Source: a virus
Taxonomy: Duplodnaviria > Caudoviricetes
DNA: 64,000 nucleotides
Strand: one strand, 5' to 3'
IMG/VR virus record: IMGVR_UViG_2883713342_000004
Coordinates: 1,929 to 65,928 of that record
In this document: piece after piece, positions 1 to 64,000 of the stretch
Layout: every line of letters begins with the position of its first letter
Position numbering within the stretch: the first letter of the stretch is position 1
The notes under the pieces: generated by a model
The model's database searches: none
What the model saw: the letters and a program-made list of their open reading frames with translations, nothing else
Told to the model about the DNA's origin: nothing
Translations under genes and position numbers: made by a program

Positions 1-1069
1 GTCCGGACGAAATCGTTTTAATCCGGTCACTGACGCTCTGGATAAGAATGGCCGCGAAATTTTTGGTGAATACCTTGGCGTAAAAGTCCTGATAGACCGA
101 ATGAACCGTTTTGCCGCTGAAATTTTCGATTTGGATGCGTGACTTCATAATTTTATAGTCTTCTTCCACCGGCCAACGCTGGTGATACAAATCACCGAAA
201 ATCTCCACCGGGTACTTTCCCCGGTCGGTTAGCGAGGTGATCAGGACTTCGCTCTCGCCTGTTGGCAGATCTACCCGCACCAGGCGAAGTTTTAGCGGTT
301 TTTTATCCAATTCGAATTCGGCGCATTTACGAGCCGAATTGGGAGTGCAGGATAATTTAACGATTCGGTCTGGCTCCCTGGATTGCAAAAACGCTTTGAC
401 AACTTTGAGTTTATTACACGATACACGGGCACAGACATTGGCGTTACTTGCCACGATAAGCTTGAACAGCCAAAAACTTTCATAGCCGCGGTCCAGCAGC
501 ATTAAGTCCTCTGGACCGAGATGAGCACAATGAGCGGCGGCCAGTTCTCGTTCGCCAATACATTTTGAGGTGATCGACGCGGCTACCGAAATATTGTTTA
601 AAACATCGTATAATTGCGAGACGCGCGCTTTCGGGCAAGGATCGCCCTGTCGCCCATGCCATTGACCGAAATGTTCGACAACCGGTTTTGCCGTGGGCAG
701 GGTGCACAGCGTACCGTCGGTAGCCAAAAGAAAGAACCCGTTCCAACGGTTTGGCGCAAAGCGCATTTGGCTCAGACGTACCAGATAATCGTTGAGTTCG
801 ATAAAGGCCATGTGGCTCAGCTTTTCTCGGGCTTTGGTCAATGCGCTTTTGGAAGCCAGGGGCTCGGCGATGTCCGACCCTTTCAGGTTCTTGTTAAGAT
901 GGTACAATTCGGTTTCATATGCCGCCGCGGGCAAATTGATCATGTAGTAAATGAGATTTTTAAAGGGCAAGGCCCGGTTGCGGGTAAAGTCTTCGGGCCG
1001 ATTTTTAAATCGATTGCAGAAATCTTCGGATTCGATCAAATTTTTTAAAGATTCGATTATATCCGGCAC
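1..1069 (-). CDS. IS4-family DDE transposase (3' end outside window)
   Basis: Hand translation from GTG at 1069 gives FTRNRALPF, LLDRGY (in frame at 493) and LYHQRWPVEEDYK (YREK-type motif); absent from the ORF track, consistent with no stop inside the window. Confidence 0.85.
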   Translation of the reverse strand, partial: MPDIIESLKNLIESEDFCNRFKNRPEDFTRNRALPFKNLIYYMINLPAAAYETELYHLNKNLKGSDIAEPLASKSALTKAREKLSHMAFIELNDYLVRLSQMRFAPNRWNGFFLLATDGTLCTLPTAKPVVEHFGQWHGRQGDPCPKARVSQLYDVLNNISVAASITSKCIGERELAAAHCAHLGPEDLMLLDRGYESFWLFKLIVASNANVCARVSCNKLKVVKAFLQSREPDRIVKLSCTPNSARKCAEFELDKKPLKLRLVRVDLPTGESEVLITSLTDRGKYPVEIFGDLYHQRWPVEEDYKIMKSRIQIENFSGKTVHSVYQDFYAKVFTKNFAAILIQSVSDRIKTISSG

Positions 1070-1229
1070 AGTTCGGGCATTTCAGTCTCCATGCCAATTT
1101 CTCTTTTTTCCGCAATCATTTTTATCTCCTTTTGGGTTTTTGGGTTGATATATTTGGCAGCTAATATATCATTAATCATTCAAAAATACAATGGGTTATG
1201 CGTGGCTGAGGCTTAATTCAACGACATTG
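1..1229 (-). mobile_element. IS4-family insertion sequence, running off the left edge of the window
   Basis: Terminal IR CAATGTCGTTGAATTAAG (minus strand, 1229-1212) of the IS4 type, followed by a transposase frame. Confidence 0.85.
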
Positions 1230-1277
1230 ACTGGTGCATTTAGAACATTGAAATTCAGCTTCACCTGACAATTCCAT
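1230..1277 (-). pseudogene. 5' fragment of a gene interrupted by the IS4 element
   Basis: GGAGGA RBS then ATG at 1277 reading MELSGEAEFQCSKCTS directly into the IS terminal IR. Confidence 0.45.
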
Positions 1278-1350
1278 TATTTGTCCTCCATAGAACAAGT
1301 AGACGTATGCTCCTTGCGCTCCACTGTAGGAAAAGCTTTGGCAATATGTT

Positions 1351-2052
1351 TTATTTCTCGTTACTACATAATCGATCAATTTCATTCAGCAACGCTATTA
1401 CATCAGATCGCGCATGGGCAAAAAAATCAGCATTGGCTTCAGAATTATCATGAATTTTAGGGACCAACGCGAGAGCATGATCGTTATAGCCCGAATGCGT
1501 GGGTCCACCGATAGCAATTGCTTCAAATGGAACATCTATTTCACCAAAATAGCTTCCGCCAATATCCCCAACTCGTACTGGGCCAAAGGCAGAAAAGGTG
1601 CTATAACAACCAGAACTTCTTCCTTCTGTCGAACGCAAAACTCTTTCTCTAATTGCCTCGACATTGATATTTTGTTGTTGATTGTTTGAATAGCCTTGCT
1701 CAACTAAATGTTTCGCTTCACTCGGCCTAGTGGATAAGGATGATACTTGAAAGCGAATTCCGCCTTCTATTTCCGCTATTCCACCTAAAATGTGCAACAG
1801 AATATCAAGCATCTGCTCACGGGGTAGCGCGAACCACTCACCCTGCATTCTTTGTGCTTGTTTTTCTAACAGTTTATGAAACTCTCGTTCGAAATCTTCA
1901 GGATACTGACAGGTAAAAGCTGATAGCAAATCCAGTTTTGAGCCATTTCCAGTCTGCAGTTGACGTAAACGATCATGGGGGTTGGTGGTGGTATAACCCA
2001 CCTTAAATAGATGTTGCCCCATTTCCTCAATAATATAGATCCAACCACCCAT
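1351..2052 (-). CDS. GIY-YIG/T5orf172-family nuclease domain protein with an Ead/Ea22-like C-terminal motif
   Basis: WIYII...FKVGYT...RLRQLQTGN...GEWF; C-terminus ANADFFAHARSDVIALLNEIDRL; AAGGAG RBS. Confidence 0.75.
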   Translation of the reverse strand: MGGWIYIIEEMGQHLFKVGYTTTNPHDRLRQLQTGNGSKLDLLSAFTCQYPEDFEREFHKLLEKQAQRMQGEWFALPREQMLDILLHILGGIAEIEGGIRFQVSSLSTRPSEAKHLVEQGYSNNQQQNINVEAIRERVLRSTEGRSSGCYSTFSAFGPVRVGDIGGSYFGEIDVPFEAIAIGGPTHSGYNDHALALVPKIHDNSEANADFFAHARSDVIALLNEIDRLCSNEK

Positions 2053-2079
2053 GTTATAACTCCTTCATTGCAATTAGAA

Positions 2080-2142
2080 CCGAATGCCAGTGTCACGGGC
2101 GGCATGGTTCTCGCCGTCCTGTGAACACAGTTGTTACGTTTC
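2080..2142 (-). other. attC-like integron recombination site (R' degenerate)
   Basis: Minus strand ACGTAAC overlapping the stop codon, then GTGTTCAC...GGACGGC-loop-GCCGCC...GTGACAC with extrahelical bases; the expected GTT reads ATT. Confidence 0.6.
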
Positions 2143-2856
2143 CGACAGCTCAGAAACCACTCCTTGATCAGAAACGATTAAAATTCTTTGAAAATCATGC
2201 TTTTCTTGTATGTTCTTTATAGCCATAGAATAGGTTCCGCTATCCGCAAGCCAGTAATCATTATACAGCGCTAACCATTTTGGCCCCGAATGTGGAATGT
2301 TTTTGCATTTTAAAACTTTATCATGAATTCGATCTGCTAAGATTGCGACTGCGTTGCTGAGAATGTGGGCTTGAGAATTGTCATTTACGATCGCGCCAAC
2401 AATCTTTTTATTTGAATGGCGCCTTTTTGGAATAAAGATAATCTTAATTTTATGACCCAATACACTTGTAGTTTGACTGCTACCTTCTTTTATTGGTTTT
2501 GCGAGTACTGATTCAACTAGTTTGAAGAGTTCTTTTTTGTATTTTCGAGCATTATTGACAGGTAAATGCAAAACCAGGAGTATATCAATATCCTGGGGCA
2601 CTTTATTTTTAAGCTTTGAATCAAGTTCATTGCATAAGTTCACTCCGAATGTATCCTGAGTATTCCTGTTTTGCATTTCACCGTCCTCACCAAACACTAC
2701 AGGTGACAACCTTGTGATTTCTACAGCAACTTTTTCACCGTTTATTGTCAAATAGATATCTGGTGGGTCTTCACCTTCCTGATATGTAACACCTTCTTTG
2801 CCAAGAAATTTTACCAACGATTCACTAACGAATATTTCATCTGGTTTAAGCGCCAT
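2134..2856 (-). CDS. Hypothetical PD-(D/E)xK nuclease-like protein in a gene cassette
   Basis: 240 aa AT-rich ORF with EDPPDIYL...VAVEITRL; flanked by the perfect inverted pair GTTACGTTTC (2133-2142) / GAAACGTAAC (2874-2883). Confidence 0.65.
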   Translation of the reverse strand: MALKPDEIFVSESLVKFLGKEGVTYQEGEDPPDIYLTINGEKVAVEITRLSPVVFGEDGEMQNRNTQDTFGVNLCNELDSKLKNKVPQDIDILLVLHLPVNNARKYKKELFKLVESVLAKPIKEGSSQTTSVLGHKIKIIFIPKRRHSNKKIVGAIVNDNSQAHILSNAVAILADRIHDKVLKCKNIPHSGPKWLALYNDYWLADSGTYSMAIKNIQEKHDFQRILIVSDQGVVSELSET

Positions 2857-3125
2857 TTAGCTCGATTCTTTGTGAAACGTAACGATTAAGAGTTGTTGCG
2901 GCGCACAGCCGGCGCAAAATGTTTAGTTGAAACTTAAAAATTATACTGAATTCTGCTTTTTGTTACCAAAGCACCAAAAATTACAAATTTGAAAATCTTG
3001 CCTATGAATGGAGCACTTCGAAAAGGCTAAAGCCATCCTACTATAACCTACTGTGTTGTCAACATTTTCAATTAAATTTGGTTCTGGATCGCCTTTTGCT
3101 GAAAATATTGCCAAGCTGTATAACA

Positions 3126-3177
3126 TGTCTATCGCGGCACTTATATTGAATTCAATATAATAATTCGCGGTACTTAT
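3126..3177. repeat. Candidate right end of prophage 1
   Basis: TG at 3126, direct repeats TCGCGG(C/T)ACTTAT at 3132 and 3165, perfect 20-bp palindrome TTATATTGAATTCAATATAA at 3141-3160. Confidence 0.5.
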
Positions 3178-3228
3178 TTTGACGCTTTTTGAGCGTTTTG
3201 AACGGATGTATCATTGACTGTTTCAGAA

Positions 3229-3987
3229 TCAAAAATTAGAAACTAACAGTTCCCTGCCATTGGTTTGCTTTCCCTTAGAAACCGTATATTTCAAATCAAC
3301 CGACCTAATTCCAAACCCGCTGAACACGTCCCGAATTTCCGGATGATCATTGATGCTCAAGATGAACTGGCTCTTAATCCCGGCCAGAACGTCCGCCATC
3401 TGCTGATAGTCGGACAACTCAAGATTGTGCTCGTAAAACGGCGCCTTGTAGTAAGGCGGATCGCAATAAAACAGCGTCCCCGGCTTGTCGTACCGCCGGA
3501 TAAAATCCTCCCAGGGCAGATGCTCTATCGTTACTCCTACCAGCCGTAAATGGACCGCAGATAGCTCCTCCTCCATGCGCAAAAGGTTGATGCGCGGTGC
3601 ATGCATGGGAGCCGTGCCATAGACCCGGCCTTTGACCCTCCCGCCGAAACAAAGCCGCTGCAGGTAATAATAGCGGGCCGCCCGCTGGATGTCGGTCAAA
3701 CCGCCGGCAGCCTGCTGGCGCTTCCAATCCTCGAACCATTCCCGCGACGAAAGCAACCATTTAAACTGCCTTAAAAACTCCTCCAAGTGGTTCTGCAGCA
3801 CCCGGTAAAAAGCCACCAGGTCGCTGTCCAGATCATTGATCACCTCATATTTCGATTCCGGCTTTTTAAAAAACACCCAGGCCGCGCCGGCAAATACCTC
3901 GCAGTAGGCTTTATGCTCGGGCATCATATCGATAATTGTTTTCGCCAGTTTCGATTTCCCGCCAATGTACGCTAATGGGCTGTTCAC
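3229..3987 (-). CDS. D12-class N6-adenine DNA methyltransferase (Dam-like)
   Basis: YIGGKSKLA, EVFAGA, INDLD and YCDPPY motifs; likely GTG start at 3987 behind AAGGAGG. Confidence 0.93.
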   Translation of the reverse strand: MNSPLAYIGGKSKLAKTIIDMMPEHKAYCEVFAGAAWVFFKKPESKYEVINDLDSDLVAFYRVLQNHLEEFLRQFKWLLSSREWFEDWKRQQAAGGLTDIQRAARYYYLQRLCFGGRVKGRVYGTAPMHAPRINLLRMEEELSAVHLRLVGVTIEHLPWEDFIRRYDKPGTLFYCDPPYYKAPFYEHNLELSDYQQMADVLAGIKSQFILSINDHPEIRDVFSGFGIRSVDLKYTVSKGKQTNGRELLVSNF

Positions 3988-4028
3988 GGCCGCCTCCTTG
4001 TGCATTCGAATCGACGTGTGATATTAAA

Positions 4029-4137
4029 CCCGTGCGTTTGGTCCCTCCAGCGCACCGGGCCGTCTGATTTCAGATGTCTGGTTGTCCTCGAGCAGCCATT
4101 CGCCCCGGGGATGCTCCAACATCCACCGGGGCGGCCC
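4029..4137 (+). ncRNA. Putative structured antisense RNA in the methylase leader (copy 1)
   Basis: Multi-stem structure conserved with 21738-21843; compensatory C-G/T-A change; G.U pairs work only on the plus strand. Confidence 0.55.
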
Positions 4138-4145
4138 AACCCTTC

Positions 4146-4307
4146 CTAACTCGACCTGGCGGCCTTCACCGCCGCCTTGAGCCGGCGCTTGAGATCCTTG
4201 TCGGCGTTCAGAGCCTTGTTGAAATGTTTTTCATTGTTCCGGGCGATCAAAAAGGTAACGCCCACACCGATACCGATTCCCAATAAAATCCATCCTGCTG
4301 CTGCCAT
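4146..4307 (-). CDS. Small single-pass membrane protein
   Basis: WILLGIGIGVGVTFLIA plus a basic tail; homologous to 21852-22013; GAGGAGG RBS. Confidence 0.7.
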   Translation of the reverse strand: MAAAGWILLGIGIGVGVTFLIARNNEKHFNKALNADKDLKRRLKAAVKAARSS

Positions 4308-4341
4308 TTTTCCCTCCTCTTGGTTGATGAATAAAACGCCT

Positions 4342-6228
4342 TTATTCAGGCCGTTTATAAATTTTTGCGCCCAGATTTTGCGTCCATCCAATCTCTTCGG
4401 AATACTGGGCGTACATGCTTTTGATGGCGGCCTCCAGGGCGCTCGAACGGCTCAGATTTGTCGGATTGACCCCATCCGTGCCATCGTCGAACCAATCCGC
4501 CTGGGCCATGATGTGGATCTCGTAGCTTTCCTCGTGATCGACGTCGCCCGTGTAACTTCCATCGACCCAAATATCTCCGCCGCTCGCGGACTGGGTTGCC
4601 TTTTGGATCAGGATTCCGAAAATCTGAGTGATTATTGATTCGTTGAATCGGGTCGCCTGGATGTAGGTCCCGTCAAGGACGAACGTTTGATTGACCGCAT
4701 CCCAATGGTAGTCGGTCTTTTTTTCCTGATAGCAATAGGCATCGAATTCTCCCAAATTGATCGGCTCCGTCATGCCTAACGGGGTGTGTATCCGTAACTT
4801 CGATTGGCCCGTCCGCCATCGTTCCGCGTCGCACTCGACGTCCGGTATCGAACCGGGATGAACCGTTGACGATTGTTGATAATAGACCCAATGCTCCAGC
4901 CGCATGATTCCGTAATGCTCCTGGTTGATCCGATCCCGGAGTCGCCGCGTGTAAAAGAAAAAATTGGAGTCGGAGAGCGCCGGCGCATTCGCGCCCAAAT
5001 CCACGTTAATCGAATAAAAAAGCGACCGCGTGTCGTTATAATCGGACGAGTTAAACGTCGGATTATACCAGACCCCTGACACATGGCTAGAGGCTCCCGC
5101 GCCCTCCATATATTCCGTGCAATAGGTTTCCGGCCATTCTCCGGATTGGGAAAGGGATTCATATTGCGTCATCTTGTATTCCCCGTCGTAATCGAACTCG
5201 GACGGGTATTCTCTCATCAAAAAATTAGAGTAGTTTAACAGATCGTCAGGCCAATAAACTGTCCCAGGCTGGCCGCCCCAAGAACCTGTCTGAAGCCCAT
5301 CGGTATCCACCGTCTGGTAGACCTGCTGAGAATCCGGCCAGTCCTCTTCGAACCGCTCGAAAAAAAGTTCCAGATCGTCCGAAGAGGCCGGCCATGTGAC
5401 CCCTTCCAGCGTCGCATCATGGGCATAGTCGTCGGTTCTCGGGTCCCAGACGATATAGGCCCCATCCTGGCCGTCAGCCGCGACAACGATCACAACGAAC
5501 TGATCGCCGCATGCCCTCGGCTCTTGCTTAAAACCGATAACGGTCGCCTGGGCATCGGTACGATAGGGCTCCCATTTGACGATCACCGTGTCGCCATCCT
5601 CGAAGGCCGCAGCGTTGCAGGACATGTATTCAATGGGCACGTCATCCAGGGCGTTGACCGCGTTGATGTCCAGATCCTGGATGCTGCTGAACAGCGGATC
5701 GAAAACCACCCGGCAGGTATTTTGGATCTCGTCGATATTGTGGATCGTCGCGTATCGATAGGTCGGGCGCCATTTCTGGATGGCGGGCATGATGGCAAAA
5801 TTCAGCATGGCGTCGGCCACCGGCAAGGTAAGGAAGGGAACGGCCTGCCCGTCCAGGGATTGTACCCAGACAGCGCCGTCATCGTAGCCCGGCCGGATGT
5901 TGATCCCGTTTTTCGCCTCGGCGCCGGGCTCGATGGTGCCGACCTCCCCGGTTAAGCCCTCGGTGAAATCCGCGCACCAGGCCGTGGTCCGATAGTCCAT
6001 GTCTTCGATGATCGCATCCAGTTCGGCGATCCTTTTTTGAAGGGAGGATTTTCTCAATTGAAGTGCGGCCAGAATATTCGGATCGCTTTCTTCAGCGATT
6101 CGGGCATCTACGTTGGCCAGGGCCGCTGCGAGATGGCTGTGTTTTAATGCAGCCGCTGCGGTGTCATGCTTAACCTCGATGGTGTATTGCCCATCCCCGA
6201 TCTCGTTTATGATCTCAGCTTTGCCCAT
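4342..6228 (-). CDS. Tail tip / central fibre-like protein
   Basis: Last gene of the tail module; conserved-looking N-terminal half and acidic aromatic C-terminal half; start chosen at MGKAEII abutting the upstream stop. Confidence 0.55.
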   Translation of the reverse strand: MGKAEIINEIGDGQYTIEVKHDTAAAALKHSHLAAALANVDARIAEESDPNILAALQLRKSSLQKRIAELDAIIEDMDYRTTAWCADFTEGLTGEVGTIEPGAEAKNGINIRPGYDDGAVWVQSLDGQAVPFLTLPVADAMLNFAIMPAIQKWRPTYRYATIHNIDEIQNTCRVVFDPLFSSIQDLDINAVNALDDVPIEYMSCNAAAFEDGDTVIVKWEPYRTDAQATVIGFKQEPRACGDQFVVIVVAADGQDGAYIVWDPRTDDYAHDATLEGVTWPASSDDLELFFERFEEDWPDSQQVYQTVDTDGLQTGSWGGQPGTVYWPDDLLNYSNFLMREYPSEFDYDGEYKMTQYESLSQSGEWPETYCTEYMEGAGASSHVSGVWYNPTFNSSDYNDTRSLFYSINVDLGANAPALSDSNFFFYTRRLRDRINQEHYGIMRLEHWVYYQQSSTVHPGSIPDVECDAERWRTGQSKLRIHTPLGMTEPINLGEFDAYCYQEKKTDYHWDAVNQTFVLDGTYIQATRFNESIITQIFGILIQKATQSASGGDIWVDGSYTGDVDHEESYEIHIMAQADWFDDGTDGVNPTNLSRSSALEAAIKSMYAQYSEEIGWTQNLGAKIYKRPE

Positions 6229-7619
6229 CACCCGGCCTCGACCACATCGACGTATTGCCGCGTCGGTGACAGCAGGCAAACGATGCTGCCCACTGTCATC
6301 TCGTCAGACCCATAAACCGCAGTGTCTCCGGGCCGCAGATAGAAATCGGGCTTGGCGCATCGGTACTGCCGACGGCCGTCGGCCATGACGGTTTCGGTTT
6401 TGACGCCTTTCAGGGCGACTACGCTCGGTGAGAGATAGGTCCGGGTCCGGTAGCCCACCAGCGTCATGCTTTGGCTGTTCCCGCCGCGATCTGTCCGGTC
6501 GCTGTAATAATCGACCCGGATCAGCTCTTCCCGCAAAACCTCTTCGCCCTCGTCGACGGCCGCCATGTCGACCACGATCTCACCGTTCGGCCTGGCCGCG
6601 ATTGCCGCAGCCGCCGCAGCCGTGTACACGATGGACAATGCAAGATAGGATGGCTCTCCCGTTCGCATCCGCAGCTGGAGCGATTTCAAACCAGATAAAT
6701 CGTAGTCCTCCAGCCCGTCCGCCGCTCCGGTCATGCGCGCATGATATCGGTAGATCAGCAGCAGGTCGCCGTATTGGGCCATCCATTTCGTCAAATTCAG
6801 CGCCCCGGCGGTCGCTCCGAACAAAATTCCTGCCTGGCCGTTGGCGTTGCGAACCAGACCGCCGCCGGCAACGGCGGAAAGAACGAAGCCGGCACTTCCA
6901 CCGACCTGCTTTTCGAAATTAACGCCGGCAGTCGCCCCGAAAACCATCCCGGATGGGGCACTCTGGAAAGACGAAACTGTTTCGACTCCGGGCGCGTCGT
7001 TCAATGTGAACCCGGCCGTTCCCCCGACGCCATCAAAACCGTCGGCGTAGACCACCGTGAAATTATCCCAGAGGCAATAGGTGTCAGTATAAGTGATGTC
7101 GCGGAACGTGAGATAAATCCAGATGTCATCGGTCGAGACCGTGCGGGTCCACATGGTTTGCCAGAAATAGCCGTTATCGTACTTTTCCAGCTTTAAACTG
7201 CTTCCCGTCCGCGTCACACGCAGGGTTGCAACGGTATCGTTGTTTGACATGATTCCGGTAGTTCCCGGCGACCCGGAAACCCAAAAGTTGGCCGCATAAT
7301 CATCGCCATAGGCCCCGAAAAAACCATAGTTGTTCGAGTCCATATAAAGATAAATAAACGACCGCTGCGCCGTGGAAGAATGTTGGGAGAAGTCCAAATC
7401 AACGGTGAACTGGAAGTTGCCGATGAGTTTGTAGTTGGTCCGGACGTTGGCATGCCGCCCGGAGGTCGAACTGGCGAACTGCTTGAGCTGGTTGCCGGAG
7501 ATCTCGGAAACGCCGTCGGCAAGGGACAGCACGGAGAGCGCGGCATTTTCATCCCAGAACGCCGCGTTGGGGGCGTCGCCGTCCACACCGCTGAAATCAT
7601 CGTTGCCGTAAACTGCCAT
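6228..7619 (-). CDS. Tail protein (N-terminal lectin/LamG-like beta domain plus hub-like C-terminus)
   Basis: 463 aa, translationally coupled in the tail module, beta-rich N-terminal domain. Confidence 0.55.
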   Translation of the reverse strand: MAVYGNDDFSGVDGDAPNAAFWDENAALSVLSLADGVSEISGNQLKQFASSTSGRHANVRTNYKLIGNFQFTVDLDFSQHSSTAQRSFIYLYMDSNNYGFFGAYGDDYAANFWVSGSPGTTGIMSNNDTVATLRVTRTGSSLKLEKYDNGYFWQTMWTRTVSTDDIWIYLTFRDITYTDTYCLWDNFTVVYADGFDGVGGTAGFTLNDAPGVETVSSFQSAPSGMVFGATAGVNFEKQVGGSAGFVLSAVAGGGLVRNANGQAGILFGATAGALNLTKWMAQYGDLLLIYRYHARMTGAADGLEDYDLSGLKSLQLRMRTGEPSYLALSIVYTAAAAAAIAARPNGEIVVDMAAVDEGEEVLREELIRVDYYSDRTDRGGNSQSMTLVGYRTRTYLSPSVVALKGVKTETVMADGRRQYRCAKPDFYLRPGDTAVYGSDEMTVGSIVCLLSPTRQYVDVVEAG

Positions 7620-8140
7620 TATGCGTCATCAGCTCCGGTGACCGTGACAAACACCTTGATGACATCGTCATCAGAAATTCCGGTGACCGCCCCGCCGGTA
7701 AACTGCACCACCGGACCAAGGATGGCGCCGGAAGCGGCCTGATCGCCCTTGGTATCGTCGGATACCAGGGCCGCGCCGTAAATGGTCGCATCGGTGCCGT
7801 CCATCGTGAACTCGGCCTTGGAGGAAGTGTTGCTGATGGACTTGCCCGATACGCCATCCTCCGACCAGGCCGGCCGGGTGCTTTCGTCGTATCCGTCGGA
7901 CTCGGTAAATCCGGGCGATGCATAGGTATCGGTTGCCACCGGTGTGTGATCGTCAGAAAACAGGAGGACATACCAGGCGGTTATCGGGGTGCCGCCCGAC
8001 AATGACGCGTCAAGAACGTGGTTGATGAACTCGTCGGGGCAAAGGTTTTCTTCGATCCGCTCGGCCAGCATCTTGTCACCACGCCAATGCTGAACCACCC
8101 AACGGCTGCCGATGACAATTTTTTGATGAGAATTTTTCAT
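7619..8140 (-). CDS. Minor tail protein
   Basis: Start MKNSH at 8140; WYVLLF...FTESDGYDESTRPAW...TIYGAAL pattern typical of phage tail proteins. Confidence 0.6.
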   Translation of the reverse strand: MKNSHQKIVIGSRWVVQHWRGDKMLAERIEENLCPDEFINHVLDASLSGGTPITAWYVLLFSDDHTPVATDTYASPGFTESDGYDESTRPAWSEDGVSGKSISNTSSKAEFTMDGTDATIYGAALVSDDTKGDQAASGAILGPVVQFTGGAVTGISDDDVIKVFVTVTGADDA

Positions 8141-8487
8141 TGGATAAATTTCTCCGAAAAATAGATGGTGATCCTGGAAACGCCGTCGCGGGCGGCTTTC
8201 AAGCCATAGATGTAGCCGATATAAACACCGTCCCAGTAGGAGACCCGGATCTGGCTGGCGTTTTCGAACAACGACCGGATAACGGCGATATCGGTATCGG
8301 ACAGCCGGCATTCGGCAACCAGGGTGCGGTCGATCTCGCTGACGCCGTAGTGAGAAAGTACGCCGCCGCCGTCCAGGGTCTTGTCCCGGCTGATTCGGGC
8401 AGTGTTTTCATAGGTCGCGGTGAGCTGATAGTTGCGGATGCGCAGATGGCCGGCACTGTCGGCAGTGGTCTTGCTGACAAAAATCAT
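8137..8487 (-). CDS. Distal tail-like protein
   Basis: Directly after the tape measure; RISRDKTLDGG motif; ATGA overlaps. Confidence 0.55.
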   Translation of the reverse strand: MIFVSKTTADSAGHLRIRNYQLTATYENTARISRDKTLDGGGVLSHYGVSEIDRTLVAECRLSDTDIAVIRSLFENASQIRVSYWDGVYIGYIYGLKAARDGVSRITIYFSEKFIQ

Positions 8488-11162
8488 GGCGCACCGCCAA
8501 GCAAAAGTTGATCGAGCCCCTCCTGGGTGGCCCGGATCTGAAGCCTTCTTAAAAATGTCCAGATAACCATCTCTATATCCGGCTCCATCCCATCGCAATT
8601 GACTGTGATCATGCTGTCCCCACGCTGAACAGCCTCGGCTTTTGCATCAACGTACTTGGCCTGGGCTTCGGTCAATTTTTTCTGGGATTCGAGGGCTTCG
8701 CGCTCAAGTGAAACTTGTTCTTTGAGGATGTCCTGTAAAAACCATTTCTCTGACATGGACCCTTCAAAGCCGGCCAGGTCGGAAAACATGCTGGAACTGG
8801 CGTCCGCGATGGCCGCAACGCTTTCGCCGGCGGCTTCAAAGGCTGCTTTCATAGTCTCGGCGTTGGCCTCGACCTCGGCGATATCGAGCTTGGCCTTGAA
8901 CTCGATGGCTGTCTGAAGGGTTTCGGCTTGGGCCTTGACCTGGGCGATCTGTAGATCGGTTTCGATTTCGAGGCGTTTGACGGCGGGGATGGCCTCTTCG
9001 ATCTTTTCCTTTGCATTGTCGACCTGGGCGGTGTCGACCGGTACGACAATCGTTTCCCACTGGCCTGTCTTCTCGCTGTAATATTCCAGCGTCTGCAGTT
9101 TTTTCTCTGCATCGGCCGTGTCGATATCGACGGCCTTTTCCTCTTCGACCAGGATGCCCAGTTCCCGCATCTTCTCGGTCAACTCGGCCGTGGAATCGAC
9201 GGCGTCGTCCATGCTGTTGACCAGTGCCAGGTTATCTTCATAGGTGGTTTCTGCTGCATCCTCGGCCGCCTCGGCTCTTTCGGCCATTACCTGACTGAGC
9301 CGCTGCTCGACCTCGATGGCCTCCTGGCGGACGCGCTGGGCCTCTTCTTCTACCCCGAAGACGCCTGTGTATTTGTCGATGAATTTGAGTACGGACTGGG
9401 TGGCCGTGTCGACCTCGGGGACCAACTCGCGGTAAAGCGTACCGATCTCCCATCCAATGCCGAATGCGGCCGCCGCGCTACCAACTACCTTTAGCGCCGA
9501 TGCGAGGCCGCCGGAACCCACCAGGGATGTGGTTAATTTGGCAACGGAACCGGTAGACAAAACATTGAGCACTCCGCCCATGCCCTTGATTGCTGTGGAA
9601 ACGGTCGCAATCGGAACGGATATGGCCGTCACCGCTGCGCCGATGCCGGCAATATTCGCAGCGGTCGTTTTCGTGCCTTCATCGAGGGAGTTGAACCAGC
9701 CGATCAGATCGCCGATTCTTGCGGCAACGGCCACAAAGATCTCGCCGAGCCCTTTGCTGAAGTCGACCAAACTTTCCAGCGAATCCACCACCCGCTGGAT
9801 ACCGTCGCGCAGGCTGTCCGCATCGCCGAAATCGATGTCGTCAAACAGGCTCGTGATGAGATCTTTTATCTCTCCCAGCGAATCCAGGAAACCGGAATAG
9901 TCAACGCCCTCCAGCGCCTCGGGCAGGTTTTCTGCAATCTGTTCCAGCTTGGCTGCGATCCCATCGAGAAAATCGTTTAAGGCATCCAGGATCGGTTCGA
10001 AAGCGCCGGCGTCCACGGCATCCTCGAGGGCGTTCAAAACGGCCGTGATGCCATCGACCGCACCGGTACCGGCCGTCTGGAAGTCGTCGCCAATGGAAGA
10101 GGAAAGATTCTTGAATCCCTGCACAAGCCGGTTGACCGCCACCTCCGGGTCTTTCAACCGCTCGGCCACCTCTTTGGCGGCGGACCCGGTCGCGTTCATG
10201 GCCACGGCGGTGATCTCGGTCGATTTGCTCAGGCCGTCGAACACCTCCACCATGCGGGCGCTCTGCTCGATACCCACCAGCTGCTGGGTGACGAACAGCT
10301 TCTGCGGCTCGTCAATCGTCTGGAAAGCCCTGGCCACATCATAGAGAATATCCTTGCCGGACCGCAGCTGCCCGTTGGCGTCTTTTTGTGAAACGCCGAT
10401 GGAGGCCAGGGCCTCCTGCACCGGTTTACTGTCGTCGATAAGTTTGAGCAGGCCGGTTTTCAGGGCCACGGCCGCCTCGTCGCCGGACCGGAATACCTCG
10501 ATCACAGGGGTGACGACGCCGGCGGTCTCCTCCATGGAAAAACCCATGGTGCGGGCGATGGGAGAAATCCCGGCCATGCCCCGGCCGAGCTGTTCGATGT
10601 CGGTGGCGTAGTTGTTGGAAACCTCGTTGAGGATGTCGATCAGCCGCCGGGCATCCTCGGCCGGCGCCTTGAACCCCTTCAATGATGCGATCAGGATTTC
10701 GCTGGAGGCGGACGCTGCCAGTTCGCCGGCAATGACCAGGTCCATGCCGTCCTTGGCCAGGGTCATGGCCCCCTGGATATCGAAGCCGGCCTGTTTGTAG
10801 CTGGCCGTGGAACTGAGGACCGAGGCCGCCGACTCGCCGTATTCGTTGGACAGGCCCTTGGCACTGACCTTGGCGGTCTCCAGGGCCTGCACATTATCGC
10901 CGGCAACCTTTTTCAGTTCGGTGAAAGCGCTTTGAAGTTTGGAGGATTCGCTATAGGCATAGGCGATCCCCGCAGCGGCCATCGCCGCCAGTACCGCATC
11001 GAGTTTGACAACGGCGCTGGTCACAGCGGCGAACGGCTGGGCGATGTCGCGCACATTGCTGCCCAGACTGTCCATGTCCTGGCCCACGGCAGAAAACGTC
11101 GATCCCGTGCGATTGGTCGCCAGGATGAGCAGTTCGATTTTTTTGGTCAGGCTGTTGGCCAT
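8484..11162 (-). CDS. Tail tape measure protein (TP901-like core)
   Basis: 892 aa Ala-rich helical protein with SGDEAAVALKT-type core, downstream of the chaperones. Confidence 0.9.
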   Translation of the reverse strand: MANSLTKKIELLILATNRTGSTFSAVGQDMDSLGSNVRDIAQPFAAVTSAVVKLDAVLAAMAAAGIAYAYSESSKLQSAFTELKKVAGDNVQALETAKVSAKGLSNEYGESAASVLSSTASYKQAGFDIQGAMTLAKDGMDLVIAGELAASASSEILIASLKGFKAPAEDARRLIDILNEVSNNYATDIEQLGRGMAGISPIARTMGFSMEETAGVVTPVIEVFRSGDEAAVALKTGLLKLIDDSKPVQEALASIGVSQKDANGQLRSGKDILYDVARAFQTIDEPQKLFVTQQLVGIEQSARMVEVFDGLSKSTEITAVAMNATGSAAKEVAERLKDPEVAVNRLVQGFKNLSSSIGDDFQTAGTGAVDGITAVLNALEDAVDAGAFEPILDALNDFLDGIAAKLEQIAENLPEALEGVDYSGFLDSLGEIKDLITSLFDDIDFGDADSLRDGIQRVVDSLESLVDFSKGLGEIFVAVAARIGDLIGWFNSLDEGTKTTAANIAGIGAAVTAISVPIATVSTAIKGMGGVLNVLSTGSVAKLTTSLVGSGGLASALKVVGSAAAAFGIGWEIGTLYRELVPEVDTATQSVLKFIDKYTGVFGVEEEAQRVRQEAIEVEQRLSQVMAERAEAAEDAAETTYEDNLALVNSMDDAVDSTAELTEKMRELGILVEEEKAVDIDTADAEKKLQTLEYYSEKTGQWETIVVPVDTAQVDNAKEKIEEAIPAVKRLEIETDLQIAQVKAQAETLQTAIEFKAKLDIAEVEANAETMKAAFEAAGESVAAIADASSSMFSDLAGFEGSMSEKWFLQDILKEQVSLEREALESQKKLTEAQAKYVDAKAEAVQRGDSMITVNCDGMEPDIEMVIWTFLRRLQIRATQEGLDQLLLGGAP

Positions 11163-11262
11163 GGTTCAAGTCTTCAATTCTACCGCGCCATTTTTTTCCG
11201 GAACCGATGCCACAACATCCGCTCCGTCTCCGTCAGATACCCGTGAGGAAAAATATCGGGTA

Positions 11263-11793
11263 TCACTTCGAAGAGAAATCGGTGCCCTCCGAATCCGCCT
11301 CCGGAGCACATGGTGAGGGCGTCCTGCACCCGAGGGGTGGCCCAGAGGCGTTCGATTCCCCCAGCGGCACATGCCCCAGGGAAGTCAGCCGATTGATGGC
11401 GTTGAACAATTTAAGAAAAGAATCGATGTGAAATTCAGCCAGTCGCACCGCATCGCTCTGCTCCAGCTTTACCGATGCGCACCCGAACTGCACATAGGCG
11501 ATGGCCTTGGCAAGTGCGTCCGGAACGCTGGACCCGCCAAGACCCAAAGCCTCGAGCGCCGCCTCAATGGCCTCGGCGCCCTTGCCGTCGGCCAGCTTTT
11601 TGACCAGCCCTTCGAGATTCTTGTTGACGGCCACGCGCTGCTCGGCCCGATAAACTTCCGGGCCGGTCAGGTTCTGGACGACGATTACCGGCTTTTCGTC
11701 ATCGTCGAAAAAGGCGGCCAGGGCCGGAACCGGCACCGGTTCTGTACGCCGCTCGTATTCCGTCGTTCGGTATTTTTCGATATTAAACGGCAT
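11263..11793 (-). CDS. Tail assembly chaperone, with -1 frameshift extension to 11180
   Basis: Lies between major tail and tape measure genes; slippery GGGGGAA at 11362-11356; the -1 frame reads IERLW...FLFEVIPDIFP...TERMLW to TAG at 11180. Confidence 0.8.
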   Translation of the reverse strand: MPFNIEKYRTTEYERRTEPVPVPALAAFFDDDEKPVIVVQNLTGPEVYRAEQRVAVNKNLEGLVKKLADGKGAEAIEAALEALGLGGSSVPDALAKAIAYVQFGCASVKLEQSDAVRLAEFHIDSFLKLFNAINRLTSLGHVPLGESNASGPPLGCRTPSPCAPEADSEGTDFSSK

Positions 11794-11814
11794 GTCTCCT
11801 CCGGAACATTCTCT

Positions 11815-12840
11815 CTACGATGAGAACTCCACCGACGGTTTTTCGCAGTAAATGGTGCAGCTGATCTTGTTGGGATTGCCCGAAGGAAACTCCCGGTCGA
11901 ACGCCAGCAGCCCCTGGGTCAGCATGTAGGGCAGCTTGTTGGCGTCCGGCCACCATTTGACGGTCACCGTCTGGTTTTTCTCCCGCACGATGCCATCGGT
12001 GATGCCGTCTTTCACGTACAGGGTAAAAGAGGCGTCGCCGACCGAGTCGGCCTTCATCGATCCGATGGCGCCGGAAACGCCCGATCCCTCGTAGACGGCG
12101 GTGCTGGATTTGGTGACGCCCATCTCGGCCGGTTTGAAATCGGCCACGTTCTGCTGAACCGTCAGGCTGGGTGTATAGAATTTGATGTACACCCGCTTGG
12201 CCGCAGGGCCGGTATGGATCGCCGGCAAGGGCGTATTGAATTTTATGTGGGCGTTTTTCTCAGCAGCCACTTCGGCGTAGCTGCCCTTGCCCACGTTGTG
12301 CTCCTCGAAGCCGGGAATGTCCGCATATTCGGCGTGATCATTGGGCGCCTGGTAGATCTCGGACTCGGCAATGACGGCGCTGGACTGGCTGTTCATGCGA
12401 ACCTGTCCCAGTTCGACGGCATCCTCCGGGATCAGCGGCGGGCCGCCGGCGGCGCCACGGGTTTCTGAAAACTCGGTACCCTCGGTGCCCTCGACTTCGT
12501 CCAGGCCGCCAACGTCGGTCATGATGATTGACGAAATCTTGAAATTTTCGGTGGACGGCCGGGTCACCGCCTGGCTGCCGGCCGCAACAGAGTGCTCGAC
12601 GCCCTTGGAATAGGCCGTAAATGCGGCCACGGTCACCGTGTCGTTGGCTGCGTTGGGAGAAAGCACCCGCTGCCCGGTCACGATCCCGTTGGGCCGCACG
12701 TCGGGCTCGTATCCCGAGCGCCCGCTCCACAGGGCGCCAAGGTTGAAACGCTGGTGGTCGCCCGAGTCGGCCATAACCGAGAAGTCGGTCAGGGTGCGAC
12801 TCAACTCGACCGCTACCTTTCCTCGTTGAGATGATGACAT
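11815..12840 (-). CDS. Major tail (tube) protein
   Basis: Upstream of the chaperone and tape measure; no sheath gene in this module; AAGGAG RBS before MSSSQ. Confidence 0.6.
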   Translation of the reverse strand: MSSSQRGKVAVELSRTLTDFSVMADSGDHQRFNLGALWSGRSGYEPDVRPNGIVTGQRVLSPNAANDTVTVAAFTAYSKGVEHSVAAGSQAVTRPSTENFKISSIIMTDVGGLDEVEGTEGTEFSETRGAAGGPPLIPEDAVELGQVRMNSQSSAVIAESEIYQAPNDHAEYADIPGFEEHNVGKGSYAEVAAEKNAHIKFNTPLPAIHTGPAAKRVYIKFYTPSLTVQQNVADFKPAEMGVTKSSTAVYEGSGVSGAIGSMKADSVGDASFTLYVKDGITDGIVREKNQTVTVKWWPDANKLPYMLTQGLLAFDREFPSGNPNKISCTIYCEKPSVEFSS

Positions 12841-12898
12841 TTCGATCTCCTTTGGTTCCACAAGGGATGCCGTCCGGCGGCCCTTGCGAGGTTATTTG

Positions 12899-14776
12899 CT
12901 ACGAACTGGTGTACTCGGCTTCTATGCGATAGTTCAGGCCGTAAACGAGCAGCGGGCCGGAGGCCATGATCAATCGTTCCCGCACCGGCCACAGCTCTCC
13001 CACGTTCTCCACGATTCTGCCGATCAGCCGGTCCCGCACGGCCTCGATGATCAGGTGGCACGCCTCGGCGCCGTCCGCCCGGCTGCGGTGATTCTTGGCG
13101 ATGAGCACAACCGTGAAGTTCATGGTGTGCTCGGCCAGGATTTCTTCCATCTTTCGGTCTTCGAAACTGGCCCCATCGTAAAGCACCCACAATGCCGGCA
13201 ACCGCTTGGGATTGGTTTTCAATTCGTCGATATCCCCGGCGAACTGATCGACACCGCCGGCGGCTTCAGAAATGTCACCCAGGGCCGTGATGATATCGTC
13301 GATGCTTTCCTGGATCAGGGCGGTCAACTCCATTGGATCGACGCCTTTTCCCCTGCCCGGTTCAAACAGATCGATGGGCGCCCAGCCTTTCAGGTATTTG
13401 CTGCGCTCCTGGGGCCGGCGGGCATATTCGTCCATCCAGTTGGCCACCATGCAATGGGCCATTTCCATTGTCAGGCACTTGCCACCCACCACTTTTTCGT
13501 AAACCTTGCGGTGGAGTTTTTCGCCGCGCATCAATCGCGGCGGCTTGTTGGCGATAGAGGTGCCGGTGTAGGTGGGCGCGTCGCGCTCCATTTCTGCCAT
13601 AACGCCGAAAAAACGCTCCACGGTTTTGGATTGGCCGTGATACGCCCATGCAAATATGGTCTGGATGCCCAAATTGCTGTAGATGCCGGAAAGACCGGCC
13701 TGTTCGAGATCGGTATCGAGGCCGGTGCCCTGGAAGTACTTGGATTTAAAGGCTTTGCCATTATCCAGATAGACCACGCGCGGGATCTTGCCCAGCATGA
13801 GGATCGCCCGGCGCAGCGCGACCGAAATGGCGACGGTGTTTTCCGTGGGGGCGATCTCCCAGCCGCAGGGCATGTTGGACCGCATGTCAAAAAACGTGAT
13901 CAACTGCATCCGCTCGATCTTGCCGGTCCACGGATTCAGGATCTGGAAGTTGAGTTTATGGCCGTCGGCCACCAGGATGTCGCCCACGTTGATCAGTTCC
14001 GGATTGCGCTCGATGGAGTAGCAACAATTGTCGTTCCAGTATTTCTTGCCATGGCGCTGAAAACACCAGATGTCATAATTGTGGGCCTTGAAATCCATCA
14101 GCCAGCGCCGGTAGGTGTCCGGGCTGTGACCGTTGTCGATTCCCAGTTCGGCCATGCGATTCTTGGCTTTGCGGATGATTTCGGAAATCAAACGCTTGTT
14201 GGGATGCAGGGCGATCTGGAGGATGACGGTGGCCTGCTGGGCGGTGACGATGGATTTGCCGCGCCGCCACCGGCCCCGGCGGTCGGAAAGATCGCCGCCG
14301 GCCCGAATGGTGCGCTTCCAGCCCTCGATGGTTTTCCAGGAGACCGGTCCGACGATGGCGTGGATCTCCTCGAAGATCAGTCCGGAATTGTATGCCAGGA
14401 TAAAATTGTCACGGGCCACGGCCTTGTTGCCATGACCGGCGGCGGCCAGGGTGCGGGTGTATTGCAAAAGCAGGTCGGTCTTGGCACTGAATACGGCTTT
14501 TTGCTTCTCGGTCATCGCCGGTACCGGCGTTTTCTCCGGTGCGGCCATCGGAAGGCGGTTCGTGGATGCCGCCGGCAGGTTGCAAACCAGTTCCCTATTA
14601 TAAAGGAGGCGGATGTCCTCGGGCAGGCTGTCGACGGGGTAATGCTTGATCTTGCCACCACGGCCGGTTGATAAGTTAAATTTCCAGCCCTCCTTAAGCG
14701 CCCGTTTTCTGGCCGCCCTGACGGTCACGCCAAGCAAGTTTGATATTTCTTTTGCCGTGAGTGCCTGCATGATCAA
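12899..14776 (-). pseudogene. In-frame fusion of C-terminally truncated MuA-like transposase with a Mu gp37-like tail terminator
   Basis: Colinear with the 712 aa transposase (VADGH, YLDNGK, KTVERFF) up to GVDPMELTAL, then unrelated sequence with LPALWVLYDG...IIEAVRDRLIG; junction at 13313/13314. Confidence 0.85.
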
Positions 14777-15426
14777 TCCTCGATAAAACGCCTCAACCGT
14801 TCGATGAACTCGATCACCTTTTTACGGTCGATCCCCTTGAAATTGTTTTTCTTGGCGGTAAAGAGTTTTTCCGTGATCGTCAGGAATGCTTCTACAAAGT
14901 CCTCGGGCAGTTCGCGTGCGGCCTGGGTGATTTTCGTTCCGGTCCGTTGGAGGGTGACACCCAATTTTTCGTTGACCAATTTCTTGACATGGGCGCCGGT
15001 GGGTTTTCCTTTCGGGGAGGTTTGGACGGCACGCTGCCAAACCTCGATCTGTTCTTCCGGTCCGGAAAGCTTCGCCATCGACCGGATCTGGCGTTCGTTT
15101 GATGGCAGGCAAAGAAACGGGCTGATATCCGAACCGGAAGGTGGATTTTGTAACCCATGGGTGACATTCTCGAACACATTGGCGGCATCGATCAATCGAT
15201 AGGCGGTCTGCCTGGATATCCCGAACTTGGATTCCACATAGACCTCAAAGGTCGGATGGGTTTTGCGATAATATTTTTCCCCATGGATTTCCCGCAGTGC
15301 GAGGCCGCTGTCGAAGGGGCCTTTCATGCCTTCGAAAACGACCCTCTCAAGTTCCTCCAGACGGTTTTGTTCTTGCTCCGTCAATGGATCGACCACTTCA
15401 ACTTCGCTGTTTCCCATGTTCACCAC
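14773..15426 (-). CDS. DUF3102-like HTH protein of the early operon
   Basis: GLALREI...TFEVYVESKFGISRQTAYRLI...NERQIR; paralog of 59527-60159. Confidence 0.7.
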   Translation of the reverse strand: MVNMGNSEVEVVDPLTEQEQNRLEELERVVFEGMKGPFDSGLALREIHGEKYYRKTHPTFEVYVESKFGISRQTAYRLIDAANVFENVTHGLQNPPSGSDISPFLCLPSNERQIRSMAKLSGPEEQIEVWQRAVQTSPKGKPTGAHVKKLVNEKLGVTLQRTGTKITQAARELPEDFVEAFLTITEKLFTAKKNNFKGIDRKKVIEFIERLRRFIED

Positions 15427-15430
15427 CTTT

Positions 15431-15622
15431 TTATGCGATACGGTTATCGATCATATGTTCAGGACAACCCTTCTTGCGCAGGTACGCCAGCACCCGTTCA
15501 TCGTCCTCCTGGCCTCGTATGGTACGCCAGGTCGCCTCCATCGATGCGCCGGTAATCATCACCACGTCGCCGATGGAAATGTTATGTTCCCAAAGCCAGC
15601 TGGAGACCGCATTTCTAGCCAT
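15431..15622 (-). CDS. Small HTH-like early protein
   Basis: Near-identical to 60164-60367 (ISIGDV...RVLAYLRKKGCPE). Confidence 0.7.
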   Translation of the reverse strand: MARNAVSSWLWEHNISIGDVVMITGASMEATWRTIRGQEDDERVLAYLRKKGCPEHMIDNRIA

Positions 15623-15891
15623 CAGGCCACCTTTTTCCTTTCGGGCCAGAATTTCTGACCCAGGCGCCGTTCGATAAAGTCCCGGATTTCCTGCGGCCGG
15701 CGCCTGCCGTTCACCACCTGCGAGATGTATTGCCGAGACACCCCCAGTTCGTCGGCCCAGTCGGACATCTTTTCGCCCTTGCGCAGGGCAATGGAACGGA
15801 TGCGCCTGGCGGTAACTTTCCGGCCGATGCTTTTTTCATCGTCGCGGTCGTCTACATAAAGGGTGTAGGTGATTTTTCGTTTGCGGCTCAT
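15622..15891 (-). CDS. Ner/Cro-like HTH regulator
   Basis: WADELGVSRQYISQVVNG helix-turn-helix; paralog of 60663-60941. Confidence 0.8.
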   Translation of the reverse strand: MSRKRKITYTLYVDDRDDEKSIGRKVTARRIRSIALRKGEKMSDWADELGVSRQYISQVVNGRRRPQEIRDFIERRLGQKFWPERKKVA

Positions 15892-16392
15892 CTAAAGCTC
15901 CGATTCGATTCTGCGGACAATCCGATTTTTCTCCTTGATGTCCATTTTTGCCTTGGCCCATGAGAGCAATTTTTGTTCACGGTCGTCGACGATTCGAAGC
16001 CCCAACGGACGCGCCAGCGTCTCGATTACCGAACACCTCTCAACGGCGGCACAAAAAACGGGCAGCGCCTTCAAAGGGATGCTCCGGTTAAGTTCATTGG
16101 GATTGAGCCATTTTTCGAAGGTTTCGACGGTCAGGCGTTTGCAATTGCCACTGACCAGGCATACGCCGAAGCGTGCGGCCAAGTCGTTCATACGGTCCAC
16201 GATCTGCTCTCGGGATAATCCGCATTCGCGGACATCGGTGTTCATGACCTGTTTGATCGGGCGGATCACATTCAGGGTGGGTTGGTCGAAGAGACCGAGT
16301 TGGATGGTGATGGGCTTGTTCATCTTGTCCGCCGATTCGATCCAGGTTGTCCGTTTTTTACGAAGACTCGGACATTGACATTCCGGGCTCAT
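15892..16392 (-). CDS. First early gene, CII-like regulatory protein
   Basis: Paralog of 60942-61442; SREQIVDRM...TFEKWLNP...IPLKALPVFC; true start may be MNKPIT. Confidence 0.65.
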   Translation of the reverse strand: MSPECQCPSLRKKRTTWIESADKMNKPITIQLGLFDQPTLNVIRPIKQVMNTDVRECGLSREQIVDRMNDLAARFGVCLVSGNCKRLTVETFEKWLNPNELNRSIPLKALPVFCAAVERCSVIETLARPLGLRIVDDREQKLLSWAKAKMDIKEKNRIVRRIESEL

Positions 16393-16438
16393 CTAAATTA
16401 GAGTAAGACCGTCGCTAACTTGTATAGCACTAAAAATA

Positions 16439-16467
16439 GTTATAGGCCCTATTTTTCGGTATGTCAA
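16439..16467 (-). promoter_or_regulatory. Sigma70-type early promoter of prophage 1
   Basis: TTGACA-17 bp-TATAAC on the minus strand; same position and spacing in prophage 2. Confidence 0.8.
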
Positions 16468-16548
16468 CCCGATTTTTAGGTTCCTGCTAATTTTTCCAGC
16501 TCTTCCGACCTGTACCAATTACAACTTAATGGAATATTTGAAGAAAAA

Positions 16549-17142
16549 ATGACAGTTCCTACTTCGAAAACCGGTTCCCACTTTAGTTCCGACTTTCATA
16601 AAGAAAGTGGGAACCCAGATTTCGGAAAAAGACTGACCTCAAAAAGAAAGCTTATAGGGTTGAGTCAGGATGCATTAGCCCTAAAAATAGGAACAAGTAA
16701 AAGCACTGTACAAAGGTATGAAAAAGGAGAGCTTCCAAAAGGCGACAAGCTTTTAGCATTATCTTTTACCCTTGATTGCTCATTAGATTGGCTACTTAAA
16801 GGCGAGGGAGGCCCAAGCGAGCCATTTATTGATGATGAAAAGGCACCTACCAACAACATCCACGACTCGCAAAATTTTCACATTATTCAGGAATTCGAAG
16901 ATCAAGAATTCGCGCTGGAGATCAACCAGGCCCTCATGGTCATGGAAAAAACCTCCTTAAAGGAGTTTTACAAGCTGGGAGGGTATATCAAGGCCCTGTC
17001 GGGAAGCGGGATCGAGATACGTACTGATTATAGCGGTTCCCAGAATAAGCAATATGATTCCGATGTCTGGGATGGCACCGAACGCAGATCGGGGAAAGAT
17101 CGTCGCAAAACAGTAGGTAAAACTGACGTCAACCCGGAATAA
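16549..17142 (+). CDS. XRE-family prophage repressor
   Basis: LSQDALALKIGTSKSTVQRYEKG...SLDWLLKG; divergent from the early operon; no S24 peptidase domain; C-terminal ERRSGKDRR. Confidence 0.85.
   Translation: MTVPTSKTGSHFSSDFHKESGNPDFGKRLTSKRKLIGLSQDALALKIGTSKSTVQRYEKGELPKGDKLLALSFTLDCSLDWLLKGEGGPSEPFIDDEKAPTNNIHDSQNFHIIQEFEDQEFALEINQALMVMEKTSLKEFYKLGGYIKALSGSGIEIRTDYSGSQNKQYDSDVWDGTERRSGKDRRKTVGKTDVNPE
16555..16614. promoter_or_regulatory. GTTCCNRCTT site array (three direct, one inverted)
   Basis: Sites at 16555, 16574, 16586 and inverted at 16605; identical 19/12/19 spacing at 61602-61661. Confidence 0.55.
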
Positions 17143-17324
17143 TAATACTCTGCCAGGATAGGTAATCTAAAATAGTGCTCAATTATCATTGCTCTCCTTA
17201 AATAAACCTTGGTTCAGTAAAAATCCGGAATACTGTTTAAATTTCTGGCTGAACCTGTTTTTGTTTTGAAATCTCGAAAGGGTAACGATTTGCCCTAAAA
17301 TTGGCTCATTTTTTAGCGAAAAGT

Positions 17325-17434
17325 TGGTTCCGGGTAATTCTTTTCAAACGCAGTATAGTTTTCTCTCCAACTATTTAATTCAAAATATTATTTATTTGAT
17401 TCCGGACACAGATTGCTGGTTCCGGTTATAGTCA
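17325..17434. repeat. Candidate left end of prophage 1
   Basis: TG(G/A)TTCCGG at 17325, 17397 and 17417 with an AT-rich spacer, terminating in CA at 17433-17434. Confidence 0.55.
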
Positions 17435-17630
17435 CGAGCACAGATGGAAATGCCTGGAACCGGCGCGAAATCAATAAAAGGTTTTCTGAAGCGATCTATC
17501 ACTTTTGGCATAGGATAGTTACAATTGGGAAGGCTGTTTTTCGATATTTGTGTTGTTACCGAACTCAATTGGTAAAAATCATGATCTTATGAGTGAATTC
17601 CAGCAAAACTATAGAGGGAAGGCCTTCAAT

Positions 17631-18653
17631 ATGAAAATCACACATATTTTCAGTTTTCTTGTCCGCCCGGAAAAAGGTCAGGAAGTGCAATCTGAAGTTG
17701 GAGGGACATCAATACCGCTCGAGGGCAATCTGTATTATATGCTATTGACTATATTTGAACGAGCAACTGAGGATTGTAAAATAGATATAACTTTTTTGCC
17801 AAGTGGGGATGGAATTCAATTCAACCAGCGTAGGTCCGAAATACTTGATGTAATCAAACATCGAGACATTAAGCATGCACAGCTCCTTGCAAAACACCTT
17901 CAGTCAGTAACGACAAAAAGATCAAAATTAGGATTGTTTTTTATCGTTCTTGGAAGAGATGGGGGGACAGAACGAATTTACTTGTCAAGGTTCCCTGCAG
18001 ATTTTGGTATCGTTGCTGAAGAAACGCAGAACGAGTTACATGTCGAGTTGATTGAGCAAGTTTTTATGAAAAGCGAAAAAAGCTATAAAGCCGTTGTTTT
18101 TGACGGCACAAATGCAGACTCTGATTTTTGGATAGGGAAAGCGATCGACAAACAAGTCAACGACAATTCTGTTTCTATCTCAGGGTATTGGATAAAGGAA
18201 TTCCTGAAAGCTGATTTTCGCACCACTTCAGCTGCAGGGACTCGCAGGTTAGCAAAAGCAATTATGGAAACCATCAATCAGACGAACGATCTTGAAATTA
18301 AAGAAGAACTCACATCCGCGGCAAGACTTTCAAGATCATTGGCTAATAAGATAATCAGCATGGATAACTTTGCTGATAAATTTGGACTTTCCGAAAAAAC
18401 TAAGAATGCGCTAATATCAACACTTCGAAACAGGAATCTTCGTTTTGATCAATTTAAGTTTTCTACCAGTGAATTTAGGAAACATGTCAGATTCCGATCT
18501 CTTCAAATCAGCAACGGTGCGATTTTAACCGCTCCATTAAACAGTTTCGATCAATGCTTTACAAAGCAATGTATTGCTGATGATAGCGACGAATATTTAT
18601 TTAGCACGCAAGGTACCATTGTCGATGATCGCTTAAGAGCTAAAAAATCATGA
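17631..18653 (+). CDS. NdpA/YejK (nucleoid-associated)-like protein
   Basis: LAKHL...GLFFIV...KAVVF...ISGYWIKEFL...TRRL pattern resembles the NA37 family; start MKITH behind GAGGGAAGG; family call by eye. Confidence 0.55.
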   Translation: MKITHIFSFLVRPEKGQEVQSEVGGTSIPLEGNLYYMLLTIFERATEDCKIDITFLPSGDGIQFNQRRSEILDVIKHRDIKHAQLLAKHLQSVTTKRSKLGLFFIVLGRDGGTERIYLSRFPADFGIVAEETQNELHVELIEQVFMKSEKSYKAVVFDGTNADSDFWIGKAIDKQVNDNSVSISGYWIKEFLKADFRTTSAAGTRRLAKAIMETINQTNDLEIKEELTSAARLSRSLANKIISMDNFADKFGLSEKTKNALISTLRNRNLRFDQFKFSTSEFRKHVRFRSLQISNGAILTAPLNSFDQCFTKQCIADDSDEYLFSTQGTIVDDRLRAKKS

Positions 18654-19258
18654 AGAGCTTACTGGAGTTATATACAAATCGATATAATAATATATTAGTC
18701 CCCGCCGCCAAAGGTATAAAAGGACTTCTAATTGATTATTTTGAGGACTTTGAAAGAATTGACCGAATTTCAGCTAGAGCAAAATCTATAGATAGGTTTA
18801 TGCAAAAAGCTCAAAATGAAATTAACGGGAAACCGAAATACTCAGATCCATTGAATCAAATTCAAGATCAAATTGGTGCACGCATTGTTACATTCTATAA
18901 AAAGGATGTTGATCGTGTAAGCGAAGTAGTACTTAAATATTTCAGACATATAGAACTAACCTCAATTGTGCCTGATTCTGATGCCGAATTTGGATATTTC
19001 GGCAAACACTTTATTTTGATAATTCCTCCAGATGTGTCTGAAGCGGAAGTTTCCGGTTGCCCAAAATTCTTTGAATTACAGGTAAAGACTCTATTTCAAC
19101 ACTCTTGGAGCGAAGCGAATCACGACCTCGGTTACAAACCGAATTCAGATTTATCTTCGGAGATCAAAAGGAAGATCGCATTTACATCAGCTCAAGCATG
19201 GGGCGCAGACGAAATTTTCAACGATCTTTTTTTAAGAATGAACCATATAGAGAGCTGA
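18650..19258 (+). CDS. RelA/SpoT-domain small alarmone synthetase
   Basis: RAKS, QDQIGARIV, YFGKH, ELQVKTLFQHSWSEANHDLGYK; ATGA-coupled to the upstream gene. Confidence 0.9.
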   Translation: MKSLLELYTNRYNNILVPAAKGIKGLLIDYFEDFERIDRISARAKSIDRFMQKAQNEINGKPKYSDPLNQIQDQIGARIVTFYKKDVDRVSEVVLKYFRHIELTSIVPDSDAEFGYFGKHFILIIPPDVSEAEVSGCPKFFELQVKTLFQHSWSEANHDLGYKPNSDLSSEIKRKIAFTSAQAWGADEIFNDLFLRMNHIES

Positions 19259-19493
19259 TTCTCGCGCCGCCGTATCAAACAATCTTTGGAAGCGATCCCA
19301 AAAATCAACCCAAAACTAAATCGTGCGAAAACGGGTCGGACCGCGCTAACCGACAGGAATTTAATTAGTAACGCTTAAAAATCACGCAATTTTTAGCCTT
19401 AAACGGCCCTTTTAATGCCAGCGCATAGATCTACCATGATAGTTTTACTTTAATATTTTAGAGCCATAAATAGGCATATTGGAGGTGACTTAA

Positions 19494-19763
19494 ATGGGAA
19501 ATTTAACAGTAGGTGAATTAAAAAAGAGACTCTCAGTTTACAAAGATTCTGCCAAGATATCGTTTGCCGGAGGATTGACTTTCTATCAATTGAAGACTTG
19601 GTCAGACAACGAACTCTTTGTTGAATTCAACGAACCAGAAGGTTATCTTTCAGACGAGTTTAGAAAGCGAAATCCTGGCGTCAAGGTTGTATTTATTGAT
19701 CCCACCGGGGCAAACTGTAGCGCGTCTGGAATTATAGGTGATGTAGACGTTAGTGTAAGGTAA
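19494..19763 (+). CDS. Hypothetical protein
   Basis: 89 aa with strong GGAGGTG RBS. Confidence 0.65.
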   Translation: MGNLTVGELKKRLSVYKDSAKISFAGGLTFYQLKTWSDNELFVEFNEPEGYLSDEFRKRNPGVKVVFIDPTGANCSASGIIGDVDVSVR

Positions 19764-19898
19764 TTAGTTATTGAGGCAGATTAACAGAAATGGGGCCATG
19801 CTAAGACCCACCGCCGAAGGATGTTAACAAGATGTCTATATAATATTCCCATGCAGCACGTAAAATGGACGTCTATTGATTATCAATTTTAGAGAATC

Positions 19899-20444
19899 AT
19901 GGAAGAAGAAATGTACCCTGGCTTCGAATTACACTTTGAAATGACAATGAGATCATTCCTGGGAAATAAGGCGGATCATATTGCCGGTCAGGCGTATAGT
20001 CCTCAGGTTCGAAAAAAGTGGTATCGAAAAGCACTCCTAAAAGCCCAGAAGCAGATAATGTCTATTGATACATCCACATCCCATCGGGAGCAACTTAATA
20101 CATGGTGTGAAGCGGCTTTAAAGGTCTTAGGAGAACGTAAATTAGATGAATATAAACTACTAATTTATTTGTTTCGTCTAATAAGTGCACTATTGGGATT
20201 TCGTGGTTTGAAAGGGGTAACTCTATATTCAGCATTTTTTTGGCAAAACAAAGGACAGTATTATACTGAGCAGCTTAATTCCGTTGCTGACCCAATGATT
20301 GATTATTATGATATTGAAAATTCCGTTTCTATAAGAAAAGAGCTCGTTAAAGAGCTAAAAGAGCGAGGCTTATCGGATTTTAAAATCGCACAAGTGTTGA
20401 ACACAACGGAGTATCAAGTAAAAAAAATGAAAAATAATCTCTAA
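19899..20444 (+). CDS. Hypothetical protein with C-terminal HTH, cassette-like
   Basis: GLSDFKIAQVLNTTEYQVKK; stop codon lies within TCTAAC, followed by an attC-like sequence. Confidence 0.65.
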   Translation: MEEEMYPGFELHFEMTMRSFLGNKADHIAGQAYSPQVRKKWYRKALLKAQKQIMSIDTSTSHREQLNTWCEAALKVLGERKLDEYKLLIYLFRLISALLGFRGLKGVTLYSAFFWQNKGQYYTEQLNSVADPMIDYYDIENSVSIRKELVKELKERGLSDFKIAQVLNTTEYQVKKMKNNL

Positions 20445-20553
20445 CCTCGCCACGCACATGGCCTCGCAGTGGCGGGCCTCCTTGGCTTTGGCATAGTTTG
20501 GTCTTTAACTATTTTTTGCGGAGTCCGGAAACCCTGCTCGCATTGGTGGCGTT
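20439..20553 (+). other. Degenerate attC-like site abutting the prophage 2 end
   Basis: CTCTAAC-CTCGCCAC...GGTGGCGTT with partial arm complementarity. Confidence 0.4.
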
Positions 20554-20841
20554 GTCCAAATTTCTGAGATAGTGTGCAAATATCGCAAAATATTTTGCGT
20601 TTTCAGGTCATTTTTCTGATTTTTAAAATTCGTCGAAAATCCGCTCCATACCCGCTTGTCAAAACATCACCACCACGCCAAAAACACCGACATTAAAGCA
20701 TATCCATCCGAACCAGAATCCCATTGAATCCCGCCAAATCCCGTCAAATCCCGCCTATTCGTTTTGCTTAGATAGTGTGCGTGCGGTAAATGGATATAAA
20801 TTTCCACGCTAAATCAGAATTATTCCCACGCTATCTCAGAA
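20553..20841. repeat. Candidate right end of prophage 2
   Basis: TG at 20553; TTCTGAGATAGTGTG at 20562, partial copy at 20770, inverted copies at 20804 and 20826; AATCCC x4 at 10-bp period from 20717. Confidence 0.6.
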
Positions 20842-20940
20842 AAATACGGGCCTGCAAATACTGAACGCAAAAAACCTGTGCGAATCGTAATAAACGGATC
20901 GCCAGGCTGATTTAGCCGAGTTTTTGAGCTGAAATCCTCC

Positions 20941-21699
20941 CTAATAATTTGTGATCAACAGCTCCCTACCGGCGGTCTGCTTGGCCTTCGATACAGAATA
21001 TTTCAAAACCACCGGTCTGATTTCGAACCGGCTAAAAACCTTCCGAATTTCCGGATGGTCGTTGATGCTCAAAATGAATTTGCCGTCTATGGTTGCGAGA
21101 ACGTTGGCCATTTGCTTGTAGTCGCCGAGTTCCAAATTGTGCTCGTAATACGGCATTTTGTAATATGGCGGATCGCAATAAAACAGCACCTCCGGACGGT
21201 CATATTTGCCAACAAAAACGTCCCAGGTAAGGTGCTCGATGGTAACGCCGACCAGGCGAAGGTGAACAGCTGACAGTTCCTCCTCGAGGCGCAACAGGTT
21301 AATCCGAGGCGGATGCATGGGGCCGGCCCCAAACGTGCGGCCCTTAACCCGTCCTGCGAAGCAAAGACGCTGCGTGTAATAATAACGGGCGGCCCGCTGA
21401 ATGTCGGTCAGGCCGCCAGCAGCTTGCTGGCGCTTCCAGTCCCCGAACCATTCTCGAGACGATAAAATCCATTTAAACTGCTTTAAAAATTCTTCGAGAT
21501 GGTTCTGCAGCACCCGATAAAAAACGACCAAATCACTATCAAGATCATTGATCACTTCGTATTTCGAAAAAGGCTTTTTGAAAAACACCCAGGCCGCTCC
21601 CGCAAAGACCTCACAATAGGATTTGTGATCGGGCATCATGTCGATAATGGTTTGAGCCAATTTCGACTTACCACCAATATACGCTAATGGGCTGTTCAC
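20941..21699 (-). CDS. D12-class N6-adenine DNA methyltransferase (Dam-like)
   Basis: Close paralog of 3229-3987 with DPPY; GTG start behind AAGGAG. Confidence 0.93.
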   Translation of the reverse strand: MNSPLAYIGGKSKLAQTIIDMMPDHKSYCEVFAGAAWVFFKKPFSKYEVINDLDSDLVVFYRVLQNHLEEFLKQFKWILSSREWFGDWKRQQAAGGLTDIQRAARYYYTQRLCFAGRVKGRTFGAGPMHPPRINLLRLEEELSAVHLRLVGVTIEHLTWDVFVGKYDRPEVLFYCDPPYYKMPYYEHNLELGDYKQMANVLATIDGKFILSINDHPEIRKVFSRFEIRPVVLKYSVSKAKQTAGRELLITNY

Positions 21700-21737
21700 G
21701 GCCGTCTCCTTGTGTATTTGAATCAACGTGTGATATA

Positions 21738-21843
21738 GCCCTGATGCTTCACCCAAAGCATTGGGCCGTCTGATTTCAGATGTCTGGTTGAACCAAGGCA
21801 GCCATTCGCCCTGGGGATGTTAGCGCATCCACCAGGGCGGCCC
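21738..21843 (+). ncRNA. Putative structured antisense RNA in the methylase leader (copy 2)
   Basis: Same stems as 4029-4137 with different loops. Confidence 0.55.
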
Positions 21844-21851
21844 AAACCTCC

Positions 21852-22013
21852 CTAACTCAACTTGGCGGCTTTCACCGCAGCATTAAGTCTGCGTTTGAGT
21901 TCCTTGTCGGAGTTCAGCGCCCGATTTATATATCTCTGGTTGTTACGGGCTACGAAAAAGGTTACTGCCACACCGAGGATAACCCCGGCGAGTAAAAATC
22001 CTGCTTCGATCAT
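21852..22013 (-). CDS. Small single-pass membrane protein
   Basis: FLLAGVILGVAVTFFVARNN...LKRRLNAAVKAA; homolog of 4146-4307. Confidence 0.7.
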   Translation of the reverse strand: MIEAGFLLAGVILGVAVTFFVARNNQRYINRALNSDKELKRRLNAAVKAAKLS

Positions 22014-22053
22014 TTTTCTTTCGTTTGGGTATTTAACCCTCATCGCCAAACAC

Positions 22054-23172
22054 CTAATGCAACCCGCAGCCAGACAGACTGACGCCGGTTAGTTGGGATG
22101 TTGATTCTCCGAGCGTGATCTCATATCCGCTCGATGGATCATTGTTTGAGTCAACCACAAATACATAAACAGTATTGTTGGTAGAAAAACCACCTTCTCG
22201 GACTGTAGCCGTAATTGATGAGTCGGACCAACTATCAATTGTGGCAATAGCGAGTTTAGTGCAGGATGTATAAATGGCATTGTTTCCGATTTCCACCCTG
22301 GCCGCTGCGTTATCTCCCGCAGCTATATAAATATCATCGAGGACATAGTTGTAGGTCGGATATGATGTTGACGCAAAATAGCCTGGAAAATTAATCCGGT
22401 CGAAACCAACGGCCATGTCACTTTCATCAAACCAAGCTACATCATGGTTTTCGTAGAATGTATGCCCGGATGAACTCACCGCTCCAAAAAACTCTCTCGA
22501 CCCGGAATCGGTCGTTCCATTTCCTTTAAACCAAACAGACCACCTTACAGGCTCGTCCCACACCCACTGTTTGTTCGCTGCTGTGCTGCGCCCGGTGCCA
22601 GAACCCTGTCGTGGACTACCTTGGTCGTTAGAGTGAATGGTTTGCCAGTTGCCGCCACTATCAACTCCAGGCACCCACATATCCGGCTCGTTGTCCACAC
22701 TCCAACCATCTGCGGTATAAAAAAACCATGCGTGTTTAACATTGGGAACCCCGTCGAGAGCTTCTTCTGTTGACGCCCCCGGCCACCTATAACCATCAGG
22801 CACATATGCAATTGATGATATGAATATTTCTATTTGGGTTGATCCAAAAATAAATCTATTTTGGACGGCCCCTGCCAGCCCGCAATGTCGGCTGCCCATA
22901 TTGTTTGATAATGCAGGATCCGACCAGCCTTCACCGGGCCTCTGATTCCACGATCCCGTTACGGCAGCATCCGTGCTGCTAAATGTTTCATCATCTGACC
23001 CATCAGAAAAGTCGTCGAACAAGACAATTGTCGGTCCAGAGCCAAAGCTGGACCCGGATATCGTTATCTGCCGGCCGTTTTGAAACGTACCGCTTACACC
23101 CGTAATCGCAGGTGCAGCCATCGCCGAAGTGTATAAAAGACTAAAAAGAAGCGTCAGAAATATCCGTGTCAT
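22054..23172 (-). CDS. Exported beta-rich carbohydrate-binding/lyase-like protein with IPT/TIG-like ends
   Basis: Signal peptide MTRIFLTLLFSLLYTSAMA; ITISGSSFG and SWSDSSITAT motifs. Confidence 0.65.
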   Translation of the reverse strand: MTRIFLTLLFSLLYTSAMAAPAITGVSGTFQNGRQITISGSSFGSGPTIVLFDDFSDGSDDETFSSTDAAVTGSWNQRPGEGWSDPALSNNMGSRHCGLAGAVQNRFIFGSTQIEIFISSIAYVPDGYRWPGASTEEALDGVPNVKHAWFFYTADGWSVDNEPDMWVPGVDSGGNWQTIHSNDQGSPRQGSGTGRSTAANKQWVWDEPVRWSVWFKGNGTTDSGSREFFGAVSSSGHTFYENHDVAWFDESDMAVGFDRINFPGYFASTSYPTYNYVLDDIYIAAGDNAAARVEIGNNAIYTSCTKLAIATIDSWSDSSITATVREGGFSTNNTVYVFVVDSNNDPSSGYEITLGESTSQLTGVSLSGCGLH

Positions 23173-23908
23173 TTTCTATCCACCAATCTATGTGCATAGT
23201 CCCAGACCCAGCGTTAAATATTCTCACCCGAGCAAGCTGCCCTGTTTCGGTGCCGTCTATTGATTGTGTTCCTCCCGACCACGATGAGCCATCCGTTGAC
23301 CACCAGACCTGAAATTCCGCGTTTCCTCCAGTTCCCTGTTTTACTCGCAATTTCCAATAAATTGTCGCTGGTGGGGAACTGATCTCGTTATAATTAATTT
23401 GCTTGGTCCCTCCGGTAGCCGTGACTTCCCAATCCTCATCATTTTGTATGCCGAGGATACCCAGTTGATTTGATGACCCGTCATAAAGCCTGACTGTTAC
23501 TCCTGTACTGGAGTAGGATTCCGTAATACGCCACAGGAAAGCACAATATGTTTCACTTCTGGGCGTAACCGCTATTGATATATGCTCTCCCGCACCGAGT
23601 TCAATACACTCATCACCCTCCATGCTCAGCCCGGTAGTGCTGTAGTCATAATCAGGGGAACCAACTTCATCCGTCCAATCATCGTCATCTGCCTGTGTCT
23701 CAACTCCGTTTAAATGTACAAACGTTTGCCCACTCGCAACCGCCTGCCAACCACTGTCATAATAATAGCTGTCGCAGGTTTCCCACGAATCACCATCATA
23801 ATAATAGCAATCGACCTCCGTGTCCCAATCCGCCCCGTCATAATAGTAGGTGTTAGCACAAACGACCGCTGCGAATAAGAGAATGGCTAATGCGATGAGT
23901 TTTTTCAT
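23141..23908 (-). CDS. Exported adhesin-tip-like protein (YYYDGxxW x3 plus lectin-like domain)
   Basis: Signal peptide MKKLIALAILLFAAVVCA; three YYYD..W repeats. Confidence 0.65.
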   Translation of the reverse strand: MKKLIALAILLFAAVVCANTYYYDGADWDTEVDCYYYDGDSWETCDSYYYDSGWQAVASGQTFVHLNGVETQADDDDWTDEVGSPDYDYSTTGLSMEGDECIELGAGEHISIAVTPRSETYCAFLWRITESYSSTGVTVRLYDGSSNQLGILGIQNDEDWEVTATGGTKQINYNEISSPPATIYWKLRVKQGTGGNAEFQVWWSTDGSSWSGGTQSIDGTETGQLARVRIFNAGSGTMHIDWWIENDTDISDASF

Positions 23909-24201
23909 TTTCCACCGCCATTAGGTATCATTGATGGAGGCACGCTGGTTTTAGCCTTTTCCTTTTTGGTCTCGGCAATTTGCTTCAGTTCTTTCCGCAG
24001 CACCGCCGCCTTGTTGCGTCGTTCGATGGATTCTTGCTTGGTGACTTTGAGAGATAGCCGCGTAATTAGAGATTTTAGTTGAACACTCTCGTCAAGCAAC
24101 GCAGCGTGCTGAGCGGCAAGGTTCTCATACTTCAGTTGCCAGTTTTCTTCGGCCCATGCCGTGCCACAAAAAATCAGGAATACAATTAATACTCGAAACA
24201 T
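23905..24201 (-). CDS. Exported small coiled-coil protein
   Basis: Signal peptide MFRVLIVFLIFCGTAWA; heptad-like helix. Confidence 0.6.
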   Translation of the reverse strand: MFRVLIVFLIFCGTAWAEENWQLKYENLAAQHAALLDESVQLKSLITRLSLKVTKQESIERRNKAAVLRKELKQIAETKKEKAKTSVPPSMIPNGGGK

Positions 24202-26015
24202 ATGTCCCCCGTTGCCGGACTGCCGATGCCTGTCCGGTCATCTGATAGAAAAAGACGGTTTACATTGCCGTCGCCGTTGACAATGAAAGCGCCGGATGCG
24301 CCTACCGCATTACCAAGAGCAGAAAGCACATTCGCCCCAAAGTCCGTCGAGTTGGGAACCGCATTGCCGCCCTCGGTAAGCGTATCAACTTCTAAAGATG
24401 TTCCAAGGTCGTATGCTCCAGATGCCATTTGATCAGGTCCAACGCCATCGTCCTCAATCATTGCTCCATCGAGCTTATCTGACCCATTATCCCACTGATT
24501 CGCTCCAACCGTAATATGCTTGCCTGTAGCAATTTCAAGGTCTTCTTCAAGGTTCAGATCAATTTTGATTTCCATCTGAGCGTCAGATTGGTCAACCAAC
24601 CATGCGGTTGTGCGTGTGCCGCCGCTCATGTAAGTAGCCCAAATATCCGAGTCCTCGCTATCCTCGGTTGTCGTGATAAAATTGGCCCAAAAACCACCGG
24701 CCTCTTTGTCTGCGTTTTCGGAACCGGCACCGTCTGAATCGTTGAGGATCACATAAGGATCTGTGGAGGAATTCCAGATTGTGATATCATCTGGAACTTG
24801 AGCGTCAGTTACAGCGCCCTGCAAATCAGCCAAATCAAGCACACCTTCAAGGGCCGTTTCGAAACCCGCAATCGCCGCCATTGTCGCATAGTCTGCCGCA
24901 GTAACCAAAGACAAGCCGTTGGCACTCACAACATTTTCAGCCGACAACCCGGCTTCCGCCTCACTGGTCAAATAGGTGGCGTCGGTTGGCGCACCGGACC
25001 CACTTGGCCAAGAATCGTCAATGGCCTCGATCAGTTCGTTGAGCGTATCGTCGTCGGCATCGCCAAAGTTGGTATAGGAGTTTCCAGGAGTCAGATCCGT
25101 GAAGGCAGTATCACCAATGGCCGCCCCGGTCGCCATTGCCGTGACGCCGGTTTGTAAGATACTAATCGCTCCGGACACAGACACCGCCTCGATCCGGCTA
25201 TCACCAACACCATCATAAATCAAAATTTGGGAGTTGTTCATGCCGGTGATTTCTGCCGTGATGCCGTCCAGAGTTGTATCGGACCCGCCAGCGCCCTCGA
25301 CCGCTGTTTCCAGGGCTTGCAGGGCCGCTTTGATCGTCAAGTTGTCGTCTATCGTGCTGCCGTTGAACTCGCCCAGGTGGGTTGACCCTATGGCCACGCC
25401 CGAAAGAGTGACAAGATCGTCGGCCTGTAATGCGGCAACGGCAGCAGCCGCAGTGCCTGCGGCATCATACGATCCAGACAGGTCCGGAATATCACCTGCC
25501 TCAAGCCCGAATGTGACGGTGGCCCCGGAAAGATCCCAAGTGCCAGTGGGCGTCAGATCCAAACCATTTATGGTTGTCGTTAAAGTCAGCCATAAATCCC
25601 AAAGATCGTCCTGGCTAACAGCATGTGTGGTGTCCGCGTTGAAATTTCCCTCGGTAAAGGCTTCGTCCTGCACTTCTGCTGACCCTGCGGCTTGGGTATC
25701 CACACTAACCCATGCCGATCCAGACCACCGGCAGGTTACGACATCAGACCCGCCGCCCACGGTACAATCTGTTGCCCCGTCACCGTCCGTGACCTCGATC
25801 CGATCACCCGTTGTCGGAGATGTTGGCAGGGTGGCCACGGTGCATTGACCAATACGATAGGTAGTCCCTATAGCTAAATGCGTCACTCCTGCCTTGGTTT
25901 TGTACCCGGTACCGTCTTTTTCGAACGGGGACTCATCTCCCGGAGGCAAGGCCCATGCGTTGGTAACGCATATGGCCATCACGAGTAAAATTAGAGTAAA
26001 AAGTGCTTTTTTCAT
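24186..26015 (-). CDS. Exported tail-fibre-like protein
   Basis: Signal peptide ending NAWA; TVATLP...GDRIEVTD...RWSGSAW fibre/spike motif; ALQALET; C-terminal PATGDICF. Confidence 0.7.
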   Translation of the reverse strand: MKKALFTLILLVMAICVTNAWALPPGDESPFEKDGTGYKTKAGVTHLAIGTTYRIGQCTVATLPTSPTTGDRIEVTDGDGATDCTVGGGSDVVTCRWSGSAWVSVDTQAAGSAEVQDEAFTEGNFNADTTHAVSQDDLWDLWLTLTTTINGLDLTPTGTWDLSGATVTFGLEAGDIPDLSGSYDAAGTAAAAVAALQADDLVTLSGVAIGSTHLGEFNGSTIDDNLTIKAALQALETAVEGAGGSDTTLDGITAEITGMNNSQILIYDGVGDSRIEAVSVSGAISILQTGVTAMATGAAIGDTAFTDLTPGNSYTNFGDADDDTLNELIEAIDDSWPSGSGAPTDATYLTSEAEAGLSAENVVSANGLSLVTAADYATMAAIAGFETALEGVLDLADLQGAVTDAQVPDDITIWNSSTDPYVILNDSDGAGSENADKEAGGFWANFITTTEDSEDSDIWATYMSGGTRTTAWLVDQSDAQMEIKIDLNLEEDLEIATGKHITVGANQWDNGSDKLDGAMIEDDGVGPDQMASGAYDLGTSLEVDTLTEGGNAVPNSTDFGANVLSALGNAVGASGAFIVNGDGNVNRLFLSDDRTGIGSPATGDICFEY

Positions 26016-26473
26016 CTCACACTCTCCAGATAAAGGGTGAGCTGCTCACCTTCCCCGGGCGACGTCAGACCGACTGTCAGACCTCCATAAATCGACAAAT
26101 ATCCGCCGGACTCGGTGTAACTGGCCACCTTGACCAATTGGGCCGTCGTTGTGCTGCGGTCGGCGATGGTGGCACTTTCCATGGCATCGGTAAGGGTGAC
26201 GGTGTACTGTCCAGATAGCGTGCCGATAGGCACCGTCTTGAGACGATATGAGTAAAGCCCGTTGACCAGCTTCTTGTCATCTCCATTCAGGTACGAAAAC
26301 AGATCGAAGTTGGTACTCGAGGCGTCGGCCGTGAGATCTATTTTTACCAAGGCCTTGCCTTCCGCCTTGTTGTATTTGATAACGGAGGCGGCGATTTCCC
26401 ATTCGGCCATCACAGGACCGGACGGTAGTGTAAAAAAGCATAATGCGATGAGTATCAGCAGCGTTCGTTTCAT
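26012..26473 (-). CDS. Exported beta-sandwich-like protein
   Basis: Signal peptide ending PVMA; coupled to its neighbours. Confidence 0.6.
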   Translation of the reverse strand: MKRTLLILIALCFFTLPSGPVMAEWEIAASVIKYNKAEGKALVKIDLTADASSTNFDLFSYLNGDDKKLVNGLYSYRLKTVPIGTLSGQYTVTLTDAMESATIADRSTTTAQLVKVASYTESGGYLSIYGGLTVGLTSPGEGEQLTLYLESVR

Positions 26474-26841
26474 GACGGTCCTCCCTCAAGTTTATTTTGC
26501 TCGATCAATTTCCTGCTTTTTTGCATGTCGTCCAGAACACCGATCAGGGCCATGACAGCCGGGTCCGGCTTTGGGCGGCCGTTTCCGTTATGGTCAGTTT
26601 CGGTCATGTTGTTGCGAAAGGACTCGGTCGCCTGTTGATTTCCCAGCAGCAATGCGTTCGTGTGCCAGTGCAGCCGGGCGCGATACAAATCCAGACATTC
26701 CGCGACTCGAACATTCCCGCCATCTTTGGCTTTCAGATCCGCCTCCACCCATGCCGGACATCCGTCCTCTCCATTCCATGAGCGCTGCGGACAACCTTTT
26801 TTAAACTCTTTCAGTCCTCTGATGCACGGTGGTTTTCTCAT
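26470..26841 (-). CDS. Cys-rich tail-fibre-associated protein
   Basis: PPC...GCP...GCPAW...EC...ATESFRN directly after the fibre gene; start MRKPPC. Confidence 0.6.
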   Translation of the reverse strand: MRKPPCIRGLKEFKKGCPQRSWNGEDGCPAWVEADLKAKDGGNVRVAECLDLYRARLHWHTNALLLGNQQATESFRNNMTETDHNGNGRPKPDPAVMALIGVLDDMQKSRKLIEQNKLEGGPS

Positions 26842-26842
26842 C

Positions 26843-27535
26843 TTAATCCTTGGTTGCGGCAATGACTTCCTGGTAGTACGGAGGCGAAACCGAGCTAGTA
26901 GAAAACGGGTTGCTGCCTTGAGCCCCGCTGCTGATATAAGTTCTATCAAGGGTGGTCAGATCAGATGGCTTTTTCCATGCGGTTGCTCCGGATCCGGAAG
27001 CCACGGTTACCTCCTCGACAAAGGCCTCATAATTTTCCGTATCCGCTCTTATGGCTTTCAATGTTTCCGGATCGGTCGCATGGTAATCATAAATAAACAT
27101 GGTGTGCCGGTGATCATTCAAATCATGGCTGTGCCCAGCTTGCGGATTGATATCTCCTCCGCTGCCGATATCCCCTGTTGCGGCATAGCAGAGCATGGCG
27201 TTGTCCTGCCAGTCGTCTTTACGCGTCCATCCGGTCGGCGCGGTATTTTGCCCGAACGCCGCGATACAGGTGCCGGCTTCGATATCTCCGGCGATACGGG
27301 CCGCTGCCTCTGCGGCATCGCCGGCTATCCTTGCTGCGGTTTCCTCGTCGGACGCAGCCTCGAAATACTGCAGCCACCGGTCCATAACCCGGAACGCCCA
27401 ATTGAAATATTGGAACGGCGGTTTTTCCAACTTCAGCCAACCGGCCAATTTTTTGGCGCCGGATGGCTCGATAAATTTATCCGGGTCATCATCGGTGATC
27501 CACTCCAAATGCCCGGTTGTCGGTTTATCCGCCAC
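26843..27535 (-). CDS. Short tail fibre protein (no signal peptide)
   Basis: Baseplate-anchor N-terminus EPSGAKKLAGW...PPFQYFNW...DRWLQY; collar-like APTGWTR and GHSH/HRH motifs. Confidence 0.8.
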   Translation of the reverse strand: MADKPTTGHLEWITDDDPDKFIEPSGAKKLAGWLKLEKPPFQYFNWAFRVMDRWLQYFEAASDEETAARIAGDAAEAAARIAGDIEAGTCIAAFGQNTAPTGWTRKDDWQDNAMLCYAATGDIGSGGDINPQAGHSHDLNDHRHTMFIYDYHATDPETLKAIRADTENYEAFVEEVTVASGSGATAWKKPSDLTTLDRTYISSGAQGSNPFSTSSVSPPYYQEVIAATKD

Positions 27536-27550
27536 GTTTTACTCCTTTTC

Positions 27551-29557
27551 TCAATTCACTTCTGCATTTTCGATCCCATTGACTGTCGGCGTTTCCGTCC
27601 AGTTTACCGTTGGTCCGGATGCGGCCTCCTCATCATAAACGTAGGCGCCTATGGGCCAACCCTCCGTGTCCATGCTTCTCGCGTCGATAATGATCTGATC
27701 CGGATCGGTGTCGTGGAACACTGTATCCGGTCCAAAAGCAAAGTCCCAGGGAATTGGATACGACTGCCCTTGGATCGTCAGTGTTGCGATATTGCCGCTC
27801 CCGAGATCCGCGCCCTGATCTATCAAAACGGTGCTGCTGGATGTCAGCCTGAAATCTCCTGCCGCCATATTACTAAGATAGGGATTGCCTACAGTATTCG
27901 TATCTGCAACTTGGCCCTGCAAGCCATTGTTGGTGAAACTGAGATCCGACCCGGCATCGGTTGTGTTGTCGTAAAGCCGCACAAAAATGCCGGTAGTATC
28001 CGGATCATAAGCGTGATTATTCCCTTGAATTATACCAGTTCCCGCGTCATCCAAATTGTCCCGTTGGCTCATAAAACGATAATCGGTCCTATTCATTCTG
28101 GCTTCGATTATCAGATTGTTACGAATCTTCGGCCCCTGCTCAAATTGATCTGCGTTGCAAGCCCACTTAATTCCCGAGTATGAGTAAGAGGTAGAAGGAA
28201 ACCCACCCGCATATGTCCACCCAAGAGAAGCATCTTCGGTTGCGGGCCTATAGATGGTGTTGTTAAAAGCCCACATATTGACAAAATCGTCATGGCTCCC
28301 ATTTTTTACTGCCGCATAGTTGATTCCCGAAAACTGGATGGTGTCCAAAATATTGGAAAAAACATATCCATTTATCACATCGAGCCCATTTAGCTCGAAC
28401 GTCCCATCAAAAGCTTGCGAAACGTTAATACCCATCCCGCAATTTTTTACCCGGTTCCCATAAACAAAAAAGTTTGCCGGATCGTAACCAATAGAAATGC
28501 CGCCAGCGGTACCCCAATCTTTATCGTCAGCGTGGATATTGAGAACATTATTAAACCTGACAATAATTGGGCCTTCTGCCGTCAAGGCGGCATCACCTTT
28601 AATGTCTATGCCTATCCTATGATTCTGTTGATACCAAATATCGCGTACGATATTATATTCAACCAAAGCGTTGCGAACATCGTTCAAGTACATTCCCACC
28701 TGATTATAATCTGTGCTTTCCGCGTGCAGGTAGTTGAATGAGATAATTAGATCATCGACGTTATCAAGGCCCATGTGAGGCAAAACGGTGTAGGTATTAT
28801 TGGGAGCCAGCTTTCCGATGTCATATAGATTGTTACCGTTATATCGACTCCCACCAATCGTCAGGTTATCCACAAAATCGTCTTGGCTTCCGGAGTTGGA
28901 TTTTAAAACGGAAATGCCACGACCCATTAATGAGTAAAACGTACTGTTTGTGATTGTGCTCGTGTCTACGTTTCCATCATAAAGAACTCCGCTCACCGTC
29001 CGGTAAAACGTGCAATTATCGATGTCGATATTAGTAGCTTCGTTGGCGGTCGTACCGTAAATATAGATCCCCGAACGAAAAACCTTTGCGTCGCCACCGT
29101 TGGGAGAGCTGCCACCCACCGGGTCCGTGGTGGATGTCCAGGCAGTGGTCTGGCCATCGAAATCGATGTTTTTGAAAATAAGAAAATCCTCACCGGTCAC
29201 ATAGATGCAGCCACGATAATGGGATAGATCGTCGTCACTATCCAGACTCCAATAACCATCGGGCGCGGAGGCGTCGTAGGCGCTTGCATTTCCATCATAC
29301 GTTACAGGATTGCCGGACGTGCCGCTATTGGGAACCGAAAACATTTCGGTGAAAGCCCCAGTAAAAATCACCGTATCGCCAGCCAGATCGGCAAAATTCC
29401 CCGTTCCAGCTTCCACAGTAGATTTGCTGGCACGGTTGGCGTAGTCGTCGCCGGATCCGTCACCAGCACTCGATTGAGCAGCCCAAAAATTGGCCGCGAA
29501 AACTGGCTGAACGGTAACGAGATAAACAAGCAGATATATGAGATATCGTTTGATCAT
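27551..29557 (-). CDS. Exported right-handed beta-helix (pectin-lyase-like) tailspike/depolymerase-like protein
   Basis: Signal peptide ending PVFA; SGTSGNPVT, Asn ladders (NNTI, IRNNLI), GDFRLTSSS, IGAY. Confidence 0.75.
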   Translation of the reverse strand: MIKRYLIYLLVYLVTVQPVFAANFWAAQSSAGDGSGDDYANRASKSTVEAGTGNFADLAGDTVIFTGAFTEMFSVPNSGTSGNPVTYDGNASAYDASAPDGYWSLDSDDDLSHYRGCIYVTGEDFLIFKNIDFDGQTTAWTSTTDPVGGSSPNGGDAKVFRSGIYIYGTTANEATNIDIDNCTFYRTVSGVLYDGNVDTSTITNSTFYSLMGRGISVLKSNSGSQDDFVDNLTIGGSRYNGNNLYDIGKLAPNNTYTVLPHMGLDNVDDLIISFNYLHAESTDYNQVGMYLNDVRNALVEYNIVRDIWYQQNHRIGIDIKGDAALTAEGPIIVRFNNVLNIHADDKDWGTAGGISIGYDPANFFVYGNRVKNCGMGINVSQAFDGTFELNGLDVINGYVFSNILDTIQFSGINYAAVKNGSHDDFVNMWAFNNTIYRPATEDASLGWTYAGGFPSTSYSYSGIKWACNADQFEQGPKIRNNLIIEARMNRTDYRFMSQRDNLDDAGTGIIQGNNHAYDPDTTGIFVRLYDNTTDAGSDLSFTNNGLQGQVADTNTVGNPYLSNMAAGDFRLTSSSTVLIDQGADLGSGNIATLTIQGQSYPIPWDFAFGPDTVFHDTDPDQIIIDARSMDTEGWPIGAYVYDEEAASGPTVNWTETPTVNGIENAEVN

Positions 29558-30483
29558 TAGATGGGCACCTTAACGCTCACACGCGGCATCATATAGAGAA
29601 AGACATCGCCAGTTCCGCCACTACCATCAACCTGCAAAATAATGGCAACCCTGCACACGTCATCGCCGGCCGTGGTGGGTTTCACCAATGTCTGTAAGCC
29701 GCCCCCGGTCGTACCGGCATACAGGGGCTTGCCTTCATCCTGGTTGCCCGTCAGGGTCGTAAACCCATCCCGCCGCGCAAGCATACCCTCCACGCGCACC
29801 GTGATACTGTTTCCGGTTGTGGCCGTGGAAACCGCCACGCCAATCATGGGAAAGGTTTCCTTGTCCGTAGCCGTGACATCGGCGTCGAAAAGAAAGATGC
29901 GGCCGCCGTCATTCACACCATCGTTTTTGAAATAAACCTGGGGGAATCCGGAAAAACTGGCCAGATTGATATCCTCGCCGGCGGTCAGGGTGAGATAATC
30001 CACGGCCATATATTCGCCATCGGAAAGACTGCTCAGCGTGCCGGTGACGCCGGCCGCAACATACCCCTGGGCTTCGGCTTCGGTGGCGATCTGCGTGTTG
30101 GTCACATCCTCGAGCTTGCCTTCGTCATCAAGCTCCGATTCTTTCAAAATCGGCCCGTCGTCGGGATCCCATTTTCTCCACACCCCCTGGGTGGAGAAAT
30201 CGTCGGGCCGGATAATGTCAGGGCTTGATTCGGCATCTGTGCCGTCCGCATCGAAGAGGAAGACTTGATAGGTAACCGTTGTGCCGCTGATGCTCGCCCT
30301 TACTGCCACGTCTCCATCGGAGAGATTCTCGTAATTCGGAGACCCGTAGCCCGTAATGTCCAGGGCGTCCAGGGCGCCGACGCCGCCGCCGGTCAAAGAC
30401 GTTACGCCCCAAAGGTTGGCCGCCTGCCCTTGGGTCGCTACCAAAAGGATCAGCAAAGAAAAAATTGAAAGGATTTTTCTCAT
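29557..30483 (-). CDS. Exported fibre/spike adaptor-like protein
   Basis: Signal peptide ending QGQA; tailspike-N-like SLTGGG...DADGTDAESSPDIIRPDD...GVW; C-terminal cement-like TAGEDI...IGVAV...GKPLY. Confidence 0.65.
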   Translation of the reverse strand: MRKILSIFSLLILLVATQGQAANLWGVTSLTGGGVGALDALDITGYGSPNYENLSDGDVAVRASISGTTVTYQVFLFDADGTDAESSPDIIRPDDFSTQGVWRKWDPDDGPILKESELDDEGKLEDVTNTQIATEAEAQGYVAAGVTGTLSSLSDGEYMAVDYLTLTAGEDINLASFSGFPQVYFKNDGVNDGGRIFLFDADVTATDKETFPMIGVAVSTATTGNSITVRVEGMLARRDGFTTLTGNQDEGKPLYAGTTGGGLQTLVKPTTAGDDVCRVAIILQVDGSGGTGDVFLYMMPRVSVKVPI

Positions 30484-30484
30484 T

Positions 30485-31159
30485 TTAATAGTCCTTGAAA
30501 GTTATTCCGCCCGTGTCCTTGAAAGCGATGCCGCCCGTGTCCTTGAATGAAATAGCCACCCTTTCGGATGTCATCTGGATATAGGCCAATTCTCCGCCGG
30601 ATGTCGGGTCGTCCACATCGCTGAATCCGTTGACCGTCGGATCGTCCGGATCGAAGCCGAAAGCGTTGGTGGGCGAAAAAATGATCGCCAGAAAATTCAC
30701 CTCGACGCCGGCGGCCGACACCTTCTGCATAAGGTCGTAAACGAACTGGCTGATATCGCCATCGATTGGTTCGTCCGCATATAGATCGACCTGCGCCGGG
30801 TAGACCTCGACCACCCGGATGGTCTCGGCCTGGGAAATGATCCGCCAGACGCTGATGATATCTTCCAGCGTTCCCCGGCTGACCAGTTGCCCGCAACGCG
30901 CCTTGAGGAGGATGCGGTAAATGGCATCGCTCCAGCCGGCCCTGGGCGTGCCCACGATCCGGCCAATGCCGTCCAGCTGGGCGCCCTCGGAGTCGTCGAT
31001 GCTCAGGCGCCCAGTCAGCGACGCAACGGCATCCTCCACCCCCTGCACCGGTTGCCCGTAAAGCGCCTGAATCAGCGCGGCAATATTCGGGCTGTGCCGG
31101 TACTGCATCAACAGCCGGGCCTGGGCGTCGGCCGTATGCGTGGTGATTGGAACAATCAT
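30485..31159 (-). CDS. Baseplate wedge protein (DUF2612-like)
   Basis: LLMQYRHSP...GAQLDGIGRIVG...DAIYRILLKAR; after baseplate J; C-terminal FKD x3 repeat. Confidence 0.8.
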   Translation of the reverse strand: MIVPITTHTADAQARLLMQYRHSPNIAALIQALYGQPVQGVEDAVASLTGRLSIDDSEGAQLDGIGRIVGTPRAGWSDAIYRILLKARCGQLVSRGTLEDIISVWRIISQAETIRVVEVYPAQVDLYADEPIDGDISQFVYDLMQKVSAAGVEVNFLAIIFSPTNAFGFDPDDPTVNGFSDVDDPTSGGELAYIQMTSERVAISFKDTGGIAFKDTGGITFKDY

Positions 31160-32364
31160 GATGTCGTCACCGTGATGTTGCCGTGGGTCCAGGAGGACAT
31201 CTCAACATCACCGCCCGACCCGTCGTCGATGTCCACGTTGTCGTCGCCGGTCGGTCCGGAATCCGTGCCGATCCTCACCGTCACATCGGTGATCCCGGCC
31301 ACTTGGGCCAGCTGGGCCACCAGGCTCGGATAGACCACGATGTCCACTCCGGCGCCCAGATCATTTCCCCATTCCACCAGCAGATCTTTGATGACCGCAT
31401 CGCCGTTGTCCGGGTAGTCGTCGTCAACCGTCAGGTCCAGCTCCAGGTAAATCGGGACCAGCACCGGCCTGGAAAACCGGCAGGTGTGGGTATAACCCTG
31501 GCTGTCCACCACATCCACGGATATATCGCCGTGAGGGCGAATGCCGGCCGGCTTGGCTTTCAGCATGAGCGTATCCGCAATCTCCTGATCCCGGTCGGTG
31601 ACGCCCCCGGCCTGATAAACCACCACGGCAATCGATTTGGCCGGGATGCCGCGGGCGTCCGTTTCCAGCGTGTAGTTCTCGAACACGCTGCAGTGCTCGA
31701 TGGCGGCTTTGGTGGTATCCTCGTTCAACGCCAGAATGGCCTTGCGGATCGCCTCGGTCGGCCCGGCATGGGATATCTGCAGGTTGTCATTTCTGCGAAT
31801 TCTCAGCTCCGCGTCGGTTTCCAGGTCGCGCCCCTCGACGGCCGCGTTGGGATTGGTGACGCTGTCCAGCCCGGAAATCGGTGTGTCGATGTTGGTCAGC
31901 GCCCCGGCAGACACGGAAATGGGTCCGGTTTCGGTGGCGATGCAGTCCACCGTGGCGCTGCCGCCGGAAAGGGTCGCCTCTTCTTCGGTTTCGAAAGTCA
32001 CATCCGGCGCACCGTCTACCGAGAGGACCGTTCCTGCCGGAACCACGGTGCCGTCGGTTCCGGACAGGGTGACGCCGGATATCCGGCTGTACGCCGCCGG
32101 CAGCCGGGTATGGGCCGTGATCGATGCACAGTGGTCCAGGCTGATGCCGTCGGCCGAATCCGGATACAGGGCGTTGTAGAGATCCTGCAGCGCCTCCCAG
32201 AGCAGGGCCTCGCGCTCGGCGAAAATACTTTTCAGCTGGCCGAACACGGATGGTGCGGTCGTGTTGATGTGCACCCCGAACGCGGCCCGGAGAGCGCCCT
32301 CGATCTCCGCTTCGCACTCGTTGATGGTTTTAAGGACAAACCCTTGCGCTGTCAGGCCGCTCAT
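31156..32364 (-). CDS. Baseplate J / Mu gp47-like protein
   Basis: ADGISLD, GTVVPAGT, GRDLETDAELRIR. Confidence 0.92.
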   Translation of the reverse strand: MSGLTAQGFVLKTINECEAEIEGALRAAFGVHINTTAPSVFGQLKSIFAEREALLWEALQDLYNALYPDSADGISLDHCASITAHTRLPAAYSRISGVTLSGTDGTVVPAGTVLSVDGAPDVTFETEEEATLSGGSATVDCIATETGPISVSAGALTNIDTPISGLDSVTNPNAAVEGRDLETDAELRIRRNDNLQISHAGPTEAIRKAILALNEDTTKAAIEHCSVFENYTLETDARGIPAKSIAVVVYQAGGVTDRDQEIADTLMLKAKPAGIRPHGDISVDVVDSQGYTHTCRFSRPVLVPIYLELDLTVDDDYPDNGDAVIKDLLVEWGNDLGAGVDIVVYPSLVAQLAQVAGITDVTVRIGTDSGPTGDDNVDIDDGSGGDVEMSSWTHGNITVTTS

Positions 32365-32717
32365 GGCACCACCTCTTCGAAGTAGATCTGCTCGCCTTCC
32401 TCATTGATCGCCCCGAACGCCACTTTCAGCTGCCGGGTCCGGGAATCCGCCAGCAGATCAAACGCAGTCAGCTCAACGATGCCCGGCGTATTGATAATGA
32501 CCGATTTGAAAATGCCATCCAGCACCACCGGGTTGGATTGCTTCACGAGAACTTGCTGCAAATAGGGTACGCCCTCGCGCAGGTCCCGGAACCATTCACC
32601 CATCCACGTCTTCAGCCGCTGGGCCAGGTGTTGCTCGATGGCGTCGCCTTCGGTCACCTTGGCCAGATCGCGGTTGGAGACGATCAGATCCCAATTGCTG
32701 TCCAGGGCCAGGTCCAC
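32361..32717 (-). CDS. Baseplate wedge / sheath initiator (gp25/gp46-like)
   Basis: QRLKTWMGEWFRDLREGVPY. Confidence 0.8.
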   Translation of the reverse strand: MDLALDSNWDLIVSNRDLAKVTEGDAIEQHLAQRLKTWMGEWFRDLREGVPYLQQVLVKQSNPVVLDGIFKSVIINTPGIVELTAFDLLADSRTRQLKVAFGAINEEGEQIYFEEVVP

Positions 32718-32941
32718 TATTCGAGGTCCCCCTTACCGGTCAGCGCCCCGCCCAGGCTGTCCAGAAACGTGCCAGGTGTGGCATTTCCGTTGGCCGTGAT
32801 GTGGTCAACGATAGCCGTACAGATCACCTGCCACTGTTGCTCGAGGATCGCCTTCTCATTGACGTCCAGCATGCCGCCCGGAACCGTGGCGGCAATCGCC
32901 GCCGCCACTTCCGAACCCATCTGGTTGCCGTTCATCGCCAT
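32717..32941 (-). CDS. Small baseplate-associated protein
   Basis: 74 aa, coupled between spike and wedge genes. Confidence 0.55.
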   Translation of the reverse strand: MAMNGNQMGSEVAAAIAATVPGGMLDVNEKAILEQQWQVICTAIVDHITANGNATPGTFLDSLGGALTGKGDLE

Positions 32942-32943
32942 CG

Positions 32944-33612
32944 CTATGTCCTCTTGATCGTTGCCAGCCGGCTGCGGTCATCCTGCAGTGCTGTGATGGT
33001 CGTATGGTAAAACGGCATGGCGCCCGCCGCCGTTATTACCCTCGCATCGATCAGATGTCCGATGAGGCTGTCCACGATGGTGAGAAATTCCTCCGACGCG
33101 CCGGAAATGGAGATTTTCCCGGAAGGTTCCATCTCGATGCGCATCTGATTATTTTGCAGCACCGTATTGGCGGCGCTGGTATCGGATAGCGGGTTGCCGA
33201 ACGGTCGCAGCCCGGGAATAAAAATCGGATCCTTGATATGATGAATCCGGGCATCGGACGGCGCTACGATCTGTCCGCTGCCGGCCAGCCAGGCGTCCAG
33301 ACTGCGGTCCGCGAACACCAGCATGCCCAGGTCGCCGGATGCCACCGGAAGATGCAGGTAGGCACTGCCCCCCGCCGCCGACGGCCACTGCACCGGCACG
33401 TCCGTGATCACCGGAAGTTCCGCCCGGCCGCTGTCTCCTTCGGAAAGTTTCTGAATATACTGTTTTTTGAAAAGCGGCTTGACGTTGGCCTTCTGAGCAG
33501 AATGATCGTATTTTTCGATGCGGGCGGGAAGGCACACGCGCAGGTCCAGCATCTGGCGCCGGATAGCGTCCATGATGACTTTGGCCATCGTCTTGCCCGC
33601 TTTTCCGCTCAT
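32944..33612 (-). CDS. Baseplate spike protein (Gp138-N/gpV-like)
   Basis: CLPARIEKYD...DVPVQWP...GDLGMLVFADRSLDAW...RIHHIKD. Confidence 0.85.
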   Translation of the reverse strand: MSGKAGKTMAKVIMDAIRRQMLDLRVCLPARIEKYDHSAQKANVKPLFKKQYIQKLSEGDSGRAELPVITDVPVQWPSAAGGSAYLHLPVASGDLGMLVFADRSLDAWLAGSGQIVAPSDARIHHIKDPIFIPGLRPFGNPLSDTSAANTVLQNNQMRIEMEPSGKISISGASEEFLTIVDSLIGHLIDARVITAAGAMPFYHTTITALQDDRSRLATIKRT

Positions 33613-34451
33613 AGGGTCACCGCCACGCCTTCAGCGTACCAGCTCTGGCCGTGGGTATCGCCGACGAAGTCCACCGCCTCCAGTTTGTACAAACCGTTTA
33701 CGGATTGATTCTGATCACATTGAATTTTTACCAGTCGGCCCGGTGCGATGCCGGGAAGAATCAGGGCCGTGAACTCAATCCCGGCCGTTCCTTCGTTGAC
33801 ATCGCGCAGCACGGGCACGCCCACCAGCCCGGTGGCGGGCGTAAGCAAAACAGCCTCTGCCGGCAGGGCCTGGTTTTTGGGCAGCACCTGCAGCGTGTTA
33901 TTCTGGATCGACCACTCCAACCCCTGGTTTTTGGTCAGCCGATCCATCGCGTCTTTGCTCATTTCGGATAGCACGTCACCGCGCTCCGTTTTTTTGGACT
34001 CGATCCCGATCATGGAACCCAACGCCACTTTGCCCTGTTCGACGAACGACTTGGCCACATCCTGCATGATGGCTTTCATGTCCGTGCCCGCCGCGTAACT
34101 GCGGTCCACGTGCACGCGCCGGATTGCATTGCGGCCGTCCCCGCATTCGATGGTGGTCACCCAGTCGGCGCCCTGGCGGGAAACGTAGGCGCGGGCGACG
34201 TCGCCGACGTAGAGCGTTTCCAGGCGGTCCCCGTAACCGGCCTCCAGCATCACGAACGCATCCTCTTTGCTCACCATCGCCCGCGAATTTTTCGATAGGT
34301 TGTACAGGGTGATTTTGGCCGTGTTGGGAAAGCTTTCCGAGTTCTTCTCGATCTGGAACACCGTGCGCAAACCAGTAATCTTGAGGGCCTCGCCGCTTTT
34401 GCGGCTGCCCAGGGTAACGGCGCTATTGCGTTCGAAAAGCCGATCACTCAT
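33609..34451 (-). CDS. Baseplate hub protein
   Basis: NTAKITLYNLS...LEAGYG...WSIQN...LLTPATGLVGVP. Confidence 0.8.
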   Translation of the reverse strand: MSDRLFERNSAVTLGSRKSGEALKITGLRTVFQIEKNSESFPNTAKITLYNLSKNSRAMVSKEDAFVMLEAGYGDRLETLYVGDVARAYVSRQGADWVTTIECGDGRNAIRRVHVDRSYAAGTDMKAIMQDVAKSFVEQGKVALGSMIGIESKKTERGDVLSEMSKDAMDRLTKNQGLEWSIQNNTLQVLPKNQALPAEAVLLTPATGLVGVPVLRDVNEGTAGIEFTALILPGIAPGRLVKIQCDQNQSVNGLYKLEAVDFVGDTHGQSWYAEGVAVTL

Positions 34452-34770
34452 CCTCGGCCTCCACATAGATCAGCTTGACGTCCTGGCCGAAATTCTCCCG
34501 GTCCGGCTCGCCGTATGTGTCGACGAAGTTGACCACGAACAGCCGCCCCGGGGGGAATGCGGCGTCGGAATAATGGGCCAGCAGGTCCACACCCAGGCGA
34601 ACGGCCCGGCCGGCCAGAAGAACCGTCTCGTCGGCGGCCAGCAGGTCCAGGAACCAGGCATCGGCCCGAGTGTTGTACCGCAGCCGGAATCCGTACACCG
34701 TGCCGTCCAGTTCGATGTTGAAACTCTGGTAGGGCGTATCCGCCGCAACGGGTAATGCCACCAGGCCCAT
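34444..34770 (-). CDS. Baseplate plug-like protein
   Basis: QSFNIELDG...RYNTRADAWFLDL...GVDLL. Confidence 0.75.
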   Translation of the reverse strand: MGLVALPVAADTPYQSFNIELDGTVYGFRLRYNTRADAWFLDLLAADETVLLAGRAVRLGVDLLAHYSDAAFPPGRLFVVNFVDTYGEPDRENFGQDVKLIYVEAEDE

Positions 34771-35474
34771 TACTCATCTCCAACAATCAGTTGATAAAGC
34801 CAGCTGGCGTACTTTTCCTCGGCGTCGCTCAGCGTCGAGGATTGCTGCCGGCCGGCCTGCTTTTCGGAAGATCCCAGATCCCGCGTATCCTCGCTCAATG
34901 CCTCCCTGGGCACCGCCACCGTCTCGCTGTTGACGATCCGGACTTCCCGGAAGGAAGCCGAGAAAACCAGCGCCCCGGCATTTTGCGCCGTGCGCAACGG
35001 AGAAAACCGTTCCATCACCATGTTCGTAAATGTGGCCAGCCCCGACACGATGGTCAGCAAAACTTTTTTCTCGTAAATTTCCTCGAATACATCCAGGGCC
35101 GCCCTGGCCGGCTTCGGCGATGCGGCCACCATGCGATTGCCCAGGATAACCGCCGCCGCCGTGGCCACGGTTTTCGCCGGTCCGGAAAAAATCCCGCCCA
35201 CGATGCCGGCGGCATTGCCGATCATGGCCGTGGTCAGGTTGATGGGCGAATCGCTCACTGATCCATCGATGTTCAGCGTCCGGCCCTTTTGGATGATGTG
35301 GTCCGAGATCTCGGAACCGTCCTCCACCGCGTGGGCCGTGGCATGGGCGTCAAGGGAAAACCGCTCGCTGTGCGTGCAGTCCACCTGCAGCAGCACGCGT
35401 TCCGCATCGCCGGTGTTGTACTGCAGGGTCAGCCGGCGCGGAAAAAAAACGGTATGAATGCTTTCGAAGGCCAT
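34770..35474 (-). CDS. Dit-like / tube initiator baseplate protein
   Basis: ATAHAVEDGSEISDHI; follows the tape measure. Confidence 0.8.
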   Translation of the reverse strand: MAFESIHTVFFPRRLTLQYNTGDAERVLLQVDCTHSERFSLDAHATAHAVEDGSEISDHIIQKGRTLNIDGSVSDSPINLTTAMIGNAAGIVGGIFSGPAKTVATAAAVILGNRMVAASPKPARAALDVFEEIYEKKVLLTIVSGLATFTNMVMERFSPLRTAQNAGALVFSASFREVRIVNSETVAVPREALSEDTRDLGSSEKQAGRQQSSTLSDAEEKYASWLYQLIVGDE

Positions 35475-35477
35475 GAT

Positions 35478-37043
35478 TCACTCTGCCGTTGCCGGCTCCA
35501 GATATCCGGAAGCGTCCTGGAGCATTCGCTGAATACCATCCGACACGCCGCTTCTCACCGCGCCGGCCACTTCCGATGCCGGCGTGCCTTCAGGGACGCT
35601 GACGTTGATGGGCGCATTGACGTTAACACGCTGCCGGTTGTTGACAATGCCGGCAGTGGAGGCAGGCGCATCGCCCGGCCCCATGCCGAATAGCGAAAAA
35701 ATATCTTGTATCTTGCCGCCCATCCATTTGGCGCTCGTCTCCAGCGGATCGTCGATAAACTTCGTTACTGCTTCGATTTTATCTAGGATGGGCTGTAGAA
35801 TCTCCTTGATGATAAAATCGTAAATGCCTTGAAAGATCTTAAAAAGCTTATCCTTCCATTCGATTGCTTTTAACCGAACCGTCTCGAATGCCTTCTTGAA
35901 GTTCTCAACGAGCAACCCGGTAATGGACTTGTCTCCCTGGATGTATCGATAGATATCCTCGAGCACCAGGGTGATGCCCGCTGCGGCTGCGGCGATGGCT
36001 GCCGGAACCCATGCGGCCGGACCCAGGGCGGCCAACCAAGCGGTGATGGCGGACAGGCGCACCGCCGCCAGCGCCCGCACGATGGCACCGAGCCCCATCA
36101 AGACATTGGCAATGGCAGAACCGGCCCAAACCGCCATGAACAGCCCGCCTGCGATCCCCGCCAATCGCATGGCCCGCTCCAACCCTCCGAAGCGGTCGAC
36201 CAGATCGGAGAGAATAATGTAGAGCACCCGGCCGACATCGATCATGCCCCGGATAAACTGGGTCAGCGCGCGGATCGCCCCTTGCAGGTTGGCCTTGATG
36301 ATCTCCCGGTGCGTCGCCACCCACAGGCGGAACTGCTGCAAGCCCCGTATCATCATGGGCAGCAGGCCCACGCCCACGGCATTCTTGATACCCACCAGCA
36401 CCAGCTGCGCCCGGGTCATTTCGTCATTGAACGTCTCGGCGTTGCGGGCATCCGCCTCCCCGATCACGAAGCCCAGGGAGCGCGCGTCGGCCCGCATCTC
36501 CCGCAGGGCTGCCCCGCCGTTGCGCAGCATGTTGACCATGCTGACGCCTTCGGTGTCGAACAACTTGAAGGCCAGGGCCACCCGCTTGCTGGGGTCTTCG
36601 ATTCGCGCCATGCCGTCGGCAATGTCCTCGAGCAGATCGGCGCTTTTTCTCACACGTCCTTCGCCGTCCGTGACGACAACGCCCAGCTCCCTGAGGGCGT
36701 CCTTGGCCACGCCGGTGCCCTCGGCAGCCTCGGCCGCCCGGCGGGTCATGCGCTGGAGGCCGGTGTCGAAGTTGGTCTGGGCGATGCCGGACAGCTCGGC
36801 GGCATAGCGCAGCTCCTGAAGCGCCTCGACGTTCACTCCCAGCTTGTCGGCCGTCTTGGCCGCCTGGTCGCCAAAGCCGGCCACCTGTTTAGTCAGGCCA
36901 ACTAGGAGCCCGGTACCCGCCGTTACCACCGCGCCCAAACCAAAAATCATATGCTTTGCGCTTCGGACCCCTTTTTCCAATTTATTGAGGTCTTCGTCTT
37001 TAACGTCGAAGCCGATGCTGACGAACAGATCGCGGATCTTCAT
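35478..37043 (-). CDS. Tail tape measure protein
   Basis: IRDLFVSIGFDV start; Ala-rich helical protein with hydrophobic segments; after the chaperones. Confidence 0.85.
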   Translation of the reverse strand: MKIRDLFVSIGFDVKDEDLNKLEKGVRSAKHMIFGLGAVVTAGTGLLVGLTKQVAGFGDQAAKTADKLGVNVEALQELRYAAELSGIAQTNFDTGLQRMTRRAAEAAEGTGVAKDALRELGVVVTDGEGRVRKSADLLEDIADGMARIEDPSKRVALAFKLFDTEGVSMVNMLRNGGAALREMRADARSLGFVIGEADARNAETFNDEMTRAQLVLVGIKNAVGVGLLPMMIRGLQQFRLWVATHREIIKANLQGAIRALTQFIRGMIDVGRVLYIILSDLVDRFGGLERAMRLAGIAGGLFMAVWAGSAIANVLMGLGAIVRALAAVRLSAITAWLAALGPAAWVPAAIAAAAAGITLVLEDIYRYIQGDKSITGLLVENFKKAFETVRLKAIEWKDKLFKIFQGIYDFIIKEILQPILDKIEAVTKFIDDPLETSAKWMGGKIQDIFSLFGMGPGDAPASTAGIVNNRQRVNVNAPINVSVPEGTPASEVAGAVRSGVSDGIQRMLQDASGYLEPATAE

Positions 37044-37200
37044 GATTGTTTGCCCCTGCGGTTATCGACCGCCCACCGTTCGGCCTCGGACTGGATGTCC
37101 AGGGCCTCGTGGGCGTCGGCCAGGTCGCACAGCGACCAGTGGGTCTCGATCTCTTCCAGTGTGGTGATCCGGGCCGCCACCGGACGCCACAGATACCAGT

Positions 37201-37653
37201 TTACGTTTGTGGGTCCGGGGTCATAGCCGCCAGCCTGGCCACCAGGTCCCTGGCGGCGCCGGACCATTCGTCGAAAAAATCCGAGTACTCCGCTTGCAGC
37301 GCCGCGCCGACCACCTTGAACAGGTGCGGCAGGCGCCCCTTGAAAATCGAATCGAAGTTCCGGGACACTTCTCCGCGTCCCTTGCAGATCGCCTGGGAGA
37401 GAAGATCGTCCACGATGCCTTCGACCTCGTTTTCGTCGATACGGTCGCACAGCGCGCCCATTATTCTGGAAATGTCCAGGTCGGCATCCATGAGGCTTTT
37501 GAAATTGGCCTTGGCACCGTCCGCCACGGCCCCGGCAGGTGCGCCCACAATCTTGAAGATGCGCAGCAGCAGCTTCATGGACTGCTTGGGCGGCATCTGG
37601 TGAAACGTGTACTCATGGTCATCGATGATTTTTACGACGGCTTCTCTTCCCAT
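37201..37653 (-). CDS. Tail assembly chaperone, with -1 frameshift extension to 37040
   Basis: Slippery T-TTT-TTC at 37279-37273; the -1 frame continues to NWYLWRPV...WSLCDLADAHEALD. Confidence 0.8.
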   Translation of the reverse strand: MGREAVVKIIDDHEYTFHQMPPKQSMKLLLRIFKIVGAPAGAVADGAKANFKSLMDADLDISRIMGALCDRIDENEVEGIVDDLLSQAICKGRGEVSRNFDSIFKGRLPHLFKVVGAALQAEYSDFFDEWSGAARDLVARLAAMTPDPQT

Positions 37654-38051
37654 CAGTTACCTCCCACGGTGAACTCGGCCAGCGCGCCCTTCAACGTCCA
37701 CTCGCGTTCCCCCGACTCCTTTCCAAACTCGCTGCCCGCCTGCCGGATCACGGTCCCCTCGGGCATGGCATACAGGGAATACCCGGAGCTGTCCTTCACC
37801 ACGCATGAAAGCAACGCATCTGACTTCTCATAGGCGGAAAGAACGCCGTTGTCCTGTGATGTCTGTGGCAACGTGATCTTAATGGCGCCCAGGGTGTTCA
37901 GGTTTTTGGTCCGGGTCGCCTCGCCGGACGTGCCGGCCGAAAACGACCAGCTGTCCTCGTCGCGTCCGACCACGACCTTGTTCCAGCTCTTGATGATCGA
38001 TCCGCCTACGATCAGGCTCACCTGGTCGGGGTTGTAGGTTTTGGTCTCCAT
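37653..38051 (-). CDS. Tail tube protein (DUF3277-like)
   Basis: TYNPDQVSLIVGG...ITLPQTS...EREW. Confidence 0.85.
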   Translation of the reverse strand: METKTYNPDQVSLIVGGSIIKSWNKVVVGRDEDSWSFSAGTSGEATRTKNLNTLGAIKITLPQTSQDNGVLSAYEKSDALLSCVVKDSSGYSLYAMPEGTVIRQAGSEFGKESGEREWTLKGALAEFTVGGN

Positions 38052-38097
38052 GATGCCTCTCCTCGTTTTCTATGTCCTATCGCCTATAGCCCGATCT

Positions 38098-39159
38098 TTA
38101 CAGTGTCAGCTTGCCGGCGATGCTCACCTTGTGCACCGCGTAGGCCAGCGTGGCGGCGAACTCCACGTCGTTGAGAAAACGCTGGGCCTTTTCCAGCGGG
38201 TCGAGGGCGTCGATGTCCGGCATGGTGATGTCGACGGTGCCGGCCACGAGAAAATCGGCGTCAACAGCTTTTTGCAGCCGGTATCGCAATTCGGTCTCAA
38301 TCACCGTCAAACCCTGCACGGTAAAGGGAATCTTGTTCGCGTTGATCAGCTTCAAGTAAATACCCTCGGCGATGCGCGCCTTGAGCCAGTCGCACCCGCG
38401 AATGGTATCGATGTACTCTCCGGATGCCATGACGCCTTCGCCGGAAATGATATTCACGCCGGCCACGGTTTCGTAAAAATTGGCGCTCTTGGCTTTCAGG
38501 TTGGTGACGGCGGTGGTGGTCAGATCGTCGGCCGTGATCCCGGAAAGCTGTTTGAATTTCCAGGTGATGGATCCGGGGTCCTCGGGCAGGCAGCGTCCCA
38601 GCCAGGCCCCTTCCGGATAATTGGCGTGGTCGGCGCTGTACATGATCGCCGTTCGGTCGTAGGCCGCCGCCTGAAGGGTGGAAGCGATGTCCGTGTCCGC
38701 ACTGGTGATCATGGCCGCTTCTGCGATGCAGGCGATGAAGATCTTGTCGCGCGGCTCGATCCAGGCCGCCGCCGCCGCGATATCGGCGATCTGATCGGAC
38801 TCCTCGCCGTCGCGGGTAAGCATCAGGGCGTACCAGTCGCCATGAGCCTCCTGCATGGCCGACAGTTCGTCTCCCAGGGTCTCGGCCGTATCGTAGCGGC
38901 CGATAACGATCTGCTCGGGCCGGATGTCCTGGCCGAACAGGGCCGCCGCCGCTTTCCATTGCTCCGTGGTCGTCTCGAAGTCGGCCTCGATCGCCTCGAT
39001 GGAATTGTAAACGCGGTACCGGTCGGTGGTTTCTCCCTCGGTGAATTCGGCATTCGCCAGCGGCCCGAATACCAGCGGCGTGCCGAATCCGGCCTGGGTG
39101 ATCTTGGCCGTCTCGCGGGTGATGTTGACTACGACAATGTCGTTCAGTTGGGTTCCCAT
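38098..39159 (-). CDS. Tail sheath protein (DUF3383-like)
   Basis: GFGTPL...PGSITWKFKQLSGI...GEYIDTIRGCDWL...KIPFT. Confidence 0.9.
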   Translation of the reverse strand: MGTQLNDIVVVNITRETAKITQAGFGTPLVFGPLANAEFTEGETTDRYRVYNSIEAIEADFETTTEQWKAAAALFGQDIRPEQIVIGRYDTAETLGDELSAMQEAHGDWYALMLTRDGEESDQIADIAAAAAWIEPRDKIFIACIAEAAMITSADTDIASTLQAAAYDRTAIMYSADHANYPEGAWLGRCLPEDPGSITWKFKQLSGITADDLTTTAVTNLKAKSANFYETVAGVNIISGEGVMASGEYIDTIRGCDWLKARIAEGIYLKLINANKIPFTVQGLTVIETELRYRLQKAVDADFLVAGTVDITMPDIDALDPLEKAQRFLNDVEFAATLAYAVHKVSIAGKLTL

Positions 39160-39162
39160 GAT

Positions 39163-39672
39163 TTACTCCACCTCGATGGTTATGGTTTGGTCGCAAACGC
39201 CGCTGGAGATGCCCACCTTGTGGATTTCTCCCGGCGTATCGGTTGCAGCCTCGGCCCAGGCGATGAAAATGTCGATCACCGCCCGGCCTTCGTGCTGGGT
39301 GTCCATCAGCGCCGTGATGTCGCGCGGGCCGTCATGGCCCCACACGGCAAACCCGGCTTGCCTTAGGGTCGTCTGGTGGGTCGGCAGCTGCAGGGCGTCT
39401 TCGACCGCAACCGCCATGACCAGGGCATTGTCGCCGAAAGTGCTCACGCTCAGCGTAGCCAGCTTGCGCAGGGCATGGGCAAAGGTGTCCTCGGCATCCC
39501 ACCGCTGCTCTCCCGGACCGGTGGACTGCGGTCCGGCAATGATGTCCAGGGAAGCAAACGGCGCATTCGGACGCTGGCCGCCCTCATGCTCCCAGATGAC
39601 CGTGACGCCGGTTAAAATCGCCTGAATCCAGGCGTGCAACGCGTTTTCCCGTGCGGTGCTCAGCCGCTGCAT
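39163..39672 (-). CDS. Neck / tail terminator protein
   Basis: Position before the sheath; VIWEHEGGQRP. Confidence 0.7.
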   Translation of the reverse strand: MQRLSTARENALHAWIQAILTGVTVIWEHEGGQRPNAPFASLDIIAGPQSTGPGEQRWDAEDTFAHALRKLATLSVSTFGDNALVMAVAVEDALQLPTHQTTLRQAGFAVWGHDGPRDITALMDTQHEGRAVIDIFIAWAEAATDTPGEIHKVGISSGVCDQTITIEVE

Positions 39673-39992
39673 TATTGCTCCTCGACGCGCATCAGCCGCG
39701 CCTTGTAGTGCGGCTGGTTGAACGGGGTCCAGTCCTCGACCGCCTGGACTTCGTATTCGATGCCGTCTCCCCGCTTGACAACATCCCCGTTCTCCAGGGC
39801 GAAGGCGGTGTAAATCTTGAGCGGCTGTCGTTCGCGGTCGCCCTCGGGCAGCTGCTGCAGTTCCCTGCCGGACAGCGGCTGGATGTTGCCGGAGGCCGAA
39901 TGATCGGTGGCCGTGCCGTCCACCCAGCGTCCGTTCACGTAGCTGCCGGCGGCCTTTCGGGTGACGGTGATGGTTTCAACGGCCAGCTTCAT
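39672..39992 (-). CDS. Head closure protein
   Basis: GSYVNGRWV...IQPLSGRELQQLPEGDR. Confidence 0.75.
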   Translation of the reverse strand: MKLAVETITVTRKAAGSYVNGRWVDGTATDHSASGNIQPLSGRELQQLPEGDRERQPLKIYTAFALENGDVVKRGDGIEYEVQAVEDWTPFNQPHYKARLMRVEEQ

Positions 39993-40462
39993 AGTTTTAC
40001 CTGGTGGTTGATGGCATCTCTTAAATGGCCGTCGTCGTTGAGCGGCTTAGGTTTGGTGCGGCCGCGCCGGATCTTGGCAGCCTTGACCGAGTCCGCGTTT
40101 TCAACATAGGGCTCGCCGCCGGCCAGAATTTTATTAACGACCTTGCCAACAAACCAGATCCCGAGGCGGTTCAAAAACGTCTTCTGATTTCGCTTGCCGG
40201 TAACGATGTCCACTTTGGCCTTATCCACGATCTTGCGGACATTCTCTTTCTCTTCGTCCAGCGTCGAACGCAAAAACGAGCGCTTCGGGATCGTGACGTC
40301 GTGATTCTTGCCGGCCCGGTCGGTCCCGAACTCGTTGGCCCCGGCGATGATCACCATTTCGGAATTCTTCTCGCCGAAAACGCCCACATCGACACGGCCG
40401 TGCAGCTTTTTCACCTGCCGCTCGAAATCCTCCATTCCGCTGTCGATGATCGTCACGCTCAT
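39989..40462 (-). CDS. Neck / tail completion protein
   Basis: ANEFGT...IPKRSFLR...KPLNDDGHLRDAI. Confidence 0.75.
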   Translation of the reverse strand: MSVTIIDSGMEDFERQVKKLHGRVDVGVFGEKNSEMVIIAGANEFGTDRAGKNHDVTIPKRSFLRSTLDEEKENVRKIVDKAKVDIVTGKRNQKTFLNRLGIWFVGKVVNKILAGGEPYVENADSVKAAKIRRGRTKPKPLNDDGHLRDAINHQVKL

Positions 40463-40806
40463 GGTCTCACCGTCATGATGCCGGCCACCGTGCAGCGCCG
40501 CAGCCGTTTGTACTCGCGGCCGTACTTGGTTTCGTCCAGGTCATCGGCGTTGCTCCCTGGGACGGCATAGGTGGTGGAAACGTCGCCGGTTTTCTCGCTG
40601 GCCACCGCAGGTCCGGACTCGGATTTGGCGATCATGGACAGCTTGTGGGCCGCCAGGTAGCGCTGGGCCATCTCCTGTTTCGCCCCCCAGGCCGATTCGG
40701 TGATCAGCGTCGCCACATCGGCCAGGATGAGGTCCCAGGAAGCCTGGGACGCCCCATCCAGTTCGGGCGCGATGGCCAGCACGTTGGCTGCGTTGGTGTC
40801 GGACAC
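40459..40806 (-). CDS. Head-tail adaptor (DUF4054-like)
   Basis: YLAAH...GDVSTTY...TKYGREY. Confidence 0.8.
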   Translation of the reverse strand: MSDTNAANVLAIAPELDGASQASWDLILADVATLITESAWGAKQEMAQRYLAAHKLSMIAKSESGPAVASEKTGDVSTTYAVPGSNADDLDETKYGREYKRLRRCTVAGIMTVRP

Positions 40807-41202
40807 TTACGCCTCCGCTTTTTTCTTCTCGATCTCGGCGATCTTTTCCAGCTGATCGTCGATGGCCGCCAGCACGGTCTTGCGCTGGCTGCCGGATGCC
40901 TCGAAGGACCGGTATTCTTCCAGTTTGGCCACATCCGTAGTTCCATCGACCAGCTCGACGAAATCCTTGGCCGTCAGGTCGTCAAGGCTCACCGTTTCGG
41001 TGGTCTCGGTCGGCTTGCCCACGGGAACCAGGAAGTTTCCGTAATGGTGTTTCCAGTCCTCTTCTCCGGCGGTTTTCAGGACCGCCTCGAAGATTTCCGG
41101 ATCCACGTTGTTGTTGCCGGGATAAAAAGATACCTCACCACGGGCCTTGCCCTTTTTCCAGGGCAGATGGGTCAAAGTCGGGCTTGTGTTAACGACGATC
41201 AT
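40807..41202 (-). CDS. Hypothetical head-region protein
   Basis: GGAGGG RBS; C-terminal RKTVLAAIDDQL. Confidence 0.65.
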   Translation of the reverse strand: MIVVNTSPTLTHLPWKKGKARGEVSFYPGNNNVDPEIFEAVLKTAGEEDWKHHYGNFLVPVGKPTETTETVSLDDLTAKDFVELVDGTTDVAKLEEYRSFEASGSQRKTVLAAIDDQLEKIAEIEKKKAEA

Positions 41203-41214
41203 GTCACCCTCCTG

Positions 41215-41243
41215 TAAAACGGCCCCGGCCAGACGCCGGGACC
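41215..41243 (-). terminator. Possible terminator/attenuator after the major capsid gene
   Basis: Minus strand CCCGGC-loop-GCCGGG hairpin followed by a short T run. Confidence 0.35.
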
Positions 41244-41263
41244 AGTGTCTGTCGAAATTTCGG

Positions 41264-42217
41264 TTAGATGCCGGTGAAAAAGAGAAACGCCAGCGGATAG
41301 CGAACCACCACGCCGCCGATGCGCGACTCTCCGGGCACGATCATTTCCAGGCCCTTTTCCTGGGCCGGGTAAACGGTCAGTTCCATCGGGATGCGCAGCT
41401 CGAAATTCTCGCGGGATTTCTCGTAGATCACCGCCCCGTCCTTGGTGCCGGAAACAAAGGCGTTGTCCAGCTCGCCATACATGGGCTCGATGGTTTTGAG
41501 ACCGAACTTGTCGGACTTGGAAAGGATGAACTCCAGAATCGTCACATCGCTTTGCGCGCTGCGCGGCGTGCCGGCGATCAGATCGTACTGCTCGTTGGGC
41601 AGCAGCATGGTGTCCGCCTCATGCACGCCCTTGGATTGGCTTCTTACCTTGGCGGTCATGAGACGGACGTCGGTAATGATTTCGTCCGGGGTCTTGCTCG
41701 CCCAGTCGGGCGTGCCGGCATCGCCGTTTAGGGCCGCCAGCGTGGGAATGCTGCTGTTGGTCAGAAAGCCGGGAATGCCGCTGGCCGAATGGCCGGTCCA
41801 GGCAATGGCGGATTCTTTCTCACGGATGCCGCGCCGCTGGGCCGCAGCCTTTTCCGTTTCCAGGCCCACGCCGGCCATCATGGCGGCCCGAATTTCCTGT
41901 CGATTGTAGCCCACGGCGATACCCAGGGAACGAACCGGATGGGACACGCTCTTGCCGTAAACATCGGCACGGGGCAGGTCCTGGCTGTAATCGGAAATGA
42001 TTTTTGCCATGCCCACACGGTCGTACATGATGTACGTGATGGTTTCGGCGCCGGGGTTGTCGCGGTTGGACACCGGGATCAGGTAGCGGTACTTGAGTTC
42101 CCGCTCCTTGTAACGGTAGATCTCGGCTTCCACCGCTTCGAGCTGGCGCGCCGTGAACAGCGCGGCGTTCTGATCGATGGCGTCGAGAAAGACTCTCACT
42201 GCGTCAATGCGAATCAT
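41264..42217 (-). CDS. Major capsid protein (DUF2184-like)
   Basis: ARQLE...DLPRAD...YNRQEIRAA...GGVVVRYP. Confidence 0.9.
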   Translation of the reverse strand: MIRIDAVRVFLDAIDQNAALFTARQLEAVEAEIYRYKERELKYRYLIPVSNRDNPGAETITYIMYDRVGMAKIISDYSQDLPRADVYGKSVSHPVRSLGIAVGYNRQEIRAAMMAGVGLETEKAAAQRRGIREKESAIAWTGHSASGIPGFLTNSSIPTLAALNGDAGTPDWASKTPDEIITDVRLMTAKVRSQSKGVHEADTMLLPNEQYDLIAGTPRSAQSDVTILEFILSKSDKFGLKTIEPMYGELDNAFVSGTKDGAVIYEKSRENFELRIPMELTVYPAQEKGLEMIVPGESRIGGVVVRYPLAFLFFTGI

Positions 42218-42257
42218 GATTTCTCTCCTCGCTAAAAATTCAAATCGGGCTGGCCGG

Positions 42258-42734
42258 TTAGGTCAGGTTGAGATCCAGCAGGGCCAGCTCCCCGGCCGCC
42301 GCGTCGGTAACGAACTTGGCGTTGGGCAGGGCCACCGCATCGGTGCCGTCGGCATCGCTGCGGAACGCGCCCAGCTGCTCGCCGGCTCCGGCAACAAAGC
42401 GGACGAAAGCCGCGCTCTCGGCCGTTACCTCGTCTTCCACCGGAACCCATACGCGGCCTTTTTTGATCACCGGCATGACGTCGCCGTCGGCGTAACCTTC
42501 GTCCTGTGGCTGGGTATGGCTGCGCACAACCACGCCCAGGCCCACCAGGCCGGTCACCTCCCCAGTGGCATCGGGCAGAACGGCCAATCCTTCACCGCTG
42601 CCCTTGGTGACGAACACGCCGAAGGGAACGGTGTCCCCATGTTCGTTGGTGTAAGTGATGATGTCGGACGGGCCGATATCGGCAATTTGCCCGGCGAGCC
42701 CGACGGCCATAGACGATCTGACTTCTGTCTGCAT
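42258..42734 (-). CDS. Capsid cement/decoration protein
   Basis: GLAGQIAD...VPFG...GRVWV; directly before the capsid gene. Confidence 0.8.
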   Translation of the reverse strand: MQTEVRSSMAVGLAGQIADIGPSDIITYTNEHGDTVPFGVFVTKGSGEGLAVLPDATGEVTGLVGLGVVVRSHTQPQDEGYADGDVMPVIKKGRVWVPVEDEVTAESAAFVRFVAGAGEQLGAFRSDADGTDAVALPNAKFVTDAAAGELALLDLNLT

Positions 42735-42782
42735 GATATACTCCTCGGCGTTGCGGTTTAGAGTAAAACTACCGGGCTACGA

Positions 42783-43949
42783 TCATTCGTCGGCGCCGTC
42801 GAACAGCGCGTCGGACTTTTTGATGAACTCGGCGCGGTGGTCGACTTGTCCCGCTGAGCTGGATTCCTTGGCATCCGAAATGAACCGGGCCAGCGGCTGA
42901 TCCGCACCGTCCTTTTTGGCAGCCTCCAACAGCTCGACCACCGCGTCGAAACGGGCGTTGATGTAATCGTCGGACTTCTCATCGGCCTTGAAATCCGGCG
43001 CCTGTTTCTGGATCACGGCCACCTTCACGGCCTTGTCGTCCAGACCATCGGTTTTGATTTCCAGCTTGCCGGCGACCGCCTCCAGGGACTTGCGGTCGGC
43101 AATGATGGCCTGCACTCGCTCTCCGGCCGGATCGCTCAGGGCTTCCACATCGGCTTTGAGCTTTGTCTGTTCAGCTTCGAGCGTATCGATCTTGGCCTGG
43201 GCCGCTTCGTTTTTCTTGCCCATATCGACAAGCTTGGCTGCCTGGGCCTTGATCACGTCAACGGCTTCGTCCAGCTTGGCGGACAGCCGGGAAAGAACGC
43301 TCTGGGCTTCTTTGGGCACTTCGGCCTCGATGGCATCCATCGTGAAACCATCAAGCTTCAATGCTTTGCGGATGAACGTAAACATGGGGATTTCCTCCTT
43401 TTGATCGAGTTTGAGTTTTACTTTCTCACCCGCGCGCCCCTTGGCCACGATGGCCACATGGTTGTAGCGGATGTTCTTTTGAACGGCGTCGTAATGGCCC
43501 TCGGTCTTGTGCTCTCCTGCAATCGGTTCGACATCTGCATCGTACCCGCAGGACAGCTCCACGCCTTCGCCCCGGGCATGCATGTCTCGGGCATACTGGA
43601 TAACGGCCTTGTCGGTAATTTTCACCCGGCATTTGACCACCTCGCCGTCGTGGGTGATATTCTCACCAGTCACCCCCACCTGCAGACCACGAATATTTTC
43701 CGTGGTGACCAACTTCTCTTTGGGATGCAGGAAGGTGATGGGCTGCATGGCCAGCGTGGCCAGGGATTCGTCGGCAAACACTGCCTCCGGCGGACGCAGT
43801 TCGCGGGTCAGCTTTCCATCGTCGTCGTGGTAGTCGAACACGCCACTGCGGGTGACGAACGCATCGCAGACCAAATAGCCCTCGGGCGTGATATCGAAAG
43901 CGCTCGTCTTGCGGTCCAGCCGGATGGTGATCAGGCGATGGGTTTTCAT
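42783..43949 (-). CDS. Prohead protease/scaffold (DUF2213-like)
   Basis: TPEGYL...RPPEAVF...ELSCGY...NHVAIVAKGRAG plus coiled-coil scaffold. Confidence 0.9.
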   Translation of the reverse strand: MKTHRLITIRLDRKTSAFDITPEGYLVCDAFVTRSGVFDYHDDDGKLTRELRPPEAVFADESLATLAMQPITFLHPKEKLVTTENIRGLQVGVTGENITHDGEVVKCRVKITDKAVIQYARDMHARGEGVELSCGYDADVEPIAGEHKTEGHYDAVQKNIRYNHVAIVAKGRAGEKVKLKLDQKEEIPMFTFIRKALKLDGFTMDAIEAEVPKEAQSVLSRLSAKLDEAVDVIKAQAAKLVDMGKKNEAAQAKIDTLEAEQTKLKADVEALSDPAGERVQAIIADRKSLEAVAGKLEIKTDGLDDKAVKVAVIQKQAPDFKADEKSDDYINARFDAVVELLEAAKKDGADQPLARFISDAKESSSAGQVDHRAEFIKKSDALFDGADE

Positions 43950-44845
43950 GCGGCCTCCTTGACCTTGGCCTGGTATTCGATAAATTCGTCCAGCACCGGC
44001 TCCGCCGAACACCGGCACTGAAAATCGTCGCCGGGATGGCCGGTCTCCGGCGGATCGTCCCAGCGGAACCTATTGCCGTCTTTGCGCAGGTGGGAGGCCC
44101 GGTCCGCGCCGTCCTTGGTCGACCGCCAGATATACTCCTCGACCCCGGCTTCGACCTGGCGCAGTTCAGTCAACTTGCCGTTGAGTTTACTCACCTGGTC
44201 GCGGGCGATGAAGCGGGCGCGTCTTTTTGTGGTGTCCAGCTTTTGCCGGATCGCTTTTTCGATGGTCCGCGTACTGTCGCCTGCCTCTACCCGGGCCATC
44301 ACCAGGGTCTGGATATCCTTGGCCCCCTTTTCGGTGATATCCTTGATCATGCCGGTGTTCTGCAGCACGAAGGCTTCCAGCTTCGGTCGCAGCCATTTTT
44401 CCTGGCGCAGCACCGGTATGCCCAGCACCGCTTCGAACTGCCGGTCCACCTGGTTGCGGTTGAATTCGCTGGTGCGGTCGGCAAACTGTTTGGCCACTGC
44501 ACCGGCCGCCGCGTCCGTCACCCGGGTGGCCACATTCAGGCGAATGCCGTCAAACACCTCGCCGATTAGGTCGCCGTAGCCGACGTCAAGGCGGAAGGCT
44601 TTGCCGTCGGCCCGCAAATCGCTGTCGCGGGCCGCAAGTATTCTCGGCAGGGCGGCAGGCAGGGCTTTGCTCACTTCGTCGAAAAATGGGGCTGTCACGC
44701 GCAAAATGGCCGCAAAATAGGCCCGCTCGATGGCCCTGGGGTGCAGCTGCGCGGGCGGGCGCCGTTTTCTCGGCATGCGTTTGCCCGCCGCCTGCATAAC
44801 GGCCCGTCGGGCACGGATGGAAGCTTGCTTTTGGGATGGTGTCAT
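43946..44845 (-). CDS. Head morphogenesis protein (SPP1 gp7 / Mu F-like)
   Basis: RARFIARDQVSKLN...YIW...HPGDDFQCRC. Confidence 0.9.
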   Translation of the reverse strand: MTPSQKQASIRARRAVMQAAGKRMPRKRRPPAQLHPRAIERAYFAAILRVTAPFFDEVSKALPAALPRILAARDSDLRADGKAFRLDVGYGDLIGEVFDGIRLNVATRVTDAAAGAVAKQFADRTSEFNRNQVDRQFEAVLGIPVLRQEKWLRPKLEAFVLQNTGMIKDITEKGAKDIQTLVMARVEAGDSTRTIEKAIRQKLDTTKRRARFIARDQVSKLNGKLTELRQVEAGVEEYIWRSTKDGADRASHLRKDGNRFRWDDPPETGHPGDDFQCRCSAEPVLDEFIEYQAKVKEAA

Positions 44846-46209
44846 TCGTCACCTCCCCGGTCGTCTTCTTCCTGCGAAACTTTCTCCACCCCGTCCTCAT
44901 CCGCCTCGGTCGACACCGTGGTCTCCATGCTGTAGCCGTCGGCGCCGAAGCGGGATACGGCCACTTCCTCGGGAGTGAGCACCTGGTTCAGGATGTAGAT
45001 CTGGTCGGTTTCGGCCACGGTCTTGCGCGTGTCGGCCTTTTCCTTGTCCGTGGGCTGCCACAGGGGCGCGAACTCGAACGACCACCCCCCCGCCGGGGCC
45101 TTTTTCTCGGCCCGCAGCAGCTCGATCAGGCACGTCACCGGACCCCGCAGATGCTTTTGCTGGTAAGCCTTGATCCGGTCGTAGTAATTGCGCGTGGTCT
45201 CGTCGGCTCCGGACAGGGTGCCCAACTGCTGGCCGAACAAGCGCGTCTTGGGAATGTCCGACGCGGCCGACACCAGGTCCATGTACTTGTCCAGCAGGTC
45301 CACCAGCCCGGTGATGGGCGTCTGCATCTTGTCGAACTCTTCATTCTCACCGATCAGGGAAACGCCCAGGGAGGACATGTTCGAAACGGCGTACTGGATG
45401 CGCGCCTGCAGCGTGGCCTCCTCGCCGTTGGCGATCATCTCGGCCAGGTTGGGGATCTTCAGCGTTTTGGTGATAAAATCCTGGAAGAGAACGGCCACGG
45501 CCTGAATGCTGATGCCGAACTGCTTGAGCTGCTCGTTGATGGCAATGATCACGGAATCGTGCCAGCCGTTGTTCTGGATGCGCAGCCGGTCCGGCAGCCA
45601 GGCCCCGTCGAAACGGATCACCCGGGATTCGTGGATCACCGCGCCCGAACTTATGGGCGCCGCGTTGGCGGCCTGGAGGCGATAGGTCTCGGGCAGCCCG
45701 AAATTGGGCGCCAGCGGGTCGTCGTACAGTTTGGCCTGGGACAGCTGCCAGCGGTCCAGCACGGTCAGCGAGCCAACCCGCTTGATGCTTTTTGCGTTGA
45801 GCGGTTCCTCGGGGTCCTGGCCGTCCGTTGCTCCGACGATGACCACCGCCCCGCCGTGCAGCCGGGAAAGACGCAGGGCCTCCTCGAAGATCTGCCAGGC
45901 CTTCAACTCCTCCATGCGTCGAAGGATGCGGGCGCCTTCCTCCGGATCTTCGATGGCAAGATTGATCCGCTGTCGGCAGGCATCCTCGGGCAGGGCGTTG
46001 ACGATCCGGCGAGGCAACCAGAAAAAGCGGTATAGCTCGTCCAATTCTATCTGGCTCAGCACCAGTCCGCCCATGAAGCGGGTTCGCTGCAGTGGATCTT
46101 TTGAGCCGCCGAATCCGGAATAGGCGTTCACGTACACATCGTGCCGGGTATGGGTCGGCTTTCCGCTGCGGGCCTCGAAGGCGGCGATTTTGCGATCCAG
46201 GTCCGTCAT
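44842..46209 (-). CDS. Portal protein (DUF1073-like)
   Basis: SRLHGG...IHESRVIRF...IPKTRLFG...NYYDRI...FAPLWQ; follows the terminase. Confidence 0.88.
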   Translation of the reverse strand: MTDLDRKIAAFEARSGKPTHTRHDVYVNAYSGFGGSKDPLQRTRFMGGLVLSQIELDELYRFFWLPRRIVNALPEDACRQRINLAIEDPEEGARILRRMEELKAWQIFEEALRLSRLHGGAVVIVGATDGQDPEEPLNAKSIKRVGSLTVLDRWQLSQAKLYDDPLAPNFGLPETYRLQAANAAPISSGAVIHESRVIRFDGAWLPDRLRIQNNGWHDSVIIAINEQLKQFGISIQAVAVLFQDFITKTLKIPNLAEMIANGEEATLQARIQYAVSNMSSLGVSLIGENEEFDKMQTPITGLVDLLDKYMDLVSAASDIPKTRLFGQQLGTLSGADETTRNYYDRIKAYQQKHLRGPVTCLIELLRAEKKAPAGGWSFEFAPLWQPTDKEKADTRKTVAETDQIYILNQVLTPEEVAVSRFGADGYSMETTVSTEADEDGVEKVSQEEDDRGGDE

Positions 46210-47747
46210 GCCACCATCCTCCACATCATGTTCCCGAGCCCGCGTATGCCGCGCTTCTTGATCGCATCGGCCACGGTTCCCATGCTGCCGCGCTGTAGCA
46301 AGGATACAGCGCCCTCCAGTCCGTCCGGGCCGTCGTCGTTGACGTTTTTATTGAGCAGATAGATGAGCTGCTCCACCAGGCGGTCCTGGTCGCTGTGGCC
46401 CTTGCGGAAACGCAGCTTGCCGAACTCCACCAGGTAGGAAAGTGTGCCGATGATCCGGGCCTCCTTGTTGGTGCTGTGCACCTGCGGCCGCCACGGCAGA
46501 TATCGCCCGGTCTCCTTGGCGTAATTCTGGATCGCCTCGTGGAGAAAATCGTGGAACATGTTCTCTTCGATCCCCACCGGACCGGAATATTCGTCGTGTT
46601 GGCGGTAGGCGGCGGCGAACATCTCTGACGGGCTCGCGTGGCGGATCCAGGCGTGCAGCACGTAAAAGATCATGGTTTTGCGGTCCAGGCCAACGGTGAT
46701 GCAGGCCTTATAGTCGTTGTTCTCGCCGCTCTTGGCGCTGGGGTCGGTGAAGCTGGCCGTGCGCAACTCCAGGCCGGCGATCTCCTCGATTTCGTAATAG
46801 GTGAACCAGGTCTCCGGGAACGGAGAATTCTCGGCGCCGGTGAGGTTACGCATCTCGGCATTGAAGTCCACCGTGCCCATCTGCCGCTGCTTTTTCTCCA
46901 GGCGTTCGGCCGGCCACAATGCCGGCCACAGGGGCCGCTGGGTCGGCTTGCCGTAATCGATCCAGCAGTCGTAAACCTTGGAAACGTAAAGCTTCTTGCC
47001 GTCCTCGTCCTTGGCGGCGATCAACTGGGAAATAACGCTTTTGGGATGGAAAAGGTTGCCGACCATGTTGGCCGTGTAGCCGGTTCCCATGCTGCCGATC
47101 ACGGCCCGGATCAGCCACCGCTTTCCCTTTTCCACCTGTTTGGGATTCTCGACGTTCTCGTCGTTTTCGAAATCGTCGATGATGGCCCGGTCCGGCCGGT
47201 GCTGGCGGTTTTTCAGGCCGCGCACCTTCTCGCTGCGCCCCCGGGCCAGCACCCGCACGCCGTTGGCCGTGGTGAAATCGTTTTTCTTCCAGACCTTGCC
47301 GATGAAATCGCCGAAGTCGTGACGCAGGCGCGGGTTGTCCTCCAGTTCCAGACGGATCGGCAGGGTAAAACCGCTGGCCTGGTCGTTGGTGTCCGACACG
47401 ATCAGGATAAACCAGCGCAGCTGGTAAACGATGTCGTGGATCGGCAGGCCCAGGGTGAAAAACGTTGACTTGGCGTGCTCGCGGGGAGCGCCCAGAAGAA
47501 CCAGGGCGTCCCGTATATCGGTCAGCTCTTCCCACTCCTCGTGGCATTCGGCGAATTCTGACGGAAAATAGTGGGGCAGATAGGTCTTGAAAAAGTACAG
47601 CAGGTCGTACTCGGCGCGCATCTTGCGCTCCGCCTGTTTTTCCGGCGTGTCGTTTTCGAACGGCGAGACGGACTCGGCGATCCAGGCTTTCAGGTCGTCG
47701 GCCCACCGGTCGAAACTCAGTTCGGTCAGTTTAGGACGCTTGCGCAT
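46206..47747 (-). CDS. Terminase large subunit
   Basis: Walker A APREHAKST, Walker B IIDDFE, nuclease motifs FTDPS and DDGPD. Confidence 0.92.
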   Translation of the reverse strand: MRKRPKLTELSFDRWADDLKAWIAESVSPFENDTPEKQAERKMRAEYDLLYFFKTYLPHYFPSEFAECHEEWEELTDIRDALVLLGAPREHAKSTFFTLGLPIHDIVYQLRWFILIVSDTNDQASGFTLPIRLELEDNPRLRHDFGDFIGKVWKKNDFTTANGVRVLARGRSEKVRGLKNRQHRPDRAIIDDFENDENVENPKQVEKGKRWLIRAVIGSMGTGYTANMVGNLFHPKSVISQLIAAKDEDGKKLYVSKVYDCWIDYGKPTQRPLWPALWPAERLEKKQRQMGTVDFNAEMRNLTGAENSPFPETWFTYYEIEEIAGLELRTASFTDPSAKSGENNDYKACITVGLDRKTMIFYVLHAWIRHASPSEMFAAAYRQHDEYSGPVGIEENMFHDFLHEAIQNYAKETGRYLPWRPQVHSTNKEARIIGTLSYLVEFGKLRFRKGHSDQDRLVEQLIYLLNKNVNDDGPDGLEGAVSLLQRGSMGTVADAIKKRGIRGLGNMMWRMVA

Positions 47748-48201
47748 GCTGCTCCTTGAACCGGTTGACAATCACGTCGAAATTTCTCGAAAAAACCTTC
47801 AGCCCCTGTGGATCGACGTCCTTGAGCGTTTCCGCGATGAATTCCATGTCTTCCAGAAAGATTTTCGGGCGGTCGACCTCCACGATTTCGACGGCATCCT
47901 TTTTCTCGCTGTCCATCTGCAGCTTGACCACCTTCAGGGCCGCATATGCCTTCTGGGGGTCCTTGGAATCCACCGCCTTTTTGAGCATGGCGTCTCGCAG
48001 TTTGACGAGCTGCTCCTTCAGGGTGCGCTTGTTTTTCAGGTGCTCGACCCGCTTTTGCCGCCAGTTGCTCTCCTTGGACCAGCGCTTTAGCTGGGTAACG
48101 GAAACCCCGGTGGCCTCGGAGACCTGTTCGTAGGTCTTGCGCGCCTCCACGTACAGGTCCTCGGCCTCGAACCGGATCTGGAGGTCAATTTCCTGTGCCA
48201 T
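47731..48201 (-). CDS. Terminase small subunit (Mu gp27/DUF1804-like)
   Basis: N-terminal HTH GVSVTQLKRW...NW; upstream of the large subunit. Confidence 0.75.
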   Translation of the reverse strand: MAQEIDLQIRFEAEDLYVEARKTYEQVSEATGVSVTQLKRWSKESNWRQKRVEHLKNKRTLKEQLVKLRDAMLKKAVDSKDPQKAYAALKVVKLQMDSEKKDAVEIVEVDRPKIFLEDMEFIAETLKDVDPQGLKVFSRNFDVIVNRFKEQHAQAS

Positions 48202-48290
48202 TGATTTCCCGAATCCGTTCCAGGGTCCGCTCCAGGGCCTTCAGGCTCATAACCAAAGCCAGCCGCTGCAGTCTGTATTTCAGCAGGTAT

Positions 48291-48500
48291 TTAGCCATCC
48301 TTACGCCCTGAAAGATTGGTCGCCATAACGCCCAACTCCTTGACCAGGTCGACCAGCATGCCGGTCACCTGGTTCATGAGGATGCGGTAGCCCTGCCACA
48401 GCCGCCAGATGGCGTAAAACGCCACGACGTTGACGGTAAGGCTCAGCAGCAGGGCCGCATCCTTGCTGCCGGCGACATCCTTGATCCAATGCCAGTTCAC
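48291..48500 (-). CDS. Small membrane protein of the lysis/late region
   Basis: GTG start overlapping the upstream stop; one hydrophobic helix. Confidence 0.5.
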   Translation of the reverse strand: MNWHWIKDVAGSKDAALLLSLTVNVVAFYAIWRLWQGYRILMNQVTGMLVDLVKELGVMATNLSGRKDG

Positions 48501-48898
48501 GAACGGCTCATCTTGTGCTTGAGCGCGCTGGTCTCGGCCACGTCCCTGGCCGTTTCGCTTTGCCGCTTCAGGTCGGCGGAAACATCGAACATGTCCAGGG
48601 CGCGCTCGAATTCGTTGGCCGTCTCGTTGTCTACCCGGCCCGACGACAACAAACGGCTGGCCGTTTCCATGAACCGGCTGGCCAGGCGATCCCTGGGCGT
48701 CTCTTCCCGGTGGATTTTCTCGCCGCCGTCTTCCAGCGCAATCATGAGCTGATCCAGCCGGGTATTCAGGGCCTGGGCCAGGTCCTCGACGGACTGCTCG
48801 ATACGCGACAGCTCTCCATAGTAGCGGCCGTTGGTGCCGAGATACTCCAACACCGCGCGTTTCAGATTTTGGATTTTCTGGATGCTTTGCCGCGTCAT
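48497..48898 (-). CDS. Hypothetical helical protein
   Basis: GAGGAGG RBS before MTRQSIQK. Confidence 0.6.
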   Translation of the reverse strand: MTRQSIQKIQNLKRAVLEYLGTNGRYYGELSRIEQSVEDLAQALNTRLDQLMIALEDGGEKIHREETPRDRLASRFMETASRLLSSGRVDNETANEFERALDMFDVSADLKRQSETARDVAETSALKHKMSRS

Positions 48899-48924
48899 CT
48901 TTCCTCCTCGACGAAAAGTATGAT

Positions 48925-49458
48925 TTATCCGCGAATGGCCTTGATAGCCCCTTCGATAAGTCCCGTTTGTGTGTCGCCTGATTTGGCCCGCTTCTCCTTG
49001 CCACGATCCCAGGTGGCCACGCCGAGTATGGAAAGCCACCCCACCCAGACCCATTGGGGCACATCCGGCACGGCCTTGCCCAGTGCGGGCAATGCGAAGT
49101 AAATCAGCAGCACGGCCAAGGGAAACGTGAAACCGTTGAACGGCCGCCAGGTATACTGGGGCCATTTTTCGCTTTTGCTTTCGGCCTGCATGGTCTGGTT
49201 GACCGACGCCAGTTTCTTGGCCTCGATCTCTTCCAGCCTGGCCTCGTGTTCCATTGCCTTGACCTGCAGTTCAACCATCAACGCCGGATCAGCGGCAATT
49301 TTTTCGGCCACGGCTTCGATGGCGACCTCCGGACCGTCACCGGTAACGGCGCGCATCAAGCCTTCCAGGATAGTTCCGGATCCGGGAAGAAACAGGTTGG
49401 CGGCCATTGGGGCCACTACTTTCACGCCATCGATGATCTTCTCGAGTACGTTGCTCAC
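48925..49458 (-). CDS. Holin (3TM/GTA-type)
   Basis: TMQAE...WRPFNG, two TM helices, LGVATWDR; follows the endolysin. Confidence 0.8.
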   Translation of the reverse strand: MSNVLEKIIDGVKVVAPMAANLFLPGSGTILEGLMRAVTGDGPEVAIEAVAEKIAADPALMVELQVKAMEHEARLEEIEAKKLASVNQTMQAESKSEKWPQYTWRPFNGFTFPLAVLLIYFALPALGKAVPDVPQWVWVGWLSILGVATWDRGKEKRAKSGDTQTGLIEGAIKAIRG

Positions 49459-49467
49459 GACAACCTC

Positions 49468-49944
49468 CTATTCGGCCAGGCGGTTCAGCCATCCGGCCAG
49501 GAACCGCTGGTTGCCAAGTCCGTAGTAGTAATTCCCCGCCTCGATCCGCAGGGCCATGAGCAGGGCCTGCGGGTGTTTGAACGAGTTGACTGCACTAGCG
49601 GTTACCGGACCCAGAATAGAGTCGACACGCAAACCGGCGCCGAAGCGGTTGGCCGCCTTTTGAAGCAACAAAATAGTCCTTGCGACCCCGATGTTAACGC
49701 TCAAATCGAACGCCTTGGCCGCGATGCCGGAGTTTTCGATCTGATCGAATCCGGGTGTGTTCCAATAGTCGCGCCGGTAGATGTCGATGGCTTGCTTCCG
49801 GGTCAACTTCGAAATGGAAAGATGAGGATACGCTTTTTCCGAAATTCCATACTTGGTTTGGCCGCCCGGATCTTTCGAATCGTTGACGTAGCCGCCCTCA
49901 TGAGCCAGAGTTTTTTCGATGGCGATCCCAAAATTCGAAGGCAT
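49468..49944 (-). CDS. Endolysin, glycoside hydrolase family 108 with PG-binding domain
   Basis: HEGGYVND.KDPGGQTKYGIS...DSILGPVT...FLAGWLNR. Confidence 0.92.
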   Translation of the reverse strand: MPSNFGIAIEKTLAHEGGYVNDSKDPGGQTKYGISEKAYPHLSISKLTRKQAIDIYRRDYWNTPGFDQIENSGIAAKAFDLSVNIGVARTILLLQKAANRFGAGLRVDSILGPVTASAVNSFKHPQALLMALRIEAGNYYYGLGNQRFLAGWLNRLAE

Positions 49945-49991
49945 TACACTTCTCCAAAAAAGCCGGAAACAAAACCTCGTTTATGATGGCA

Positions 49992-50062
49992 ATCATAGAA
50001 GCGGAAAACAGGAAGGATCAATAGGTCGAGGGCACTACTGTCCCACTACGCGGGACAGTAGT
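49992..50062 (-). promoter_or_regulatory. Putative late promoter with upstream inverted repeat
   Basis: TTGATC-18 bp-TATGAT before the endolysin; 11-bp IR ACTACTGTCCC/GGGACAGTAGT at 50034-50062. Confidence 0.5.
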
Positions 50063-50090
50063 TGGTTTTGGAGATGTTTTTGATCGAAAA

Positions 50091-50654
50091 TCAGGTGAAA
50101 TTGGGACGGTGGGATGGCTTTTTATAGCTTGGAAGGTTCTTTTTTCGTATTTTTTGCATGTCTTCAACGCTTAGGACCGGTTCCAAATCCCCTCCGGATC
50201 GCTCGGAGAAATCCTCCGCCGGAAGTACCGCGCCCGCACGCTCCCTGCGGTTGAAATTTCTCTCGTCCCCTTGATCTATTTCATCAGCCAACTGGTATGC
50301 GACCTTCCGAAGATAATTGTGCTTGGTCAAAGGCAGATCCCTGGGTGGGCGCTGGATAACCCGTTCCATTGCATCGGCCCACGCCATGATCTGGTTGGCC
50401 CGGGCCGGGCTCCGGTCCCACTGGATGCTCGCATCGGCCACCAGGTCTTTCAGCTCCTTCAGCAGCTTCAGGGCCTTTGTCCAACTCAATCCGCGCCCGG
50501 ACGTCGGCCGGAAAAGCGCCAGGTAGGGAATCGCCCGGCGGCTCACTTCCGTGGGCAGTTCGGCAACGATGAGCATGCACTGACGGGCATTGGCGTCGTT
50601 CGACCATGCCTCGGCGCTGTGAACCGCGCCACATGAAGGGCAGGTCAACTTCAC
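50091..50654 (-). CDS. Hypothetical protein with N-terminal Zn ribbon
   Basis: CPSCG...YLALFRP...PLTKHNYL; last gene before the late promoter. Confidence 0.7.
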   Translation of the reverse strand: MKLTCPSCGAVHSAEAWSNDANARQCMLIVAELPTEVSRRAIPYLALFRPTSGRGLSWTKALKLLKELKDLVADASIQWDRSPARANQIMAWADAMERVIQRPPRDLPLTKHNYLRKVAYQLADEIDQGDERNFNRRERAGAVLPAEDFSERSGGDLEPVLSVEDMQKIRKKNLPSYKKPSHRPNFT

Positions 50655-51031
50655 GGATTCATCTCCCAGGTGTCTATCGGGAGGTTGTACTGCTGGATCA
50701 CGGTGTTGAGACGAATCCAGTATTTACGGTCCGACTTTTTTTCGAGGATGAGCACGACTCCGGCACGCCGTCCGGTCTGGATGGAGTAATACAGGGCCTG
50801 GCCGATGGATTCCGCCCATTTGTTTCCAAAGTCGAACTCGATGGCATGGGAGGCGGTCAGACAGTCGCAGCGGGTGCGGTCCGCCAGTATCACCTCCGTT
50901 TCGCCGCCTTGTGCGTCGCACCATCGCTGCTGGTACCAGCTTTCCGGTTGCTGTCTGGCGGCGATCACGGCGGAACAAAAAGAGGCATAAACGGCCAGGG
51001 CGACAACCATCATGGTCAGTCTGAATATCAT
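50651..51031 (-). CDS. Exported PD-(D/E)xK-like protein
   Basis: Hydrophobic leader; RCDCLT...AIEFDF...AESIGQALYY. Confidence 0.6.
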   Translation of the reverse strand: MIFRLTMMVVALAVYASFCSAVIAARQQPESWYQQRWCDAQGGETEVILADRTRCDCLTASHAIEFDFGNKWAESIGQALYYSIQTGRRAGVVLILEKKSDRKYWIRLNTVIQQYNLPIDTWEMNP

Positions 51032-52805
51032 TGTTTGCTCCCTTTCGAGAAAAATTTATCGCACGAGCGCTTGCCCGGCGGTGGCTTATCAGGATCGTCA
51101 TCGGCCCATTTCTTCCAGACCGTGCAGTAGGCCCACAGTCCGACCGGTCGCCGCTTGAAGCTGTAACCACCGCAGTGCATGCAGATCTTTTTATCTATTT
51201 TGCACGGTATGTCCAAGTTATTAAGCGGGTGTAATTGCCTACGTAAGATCCAACCGCTCAAACGGTCCAAGATGCTCCCGAATTAATTTCATTTCGGGGG
51301 AATGGTTGAAGTAAATATCGAACACAGCATCACCGTGCCACATCTTCAAAACCTTGACGCATTGGATTGGGGCATCGCGGCATTTTCCCCCGCCTGGATT
51401 CTGTTTGCGGCCCAATCTGGTTCATTCTTAACCATTTCTGTGATCGAGCACGGGTTGCCGTTAAAATCGTGATAAACCTTTTCCAGATCCATATTCACCT
51501 CCGGGTAGTTACCGACTACAGTGATGATTGTTGAACAGATGCGCCTCAAGATCGACCTCGCTGTCGAATACTTCGGCGCATCCGTCACAAATCCATTTAG
51601 GCTCCCAACCTTCGCAACAATCGGTGCCGTAAGCGGGGGCGCATGGATCTGGATTCTGGTCGTGGAGGCATCGGTTTGATGGCCTATCCCAATACACACA
51701 ACTATCGCAATTTCCTTCCATTTTAATCTCCAAAATTAGCAGCCGAAACAGCGCCCATCACCCAACTCGAAAACCTCAAATCCATAGTGCTCTCCGAGTG
51801 GGTTATTGTTGCCTGCTGTTACGGCATCGGTTTCAGTTTCAAACATCGCCAGATCCCCATCATCGTTCTCGACCATCGGAAGTACGCTTCCGTTTTGATG
51901 GTTGAGTATGACGAAAAACGGTTTTTCAATCATGGTTCTAAATCCTCCGATTTTAATGTTGGCCAAGGTAGCTACCGACCTTTGTTTGCCGCTGCTTCGA
52001 GCAGCGCCCTATCTCCTTCTGACGGATCTATGTCTTTATAAAGCCAATCTTTTAAAACGCTAAAATCGACACCGGATTTATCCGAAACCTGCCGTAGGCA
52101 CCCCTGGAGATCGTAAAAACCGACAATCAATTTGAGACCGTCTTTGATCGGCCGGCCATGTGCAATCCCGCAGAACCAATTTCGTTTTTTGGTTTTTGCG
52201 TGTCGCACATGGCATAATCCGGTTGATGATTCATATCTATCGACAATATATATTCTCCCGTCCATAGCCTCAAAGTGTTGGCCTTTTTTGAACAATTTTA
52301 TCTGCACCAATCCAGATTCCAGCCACTTCTTTTTTTCAACAGGATCGTTGCATCGTTTTGAGTACATATCCATGTTCTAAATCCCCCGAATAGCTAATCT
52401 TCGTTAGGTGTTAAATCGTCAACGGACAAAAAAGCATATCCGTAATAACCGCACTGGGACTGGTCTTTACAGCATACATTTACGTCAATCAGTTCATCGT
52501 CGTGCGCGGCAAAAGTCGCATCGACTGTCAATTCTCCACCACATTTTGGACATTTCATTTTTCTACCTCCATTAGGTTTTTAGTCATACGATTTACCGAA
52601 GTTGATTTTCATCAATAGCAGCCAATAATCGCTTAACCGCCCGGTCGGCAAGATCATCCGGTCTTTCGTAGAATTCGAACTCTTCATGAATAGGAGGCGG
52701 CGCCCAAACGATTTCCCCTTCCTGCGCAGATTCAGCGACCTCGACGATGATCTTCTTCAGGTCGTATTCCAGCATCGTTCGTTGGCTTTTGTCCATTGCT
52801 ACCAC
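51028..52805 (-). other. Cluster of small hypothetical early/middle ORFs (51028-51270, 51346-51492, 51509-51721, 51736-51933, 51972-52373, 52394-52558, 52593-52805)
   Basis: Tandem short ORFs, several with GGAG(G) RBS and CxxC motifs; more AT-rich than the core. Confidence 0.55.
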
Positions 52806-53173
52806 CGTATTCCAATGGAATAATTACGCGCCACGACGCCGGCCTCGAAAACAATGGCCGTCACCTGGAACACCTCTCTCCATTCGGGATCGAGCATGCC
52901 CGCAATCAACCAGCTTGCCGCCAGCGTCGAGCCCATATAAATATCCACCGCCTGGTGTGACGGATGACTGCCCAGAACACCGTTGCGCTCGAGGAAATCG
53001 TCGTTCGATGCGATCTCGTGCGTCTGCATCCAGTCCGCACAGTGAACCGCCGTATAGGCTGCCTGCCGATAGGTGTCGGCCCGGGTCCAACCTTCGAACG
53101 GGTGGGACGCGCAGCCGGCCATGAAAAGCAGTTGAAAGACAACGATAAGTAATGGTATCCATCGTCTTGCCAT
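52799..53173 (-). CDS. Putative lipoprotein / membrane protein
   Basis: Lipobox FMAGC; ADWMQT...ERNGVLG.HP. Confidence 0.6.
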   Translation of the reverse strand: MARRWIPLLIVVFQLLFMAGCASHPFEGWTRADTYRQAAYTAVHCADWMQTHEIASNDDFLERNGVLGSHPSHQAVDIYMGSTLAASWLIAGMLDPEWREVFQVTAIVFEAGVVARNYSIGIRW

Positions 53174-53268
53174 GATAGCCGTCTCCTCAGATTGGTTGTT
53201 GTGGAGCCCTGGTCGGCGCTGCAACGCCGTCCAGGGCAATTTTGTTTAAGGCTTTTGGCTTTTGGAAA

Positions 53269-53499
53269 TTAAAATATCCCGCGATCCACCAAGCTCCCGG
53301 CAATCCTGTCGGGAGATGGACGATCATTTTCCACAAGAATATCGAGCAGCCGACATTCCGGACACCCGTCCGGATTTGGATAAAATATCTCTCCGCACCG
53401 GGTGCAGCGAACCTTTATCTTGTCTGCCGGGATTCGACAGGGAGCGAGCGGGCCGATGATGTCCATGTGGTTCATTCCTCCGATCCTTCCAAAACGCAA
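53269..53499 (-). CDS. Small Zn-finger protein
   Basis: CTRC...CPEC. Confidence 0.45.
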   Translation of the reverse strand: MRFGRIGGMNHMDIIGPLAPCRIPADKIKVRCTRCGEIFYPNPDGCPECRLLDILVENDRPSPDRIAGSLVDRGIF

Positions 53500-53669
53500 A
53501 CCACCCCGTCATCCAACCGTATGGTGATATGCCGCGATATGGTTTGCAATGTGCGATAGACGGCGCTGCGGCTCATGCCGAGTTCGTCCTGGATTTTTCT
53601 CACGGTGATGCGTGGGTGTTCCTGGAGCAAAAGCACCATTCGGACGGTATTTCTGATCGCACTGGCCAT
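53472..53669 (-). CDS. Small winged-HTH protein
   Basis: ITVRKIQDELGMSRSAVYRTL. Confidence 0.7.
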   Translation of the reverse strand: MASAIRNTVRMVLLLQEHPRITVRKIQDELGMSRSAVYRTLQTISRHITIRLDDGVVCVLEGSEE

Positions 53670-53692
53670 TAAATATCCGCTATTCCTGTTCG

Positions 53693-54157
53693 CTATGAAT
53701 TTTTCAACTCGTACGAAAACAGGGCTTTCTTGACTCTCTCCGTTCCCAGCCGCGCCAATGCCGCGTCATTGAATTGTTCAACGCGGTCCCAATCGACGGT
53801 CTCCTTGGCGATCCGGATCGCCTGTTTCATCCCGGCTGCCTTGAGCTTTTCCAGCATGCCCTTGATCCGCTTCACGCGCGTTTCATCCTTGATCATGACC
53901 GAGCCGGCAGCCAGATCGGCACGCTCGCCGGCGCCAAGAATGTCGAACCGGTAGGCCTTAACCACTCTCTCGAGCCGGTTTTCGAGGCTGGACAGAACCT
54001 TCTTTTCCCGCTCGATATCGGCGCCGTACTTCTTTTTTACGGCTTCGATTTTTTTGGCGGCCCTTTTGGCAGCAGCGTCCCGCGCCGCAATCGCCCTGGA
54101 GATGTCCTCCAGGAGCGCGTTTGCGATGGCGGCTTTATCTTCTTTGCTTTTACTCAT
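53693..54157 (-). CDS. gam: Mu Gam-like host-nuclease inhibitor
   Basis: Coiled-coil N-terminus, LAAGSV, IRIAKETVDWD...LGTERV...FSYE; Mu-like position. Confidence 0.7.
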   Translation of the reverse strand: MSKSKEDKAAIANALLEDISRAIAARDAAAKRAAKKIEAVKKKYGADIEREKKVLSSLENRLERVVKAYRFDILGAGERADLAAGSVMIKDETRVKRIKGMLEKLKAAGMKQAIRIAKETVDWDRVEQFNDAALARLGTERVKKALFSYELKNS

Positions 54158-54548
54158 CTCGGGCCTCCAGTTCGAGCTGCATCTGCCCCAGGTATTCCGG
54201 CAGGCTGATTTTCCGGATCTTGGCGATGCGGGACAGGATCCCCAGGGCGCGCTTTTTGTGCTTTTCGCAGTACGCCCTGATCTCACTGTCACTGGCCGCC
54301 AGCCAGTATCCGCCGTTCGTGGAGGATACCTCGCTGCAGATGGCCATCCCGGTGGAGCGCAGTTCGGTAATGATTCTCCTCAGCGCCTTGGTTCCGTTGA
54401 TCCTGTGGCTGTAGGTCTGTCCGAACACGTCCTCGTACAGCGCCCCCATGCCGATTTTTTTGTTCGGGCCGACATGCTCGATCATGATCCGGATCAATCG
54501 GTTCTTGGCATCTTCCAGTTCTGCACTGGTCATTCGTTTGACGCCCAT
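54150..54548 (-). CDS. Winged-helix protein
   Basis: LRRIITELR..G..ICS...GGYWLA. Confidence 0.7.
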   Translation of the reverse strand: MGVKRMTSAELEDAKNRLIRIMIEHVGPNKKIGMGALYEDVFGQTYSHRINGTKALRRIITELRSTGMAICSEVSSTNGGYWLAASDSEIRAYCEKHKKRALGILSRIAKIRKISLPEYLGQMQLELEARDE

Positions 54549-54565
54549 GACACCATCCTCCTATG

Positions 54566-54793
54566 TTAGTCGTACAAAAAGCGGCAGCTCGCATCGTAGG
54601 CCGCCTCGAAACCGGCGCCCACCGGCCGGTACAGTTCGTCGCGAAGGTCGCGGGGAAGCCGGATATAGCACCGGTAACAGAATGCCCGGCCCCGCTTTTT
54701 CTGCCGCTCACATTGACATTGCTCGCTCTTTAGCGCGTCGATATAAAAGAGCTTTTCGTCCCTTTTTGTCCGGCTTTCTCTTTTTCGGTTCAT
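54566..54793 (-). CDS. Small Cys-rich protein
   Basis: CQC...FCYRCY. Confidence 0.5.
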   Translation of the reverse strand: MNRKRESRTKRDEKLFYIDALKSEQCQCERQKKRGRAFCYRCYIRLPRDLRDELYRPVGAGFEAAYDASCRFLYD

Positions 54794-55079
54794 TGATTTT
54801 GCCCTCTCCGGGAAACCCGTTGCGCTGCTCGTAGTTCTCGCGGCTCAGCACCGTCACGGCACGGTTTTCGAACTCGTCCACCTTGATCACCACATCTATG
54901 TCCGGGTGCCAGTAGATGGCAAAGATCCGGTACGGGCTCCCATTCTCATCGTAAAGGTTACGGCACGGATGCACCGGTACCGATTCTTTCAATATCCTTT
55001 TAATAAGGCGCCTGTTCGGCCAGTTCCCGACCCGTTCCAGCCAGTTTTCGCAAAAGTGCTCCGACAGCCGGATCAACAT
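54708..55079 (-). CDS. Hypothetical protein
   Basis: LSEHFCENWLERV...AVTVL. Confidence 0.5.
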   Translation of the reverse strand: MLIRLSEHFCENWLERVGNWPNRRLIKRILKESVPVHPCRNLYDENGSPYRIFAIYWHPDIDVVIKVDEFENRAVTVLSRENYEQRNGFPGEGKINEPKKRKPDKKGRKALLYRRAKERAMSM

Positions 55080-55504
55080 CGGGACGTCTTCTTTTTGGCT
55101 TGACACACCCGGGCCTGGTGGTAGCTCAAGGCCGCTACCAGGCTGTGCAGTTGCTTGGCGTTCAGCCACCGATAGGATGCGACCGGACGGCCATCCTTGT
55201 TTTTGAACATGCGCTGCGCCATCGCATCCACGTAAGATTCCATGAGCCCAAGCTCGTTGCGGATGGCCGTAATCTTGCCGATCAACCGATCCTTACTGCT
55301 GGCAGGCCTGTTGAATTTCCGATGGGGCACAAAACCTAACTTCTCGAAATGCTCCATCGCTTCAGTGAGCATAGCCTGGGTCAGATGCCTGGAAGAGGTA
55401 ACGCCCAAACCTTCAAGCAATGCCGTTCTTTCAAGCTTCGTCATGCCGGTTTTACTGACAGCCGTGTTGAACAGTTTGACCTGCCCTTTACTGATAAAGC
55501 CCAT
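55073..55504 (-). CDS. gemA: GemA-like regulatory protein (DUF1018)
   Basis: GVTSSRHLT...FEKLGF...KITAI...YVDAMAQRMF...WLNAKQLHSLVAAL. Confidence 0.75.
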   Translation of the reverse strand: MGFISKGQVKLFNTAVSKTGMTKLERTALLEGLGVTSSRHLTQAMLTEAMEHFEKLGFVPHRKFNRPASSKDRLIGKITAIRNELGLMESYVDAMAQRMFKNKDGRPVASYRWLNAKQLHSLVAALSYHQARVCQAKKKTSRC

Positions 55505-55772
55505 TTTGATCCTCCGTTAACTGTTCGTCGGTTTCCTTCCTCCTCGCCGAATCGACGACATCGATACCCAGGCGTGGCTGTTCGATGATGTAAGCCAGGG
55601 GCCGGGTCGATGCCGATCCGCAGTGAGGACAGCGGCCGCTGACCGGATTCGGGAACACGGTCTCGCAGTCGAAGCACAATGAGGCATGCTCCAGCTGGAT
55701 ACCCGGCCGCATGGCCTCGACCGCTTCAAACGACGGTTCGGTCTGTTTCCGCAGACGAATCAGTTTTCTCAT
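55488..55772 (-). CDS. Zn-ribbon protein
   Basis: CFDCE...CPHCGS. Confidence 0.55.
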   Translation of the reverse strand: MRKLIRLRKQTEPSFEAVEAMRPGIQLEHASLCFDCETVFPNPVSGRCPHCGSASTRPLAYIIEQPRLGIDVVDSARRKETDEQLTEDQNGLYQ

Positions 55773-56001
55773 CAGGCACCTCCTGCCCGGTTTTGGTGTC
55801 TATGATTACCGGCTGAATCCCACGGTAGCCGGAAAGTTGCGATTTTTCCTCCAGCGCTGTTTTTTTTTGTTTGTACCGCTGGATGGAATAGGCGCGACTT
55901 CCCACTCCGACCCGCAGCAGATAACGCTGATAGGGGATATAGTTTTTTGGATCACGGAAGAGATCCACCGTTTCGATTACGACGGAAACTATCGGATTCA
56001 T
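55726..56001 (-). CDS. Hypothetical protein
   Basis: Fills the operon gap. Confidence 0.45.
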   Translation of the reverse strand: MNPIVSVVIETVDLFRDPKNYIPYQRYLLRVGVGSRAYSIQRYKQKKTALEEKSQLSGYRGIQPVIIDTKTGQEVPDEKTDSSAETDRTVV

Positions 56002-56005
56002 TGCT

Positions 56006-56587
56006 TCACTTCCCGGCGATCACCGCCATGTCGGCGATGGCCGCCTGTCCCTTGTTGATGGCAATCTGAGCGGCCGATAACGCCGCTTCGGCCTCTTTCT
56101 GCTTTTCCCGCAGCCGCCGCAGCTTCTCCGCGTTCTCCTCGTTTCTCACCAGGTTGGGGCCTGGATCTTTGATCATCCGATATCTCGAGGGCTTATTATT
56201 GGGCATATCGATCCGCCGCAGATTCCCGCGCCTCACCAGAAATCGAAGGTATTCCTTGGCCGTGATTTCCGAAACTTCGCAGTTGGCCACCAGGTCGCTG
56301 GCCATGATGTTTTCGGTCCGATTGGCCCGGATCAGCCTGAGCATGCAATTTGTCTTGTCCGCAGGACGCACGCCATTTTTTATGCCCTGGTATCTGTAGA
56401 TCCCCGGCCGCACCCGCACGACTTCCTTGCGTTTCATGAAATCGCGAATGGTTCTGTAAACGGGGCGCTTCTCTTGATCCGACACCAGGTCGAGCCGCGC
56501 CGCGATCTCCTGAATCGAAACCTCATCGCGATCCTTCAGCTCGATCTGCATGATCTCCCGAACTCTCTGGGCAAACGATTTCGGCAT
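56006..56587 (-). CDS. Tandem winged-helix protein
   Basis: Start MPKSFAQ; two HTH-like repeats; directly downstream of MuB. Confidence 0.65.
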   Translation of the reverse strand: MPKSFAQRVREIMQIELKDRDEVSIQEIAARLDLVSDQEKRPVYRTIRDFMKRKEVVRVRPGIYRYQGIKNGVRPADKTNCMLRLIRANRTENIMASDLVANCEVSEITAKEYLRFLVRRGNLRRIDMPNNKPSRYRMIKDPGPNLVRNEENAEKLRRLREKQKEAEAALSAAQIAINKGQAAIADMAVIAGK

Positions 56588-56597
56588 GAAAATCCCC

Positions 56598-57362
56598 TTA
56601 TTTCTTGGCCCAATGGATGGCCGACTTGATGGCGGCGCCGGCGATCTCCGGCGTGATGACATCGCTGTTTTTCGCGTTGGCGTACTGGATCGCGTACTGC
56701 ACAGCCCGTTTGACCAAACGGAAGTTGCCGTCGGACGTATTCTTGGTGCCGGTTTTGTGCAGAATGGCGGCCACGTCCGCATTGATCTTGACTCCGGCGG
56801 CCTCCTTGGCGAAGATGATCACGTCGCTGTGTTTCATGGGGGAAAACATCACCGGATCGAATGTCAACGTCCATCCGCGTTCATTGGGCTGCATGAAAGG
56901 GATAAGCTTGCGCTCGCCAATCAGAATGAACGGACAAAGGCTCGCTTTCGTAAAATCGCGCATCAATTCGAGATGCCCGTTTTTAAGCCGGTCCACCTCG
57001 TCGATGAAAATTACCGCGTCCCGATTTTCAAAAAGGTAGTCCATGATATCGCGGTAACATCGCCCTTTTCGGTTCCCGACATTCTCGATACCAAGCTCCC
57101 GACACAGGTCCCGCAGGAATTCGAGTTCGCTGGAACGCCATATCCACGTGGAAGGAAGGTAAACCGTGTTGGGGTGATTGGCGTAATACCATTTAGCCGC
57201 CTCGCTCTTCCCTAGTCCGGCCCCACCGCAGATCATCCCGAAACAACCTTCACCGGTATCCATCTGGATATCTTCCATCATCATTAGAACGTTCCGGACA
57301 TTCTGGGTTTGGATAAAAACCGAGTTGGACATCTTTAATCCTGACATTGGGACTCCTTTCAT
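56598..57362 (-). CDS. MuB-like AAA+ transposition ATPase
   Basis: Walker A GGAGLGKS, Walker B IFIDEVD, ILIGE; follows the transposase. Confidence 0.9.
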   Translation of the reverse strand: MKGVPMSGLKMSNSVFIQTQNVRNVLMMMEDIQMDTGEGCFGMICGGAGLGKSEAAKWYYANHPNTVYLPSTWIWRSSELEFLRDLCRELGIENVGNRKGRCYRDIMDYLFENRDAVIFIDEVDRLKNGHLELMRDFTKASLCPFILIGERKLIPFMQPNERGWTLTFDPVMFSPMKHSDVIIFAKEAAGVKINADVAAILHKTGTKNTSDGNFRLVKRAVQYAIQYANAKNSDVITPEIAGAAIKSAIHWAKK

Positions 57363-57386
57363 TTGTATTTATTTTCACCGACGCCC

Positions 57387-59525
57387 TCACATCGCATCCG
57401 CGATAACCGCTTCTTTCTTGCGAACCTCTTCCCAATAATCGTTCTTCTCAAGGCTGCGATACGCCGGTGTCTGCTCGAAATACCGCATAAACGCCATCCA
57501 CTGCTTCGGGATCATCACCCCCCGGGCGTCAAGGCGCACCAGCTGCTCGTACCGGTCCGGTTCGTCCATTCGATCCAGGTCGGCGAAAACGTTCACCGGC
57601 TCTTTTTCCTGGGATTCGAAATACTCGGCCGCTTCCTGCTCGATGCGTTTCTCTTCTGCGGCGGTGAGCTGTTTGGGCGCGGTTTCCCGGTCGATCTTCA
57701 GGGGGCCGGTGGGCGTCACGCCTTCGCGCAGCAGCTGCTGACGGTGGGCCGGCAGCACCTCTTTCTCCAGCAGCATCTTCGATAGTCCGCTGGCCAGCTT
57801 GTACTGGTGATTCTTGATAGCGATCTGCTGCTCAAGCTGGGCCACATCCTCGGCGGTGCCCAATTGCTTGGCCGCCGGGTGGGTTTTCTCCTGTTCGTAG
57901 GCGATACAGATAAATTCTCCGTCTTCGTATACGGCGATATAGCTCGGGTCCTGGAGATCGTAGCGGATCTCCACCTTGTGGTGGCGTCCGTACAGATCGT
58001 TGTGGTAGTAAAAGCGGCCCATATGGGAGATGCGGCTGGCCCGGATTAGGGCGTCTTTCCGGGCCCACATCAGGGCGGTCAACGCCATCGGGTCGACGCC
58101 TTCACCGCGACCGGGCTCGAACAGGTCAACGGGTGCCCATCCCTTCAGGTATTTGCTGCGTTCCTGCGGCCGCCGGGCGTATTCGTCCATCCAGTTCGCC
58201 ACCATGCAATGGGCCATTTCAATGGTCATGCATTTGCCATCCATGATTTTTTCGTAAACCTTGCGATGGAGTTTTTCTCCGCGCATCATTCGCGGCGGCT
58301 TGGTGGCAATGGAGGTCCCGCTATAGGTGTCCGAGTGCCGCTCCATCTCGGCCATCGTGCCGAAAAAGCGCTCGACCGTTTTAGACTGCCCGTGGTAGGC
58401 CCAGGCGAAAATGGTCTGGATTCCAAGATCGCTGTAAATACCGGACAACCCGGCCTGTTCGAGGTCGGTCTCCAGGGCAGTCCCTTTGAAATATTTGGCC
58501 TTGAATGCCTTTCCGTTGTCCAGGTAGACCACGCGCGGGATCTTGCCCAGCATCAGGATCGCCCGGCGCAGGGCCGTGGAGATGGCTGCGGTGTTTTCGG
58601 AAGGGGCGATCTCCCATCCACAGGGCATATTCGAACGCATGTCGAAAAACGTGATCAGCTGCATCCGGGTCGGCTTGCCGGTCCACGGATTGAGAATTTC
58701 GAAATTCAGCTTGTGCCCGTCTGCAACCAGGACATCGCCCACGTTAATCAGTTCCGGGTTGCGCTCGATGGAATAGCAGCAGTTGTCGTTCCAGTATTTT
58801 TTACCGTGCCGCTGGAAGCACCAGATGTCGTAATTGTGGGTCCTGAATTTCTCGATCCATCGCCGGTAGGTATTCGGGCTGTGCCCGTTGTCGATCCCCA
58901 GGCCGGCCATGCGCTTCTTGGCCTCCCGGATCACCTCGGCGATGAGGAGTTTATTGGGATGCAGCGCCACCTGGAGGATGATCGTGGCCTGCTGCGCGGT
59001 GATGAGGGTCTTTCCTTTATGGGCCTTGCCACGCTTATCCGCCAGGTTCCCGCCGGATCGCACGGCCCGTTTCCATCCTTCTATGGTTTTCCAGGATACC
59101 GGCCCGACGATCTCGTAAATTTGCTGAAAGATGAGACCGCCGTTGTACGCCAGCATGAAGTTTTCACGGGCCGTGGCCTTGTTGCCGTGTCCGGCGGCGG
59201 CCAGGGTGCGGTTGTACTGCAGCAGCAGGTCGGTCTTTGCGCTGAAGATTTCCTTTTGCTTCTCGGTCATGGCCGGCACCGGTGTTTTCTCCGGCGCAAC
59301 GGCGGGAAGGCGGCTGCCGGATGTCTCCGGCAGGTTGCAGACGCGCTCCTTATTATATAAGAGGCGGATATCCTCTGGGAGATTGTCTACCCGGTAATGT
59401 TTTGCCGGTCCACCTCGCCCCGAAACGAGATCATATCGCCACTTCTCGTTCTGAGCCCGTTTATTGACAGCCCTGACGGTGACGCAAAGCAATCCGGATA
59501 TCTCTTTTGCCGTGATCGCCTGCAT
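57387..59525 (-). CDS. MuA-like DDE transposase (full length)
   Basis: N-terminal HTH, VADGH / YLDNGK / KTVERFF triad, C-terminal IRYDLQD domain. Confidence 0.95.
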   Translation of the reverse strand: MQAITAKEISGLLCVTVRAVNKRAQNEKWRYDLVSGRGGPAKHYRVDNLPEDIRLLYNKERVCNLPETSGSRLPAVAPEKTPVPAMTEKQKEIFSAKTDLLLQYNRTLAAAGHGNKATARENFMLAYNGGLIFQQIYEIVGPVSWKTIEGWKRAVRSGGNLADKRGKAHKGKTLITAQQATIILQVALHPNKLLIAEVIREAKKRMAGLGIDNGHSPNTYRRWIEKFRTHNYDIWCFQRHGKKYWNDNCCYSIERNPELINVGDVLVADGHKLNFEILNPWTGKPTRMQLITFFDMRSNMPCGWEIAPSENTAAISTALRRAILMLGKIPRVVYLDNGKAFKAKYFKGTALETDLEQAGLSGIYSDLGIQTIFAWAYHGQSKTVERFFGTMAEMERHSDTYSGTSIATKPPRMMRGEKLHRKVYEKIMDGKCMTIEMAHCMVANWMDEYARRPQERSKYLKGWAPVDLFEPGRGEGVDPMALTALMWARKDALIRASRISHMGRFYYHNDLYGRHHKVEIRYDLQDPSYIAVYEDGEFICIAYEQEKTHPAAKQLGTAEDVAQLEQQIAIKNHQYKLASGLSKMLLEKEVLPAHRQQLLREGVTPTGPLKIDRETAPKQLTAAEEKRIEQEAAEYFESQEKEPVNVFADLDRMDEPDRYEQLVRLDARGVMIPKQWMAFMRYFEQTPAYRSLEKNDYWEEVRKKEAVIADAM

Positions 59526-59526
59526 A

Positions 59527-60159
59527 TCAGCCCTCGATCAACCGTCTCAACCCGTCGAGCATATCCAGCATCTTCTTGCGGTCCACGCCCACAAACCGGT
59601 TCCGCTTGGCCTCGTAGATACTCTCCGTGATAGTTTTGAAGGCGTCCCGGAACGTTTCCGGCAGATCTTCCATCACGTTCTTGATCTTGCCGCGCAGGGT
59701 CTCGCCGCCGGTCTGGCCGCGCATGGCCTGTACCGCCCAGATCACATGCCGGGCCATGACGGTCTTTTCTTCCATGTCTCGGGCGCGATCAATCGCCAGC
59801 TTCCAGGCCCTGGGTTGTTCTTCCGGTTCGAGTTTGGTCAGCGGCCGCACCAGCGCCTCTTTTTCTGGGAAAAACGGAAACTCAATGTCCGCATTGCGGA
59901 CATTCTCGACCACCTCGACGCCGGATGTCAGCTGGTAGGAAGTGGATCGGGCGATGTCGAAACGGTCCTTGACGTATTGTTCCCAGCTGTCGTGGGTGGT
60001 GCGATACAGTTCGCGCTCCTTGATTTCCTTGAGGGCCAGGCCGACCTGCATCCATGTGACCAGGTTGTCCTCGACGATTTTTTCGAGTCGGTCCCGGTCT
60101 GCCCATTCATCCCTGGTCAGCTGCATCACATCCATAGTTCCGTTTTTCATGCCCACCAC
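59527..60159 (-). CDS. DUF3102-like HTH protein
   Basis: VGLALKEIK.RELYR..H.SWEQYV; paralog of 14773-15426. Confidence 0.7.
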   Translation of the reverse strand: MVGMKNGTMDVMQLTRDEWADRDRLEKIVEDNLVTWMQVGLALKEIKERELYRTTHDSWEQYVKDRFDIARSTSYQLTSGVEVVENVRNADIEFPFFPEKEALVRPLTKLEPEEQPRAWKLAIDRARDMEEKTVMARHVIWAVQAMRGQTGGETLRGKIKNVMEDLPETFRDAFKTITESIYEAKRNRFVGVDRKKMLDMLDGLRRLIEG

Positions 60160-60163
60160 CTTT

Positions 60164-60367
60164 TTATGCGTTACGATTGTTGATTAAATTTTCCGGACAC
60201 CCCTTCTTCCGCAAATACGCCAGCACGCGCGCATCGTCGGCCTGGCCGTGAATCGTGCGCCAGGCCGCCTCCATCGATGCGCCGGTGATCATCGCCACAT
60301 CGCCAATGGAAATGCTGTTCCTGTAAAGCCAGCTGGCCGCGCTATCCGGTTCTATCGGGGTCGGCAT
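60164..60367 (-). CDS. Small HTH-like early protein
   Basis: Paralog of 15431-15622; start MPTPIE. Confidence 0.7.
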   Translation of the reverse strand: MPTPIEPDSAASWLYRNSISIGDVAMITGASMEAAWRTIHGQADDARVLAYLRKKGCPENLINNRNA

Positions 60368-60369
60368 CT

Positions 60370-60666
60370 CTATCCCTCTATGGAAATGATGGAAGGAACA
60401 ACGGCACCGGGAATGCCGACGAGATGTTTTGCGACGGCCAGGCAGCCCTCGCAGCCGCATTGGCATCCGAAAAGGATGTCGACATAGAGCCCGTCCGACT
60501 TCCCGCACAGGATCCCCGAAATCCCTTCGTACAGCTTTTTCTGGCAATCGCCGCACGGGACGCTCCAGGGAGAATCTTCAGGAAGATCGTCTCCACGGTC
60601 TTTTTCAGAAAATTCCAGCACGTTTACCGAATCGCAAATGGGACATTGGTTGATGATTCCGATCAT
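60370..60666 (-). CDS. Cys-rich protein absent from prophage 1
   Basis: CPIC, CGDC, CQCGCEGC; GGAGGTG RBS and ATGA coupling. Confidence 0.6.
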   Translation of the reverse strand: MIGIINQCPICDSVNVLEFSEKDRGDDLPEDSPWSVPCGDCQKKLYEGISGILCGKSDGLYVDILFGCQCGCEGCLAVAKHLVGIPGAVVPSIISIEG

Positions 60667-60941
60667 GATCGCACCTCCTTGGTTGTGGTTTCAGACCAGA
60701 ACGTCTGTCCCAGTCTGGCCTCGATGAAATTCCGGACTTTTTTTGGCGTACGCTTACCGTTGACCACCTGCGAAATATATTGCCGTGAGACGCCCAGCTC
60801 GTCGGCCCACTCGGACATCTTTTCACCCTTCGCCAGGGCGATGGAACGGATACGCCTGGCGGTCAGTTTCCGGCCGACCGTTTTTGAGTTGTCGTTTTCG
60901 TCTATATATAGAGTGTAGGTGATCTTTCTTCTGCGTGTCAT
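60663..60941 (-). CDS. Ner/Cro-like HTH regulator
   Basis: WADELGVSRQYISQVVNG, identical to the prophage 1 copy. Confidence 0.8.
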   Translation of the reverse strand: MTRRRKITYTLYIDENDNSKTVGRKLTARRIRSIALAKGEKMSEWADELGVSRQYISQVVNGKRTPKKVRNFIEARLGQTFWSETTTKEVRS

Positions 60942-61442
60942 TTACAGCTCCGATTCCAGTTTTCTTACCGTTCGGTTGTGCTCCCGGATTGCCATCTTGG
61001 CTTCGGCCCAGGAGAGTAGTTTTTGTTCATGATCTCCGATAACCCGATTTCCGATTGGCCTGGCCATGACATCGAGCACGGAACATTTCCCCACCGCTGC
61101 ACAAAAAACCGGTACCGCCTTCAGGGGAATCTGCCGGGATGGCGCGTTTGGATTTAGCCATTTTTCGAAAGTCTCAGTGGTCAGCCGCTGGCTGTTTCCA
61201 TTGGTGAGGCAGACTCCGTAGGCGTCGGCCAGGTCATTCATCTTGTCGACAACCTGGTCGCGGGACATCCCGCTGCTGAGAACGTCTTTATTCATGACCT
61301 CTTTGATTGATCGGGTCACATTCAGGGTGGGCTGATCGAAGAGTCCGCGTTGGATGGTGATGGGTTTATTCATCTTGTCCGCCGATTCGATCCGATTTGT
61401 CCGGTTTTTGCGATTACTCGGACATTGACATTCCGGGTTCAT
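60942..61442 (-). CDS. First early gene, CII-like regulatory protein
   Basis: Paralog of 15892-16392. Confidence 0.65.
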   Translation of the reverse strand: MNPECQCPSNRKNRTNRIESADKMNKPITIQRGLFDQPTLNVTRSIKEVMNKDVLSSGMSRDQVVDKMNDLADAYGVCLTNGNSQRLTTETFEKWLNPNAPSRQIPLKAVPVFCAAVGKCSVLDVMARPIGNRVIGDHEQKLLSWAEAKMAIREHNRTVRKLESEL

Positions 61443-61488
61443 CTAAATTAGAGTGAAACCGGTGCTAACTTGTGAAGCACTAAAAATG

Positions 61489-61517
61489 GTTATAGGGCAA
61501 TTTTTTTGGCCAGTCAA
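61489..61517 (-). promoter_or_regulatory. Sigma70-type early promoter of prophage 2
   Basis: TTGACT-17 bp-TATAAC on the minus strand. Confidence 0.8.
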
Positions 61518-61595
61518 GTAATTTATTGGTTCCAACTTTATTTTTGACGTAATTTTTTAAACTGTTCTATAAGTTGTTGAGACAATAGAAAATAT

Positions 61596-62060
61596 ATGTC
61601 TGTTCCCACTTCGAAAAACGGTTCCAGCTTAAGTTCCAGCTTTCAAAATGAAAGTGGGAACCGAGAATCGTTTCATTTTAGACTTAAAAGAAAGCGAAAA
61701 GAGTTAGATATTAGCCAGCAAAAATTGGCTGATATGATAGGTGTTACTAAAAATACAATTCAAAGTTGGGAAAGATCTACATTTCCAAAAGGCGACCACT
61801 TAATTACGCTTTCGACAATATTTTCTTGTTCTACGGATTGGCTGCTTAAAGGTGAGAATGATACCAATGGAAGCCAAGTGGCATATATAGACTATGCCAC
61901 GCAGCTTGTGTATGAAGTAGAAAAGGAGGTGAAAACTAAATTGAACGACAGCCAGCGCAAGGCGGTGGTTGAAATTTTGCGCAAAGAGATCGACAGGCGC
62001 AACCAGGAATCCAAGGATCAGATCGCCAAGCTATTAACATCGTTCATAGTTCGTGACTGA
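61596..62060 (+). CDS. XRE-family prophage repressor
   Basis: ISQQKLADMIGVTKNTIQSWE...STDWLLKG; no peptidase domain. Confidence 0.85.
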   Translation: MSVPTSKNGSSLSSSFQNESGNRESFHFRLKRKRKELDISQQKLADMIGVTKNTIQSWERSTFPKGDHLITLSTIFSCSTDWLLKGENDTNGSQVAYIDYATQLVYEVEKEVKTKLNDSQRKAVVEILRKEIDRRNQESKDQIAKLLTSFIVRD

Positions 62061-62068
62061 AAAGGAGA

Positions 62069-62701
62069 GTGGTGATGGAAGATCTCAGGGGCAAGCTAAG
62101 AGAGGCAATTGTCAGGAACGCGGATAAAGCGGAACCAACTATTGAAAAGGGTCATGTTGCCGTCGGCAATGGTAATATTCAGGCTGGTGGAGATGTTAAT
62201 ATTTCCAATAATGAACGAAAAGTAGAACGGGTTAACCGCCTTCCGGAATGTGATGACATCGATGCCCGGCAAAAGAAATTTATACAGGACAAAATCTATC
62301 AGCTGGCCGACCGCGATGTTAAAAAGGGCGCGGATACAGGTAAGGCCCGGTCTTCCTGGTGGTCACGTCTTAGAAACAAATTCTATGTAAATTCATACAC
62401 CTGCCTGAAACAATCCCAGTTCGACGACGTAATGAAATGGCTCGACCAGCAGGTTGGAATGACCAGGTCGAAGCTTCGCAGAACCGACAAATCCACCTGG
62501 CGCAAGGAACTTTATACGGCCCTTAATGCAAAAAAAAGCCAGCTTAAAAAAACAAAAGAATGGCTTTACGATCAGGCCTATGAAATCACCGGAAAACGTG
62601 TTACATCCCTTAAAGACTTGAACGATACCAACCTCAAAAAACTGCATCAAATTCTTTTCAGCCGTTACAAAGGTGTGGGCTCACGCAAAAAAATCCGCTA
62701 A
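62069..62701 (+). CDS. Putative DNA-binding protein with ORF6C-like segment
   Basis: WSRLRNKFYVNSYTCLKQSQFDDVMKWL; AAGGAG RBS; directly downstream of the repressor. Confidence 0.6.
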   Translation: MVMEDLRGKLREAIVRNADKAEPTIEKGHVAVGNGNIQAGGDVNISNNERKVERVNRLPECDDIDARQKKFIQDKIYQLADRDVKKGADTGKARSSWWSRLRNKFYVNSYTCLKQSQFDDVMKWLDQQVGMTRSKLRRTDKSTWRKELYTALNAKKSQLKKTKEWLYDQAYEITGKRVTSLKDLNDTNLKKLHQILFSRYKGVGSRKKIR

Positions 62702-62703
62702 TA

Positions 62704-63417
62704 TTGTTGATTTTAAAGGAGGCCCATTTTATGCAATTTTATTCAATAGAAAATAAAAACGATATTGGTATATCAATTAAAACAATTTCAATCGTCTCAG
62801 TGTTTATTTTATTATTTTTAGGGTGTGAAACTATCGTCGAAACAGAGGTTAGCCTGCAAGATCTTTTAAATTCAAAAACAAAAATAATCAGTGGAGACCT
62901 TTATGTTGAAGTGGCTGCTTGCGCCAGCCACGAAGATTCTCGCAAACCTTCTAATGCTGCTGTTCAGGCCCAACAAACAATTCCGATAATTTTCGAAGGT
63001 GCTGAATATATAGAATGTTTTTCAAAAAGTTTTGATTCTTTCGCGCATTTTAAAATTCCTATAGTTATCGACAAAGATATTGATGGAAAATTTGCATCCA
63101 ATAAAAACGTAAATATCATTTCTAATAAAAATAACTTATTATGGATTGGGATACCACCAGGAATTAAGAAAAAGATGGAGAATTTCAAAGAAGAAAGTTT
63201 TGGCGCGACTTCATTCGATCTCAAAGTTAACGTTATGATAAATAATGATACGGGAAAAGATCATCCTTTTAAAGTGGTATCCGCCTATATAGATGGTCAT
63301 CCATACGTTTATGGTGATTTGACGTCGCACAAAAACAGTAAATTTCTTGTTACATTATCCGACGTATCGGTAGACCAAGCTTTGAAAGATGGAAGGGCTT
63401 TAGTTTTGTTGCATTGA
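62704..63417 (+). CDS. Putative lipoprotein (lysogenic cargo)
   Basis: Lipobox LFLGC; AT-rich; exact start uncertain. Confidence 0.6.
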   Translation: MLILKEAHFMQFYSIENKNDIGISIKTISIVSVFILLFLGCETIVETEVSLQDLLNSKTKIISGDLYVEVAACASHEDSRKPSNAAVQAQQTIPIIFEGAEYIECFSKSFDSFAHFKIPIVIDKDIDGKFASNKNVNIISNKNNLLWIGIPPGIKKKMENFKEESFGATSFDLKVNVMINNDTGKDHPFKVVSAYIDGHPYVYGDLTSHKNSKFLVTLSDVSVDQALKDGRALVLLH

Positions 63418-63457
63418 TAGATAATGGCAATTTTTCTGTTATCAACGGAGGCTGAAA

Positions 63458-64000
63458 ATGGCGAACTGCCAGTCCTGCAACTCCGAAATATCCCCCGGGA
63501 GCCGCTGGTGCTCCATCTGCCACACCAACCTTAAAGATCCTTTAATCGGCCGACTCGCTTCCCCAGGAAGACGCCTTGGCGCCTATTTTTTAGATGTGAT
63601 AATATTTGGGTGTTTAATTGGGTTTTCGATAGTACCGGTCGCCGGAATAATTGCCCATGAAGAATTATCCGACAACCAGGTCATTGCTGTGCTTATCTGT
63701 GGAATGTTGTTTTTTGCTGCGGTTCTTTGGACACTCATATTGTTTAGAAACGGGCTGACCCCTGGTAAGAAATTCCTTGGCATTAAGGTTATCAAAGAGG
63801 ATTGCGGCCGCGCTGGCTTTATTACCATGCTGATACGGGAGGTGATCGGTAAATCAATATCGAGCCTAATTTTTTCTTTGGGATTTTTATGGATACTTTT
63901 TGACCGTGATAATCAAGGCTGGCACGACAAATTAATGAACACCTATGTAATACAACCGGACAATCAAAAACAGCTCGTCAAAGCTCAAGATAGTATTTAA
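63458..64000 (+). CDS. RDD-family membrane protein with N-terminal Zn ribbon
   Basis: RRLGAYFLD...TPGKKFLGIKV...RE...QGWHDKL; CxxC x2. Confidence 0.88.
   Translation: MANCQSCNSEISPGSRWCSICHTNLKDPLIGRLASPGRRLGAYFLDVIIFGCLIGFSIVPVAGIIAHEELSDNQVIAVLICGMLFFAAVLWTLILFRNGLTPGKKFLGIKVIKEDCGRAGFITMLIREVIGKSISSLIFSLGFLWILFDRDNQGWHDKLMNTYVIQPDNQKQLVKAQDSI

Follow-up and report, generated by a model that had tools for sequence, protein, structure and literature searches.

Organization of the locus

The locus consists of two genes, which lie one behind the other in the analysed window, a DNA stretch of 64,000 nucleotides, and are surrounded by the features listed in Table 1. Gene 1 starts with an ATG codon, with a GAGGGAAGG-type ribosome-binding site located 5' of it; a longer frame with a GTG start at position 17550 is the alternative. 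The first-pass annotation of this DNA described a low-GC two-gene unit with an ATGA overlap, and this description was borne out by the open reading frames and by the base composition, with a GC content of 0.36-0.41 over 17-21 kb versus 0.54-0.62 at 10-16 kb. The promoter and terminator scans around the pair were uninformative, and Rfam gave no match at 16.3-21 kb.

Table 1. Features of the two-gene locus and its surroundings (positions in the window)
Feature	Position	Strand	Evidence or reading
Prophage A transposase fusion	12899-14776	-	MuA-like N-terminal part and tail-terminator/Gp37-like C-terminal part
Prophage A repressor, CI/DicA-like HTH	16549-17142	+	Pfam HTH_3 and Phage_CI_repr; NCBIfam DicA/RstR; PHROG repressor families
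Gene 1	17631-18653	+	340 aa ORF; predicted YejK/NA37 fold; putative DNA-bound sensor/regulator of the synthetase
ATGA overlap	18650-18653	+	Gene 1 stop/gene 2 start; translational coupling
Gene 2	18650-19258	+	202 aa stand-alone small alarmone synthetase, PsRel subfamily, SYNTH domain only
Cargo ORF, 89 aa	19494-19763	+	phrog_21180 match only
Cargo ORF, 181 aa	19899-20444	+	Weak matches only
Prophage A left-end repeat, transposase-binding-type (predicted)	20562-20576	+	TTCTGAKWTAGYGWG motif; end alignments
Right-end repeats (two) of prophage B, the adjacent complete Mu-like prophage	20805-20841	-	End alignments

The pair had been placed between two prophages in the first-pass annotation, but it was found to lie inside the left end of prophage A, which is followed in tandem by a second Mu-like prophage. 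The Mu-like features found with PHROG and Pfam were a MuA-type transposase, a repressor, Ner-like early genes, and modules for the head and the tail. Inverted repeats of the transposase-site type were present at the prophage ends. Within the approximately 88 kb scanned, the motif TTCTGAKWTAGYGWG was confined to the four predicted prophage ends. Since the left-end repeat of prophage A marks the prophage boundary beyond the pair, the two genes belong to this prophage, where they directly follow the repressor gene on the same strand and form cargo bounded by the repressor on one side and the left prophage end on the other. The two small ORFs in the same cargo region were absent from the conserved neighbours of the pair at 81 loci. 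The transposase of prophage A matched phrog_310 at residues 3-475 and Pfam Phage_tail_terminator/Gp37 at residues 513-622, and this fusion of transposase and tail sequences indicates an internal deletion, so that prophage A is defective. In prophage B this slot is filled by different cargo, which places the pair outside the regulatory core of the phage itself. A scan for TG...CA ends with a 5-bp duplication, as marks of the exact prophage termini, gave only ambiguous candidates.

Fold of the gene 1 protein

No Pfam family matched the gene 1 protein even at E≤10, either in the ATG frame or in the longer GTG frame. No match was obtained with the NCBIfam and PADLOC models, PHROGs gave nothing usable, and a profile search of the PDB sequences returned 0 matches at E≤10. 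The AF2 model of the protein (pLDDT 82.6) had the E. coli YejK structure 9be2 as its best structural match (Foldseek E 2.4e-7, probability 1.0), and the VIA-align comparison with 9be2 gave a Z score of 12.4 with 289 of the 340 residues aligned, while the second-best match reached a Z of 5.4. In the predicted structure the YejK fold spans the full length of the protein. A protein-language-model look-up in the ESM Atlas agreed with this assignment, with NA37 on 27 of the 30 nearest clusters. KwaB of Kiwa was also considered as the fold of gene 1 and was rejected, with a Z of 3.9-4.2 against 12.4 for YejK.

E. coli YejK/NdpA (NA37, PF04245) resembles the gene 1 protein in its whole-length fold and in its size (~335-340 aa), but only 8-11% of the residues are identical in the structural alignment, and HMM and profile-profile signals are absent. 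Among 37 relatives of gene 1, two matched Pfam NA37, with a best E value of 0.026. A profile-profile comparison showed no NA37 signal: hhalign gave a probability of 1.2% against a thin template alignment of three sequences, thin because the class-level genome sample yielded just two NA37 genes in 61 genomes. The NA37 likeness noted at first pass therefore holds at the level of the fold and not at that of the sequence. As sequence homology between gene 1 and NA37 was not detectable, it is the fold that carries the argument for common descent and for DNA binding. The gene 1 protein probably sits on chromosomal DNA. Its overall pI is 8.6, rising to 9.6 in the basic C-terminal part and falling to 6.0 in the mildly acidic N-terminal part, and the median pI across the gene 1 family, which comprises 279 proteins, is 6.8. 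YejK is encoded by a housekeeping gene that stands alone, whereas gene 1 is always accompanied by a synthetase.

Gene 2 as a PsRel-type small alarmone synthetase

The first-pass reading of gene 2 as a stand-alone RelA/SpoT synthetase without hydrolase proved correct, with the Pfam RelA_SpoT domain (PF04607) found above the cut-off at E 2.8e-11 and no hydrolase (HD) domain. The best match among the PDB sequences was B. subtilis RelQ/YjbM (E 3e-10), and no toxSAS was among the matches at E≤1. The AF2 model (pLDDT 90.1) contained one SYNTH domain, which aligned with RelQ from end to end. The fold was nearest to RelQ/RelP (TM 0.70-0.76); CapRel was further away (TM 0.55) and still a significant structural match (E 3.3e-7). 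The motifs RxKxxxSxxxK, DxxGxR, GYxxxH of the G-loop, ExQxxT, and HxxxYK of the SYNTH domain were all present, and R43, K45, D73, G76, R78, Y116, H120, E142, Q144, H158, and Y162-K163 were invariant or nearly so in 37 sequences of the gene 2 family. From these motifs, gene 2 is predicted to encode an intact, catalytically competent SYNTH domain. With a pI of 6.0 (family median 5.6) the protein is mildly acidic, and its relatives are 183-226 aa in length (n=78).

RelQ and RelP (SAS1 and SAS2; 5dec, 5ded, 6ewz, and 2be3) were the best matches to the whole gene 2 protein in both sequence and fold, and have all the SYNTH motifs and a size of ~200 aa in common with it. They are chromosomal housekeeping enzymes of Bacillota without an obligate partner gene, whereas gene 2 is mobile and partner-dependent. 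In addition, the ExQxRT motif of RelQ/RelP is replaced in the gene 2 family by ELQ(I/V)KT, in which the lysine is nearly invariant.

The PsRel label of gene 2 was drawn from the supplements of Jimmy et al. 2020 (PMC7229694). The pair is present in Rhizobium sp. Kim5 and in Ochrobactrum grignonense OgA9a, and PsRel is the sole SAS listed for each of them in the genome table of that study. In the datasets of the same study, the gene 2 motifs are common to the psRel alignment rows and not to the gRel rows. PsRel is present just in those datasets; the main text does not contain the name and presents no functional study of the subfamily. Otherwise, the name PsRel was found as a whole word in only two papers, both of them unrelated.

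Pairing and distribution of the two genes

Our results showed that the pairing of the two genes is obligate from both sides, far beyond what chance would give. The synthetase lay directly downstream in 80/80 genome loci found via gene 1, and gene 1 lay upstream in 62/62 metagenome loci found via the synthetase with enough upstream DNA, as well as in 16 of the 18 with shorter upstream DNA. The pair was also complete on five of six viral contigs from IMG/VR, so that the conservation of the gene neighbourhood, which the first-pass annotation had named as a check, was evident in genomes, metagenomes, and viruses. The 4-nt overlap recurred in 52 of the 78 complete pairs from other genomes. The pairwise identity matrices of gene 1 and gene 2 correlated with a Pearson coefficient of 0.70, a value reached by none of 999 permutations. 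All-against-all clustering of 1048 flank ORFs from 81 loci revealed no third conserved gene, the largest other cluster being present at three loci. A search for longer proteins gave four matches, namely a clean natural fusion of gene 1 and gene 2 (P0242, 547 aa), P0241, and two synthetases (376 and 399 aa) that are distant in sequence and extended at the C terminus. P0241 looks like a frameshift artefact, and the evidence from P0242 and P0241 is weak since their clusters hold just one or two sequences.

The family was found in at least 106 species genomes and in at least 382 metagenome matches. The distribution of the pair is sporadic across many phyla, with unrelated flanks, and the pair occurs on conjugative plasmids and in prophages; in other loci it was found between the terminase and portal genes. 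Among 50,697 GenBank phage records, gene 1 had no match. Restriction, defence, or TA-type domains were located at most two genes away in 16 of 38 loci, as a raw count from manual reading of the Pfam names with no matched control. The annotated plasmid neighbours included an AbiJ-NTD4 domain, an AAA family ATPase together with a UvrD-helicase domain, a TIR domain, and ImmA/IrrE, and the ATPase and helicase neighbours are read as putatively Gabija-like. The two genes form a self-contained module that is horizontally mobile, and its genomic context fits defence. In its own genome, one RelA/SpoT-domain gene was found besides gene 2, and a six-frame PF04245 search found no canonical NA37. The PADLOC check suggested at first pass gave little, with no match for gene 1 and a weak partial match of gene 2 to PDC-S33 in PADLOC v2 (E 1e-5); this match was not counted as membership in PDC-S33.

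Comparison with PANGU type I

The known system most relevant to the pair is PANGU type I, described in a preprint of April 2026 (bioRxiv 10.64898/2026.04.06.716658), which is the source of the following statements. The system consists of Pag1A, a YejK-like nucleoid-associated protein (NAP), and Pag1B, a GRel toxSAS. After phage-induced degradation of DNA, Pag1A activates Pag1B, which leads to pppGpp; neither gene is toxic alone, the partner is an activator and not an antitoxin, and the protection against phage is abortive. Pag1B (37.5 kDa) binds Pag1A with nanomolar affinity via a C-terminal acidic DNA-mimic (DMK) domain, which the authors call a "conserved architectural principle", and the isolated SYNTH domain was inactive. 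Labelling of tRNA by Pag1B was not seen. The NAP threshold in their survey was an IPR007358-based HMM at E<1e-10 with at least 300 aa. In our literature searches the terms toxSAS and GRel co-occurred in this preprint only. A YejK-domain defence system was also validated independently with DefensePredictor (PMC13092281).

The present pair, compared here with the published description of PANGU type I, has the bicistronic arrangement, the ~340-aa YejK-fold partner, and the RelA/SpoT-type synthetase effector in common with it. Both are spread across phyla and tied to defence islands, and the logic is likely to be common as well, with a sensor of the nucleoid-protein type gating an alarmone synthetase that aborts infection. 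The two differ in three respects. The effector of PANGU type I is a GRel and the present synthetase a PsRel; the former carries a DMK domain, whereas the latter consists of the SYNTH domain only, like its relatives; and the PANGU NAP passes an NA37-type HMM, whereas gene 1 fails Pfam NA37, which served as a proxy for the HMM of the authors. Because of these differences in the synthetase subfamily, the DMK domain, and the HMM match of the partner, the present pair matches no described system. The remark at first pass that the pairing is not a named system therefore stands for this particular pair, while the concept itself already bears the name PANGU type I. Overall, the pair appears to be a diverged relative of the PANGU anti-phage systems that has yet to be described.

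Proposed mechanism

On balance we favour the reading that the pair, here cargo of a prophage, is a PANGU-kind anti-phage module in which the YejK-fold protein switches a PsRel synthetase. In the uninfected cell the synthetase would be kept inactive. When a phage degrades or remodels the host DNA, the YejK-fold protein may change its state and turn the synthetase on by direct protein-protein contact. The active enzyme would then use ATP and GTP to produce (pp)pGpp or a related pyrophosphorylated nucleotide, and this alarmone product could halt transcription and translation, by which the infection would be aborted. Since the synthetase has no DMK domain, the contact would have to be made by the SYNTH domain itself or by its long terminal helices at residues 4-30 and 170-200, and such a coupling would be unlike that of PANGU type I. 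Several observations weigh against this reading: the absent DMK domain, together with the inactivity of the isolated SYNTH domain in the PANGU work; the PsRel rather than GRel type of the synthetase; the missing sequence signal for NA37 in gene 1; and the charge of the gene 1 family, with a median pI of just 6.8 and a mildly acidic N-terminal domain in the protein of this locus. The first-pass proposal that a DNA-binding partner gates the SAS fits the pairing, the defence and prophage context, and the precedent of PANGU type I, although its antitoxin variant is at odds with that precedent, in which the partner is an activator.

We also put forward, more tentatively and with the expectation weighing somewhat against it, that the pair represents a second line of alarmone immunity under nucleoid-protein control, one that sequence searches do not see. 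A YejK-fold sensor that has diverged beyond the reach of the NA37 HMM would in this case control PsRel directly, and without the DMK domain to which the PANGU authors assign a universal coupling role.

Alternative functions

The pair might instead be a classical type II toxSAS toxin-antitoxin (TA) module, which we regard as unlikely, though to be weighed seriously. The synthetase would then be constitutively toxic, and the YejK-fold protein would be a large antitoxin that binds and inhibits it; the antitoxin may also autoregulate the operon via DNA, and the module may stabilise the prophage or plasmid, or fire when the supply of antitoxin fails in infection. Known toxSAS antitoxins are small proteins or SAH hydrolases, and a 340-aa partner with a full nucleoid-protein fold is unlike them. 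The arrangement with the partner upstream, the enzyme downstream, and a 4-nt overlap is a typical TA operon layout, the partner is obligate, and the pair occurs on mobile elements. In Jimmy et al. 2020 (PMC7229694), conserved bicistronic SAS arrangements are taken to indicate toxicity. The toxSAS TA systems treated there (FaRel, FaRel2, PhRel, PhRel2, and CapRel), as well as the fused CapRel SJ46, are likewise found on mobile elements, with two overlapping genes in a conserved arrangement and a small synthetase of the RelA/SpoT type. They differ from the present pair, which has a PsRel and a partner of the nucleoid-protein fold, and CapRel (343 residues, chain 7ztb_B) has a fused C-terminal antitoxin domain that gene 2 lacks. 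According to the same study, PsRel is outside the five subfamilies validated as toxins, and RelQ/RelP, to which gene 2 is closest in sequence and fold, are non-toxic. The only NAP-SAS system studied so far, PANGU type I, also argues against toxicity, as its NAP is described as an activator and neither of its genes as toxic alone. The module is small (1.6 kb; 340 + 202 aa), so that the roles of activator and antitoxin are separable by simple experiments.

A non-defensive regulatory role seems improbable to us. The NAP would in that case couple the state of the chromosome, for example its supercoiling or damage to its DNA, to a stringent-type response that acts locally in the service of the host or the mobile element; prophage induction or lysogeny might be controlled in this way. 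Ordinary (p)ppGpp synthesis is suggested by the RelQ-like fold and by the motifs, the genes stand immediately 3' of the prophage repressor, and the genome has a single RelA/SpoT-domain gene besides gene 2 and lacks a canonical NA37, all of which would suit such a role. It is difficult to reconcile with the sporadic cross-phylum spread and the unrelated flanks, with a GC content of the pair that is atypical for the genome, with the frequency of restriction and defence genes as neighbours, and with the different cargo that the related prophage B holds in the same slot.

Very improbable, finally, is a tRNA-modifying effector, in which the synthetase, released by its partner, would pyrophosphorylate the CCA end of tRNA like CapRel, FaRel2, and PhRel: several toxSAS subfamilies modify tRNA according to bioRxiv 10.64898/2026.04.06.716658, and CapRel is a significant structural match of gene 2, but RelQ/RelP match better by TM score, toxSAS are missing from the PDB sequence matches, the mildly acidic pI of gene 2 and of its family is a weak argument against a tRNA-binding surface of strongly basic character, and Pag1B did not label tRNA in that work.

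Implications of a possible anti-phage function

That a NAP can stand guard over the integrity of the genome is a very recent proposal, put forward so far in one preprint, and the sole coupling described is a DNA-mimic domain on the effector. The present family retains both players and drops the DMK domain, and both proteins occur in versions that are missed by current detection rules. If the pair defends against phage, then a bare synthetase domain can be under the direct control of a nucleoid-protein fold, the PsRel subfamily gains a function, and this class of immunity reaches at least ten phylum- or class-level groups. If the proposal of a second lineage is true as well, the partnership of NAP and synthetase either arose twice or is far older and more plastic than reported, and surveys with NA37 HMMs miss a widespread family. 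The variable cargo slot of the Mu-like prophages, bounded by the repressor and the left end, adds an example of defence-type cargo in transposable phages.

Conservation of the pairing

The pair is a two-gene module in which gene 1 encodes a YejK-fold protein and gene 2 a small alarmone synthetase, the gene 1 stop overlapping the gene 2 start as ATGA. An alternative longer GTG frame of gene 1 runs from 17550. A gene 1-based scan (one genome per species; 106 relatives, 80 loci kept) placed a gene 2 homolog directly downstream of the gene 1 homolog at all 80 kept loci, and 52 of the 78 complete pairs showed a 4-nt overlap. In the metagenomes, a scan based on gene 2 yielded at least 382 relatives; among the best 80, which were kept, gene 1 was adjacent in 62/62 loci with at least 1050 bp upstream and in 16/18 loci with less than that. 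The neighborhood check thus bore out the pairing proposed in the first-pass annotation. Clustering of the flanks (1048 ORFs, 81 loci) left gene 1 and gene 2 alone as common to the loci, the largest other cluster covering 3 loci. The pairwise identities of gene 1 and gene 2 were also correlated over 76 pairs, with 3 pairs of doubtful gene models left out (Pearson 0.70, reached by 0 of 999 permutations). The pair is a real and widespread module, for which the models tried (Pfam, NCBIfam, PADLOC) give no annotation.

On viral contigs the pair was present at five of six loci. At the sixth (L092:990-6382), between large terminase and portal genes, gene 1 was absent and the synthetase, without its conserved C-terminal part, is a decaying copy. 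Two metagenome proteins, each a cluster of merely one or two member sequences, contained both parts. P0242 (547 aa) was a clean fusion with just the last few gene 1 residues replaced, and P0241 (510 aa), in which ~60 out-of-frame residues separate the gene 1-like part from the gene 2-like one, is probably a pseudogene or an error such as a frameshift artefact.

Structure of the two proteins

Gene 2 matched RelA_SpoT (Pfam PF04607, E 2.8e-11), and no hydrolase domain was found by Pfam. Its top PDB sequence match was B. subtilis RelQ/YjbM (E 3e-10, residues 20-192), followed by other RelQ/RelP proteins; no toxSAS was among the matches at E<=1. The AF2 model (37 sequences, pLDDT 90.1) consisted of one SYNTH domain, for which Foldseek returned RelQ/RelP at the top (2be3 and 5dec, TM 0.76) and CapRel at rank 39 (TM 0.55). 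Since the synthetases of the 78 complete pairs measured 183-226 aa, none of them contains an extra domain. In the 37-member alignment, the catalytic positions R43, K45, K53, D73, G76, R78, Y116, G118, H120, E142, Q144, T147, H158, D159, Y162 and K163 were invariant or nearly so, and the ExQxRT motif took the form ELQ(I/V)KT; with such conservation, the enzyme looks active and under purifying selection. Elsewhere in the window's own genome, one further RelA/SpoT-domain match lay within a 729-aa open frame, which is taken to be the long RSH (Rel). Two distant RelA/SpoT synthetases, P0243 (376 aa) and P0244 (399 aa), had 20-27% identity to gene 2 and C-terminal extensions of about 150 aa, and may be of the SYNTH-plus-extra-domain type, as Pag1B.

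For gene 1, nothing meaningful came from NCBIfam, PADLOC, PHROGs or Pfam, the last also at E<=10, and its family profile (279 proteins at E<=1e-3) matched zero PDB sequences at E<=10. The AF2 model (37-sequence alignment, pLDDT 82.6, pTM 0.62) had a single significant Foldseek match in the PDB, E. coli YejK (9be2, E 2.4e-7, probability 1.0), all remaining matches having E>0.09. VIA-align superposed 289 residues across 1-340 on YejK (Z 12.4; runner-up entry Z 5.4), with an rmsd of 15 A because the domains are oriented differently. Of the 30 ESM Atlas clusters nearest gene 1, 27 carried PF04245 NA37 (top score 0.98). Pfam NA37 matched 2 of 37 gene 1 relatives (best E 0.026), and hhalign against a thin NA37 template (3 sequences) gave a probability of 1.2%, which puts the sequence kinship at the limit of detection. 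The NA37-like call of the first-pass annotation was therefore right for the fold, but gene 1 is not an HMM-defined member of that family. No canonical NA37 gene was found in the window's own genome.

A cargo slot in a Mu-like prophage

The window (G000:C1:1890263-1954262) lies in a genome of one 7.3-Mb contig and holds two tandem Mu-like transposable prophages, both running right to left (PHROG and Pfam).

Features of the pair and of prophages A and B
Feature	Position	Strand	Remarks
TTCTGAKWTAGYGWG end repeat	window-equivalent about -3.5 kb	-	right end, prophage A
T5orf172/MUG113-domain protein	1351-2052		right-end low-GC DNA, prophage A
240-aa ORF	2134-2856		no assignment; right-end low-GC DNA, prophage A
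D12-class adenine methyltransferase	3229-4005	-	prophage A
Fused transposase ORF	12899-14776	-	625 aa; prophage A
Repressor	16549-17142		prophage A; upstream of pair
Gene 1	17631-18653	+	340 aa; ATG start with GAGGGAAGG-type ribosome-binding site 5' of it
Gene 2	18650-19258	+	202 aa
TTCTGAKWTAGYGWG end repeat	20562	+	left end, prophage A
TTCTGAKWTAGYGWG end repeats	20805 and 20827	-	right end, prophage B
D12 methylase	20941-21756	-	prophage B; PHROG/Pfam
Tail genes	22-37 kb		prophage B; PHROG/Pfam
Head genes	41-48 kb		prophage B; PHROG/Pfam
MuB-like gene	56598-57362		prophage B; PHROG/Pfam
MuA-like gene	57387-59525		prophage B; PHROG/Pfam
Repressor	61596-62060		prophage B; PHROG/Pfam
DUF7424 protein	62704-63417		cargo, prophage B
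Third cargo ORF	from 63458		prophage B
TTCTGAKWTAGYGWG end repeat	window-equivalent 64031	+	left end, prophage B

Prophage B is complete and prophage A defective. In the latter, residues 3-475 of the fused ORF corresponded to the N-terminal part of a MuA-like transposase and residues 513-622 to a C-terminal part resembling tail-terminator/Gp37, and an internal deletion appears to have taken out the early, lysis and head genes. The 15-base repeat TTCTGAKWTAGYGWG occurred at just four places in about 88 kb, on the plus strand at the left ends of both prophages and on the minus strand at the right ends; as the motif was derived from these very sites, its absence elsewhere is the informative part. 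The pair thus lies inside prophage A, bounded on one side by the repressor and on the other by the prophage's left end at about 20.6 kb, and two unrelated small ORFs share this interval; the two prophages of the earlier description stand, but its placement of the pair between them does not.

The GC content was 36-41% at 17-21 kb, while the phage DNA between 10 and 16 kb had 54-62%. The left end of prophage B (61596-64000 and L085:4001-4100, the locus beyond it) had the same order of repressor, low-GC cargo and end repeat, and its slot (62069-64000) held different genes, including a 210-aa protein without family in addition to those tabulated. The difference in slot genes suggests a variable cargo position in this group of Mu-like phages. 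The two D12 methyltransferase genes, 77.6% identical over 842 bp, lie near the right ends of the prophages, where phage Mu has mom. A second cargo region may be formed by the low-GC DNA (0.34-0.52; about 6.7 kb) between the prophage A methylase and the right-end repeats (L086, the adjoining locus, window-equivalent -3500 to 0; window 1-3200).

Hosts and neighbors elsewhere

The pair was found in Desulfobacterota, Alpha-, Beta- and Gammaproteobacteria, Planctomycetota, Acidobacteriota, Ignavibacteria, Bacteroidota, Gemmatimonadota, Myxococcota and Eremiobacterota/Vulcanimicrobiota; six conjugative plasmids of Rhizobium and Agrobacterium carried it as well. Neighbors were surveyed with Pfam on the two nearest ORFs each side at 38 loci (the first 150 of 212 proteins, with 6 near-duplicate loci left out). 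Restriction, defence or TA-type domains occurred at 16 of the 38, a descriptive count from manual reading of Pfam names without a matched control. They comprised Mrr (4 loci), DpnII, NaeI with Dcm, a PstI-type restriction enzyme and methylase with DndB, type I HsdM/HsdS and HSDR_N, DarT with ADP-ribosylglycohydrolase, Panacea (2 loci), LA2681-like HEPN, HNH_2, D12 methylase, and a methylase with a large AAA_11/12 helicase. Phage or recombinase genes lay beside the pair at 7/38 loci, L039 and L047 being counted in both groups. One of the seven had the pair between terminase and portal genes, an arrangement also noted, with the large terminase, for the phage-type locus L036:4514-8884. The neighbors on plasmid pRetKim5a were annotated as AbiJ-NTD4 domain and as AAA family ATPase plus UvrD-helicase domain, the latter arrangement being read as Gabija-like; those on a plasmid of A. 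vitis were TIR-domain and ImmA/IrrE genes. At two Rhizobium loci (L023:3304-5611, L083:5306-7598), the pair adjoined a conserved divergent unit of two genes, one for a 542-aa adenylosuccinate-synthetase-like protein and one for a DUF7002 protein; this unit may be a separate defence candidate.

Relation to PANGU

The pair fits best as a variant of nucleoid-protein-gated alarmone defence, a class of recent description, and differs from it precisely in the coupling device. According to the bioRxiv preprint of 6 April 2026 (10.64898/2026.04.06.716658), PANGU type I consists of Pag1A, a YejK-like nucleoid-associated protein (NAP), and Pag1B, a GRel-subfamily toxSAS, each non-toxic alone. Pag1B is an inactive tetramer, which a Pag1A dimer activates by binding to its acidic C-terminal DNA-mimic (DMK) domain, and the SYNTH domain of Pag1B in isolation was inactive; the NAPs were surveyed with an HMM from IPR007358 proteins at E<1e-10. 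The operon logic and both folds are shared with our pair, whereas three defining features of the published description set it apart. Firstly, the synthetase is PsRel rather than GRel: the gene 2 motifs are those of the psRel alignment rows, unlike the gRel rows, in supplement file 4 of Jimmy et al. 2020 (PMC7229694), and the genome table of that study (file 1) lists PsRel as the sole SAS of Rhizobium sp. Kim5 and of Ochrobactrum grignonense OgA9a, both genomes carrying the pair. Secondly, the synthetase is without a DMK domain, as judged from the lengths, the AF2 model and Foldseek. Thirdly, gene 1 would fail a threshold of 1e-10, with Pfam's NA37 model as proxy for that of the PANGU authors. 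PsRel was absent from the main text of PMC7229694, and no relevant paper in the searched literature used the name. The supplementary tables of the PANGU preprint might nevertheless list some PsRel operons.

The folds, catalytic motifs, pairing, mobility and genomic context were directly observed. From these we lean towards reading the pair as a PANGU-like module of abortive infection: the YejK-fold protein would sense the state of cellular DNA and, by direct contact, switch on the bare RelQ-like synthetase. Gene 1 would then bind DNA and activate rather than inhibit gene 2, whose putative product would confer protection. The main rival, a classical toxSAS toxin-antitoxin system whose antitoxin is a large protein of the nucleoid-protein fold, seems rather unlikely. 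A non-defensive regulatory role is improbable, and tRNA pyrophosphorylation as the output of gene 2 still more so.

The DefensePredictor study also reports a validated YejK-domain defence system (PMC13092281). In G004, another genome carrying the PsRel pair (L005), a canonical NA37 gene (E 1.4e-61; L087:263-2475, minus strand) overlapped by 4 nt a downstream 405-aa ORF, whose sole match was a weak one to an MFS-type membrane protein, a layout similar to the NAP plus transmembrane effector of PANGU type II.

Follow-up and report, generated by a model that had tools for sequence, protein, structure and literature searches.

The accepted view is that tailed phages fold and assemble their fibres and tailspikes in the cytoplasm; tailspikes bound to the virion, which fold there, have no leader and carry an N-terminal particle-binding domain. 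Exported morons encoded beside tail genes, such as lom and bor of lambda, llp of T5 and cor of phi80 and N15, are single small outer-membrane proteins or lipoproteins, mostly with expression of their own, and are accessory to the virion. Bacteria for their part encode AlgL and other periplasmic polysaccharide-cutting enzymes in EPS operons. Two further systems come close to the locus described here. WceF of Pantoea stewartii (PDB 6tgf) is an exported, tailspike-like enzyme encoded in an EPS cluster whose polysaccharide it cleaves; it has a Tat signal and carries head, neck and helix on one chain (PMC7949094). The MAT fibres of Bdellovibrio bacteriovorus combine a signal peptide, a conserved beta-rich N-domain, a mosaic trimeric fibre and swappable tips (PMC10769870).

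Our locus occupies positions 22054-30483, on the minus strand, of a window of 64,000 nucleotides from a tailed-phage record (IMGVR_UViG_2883713342_000004). Its nine ORFs, whose coordinates are unchanged from the initial annotation, lie in a Mu-like myovirus prophage, inside its late tail operon (Table 1). The baseplate is of the P2/Mu type, with PHROG matches for W, J, gpI, hub, sheath and tape measure; the order W, J, gpI, fibre is likewise that of P2 and Mu, and the N-terminus of the fibre matches the chassis. The genes had been described as abutting or overlapping within the late operon, and the intergenic gaps indeed range from -32 to +15 nt if the partner of the fibre starts at ATG 26841, its likely start 1 nt past the fibre stop codon, with its ORF opening at TTG 26949. 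GC3 is 0.76-0.81 in the core tail genes and drops to 0.45-0.67 within the locus. The prophage endolysin lies elsewhere, at 49468-49944.

Table 1. Features of the locus and its flanks.
Feature	Coordinates	Strand	Basis
gpI/Mu gp48-like baseplate wedge protein, 224 aa	30485..31159	-	phrog_587 4e-25 and baseplate phrogs
308-aa leader-bearing protein, neck-type beta domain, poorly modelled body	29557..30483	-	leader, AF2, VIA-align
668-aa leader-bearing right-handed beta-helix protein	27551..29557	-	PF13229, host paralogue
230-aa leaderless chassis tail fibre	26843..27535	-	N-terminal identity to relative's fibre
Leaderless partner, four cysteines, 123 aa	26470..26841 (ORF 26470-26949)	-	ATG start at 26841
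153-aa leader-bearing small beta protein	26012..26473	-	leader
609-aa leader-bearing mosaic fibre-like protein	24186..26015	-	phrog_30158 7e-10
98-aa leader- or anchor-bearing protein, apparent coiled-coil	23905..24201	-	leader; coil read from sequence
255-aa leader-bearing protein, YYYD repeats and LamG-like jelly roll	23141..23908	-	sequence, Atlas structures
372-aa leader-bearing protein, TIG / concanavalin-like jelly roll / TIG	22054..23172	-	AF2, Foldseek
65-aa ORF, one hydrophobic segment, 4 nt past 372-aa gene	21852..22049	-	ORF list
Dam-type N6-adenine methylase, prophage end	20941..21756	-	MethyltransfD12 1.4e-26

Sec leaders had been noticed on seven of the nine proteins, and a fixed heuristic rule of our own, distinct from SignalP (K/R, then at least nine uncharged residues with a mean hydropathy of at least 2.2), bears this out: it flags seven of the nine locus ORFs versus two of the 74 greedy ORF calls made for the rest of the window (Fisher p = 3e-7). 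Both of the latter are doubtful, one being a probable wrong-strand ORF and the other a transposase N-terminus with a net charge of 0. The seven leaders have K/R in their first residues and an uncharged hydrophobic core (best 10-residue Kyte-Doolittle mean 2.5-3.5), followed by small -3/-1 residues (GQA, VFA, VMA, AWA, AWA, VCA and AMA) at a cleavage site 15-30 residues in; the predicted mature N-termini read ANLWG, ANFWA, EWEIA, LPPGD, EENWQ, NTYYY and APAIT. The twin arginine of a Tat signal is absent from all seven N-termini. Only the 230-aa fibre and its Cys-rich partner were found to be leaderless, again as first noted, and the N-terminus of the fibre is not hydrophobic.

Retention of the leader in homologues, proposed in the initial annotation as a check, is extensive. 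Leaders were flagged in 24/30 relatives of the 308-aa protein, in 137 of the 150 top-ranking members of the 372 family, for which a cut-off of E<=1e-3 gave 2651 cluster representatives, in 8/9 aligned relatives of the 609-aa protein (alignment A1), and in all four relatives found for the 668-aa protein (two viral, P0258 and a host paralogue); they persist across diverged relatives while the sequence drifts. A Cys pair in the N-terminal TVATLP domain of the 609-aa protein follows the same pattern, being present in 8/9 leader-bearing copies of this domain versus 0/6 leaderless copies, and probably forms a disulfide in the periplasm. The host is diderm, with five Omp85 matches. Given the leaders, their retention in relatives and a Cys pair that goes with the leader, the seven proteins are likely to be Sec substrates and export is likely; we infer export and leader cleavage from leaders and a conservation that are themselves observed. 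Of the initial proposal that the proteins are exported to the periplasm and loaded onto particles at or after lysis, the first half is thus supported by leader conservation, the Cys pair and the diderm host, while the second found no direct support.

The two fibre-like proteins have modules in common with leaderless virion fibres, including a 40-aa fibre motif and other mosaic segments. Behind its leader, the 609-aa protein has a 'PPGD' start, the TVATLP domain with its Cys pair and then fibre segments; residues 189-413 are 81% identical to a leader-bearing protein of 954 aa in viral contig L002, and the 40-aa motif matches annotated fibre or decoration genes in seven phage records. Elsewhere the TVATLP domain forms the C-terminal tip of leaderless fibres (L007, L008) or a small protein. 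For the 308-aa protein the AF2 model is confident for residues 22-110 only. The best 14 VIA-align rows for this N-domain comprise 13 phage tailspike or fibre depolymerases, with Z scores from 8.7 (6c72) down to 5.3, and WceF (Z 6.9), and on this model it is the tailspike 'neck' fold, not the particle-binding head domain. It opens leaderless fibre-slot proteins in L037, L041 and L042 and is internal in L040. The 'virion-type motifs' first read from these proteins therefore fared unevenly: the fibre motif of the 609-aa protein holds, the tailspike N-terminal-like segment of the 308-aa protein is present as a neck and not as a head, the beta-helix of the 668-aa protein passes just above its cut-off, and the 'cement-like' match at the C-terminus of the 308-aa protein (Phage_cement_2, E 0.02) falls below it, with 15.7 bits versus 24.

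The 668-aa and 372-aa proteins both have leader-bearing paralogues in the host, located in two Wzy-type polysaccharide-synthesis loci, and share the architecture of these paralogues with no added virion-binding domain. The 668-aa protein is a marginal pass for Beta_helix PF13229 (E 7e-6, 26.1 bits versus a cut-off of 25.9), and its 643-aa host paralogue, 39% identical over residues 49-646, scores below the cut-off at 21.3 bits; this paralogue adjoins Wzy_C, three GT2, a sulfotransferase and GT4. As the alignment begins at residue 49, too little mature N-terminus would remain for a separate domain, and we regard the 668-aa protein as a candidate polysaccharide depolymerase or modifying enzyme. 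The 372-aa protein was modelled with high confidence (pLDDT 90.5) and has the beta-jelly-roll fold of polysaccharide lyases (PL14, PL20, PL36), at 10-14% identity to solved lyases. Its top Foldseek match is the alginate lyase 6kcw (E 1.5e-6, TM 0.40/0.57), with glucuronan lyase 2zzj, PL14 5gmt and 3gne among further matches; legume lectins score nearly as well, and on the model the jelly roll could equally be a lyase or a lectin. Its host paralogue is 61% identical and stands at the end of a Wzx/Wzy locus, and leaderless members of the family sit among structural genes in L068. The host paralogues might descend from phage genes. No homologue of the 308-, 372- or 668-aa protein was found among 50,697 deposited phage records.

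Less can be read from the smaller proteins. The 255-aa protein has three Cys-containing YYYD repeats and then its jelly roll, which among Atlas structures matches LamG-like jelly rolls and carbohydrate-binding modules (TM 0.57-0.64); it has no paralogue in its own genome, and its positional counterpart in L002 also carries triple repeats right after the leader. The Atlas clusters closest to the 153-aa protein consist of viral proteins, 151-172 aa long, with no family assigned. In L002, L023-L026 and L035, fibre-like genes come after leader-bearing ORFs of 135-179 aa, and no sequence match was detected between these ORFs and the 153-aa protein. The leaderless 230-aa fibre gives weak tail-fibre phrogs (E about 0.01), and its partner, with no Pfam or PHROG family match, may be an assembly factor for the fibre.

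A related Mu-like prophage in another genus (G002), the sole such relative among 201 genomes of the order and perhaps defective, shows what this chassis looks like with none of the seven genes. Its order is J, gpI, fibre and methylase, with no leader-bearing gene among them, and identities to the window prophage are 57% for the hub, 68% for J, 61% for gpI and 75% for the Dam-type methylase. The first 65 residues of the 230-aa fibre are 65% identical to the G002 fibre that directly follows gpI, and no other protein of the locus has its N-terminus in common with that G002 fibre. Because the seven leader-bearing genes are missing from the G002 prophage, this comparison marks them as accessory to the chassis. 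The identity of gpI is confined to residues 1-196, where the 209-aa homologue ends; the last 28 residues (30488-30571) are an extra tail of three FKD(TGG) repeats that G002 lacks. This tail starts exactly at the insertion boundary, with the 308-aa gene 1 nt further on, and differs from the body of gpI in GC3 (0.64 vs 0.78) and in its near-exact 24-nt tandem repeats. Added with the insertion, it looks like a docking peptide. The motif occurs in no other viral contig searched, nor in any fetched locus.

Set against the described systems, the locus resembles WceF in the 308-aa N-domain, matched by the WceF neck domain (residues 167-232), and in the 668-aa protein, whose host paralogue sits in a polysaccharide-synthesis cluster. 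It differs from WceF in that the leaders are of the Sec type, neck and helix are on separate proteins and the genes stand in a phage late operon; no match between WceF and the locus proteins was found at the sequence level. Compared by description only, the 609 family follows the reported MAT layout of signal peptide, conserved N-domain, mosaic fibre and variable tip, whereas the MATs in that account are chromosomal predator genes displayed on the predator's own surface. The 308-aa neck fold is shared with the virion-bound tailspike depolymerases Fri1 gp49 (6c72), CBA120 TSP2 (6w4q) and Klebsiella Depo32 (7vz3), Fri1 being an Acinetobacter phage. The 668-aa beta-helix and a position downstream of the baseplate genes are tailspike-like as well, but the alignment of the 668-aa protein with its host paralogue would leave too little room for the separate anchor domain of such tailspikes. 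As with lom, bor, llp and cor, signal-peptide genes lie in or beside the tail-fibre region and are accessory; unlike those morons, there are seven tightly packed genes, with 600-aa fibre-like and enzyme-like proteins among their products. The likeness to AlgL-type enzymes seen here is one of context: the host paralogues of the 372- and 668-aa proteins carry leaders inside polysaccharide loci.

Tentatively, we favor the reading that the seven genes form an accessory, late-expressed, Sec-exported kit against host surface polysaccharide, whose products are not obligatory parts of the particle. The cassette would have entered the late tail operon as two blocks that flank the cytoplasmic fibre of the chassis, and would be expressed together with the tail genes. 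Its proteins would cross the inner membrane unfolded and reach their fold in the periplasm, their leaders removed by signal peptidase I. The 668- and 372-aa proteins, as phage copies of an exported protein type encoded in host polysaccharide loci, would most likely cut or modify host polysaccharide, and the 255-aa jelly roll and the fibre-like 308- and 609-aa proteins would most likely bind it. Stable binding to the virion would be absent; the proteins, free or loosely attached, may operate in the envelope and, once the cell has burst, in its surroundings, clearing or masking polysaccharide and thereby easing release and the next round of adsorption. The initial annotation gave a secreted adhesin or EPS-modifying set as its alternative, and this fits better than loading after lysis. 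The counterpoint is that the phage gains nothing obvious from a free fibre.

Loading after lysis appears unlikely. Some or all of the exported proteins, most plausibly the 308- and 609-aa proteins, would mature in the periplasm and dock on finished particles at lysis, with the triple tail of gpI as a landing site for trimers. This would account for a gpI tail that is missing in G002, starts at the composition change and is followed 1 nt on by the 308-aa gene; for the modules that the 308 and 609 families have in common with leaderless fibre-slot fibres; for the triple repeats behind the leader in the 255-aa protein and its L002 counterpart; and, through the Cys pair, for folding that needs the periplasm. 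Runs of leader-bearing ORFs also fill the receptor-binding slot, between tail tip and lysis genes, in many viral contigs, which suggests a role in host recognition. However, the chassis keeps its own leaderless fibre and has a relative without the kit, the 668- and 372-aa proteins add no domain to those of their host paralogues, the gpI-tail motif was confined to this prophage in our searches, and the 308-aa N-domain is a neck that can be internal (L040). In the literature searched, no tailed phage was found to assemble in this way, and to our knowledge none matures fibres by export and then loads them at lysis. Rather unlikely, too, is the fullest form of the idea, in which the phage would mature part of its host-recognition apparatus outside the cytoplasm, by Sec export, oxidation and trimerisation in the periplasm and a snap-on at lysis. 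Docking would run through the three FKDTGG repeats of gpI and the three YYYD repeats of the 255-aa protein, with one peptide per trimer subunit, and the whole would be a portable plug-in host-range module widespread in uncultured phages; here the 308-aa protein, the 609-aa protein and perhaps the enzymes too would be exported and loaded.

Here, as in dozens of uncultured viral contigs, the receptor-binding slot holds entire runs of fibre-like and glycan-active proteins with export signals, and no description of an exported fibre-and-enzyme kit in a tailed phage was found in the literature searched. If the proteins are free exported factors, as we prefer, phages carry a secreted anti-polysaccharide tool kit that goes under the name of tail fibres in pipeline annotation; should they be added to the particle after lysis, the assembly route is one not described for tailed phages. 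The locus makes a good test case, with the complete genome of a diderm host, a normal fibre as internal control, a natural relative without the kit and host paralogues that point to the likely substrate.

Lysogenic conversion we consider improbable; on this reading the resident prophage would express the genes as morons, whose products would reshape or trim the surface polysaccharide of the lysogen for superinfection exclusion or a change in biofilm. In transposable and lambdoid phages the accessory genes are usually found near the prophage end, and the present genes lie there, beside the methylase; those for the 668-, 98-, 255- and 372-aa proteins have a host-like GC3 of 0.45-0.50, and polysaccharide loci contain host paralogues. 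Prophages are moreover on record as encoding carbohydrate-active enzymes with signal peptides, with a count of 3261/64,678 (PMC13507307). The genes nevertheless abut or overlap from the baseplate genes on, and within the late operon gpI is separated from the fibre by the 308- and 668-aa genes. No promoter or terminator of their own above chance separates the leader-bearing genes from that operon: promoter-like sites, in a scan for sigma-70-type sites only, number 13 versus 12.8 +/- 3.3 in shuffled controls, and terminator-like sites 11 versus 12.4 +/- 4.0. In viral contigs, similar runs adjoin lysis genes.

That the hydrophobic N-termini are not cleaved signals at all, and represent mis-called starts or inner-membrane signal anchors with a role in assembly or lysis, is very improbable: the leaders were called by a heuristic rule and not by a trained predictor, the one match of the 98-aa protein is a weak one to Rz-like spanins (E 0.02) and some homologues have lipoprotein-type boxes (P0089, L039), but small -3/-1 residues occur in all seven, the Cys pair accompanies the leader, 5/7 starts abut or overlap the upstream gene, and in the four ORFs that have another possible start codon no later than codon 23 such a start would truncate the leader and lose the coupling to the upstream gene. 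Leaderless relatives, moreover, begin at the predicted mature end, as P0093 does; the 428-aa leaderless protein of L068 starts M-AITDVTGT where the 372-aa protein of the window reads AP-AITGVSGT.

The initial annotation had placed nine minus-strand ORFs between the gpI-like baseplate wedge gene and the terminal Dam methylase, and these were found with the same limits. Seven of the nine encoded proteins (308, 668, 153, 609, 98, 255 and 372 aa) begin, as had been claimed, with a K/R start, an uncharged hydrophobic core and small residues at -3/-1, and the 230-aa fibre and its Cys-rich partner, for which the likelier start is the ATG at 26841 (giving 123 aa), are indeed the only leaderless pair. 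Leaders were called with one fixed heuristic of our own and not with a trained predictor; under this rule seven of the nine locus ORFs are flagged against two of the 74 elsewhere in the window (p = 3e-7), both of the latter being doubtful cases. Tat export was rejected, as a twin arginine is absent from all seven N-termini. The 98-aa protein was also considered as a phage spanin and rejected, its match reaching an E-value of only 0.02 and the endolysin lying about 25 kb away. PHROG matches identify the surrounding prophage as a Mu-like transposable myovirus on the minus strand, and its host, whose genome is a single 7.3-Mb contig, has five Omp85 matches and is therefore a diderm. The prophage core has a GC content of about 0.60 (GC3 near 0.8) against about 0.40 in the flanking host DNA, an unusually wide difference for a prophage resident in its host. 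Between the 372-aa gene and the methylase, 4 nt past the former, lies a 65-aa ORF with a single hydrophobic segment.

Coordinates of features in the window, the host genome and the viral contigs
Feature	Sequence	Position	Strand	Basis or remark
Nine-ORF locus	window	22054-30483	-	
Prophage core	window	20900-61500		
MuA-type transposase	window	57387-59525		PHROG match
Endolysin	window	49468-49944		PHROG match
Gam-like protein, terminase, major head protein, sheath, tape measure	window			PHROG matches
Baseplate hub, W, J, gpI-like wedge protein	window			PHROG matches
gpI-like wedge protein	window	30485-31159	-	upstream bound of locus
gpI tail	window	30488-30571	-	last 28 codons
255-aa protein	window	23141-23908	-	
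65-aa ORF	window	21852-22049	-	
Dam methylase, terminal	window	20941-21756	-	downstream bound of locus
Locus of host 372-aa paralogue	L057/L058	G000:C1:415836-428994		
308-family relative	L039	10001-11335		lipoprotein-type box
Fibre-like protein with 308 N-domain	L040	9053-10600		leaderless
Fibre-like protein with 308 N-domain	L044	9806-10897		leaderless
Leader-bearing protein with repeats	L002	12334-12996	+	
372-family member	L068	7998-9284	+	leaderless
74-aa TVATLP-domain protein	L012	3814-4038		leaderless
74-aa TVATLP-domain protein	L013	917-1141		leaderless
74-aa TVATLP-domain protein	L016	5022-5246		leaderless

A search of 201 genomes of the order found one related prophage besides the window's own, in a genome of the same family and another genus (G002), with identities of 57% in the hub, 68% in J, 61% in gpI and 75% in the methylase. 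Its gene order is J, gpI (209 aa), fibre (269 aa) and methylase, with no leader-bearing genes. Over its first 65 residues, the fibre of G002 shares 65% identity with the 230-aa fibre of the window, which is therefore the fibre of the prophage chassis itself. By comparison with this single and perhaps defective relative, the seven leader-bearing genes make up two insertions, one of the 308- and 668-aa genes between gpI and the fibre, and one running from the 153- to the 372-aa gene between the partner of the fibre and the methylase. GC3 is 0.45-0.67 in the inserted genes and 0.76-0.81 in the core tail genes.

The model of the 372-aa protein is confident (pLDDT 90.5) and has the layout TIG, concanavalin-like jelly roll, TIG; among solved structures it is matched best by alginate and glucuronan lyases, with legume lectins close behind. 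Pfam assigns the 668-aa protein to the right-handed beta-helices, with a score barely over the cut-off; the 255-aa protein consists of three Cys-containing YYYD repeats followed by a LamG-like jelly roll, and the likeness of the 153-aa protein is limited to small viral proteins without a family. A host paralogue of the 372-aa protein (392 aa, 61% identity over 365 residues) carries a leader and ends a locus of Wzx, Wzy_C, two GT2 and two GT1/GT4 genes, while a paralogue of the 668-aa protein (643 aa, 39% identity over residues 49-646), also with a leader, adjoins Wzy_C, three GT2, sulfotransferase, GT4 and dehydratase genes. Neither phage copy has a domain additional to those of the host copy, and no paralogues of the 308-, 609-, 255- and 153-aa proteins were found in the host genome. 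The two Wzy loci lie at around G000:C1:402-422 kb and 5,452-5,475 kb. Several insertion-sequence copies interrupt and follow the locus of the 392-aa paralogue; among them are a pair of 338-aa transposase-like ORFs and a 108-aa ORF in three identical copies.

The closest described case is WceF of Pantoea, a tailspike-like protein that is exported by Tat, has its gene in the stewartan cluster and acts on stewartan (PMC7949094). The likeness lies in an exported tailspike-like protein from a polysaccharide cluster; the difference is that WceF uses Tat, whereas the window leaders lack the twin arginine. For prophage carbohydrate-active enzymes, the relevant portion of a survey gives 5% with signal peptides, tail genes having been excluded beforehand (PMC13507307). 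In view of the WceF precedent, the kit-less relative and the host paralogues, whose architecture is identical, we tentatively favour, at somewhat short of an even chance, a reading in which the seven genes form an accessory kit, made late and exported, that would bind and cut host surface polysaccharide and would not be an obligatory part of the particle.

Some of the proteins carry modules seen in virions. The virion-type motifs noted initially hold, as regards the tailspike likeness of the 308-aa protein, for a neck domain, the model being good over residues 22-110 only: this segment matches the "neck" domain that stands ahead of the helix, the best 14 rows of the structure comparison (Z 8.7 to 5.3) being filled by 13 phage depolymerases (tailspikes or fibres) and WceF. 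Nothing in BFVD matched the same model at E ≤ 0.001; above this threshold stand several alignments to tailspike-like proteins, some 90 residues long, which should be read as leads only. The 609-aa protein, a mosaic fibre, has a 40-aa fibre motif common to annotated phage fibre and decoration genes, and its residues 189-413 are 81% identical to a leader-bearing 954-aa protein of the viral contig L002. In 50,697 deposited phage records its match is confined to residues 205-252, and the 308, 372 and 668 families are absent. A sequence search of solved structures returned no match at E ≤ 1 for the 668- and 372-aa proteins, and chance-level rows only for the 609- and 308-aa proteins (best E 0.013 and 0.15).

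The gpI protein of the window can be aligned with that of G002 as far as residue 196, beyond which it has 28 more residues (TSERVAIS-FKDTGGIA-FKDTGGIT-FKDY), encoded by near-exact 24-nt tandem repeats with a GC3 of 0.64 against 0.78 in the gene body; the 308-aa gene starts 1 nt past its stop codon. The end of the alignment, the near-exact repeats and the lower GC3 therefore indicate that this tail arrived together with the inserted DNA. With its three tandem peptides, a gpI monomer could bind a trimer. No such motif occurred in the viral contigs searched with a degenerate DNA pattern, nor in loci L002-L067. That at least the fibre-like members are loaded onto particles after lysis is possible but in our view unlikely; the grounds for it are the gpI tail, the placement of the genes in the slot for receptor binding, and the modules common to the window proteins and true fibres.

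The genes are packed, as had been described, with neighbours abutting or overlapping (gaps of -32 to +15 nt), and in a pattern scan sigma-70-type promoters and terminators occurred at chance level. Lysogenic conversion by the leader-bearing genes seems improbable.

A survey of relatives with the heuristic rule found leaders to persist despite divergence in the 308 (24 of 30 relatives), 372, 609 and 668 (all four relatives found) families. Four of the six unflagged 308 relatives open directly at the conserved LTGG..ALD motif. Among the best 150 of the 2651 cluster representatives of the 372 family (E ≤ 1e-3), 137 are flagged, each leader being followed by the TIG start "AAPxIxxVSGT". Leaders precede a common "PPDGTGGW"-type start in eight of nine relatives in alignment A1 of the 609 family; in a set of 76 sequences 24 are flagged, one of them (P0005) falsely, at position 23. 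Both cysteines of the 609 N-domain (TVATLP...DCT...V.C.W.GS.W) are present in eight of nine leader-bearing copies and together in none of six leaderless ones, which either form the C-terminal tip of an ordinary fibre (L007, L008) or are small proteins, some of these adjoining capsid genes; a Cys pair appearing only with the leader matches the prediction for folding in an oxidising compartment. The same argument was dropped for the 308 family, since its leaderless members carry the cysteine too. A leaderless 428-aa relative of the 372-aa protein, in L068, begins M-AITDVTGT where the window protein reads AP-AITGVSGT, the predicted mature start. We judge the leaders to be real because they are kept in diverged relatives, the Cys pair is tied to them, and leaderless relatives start at the mature end. 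From their sequences, the leader-bearing proteins would very probably be exported through Sec; that the leaders are not cleaved export signals is highly improbable.

The L068 gene, which starts exactly at the TIG domain, lies within a structural module directly behind a 409-aa gene of capsid-like look. A 74-aa leaderless protein with little beyond the TVATLP domain, perhaps a small decoration protein, is encoded in three other contigs, directly after a gene of approximately 350 aa with the look of a major capsid gene. In two 308 relatives, P0089 and the L039 protein, a lipoprotein-type box (LSGC, STSC) replaces the signal peptidase I site, so that some members of this family may be lipid-anchored.

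Viral contigs with relatives number 14 for the 609 N-domain, 23 for the 308 N-domain and 18 for the 372-aa protein; the loci of 14 of the 23 and 11 of the 18 were read. A run of at least three flagged ORFs directly past J-like or tail genes is seen in nine of the 14 loci read for the 308 family, often ahead of lysis genes and at times behind a leaderless fibre-like protein, loci which are not all independent given the near-duplicates L027/L028 and L029/L030. The 609 and 308 types stand together in L026, L029 and L030, as in the window; leader-bearing runs of the same pattern are found in L002, L003, L004 and L017, and leaderless versions fill the same slot in L037, L041 and L042. BLASTP at 1e-4 gave no match between the 153-, 98- and 255-aa proteins and similarly placed leader-bearing ORFs of other loci, so the layout common to the window and L002 is positional only. 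One such L002 protein, with no detected sequence similarity to the 255-aa protein, has three short tandem repeats directly past the leader in the same relative position, reading (V/T)DT(F/W/R)EGQ in L002 and YYYD(G/S) in the window.

Searches of the full texts of papers turned up no account of tailed phages whose fibres are exported through Sec. In the MAT fibres of Bdellovibrio, a conserved N-domain of about 130 aa comes after a signal peptide (PMC10769870), and an excerpt on Porphyromonas phages reports signal peptides on some genes, tail parts not being among those it names. The 308 N-domain also lies inside longer leaderless fibre-like proteins of L040 and L044, at residues 317 and 74, respectively; it is a movable module that is not solely N-terminal.
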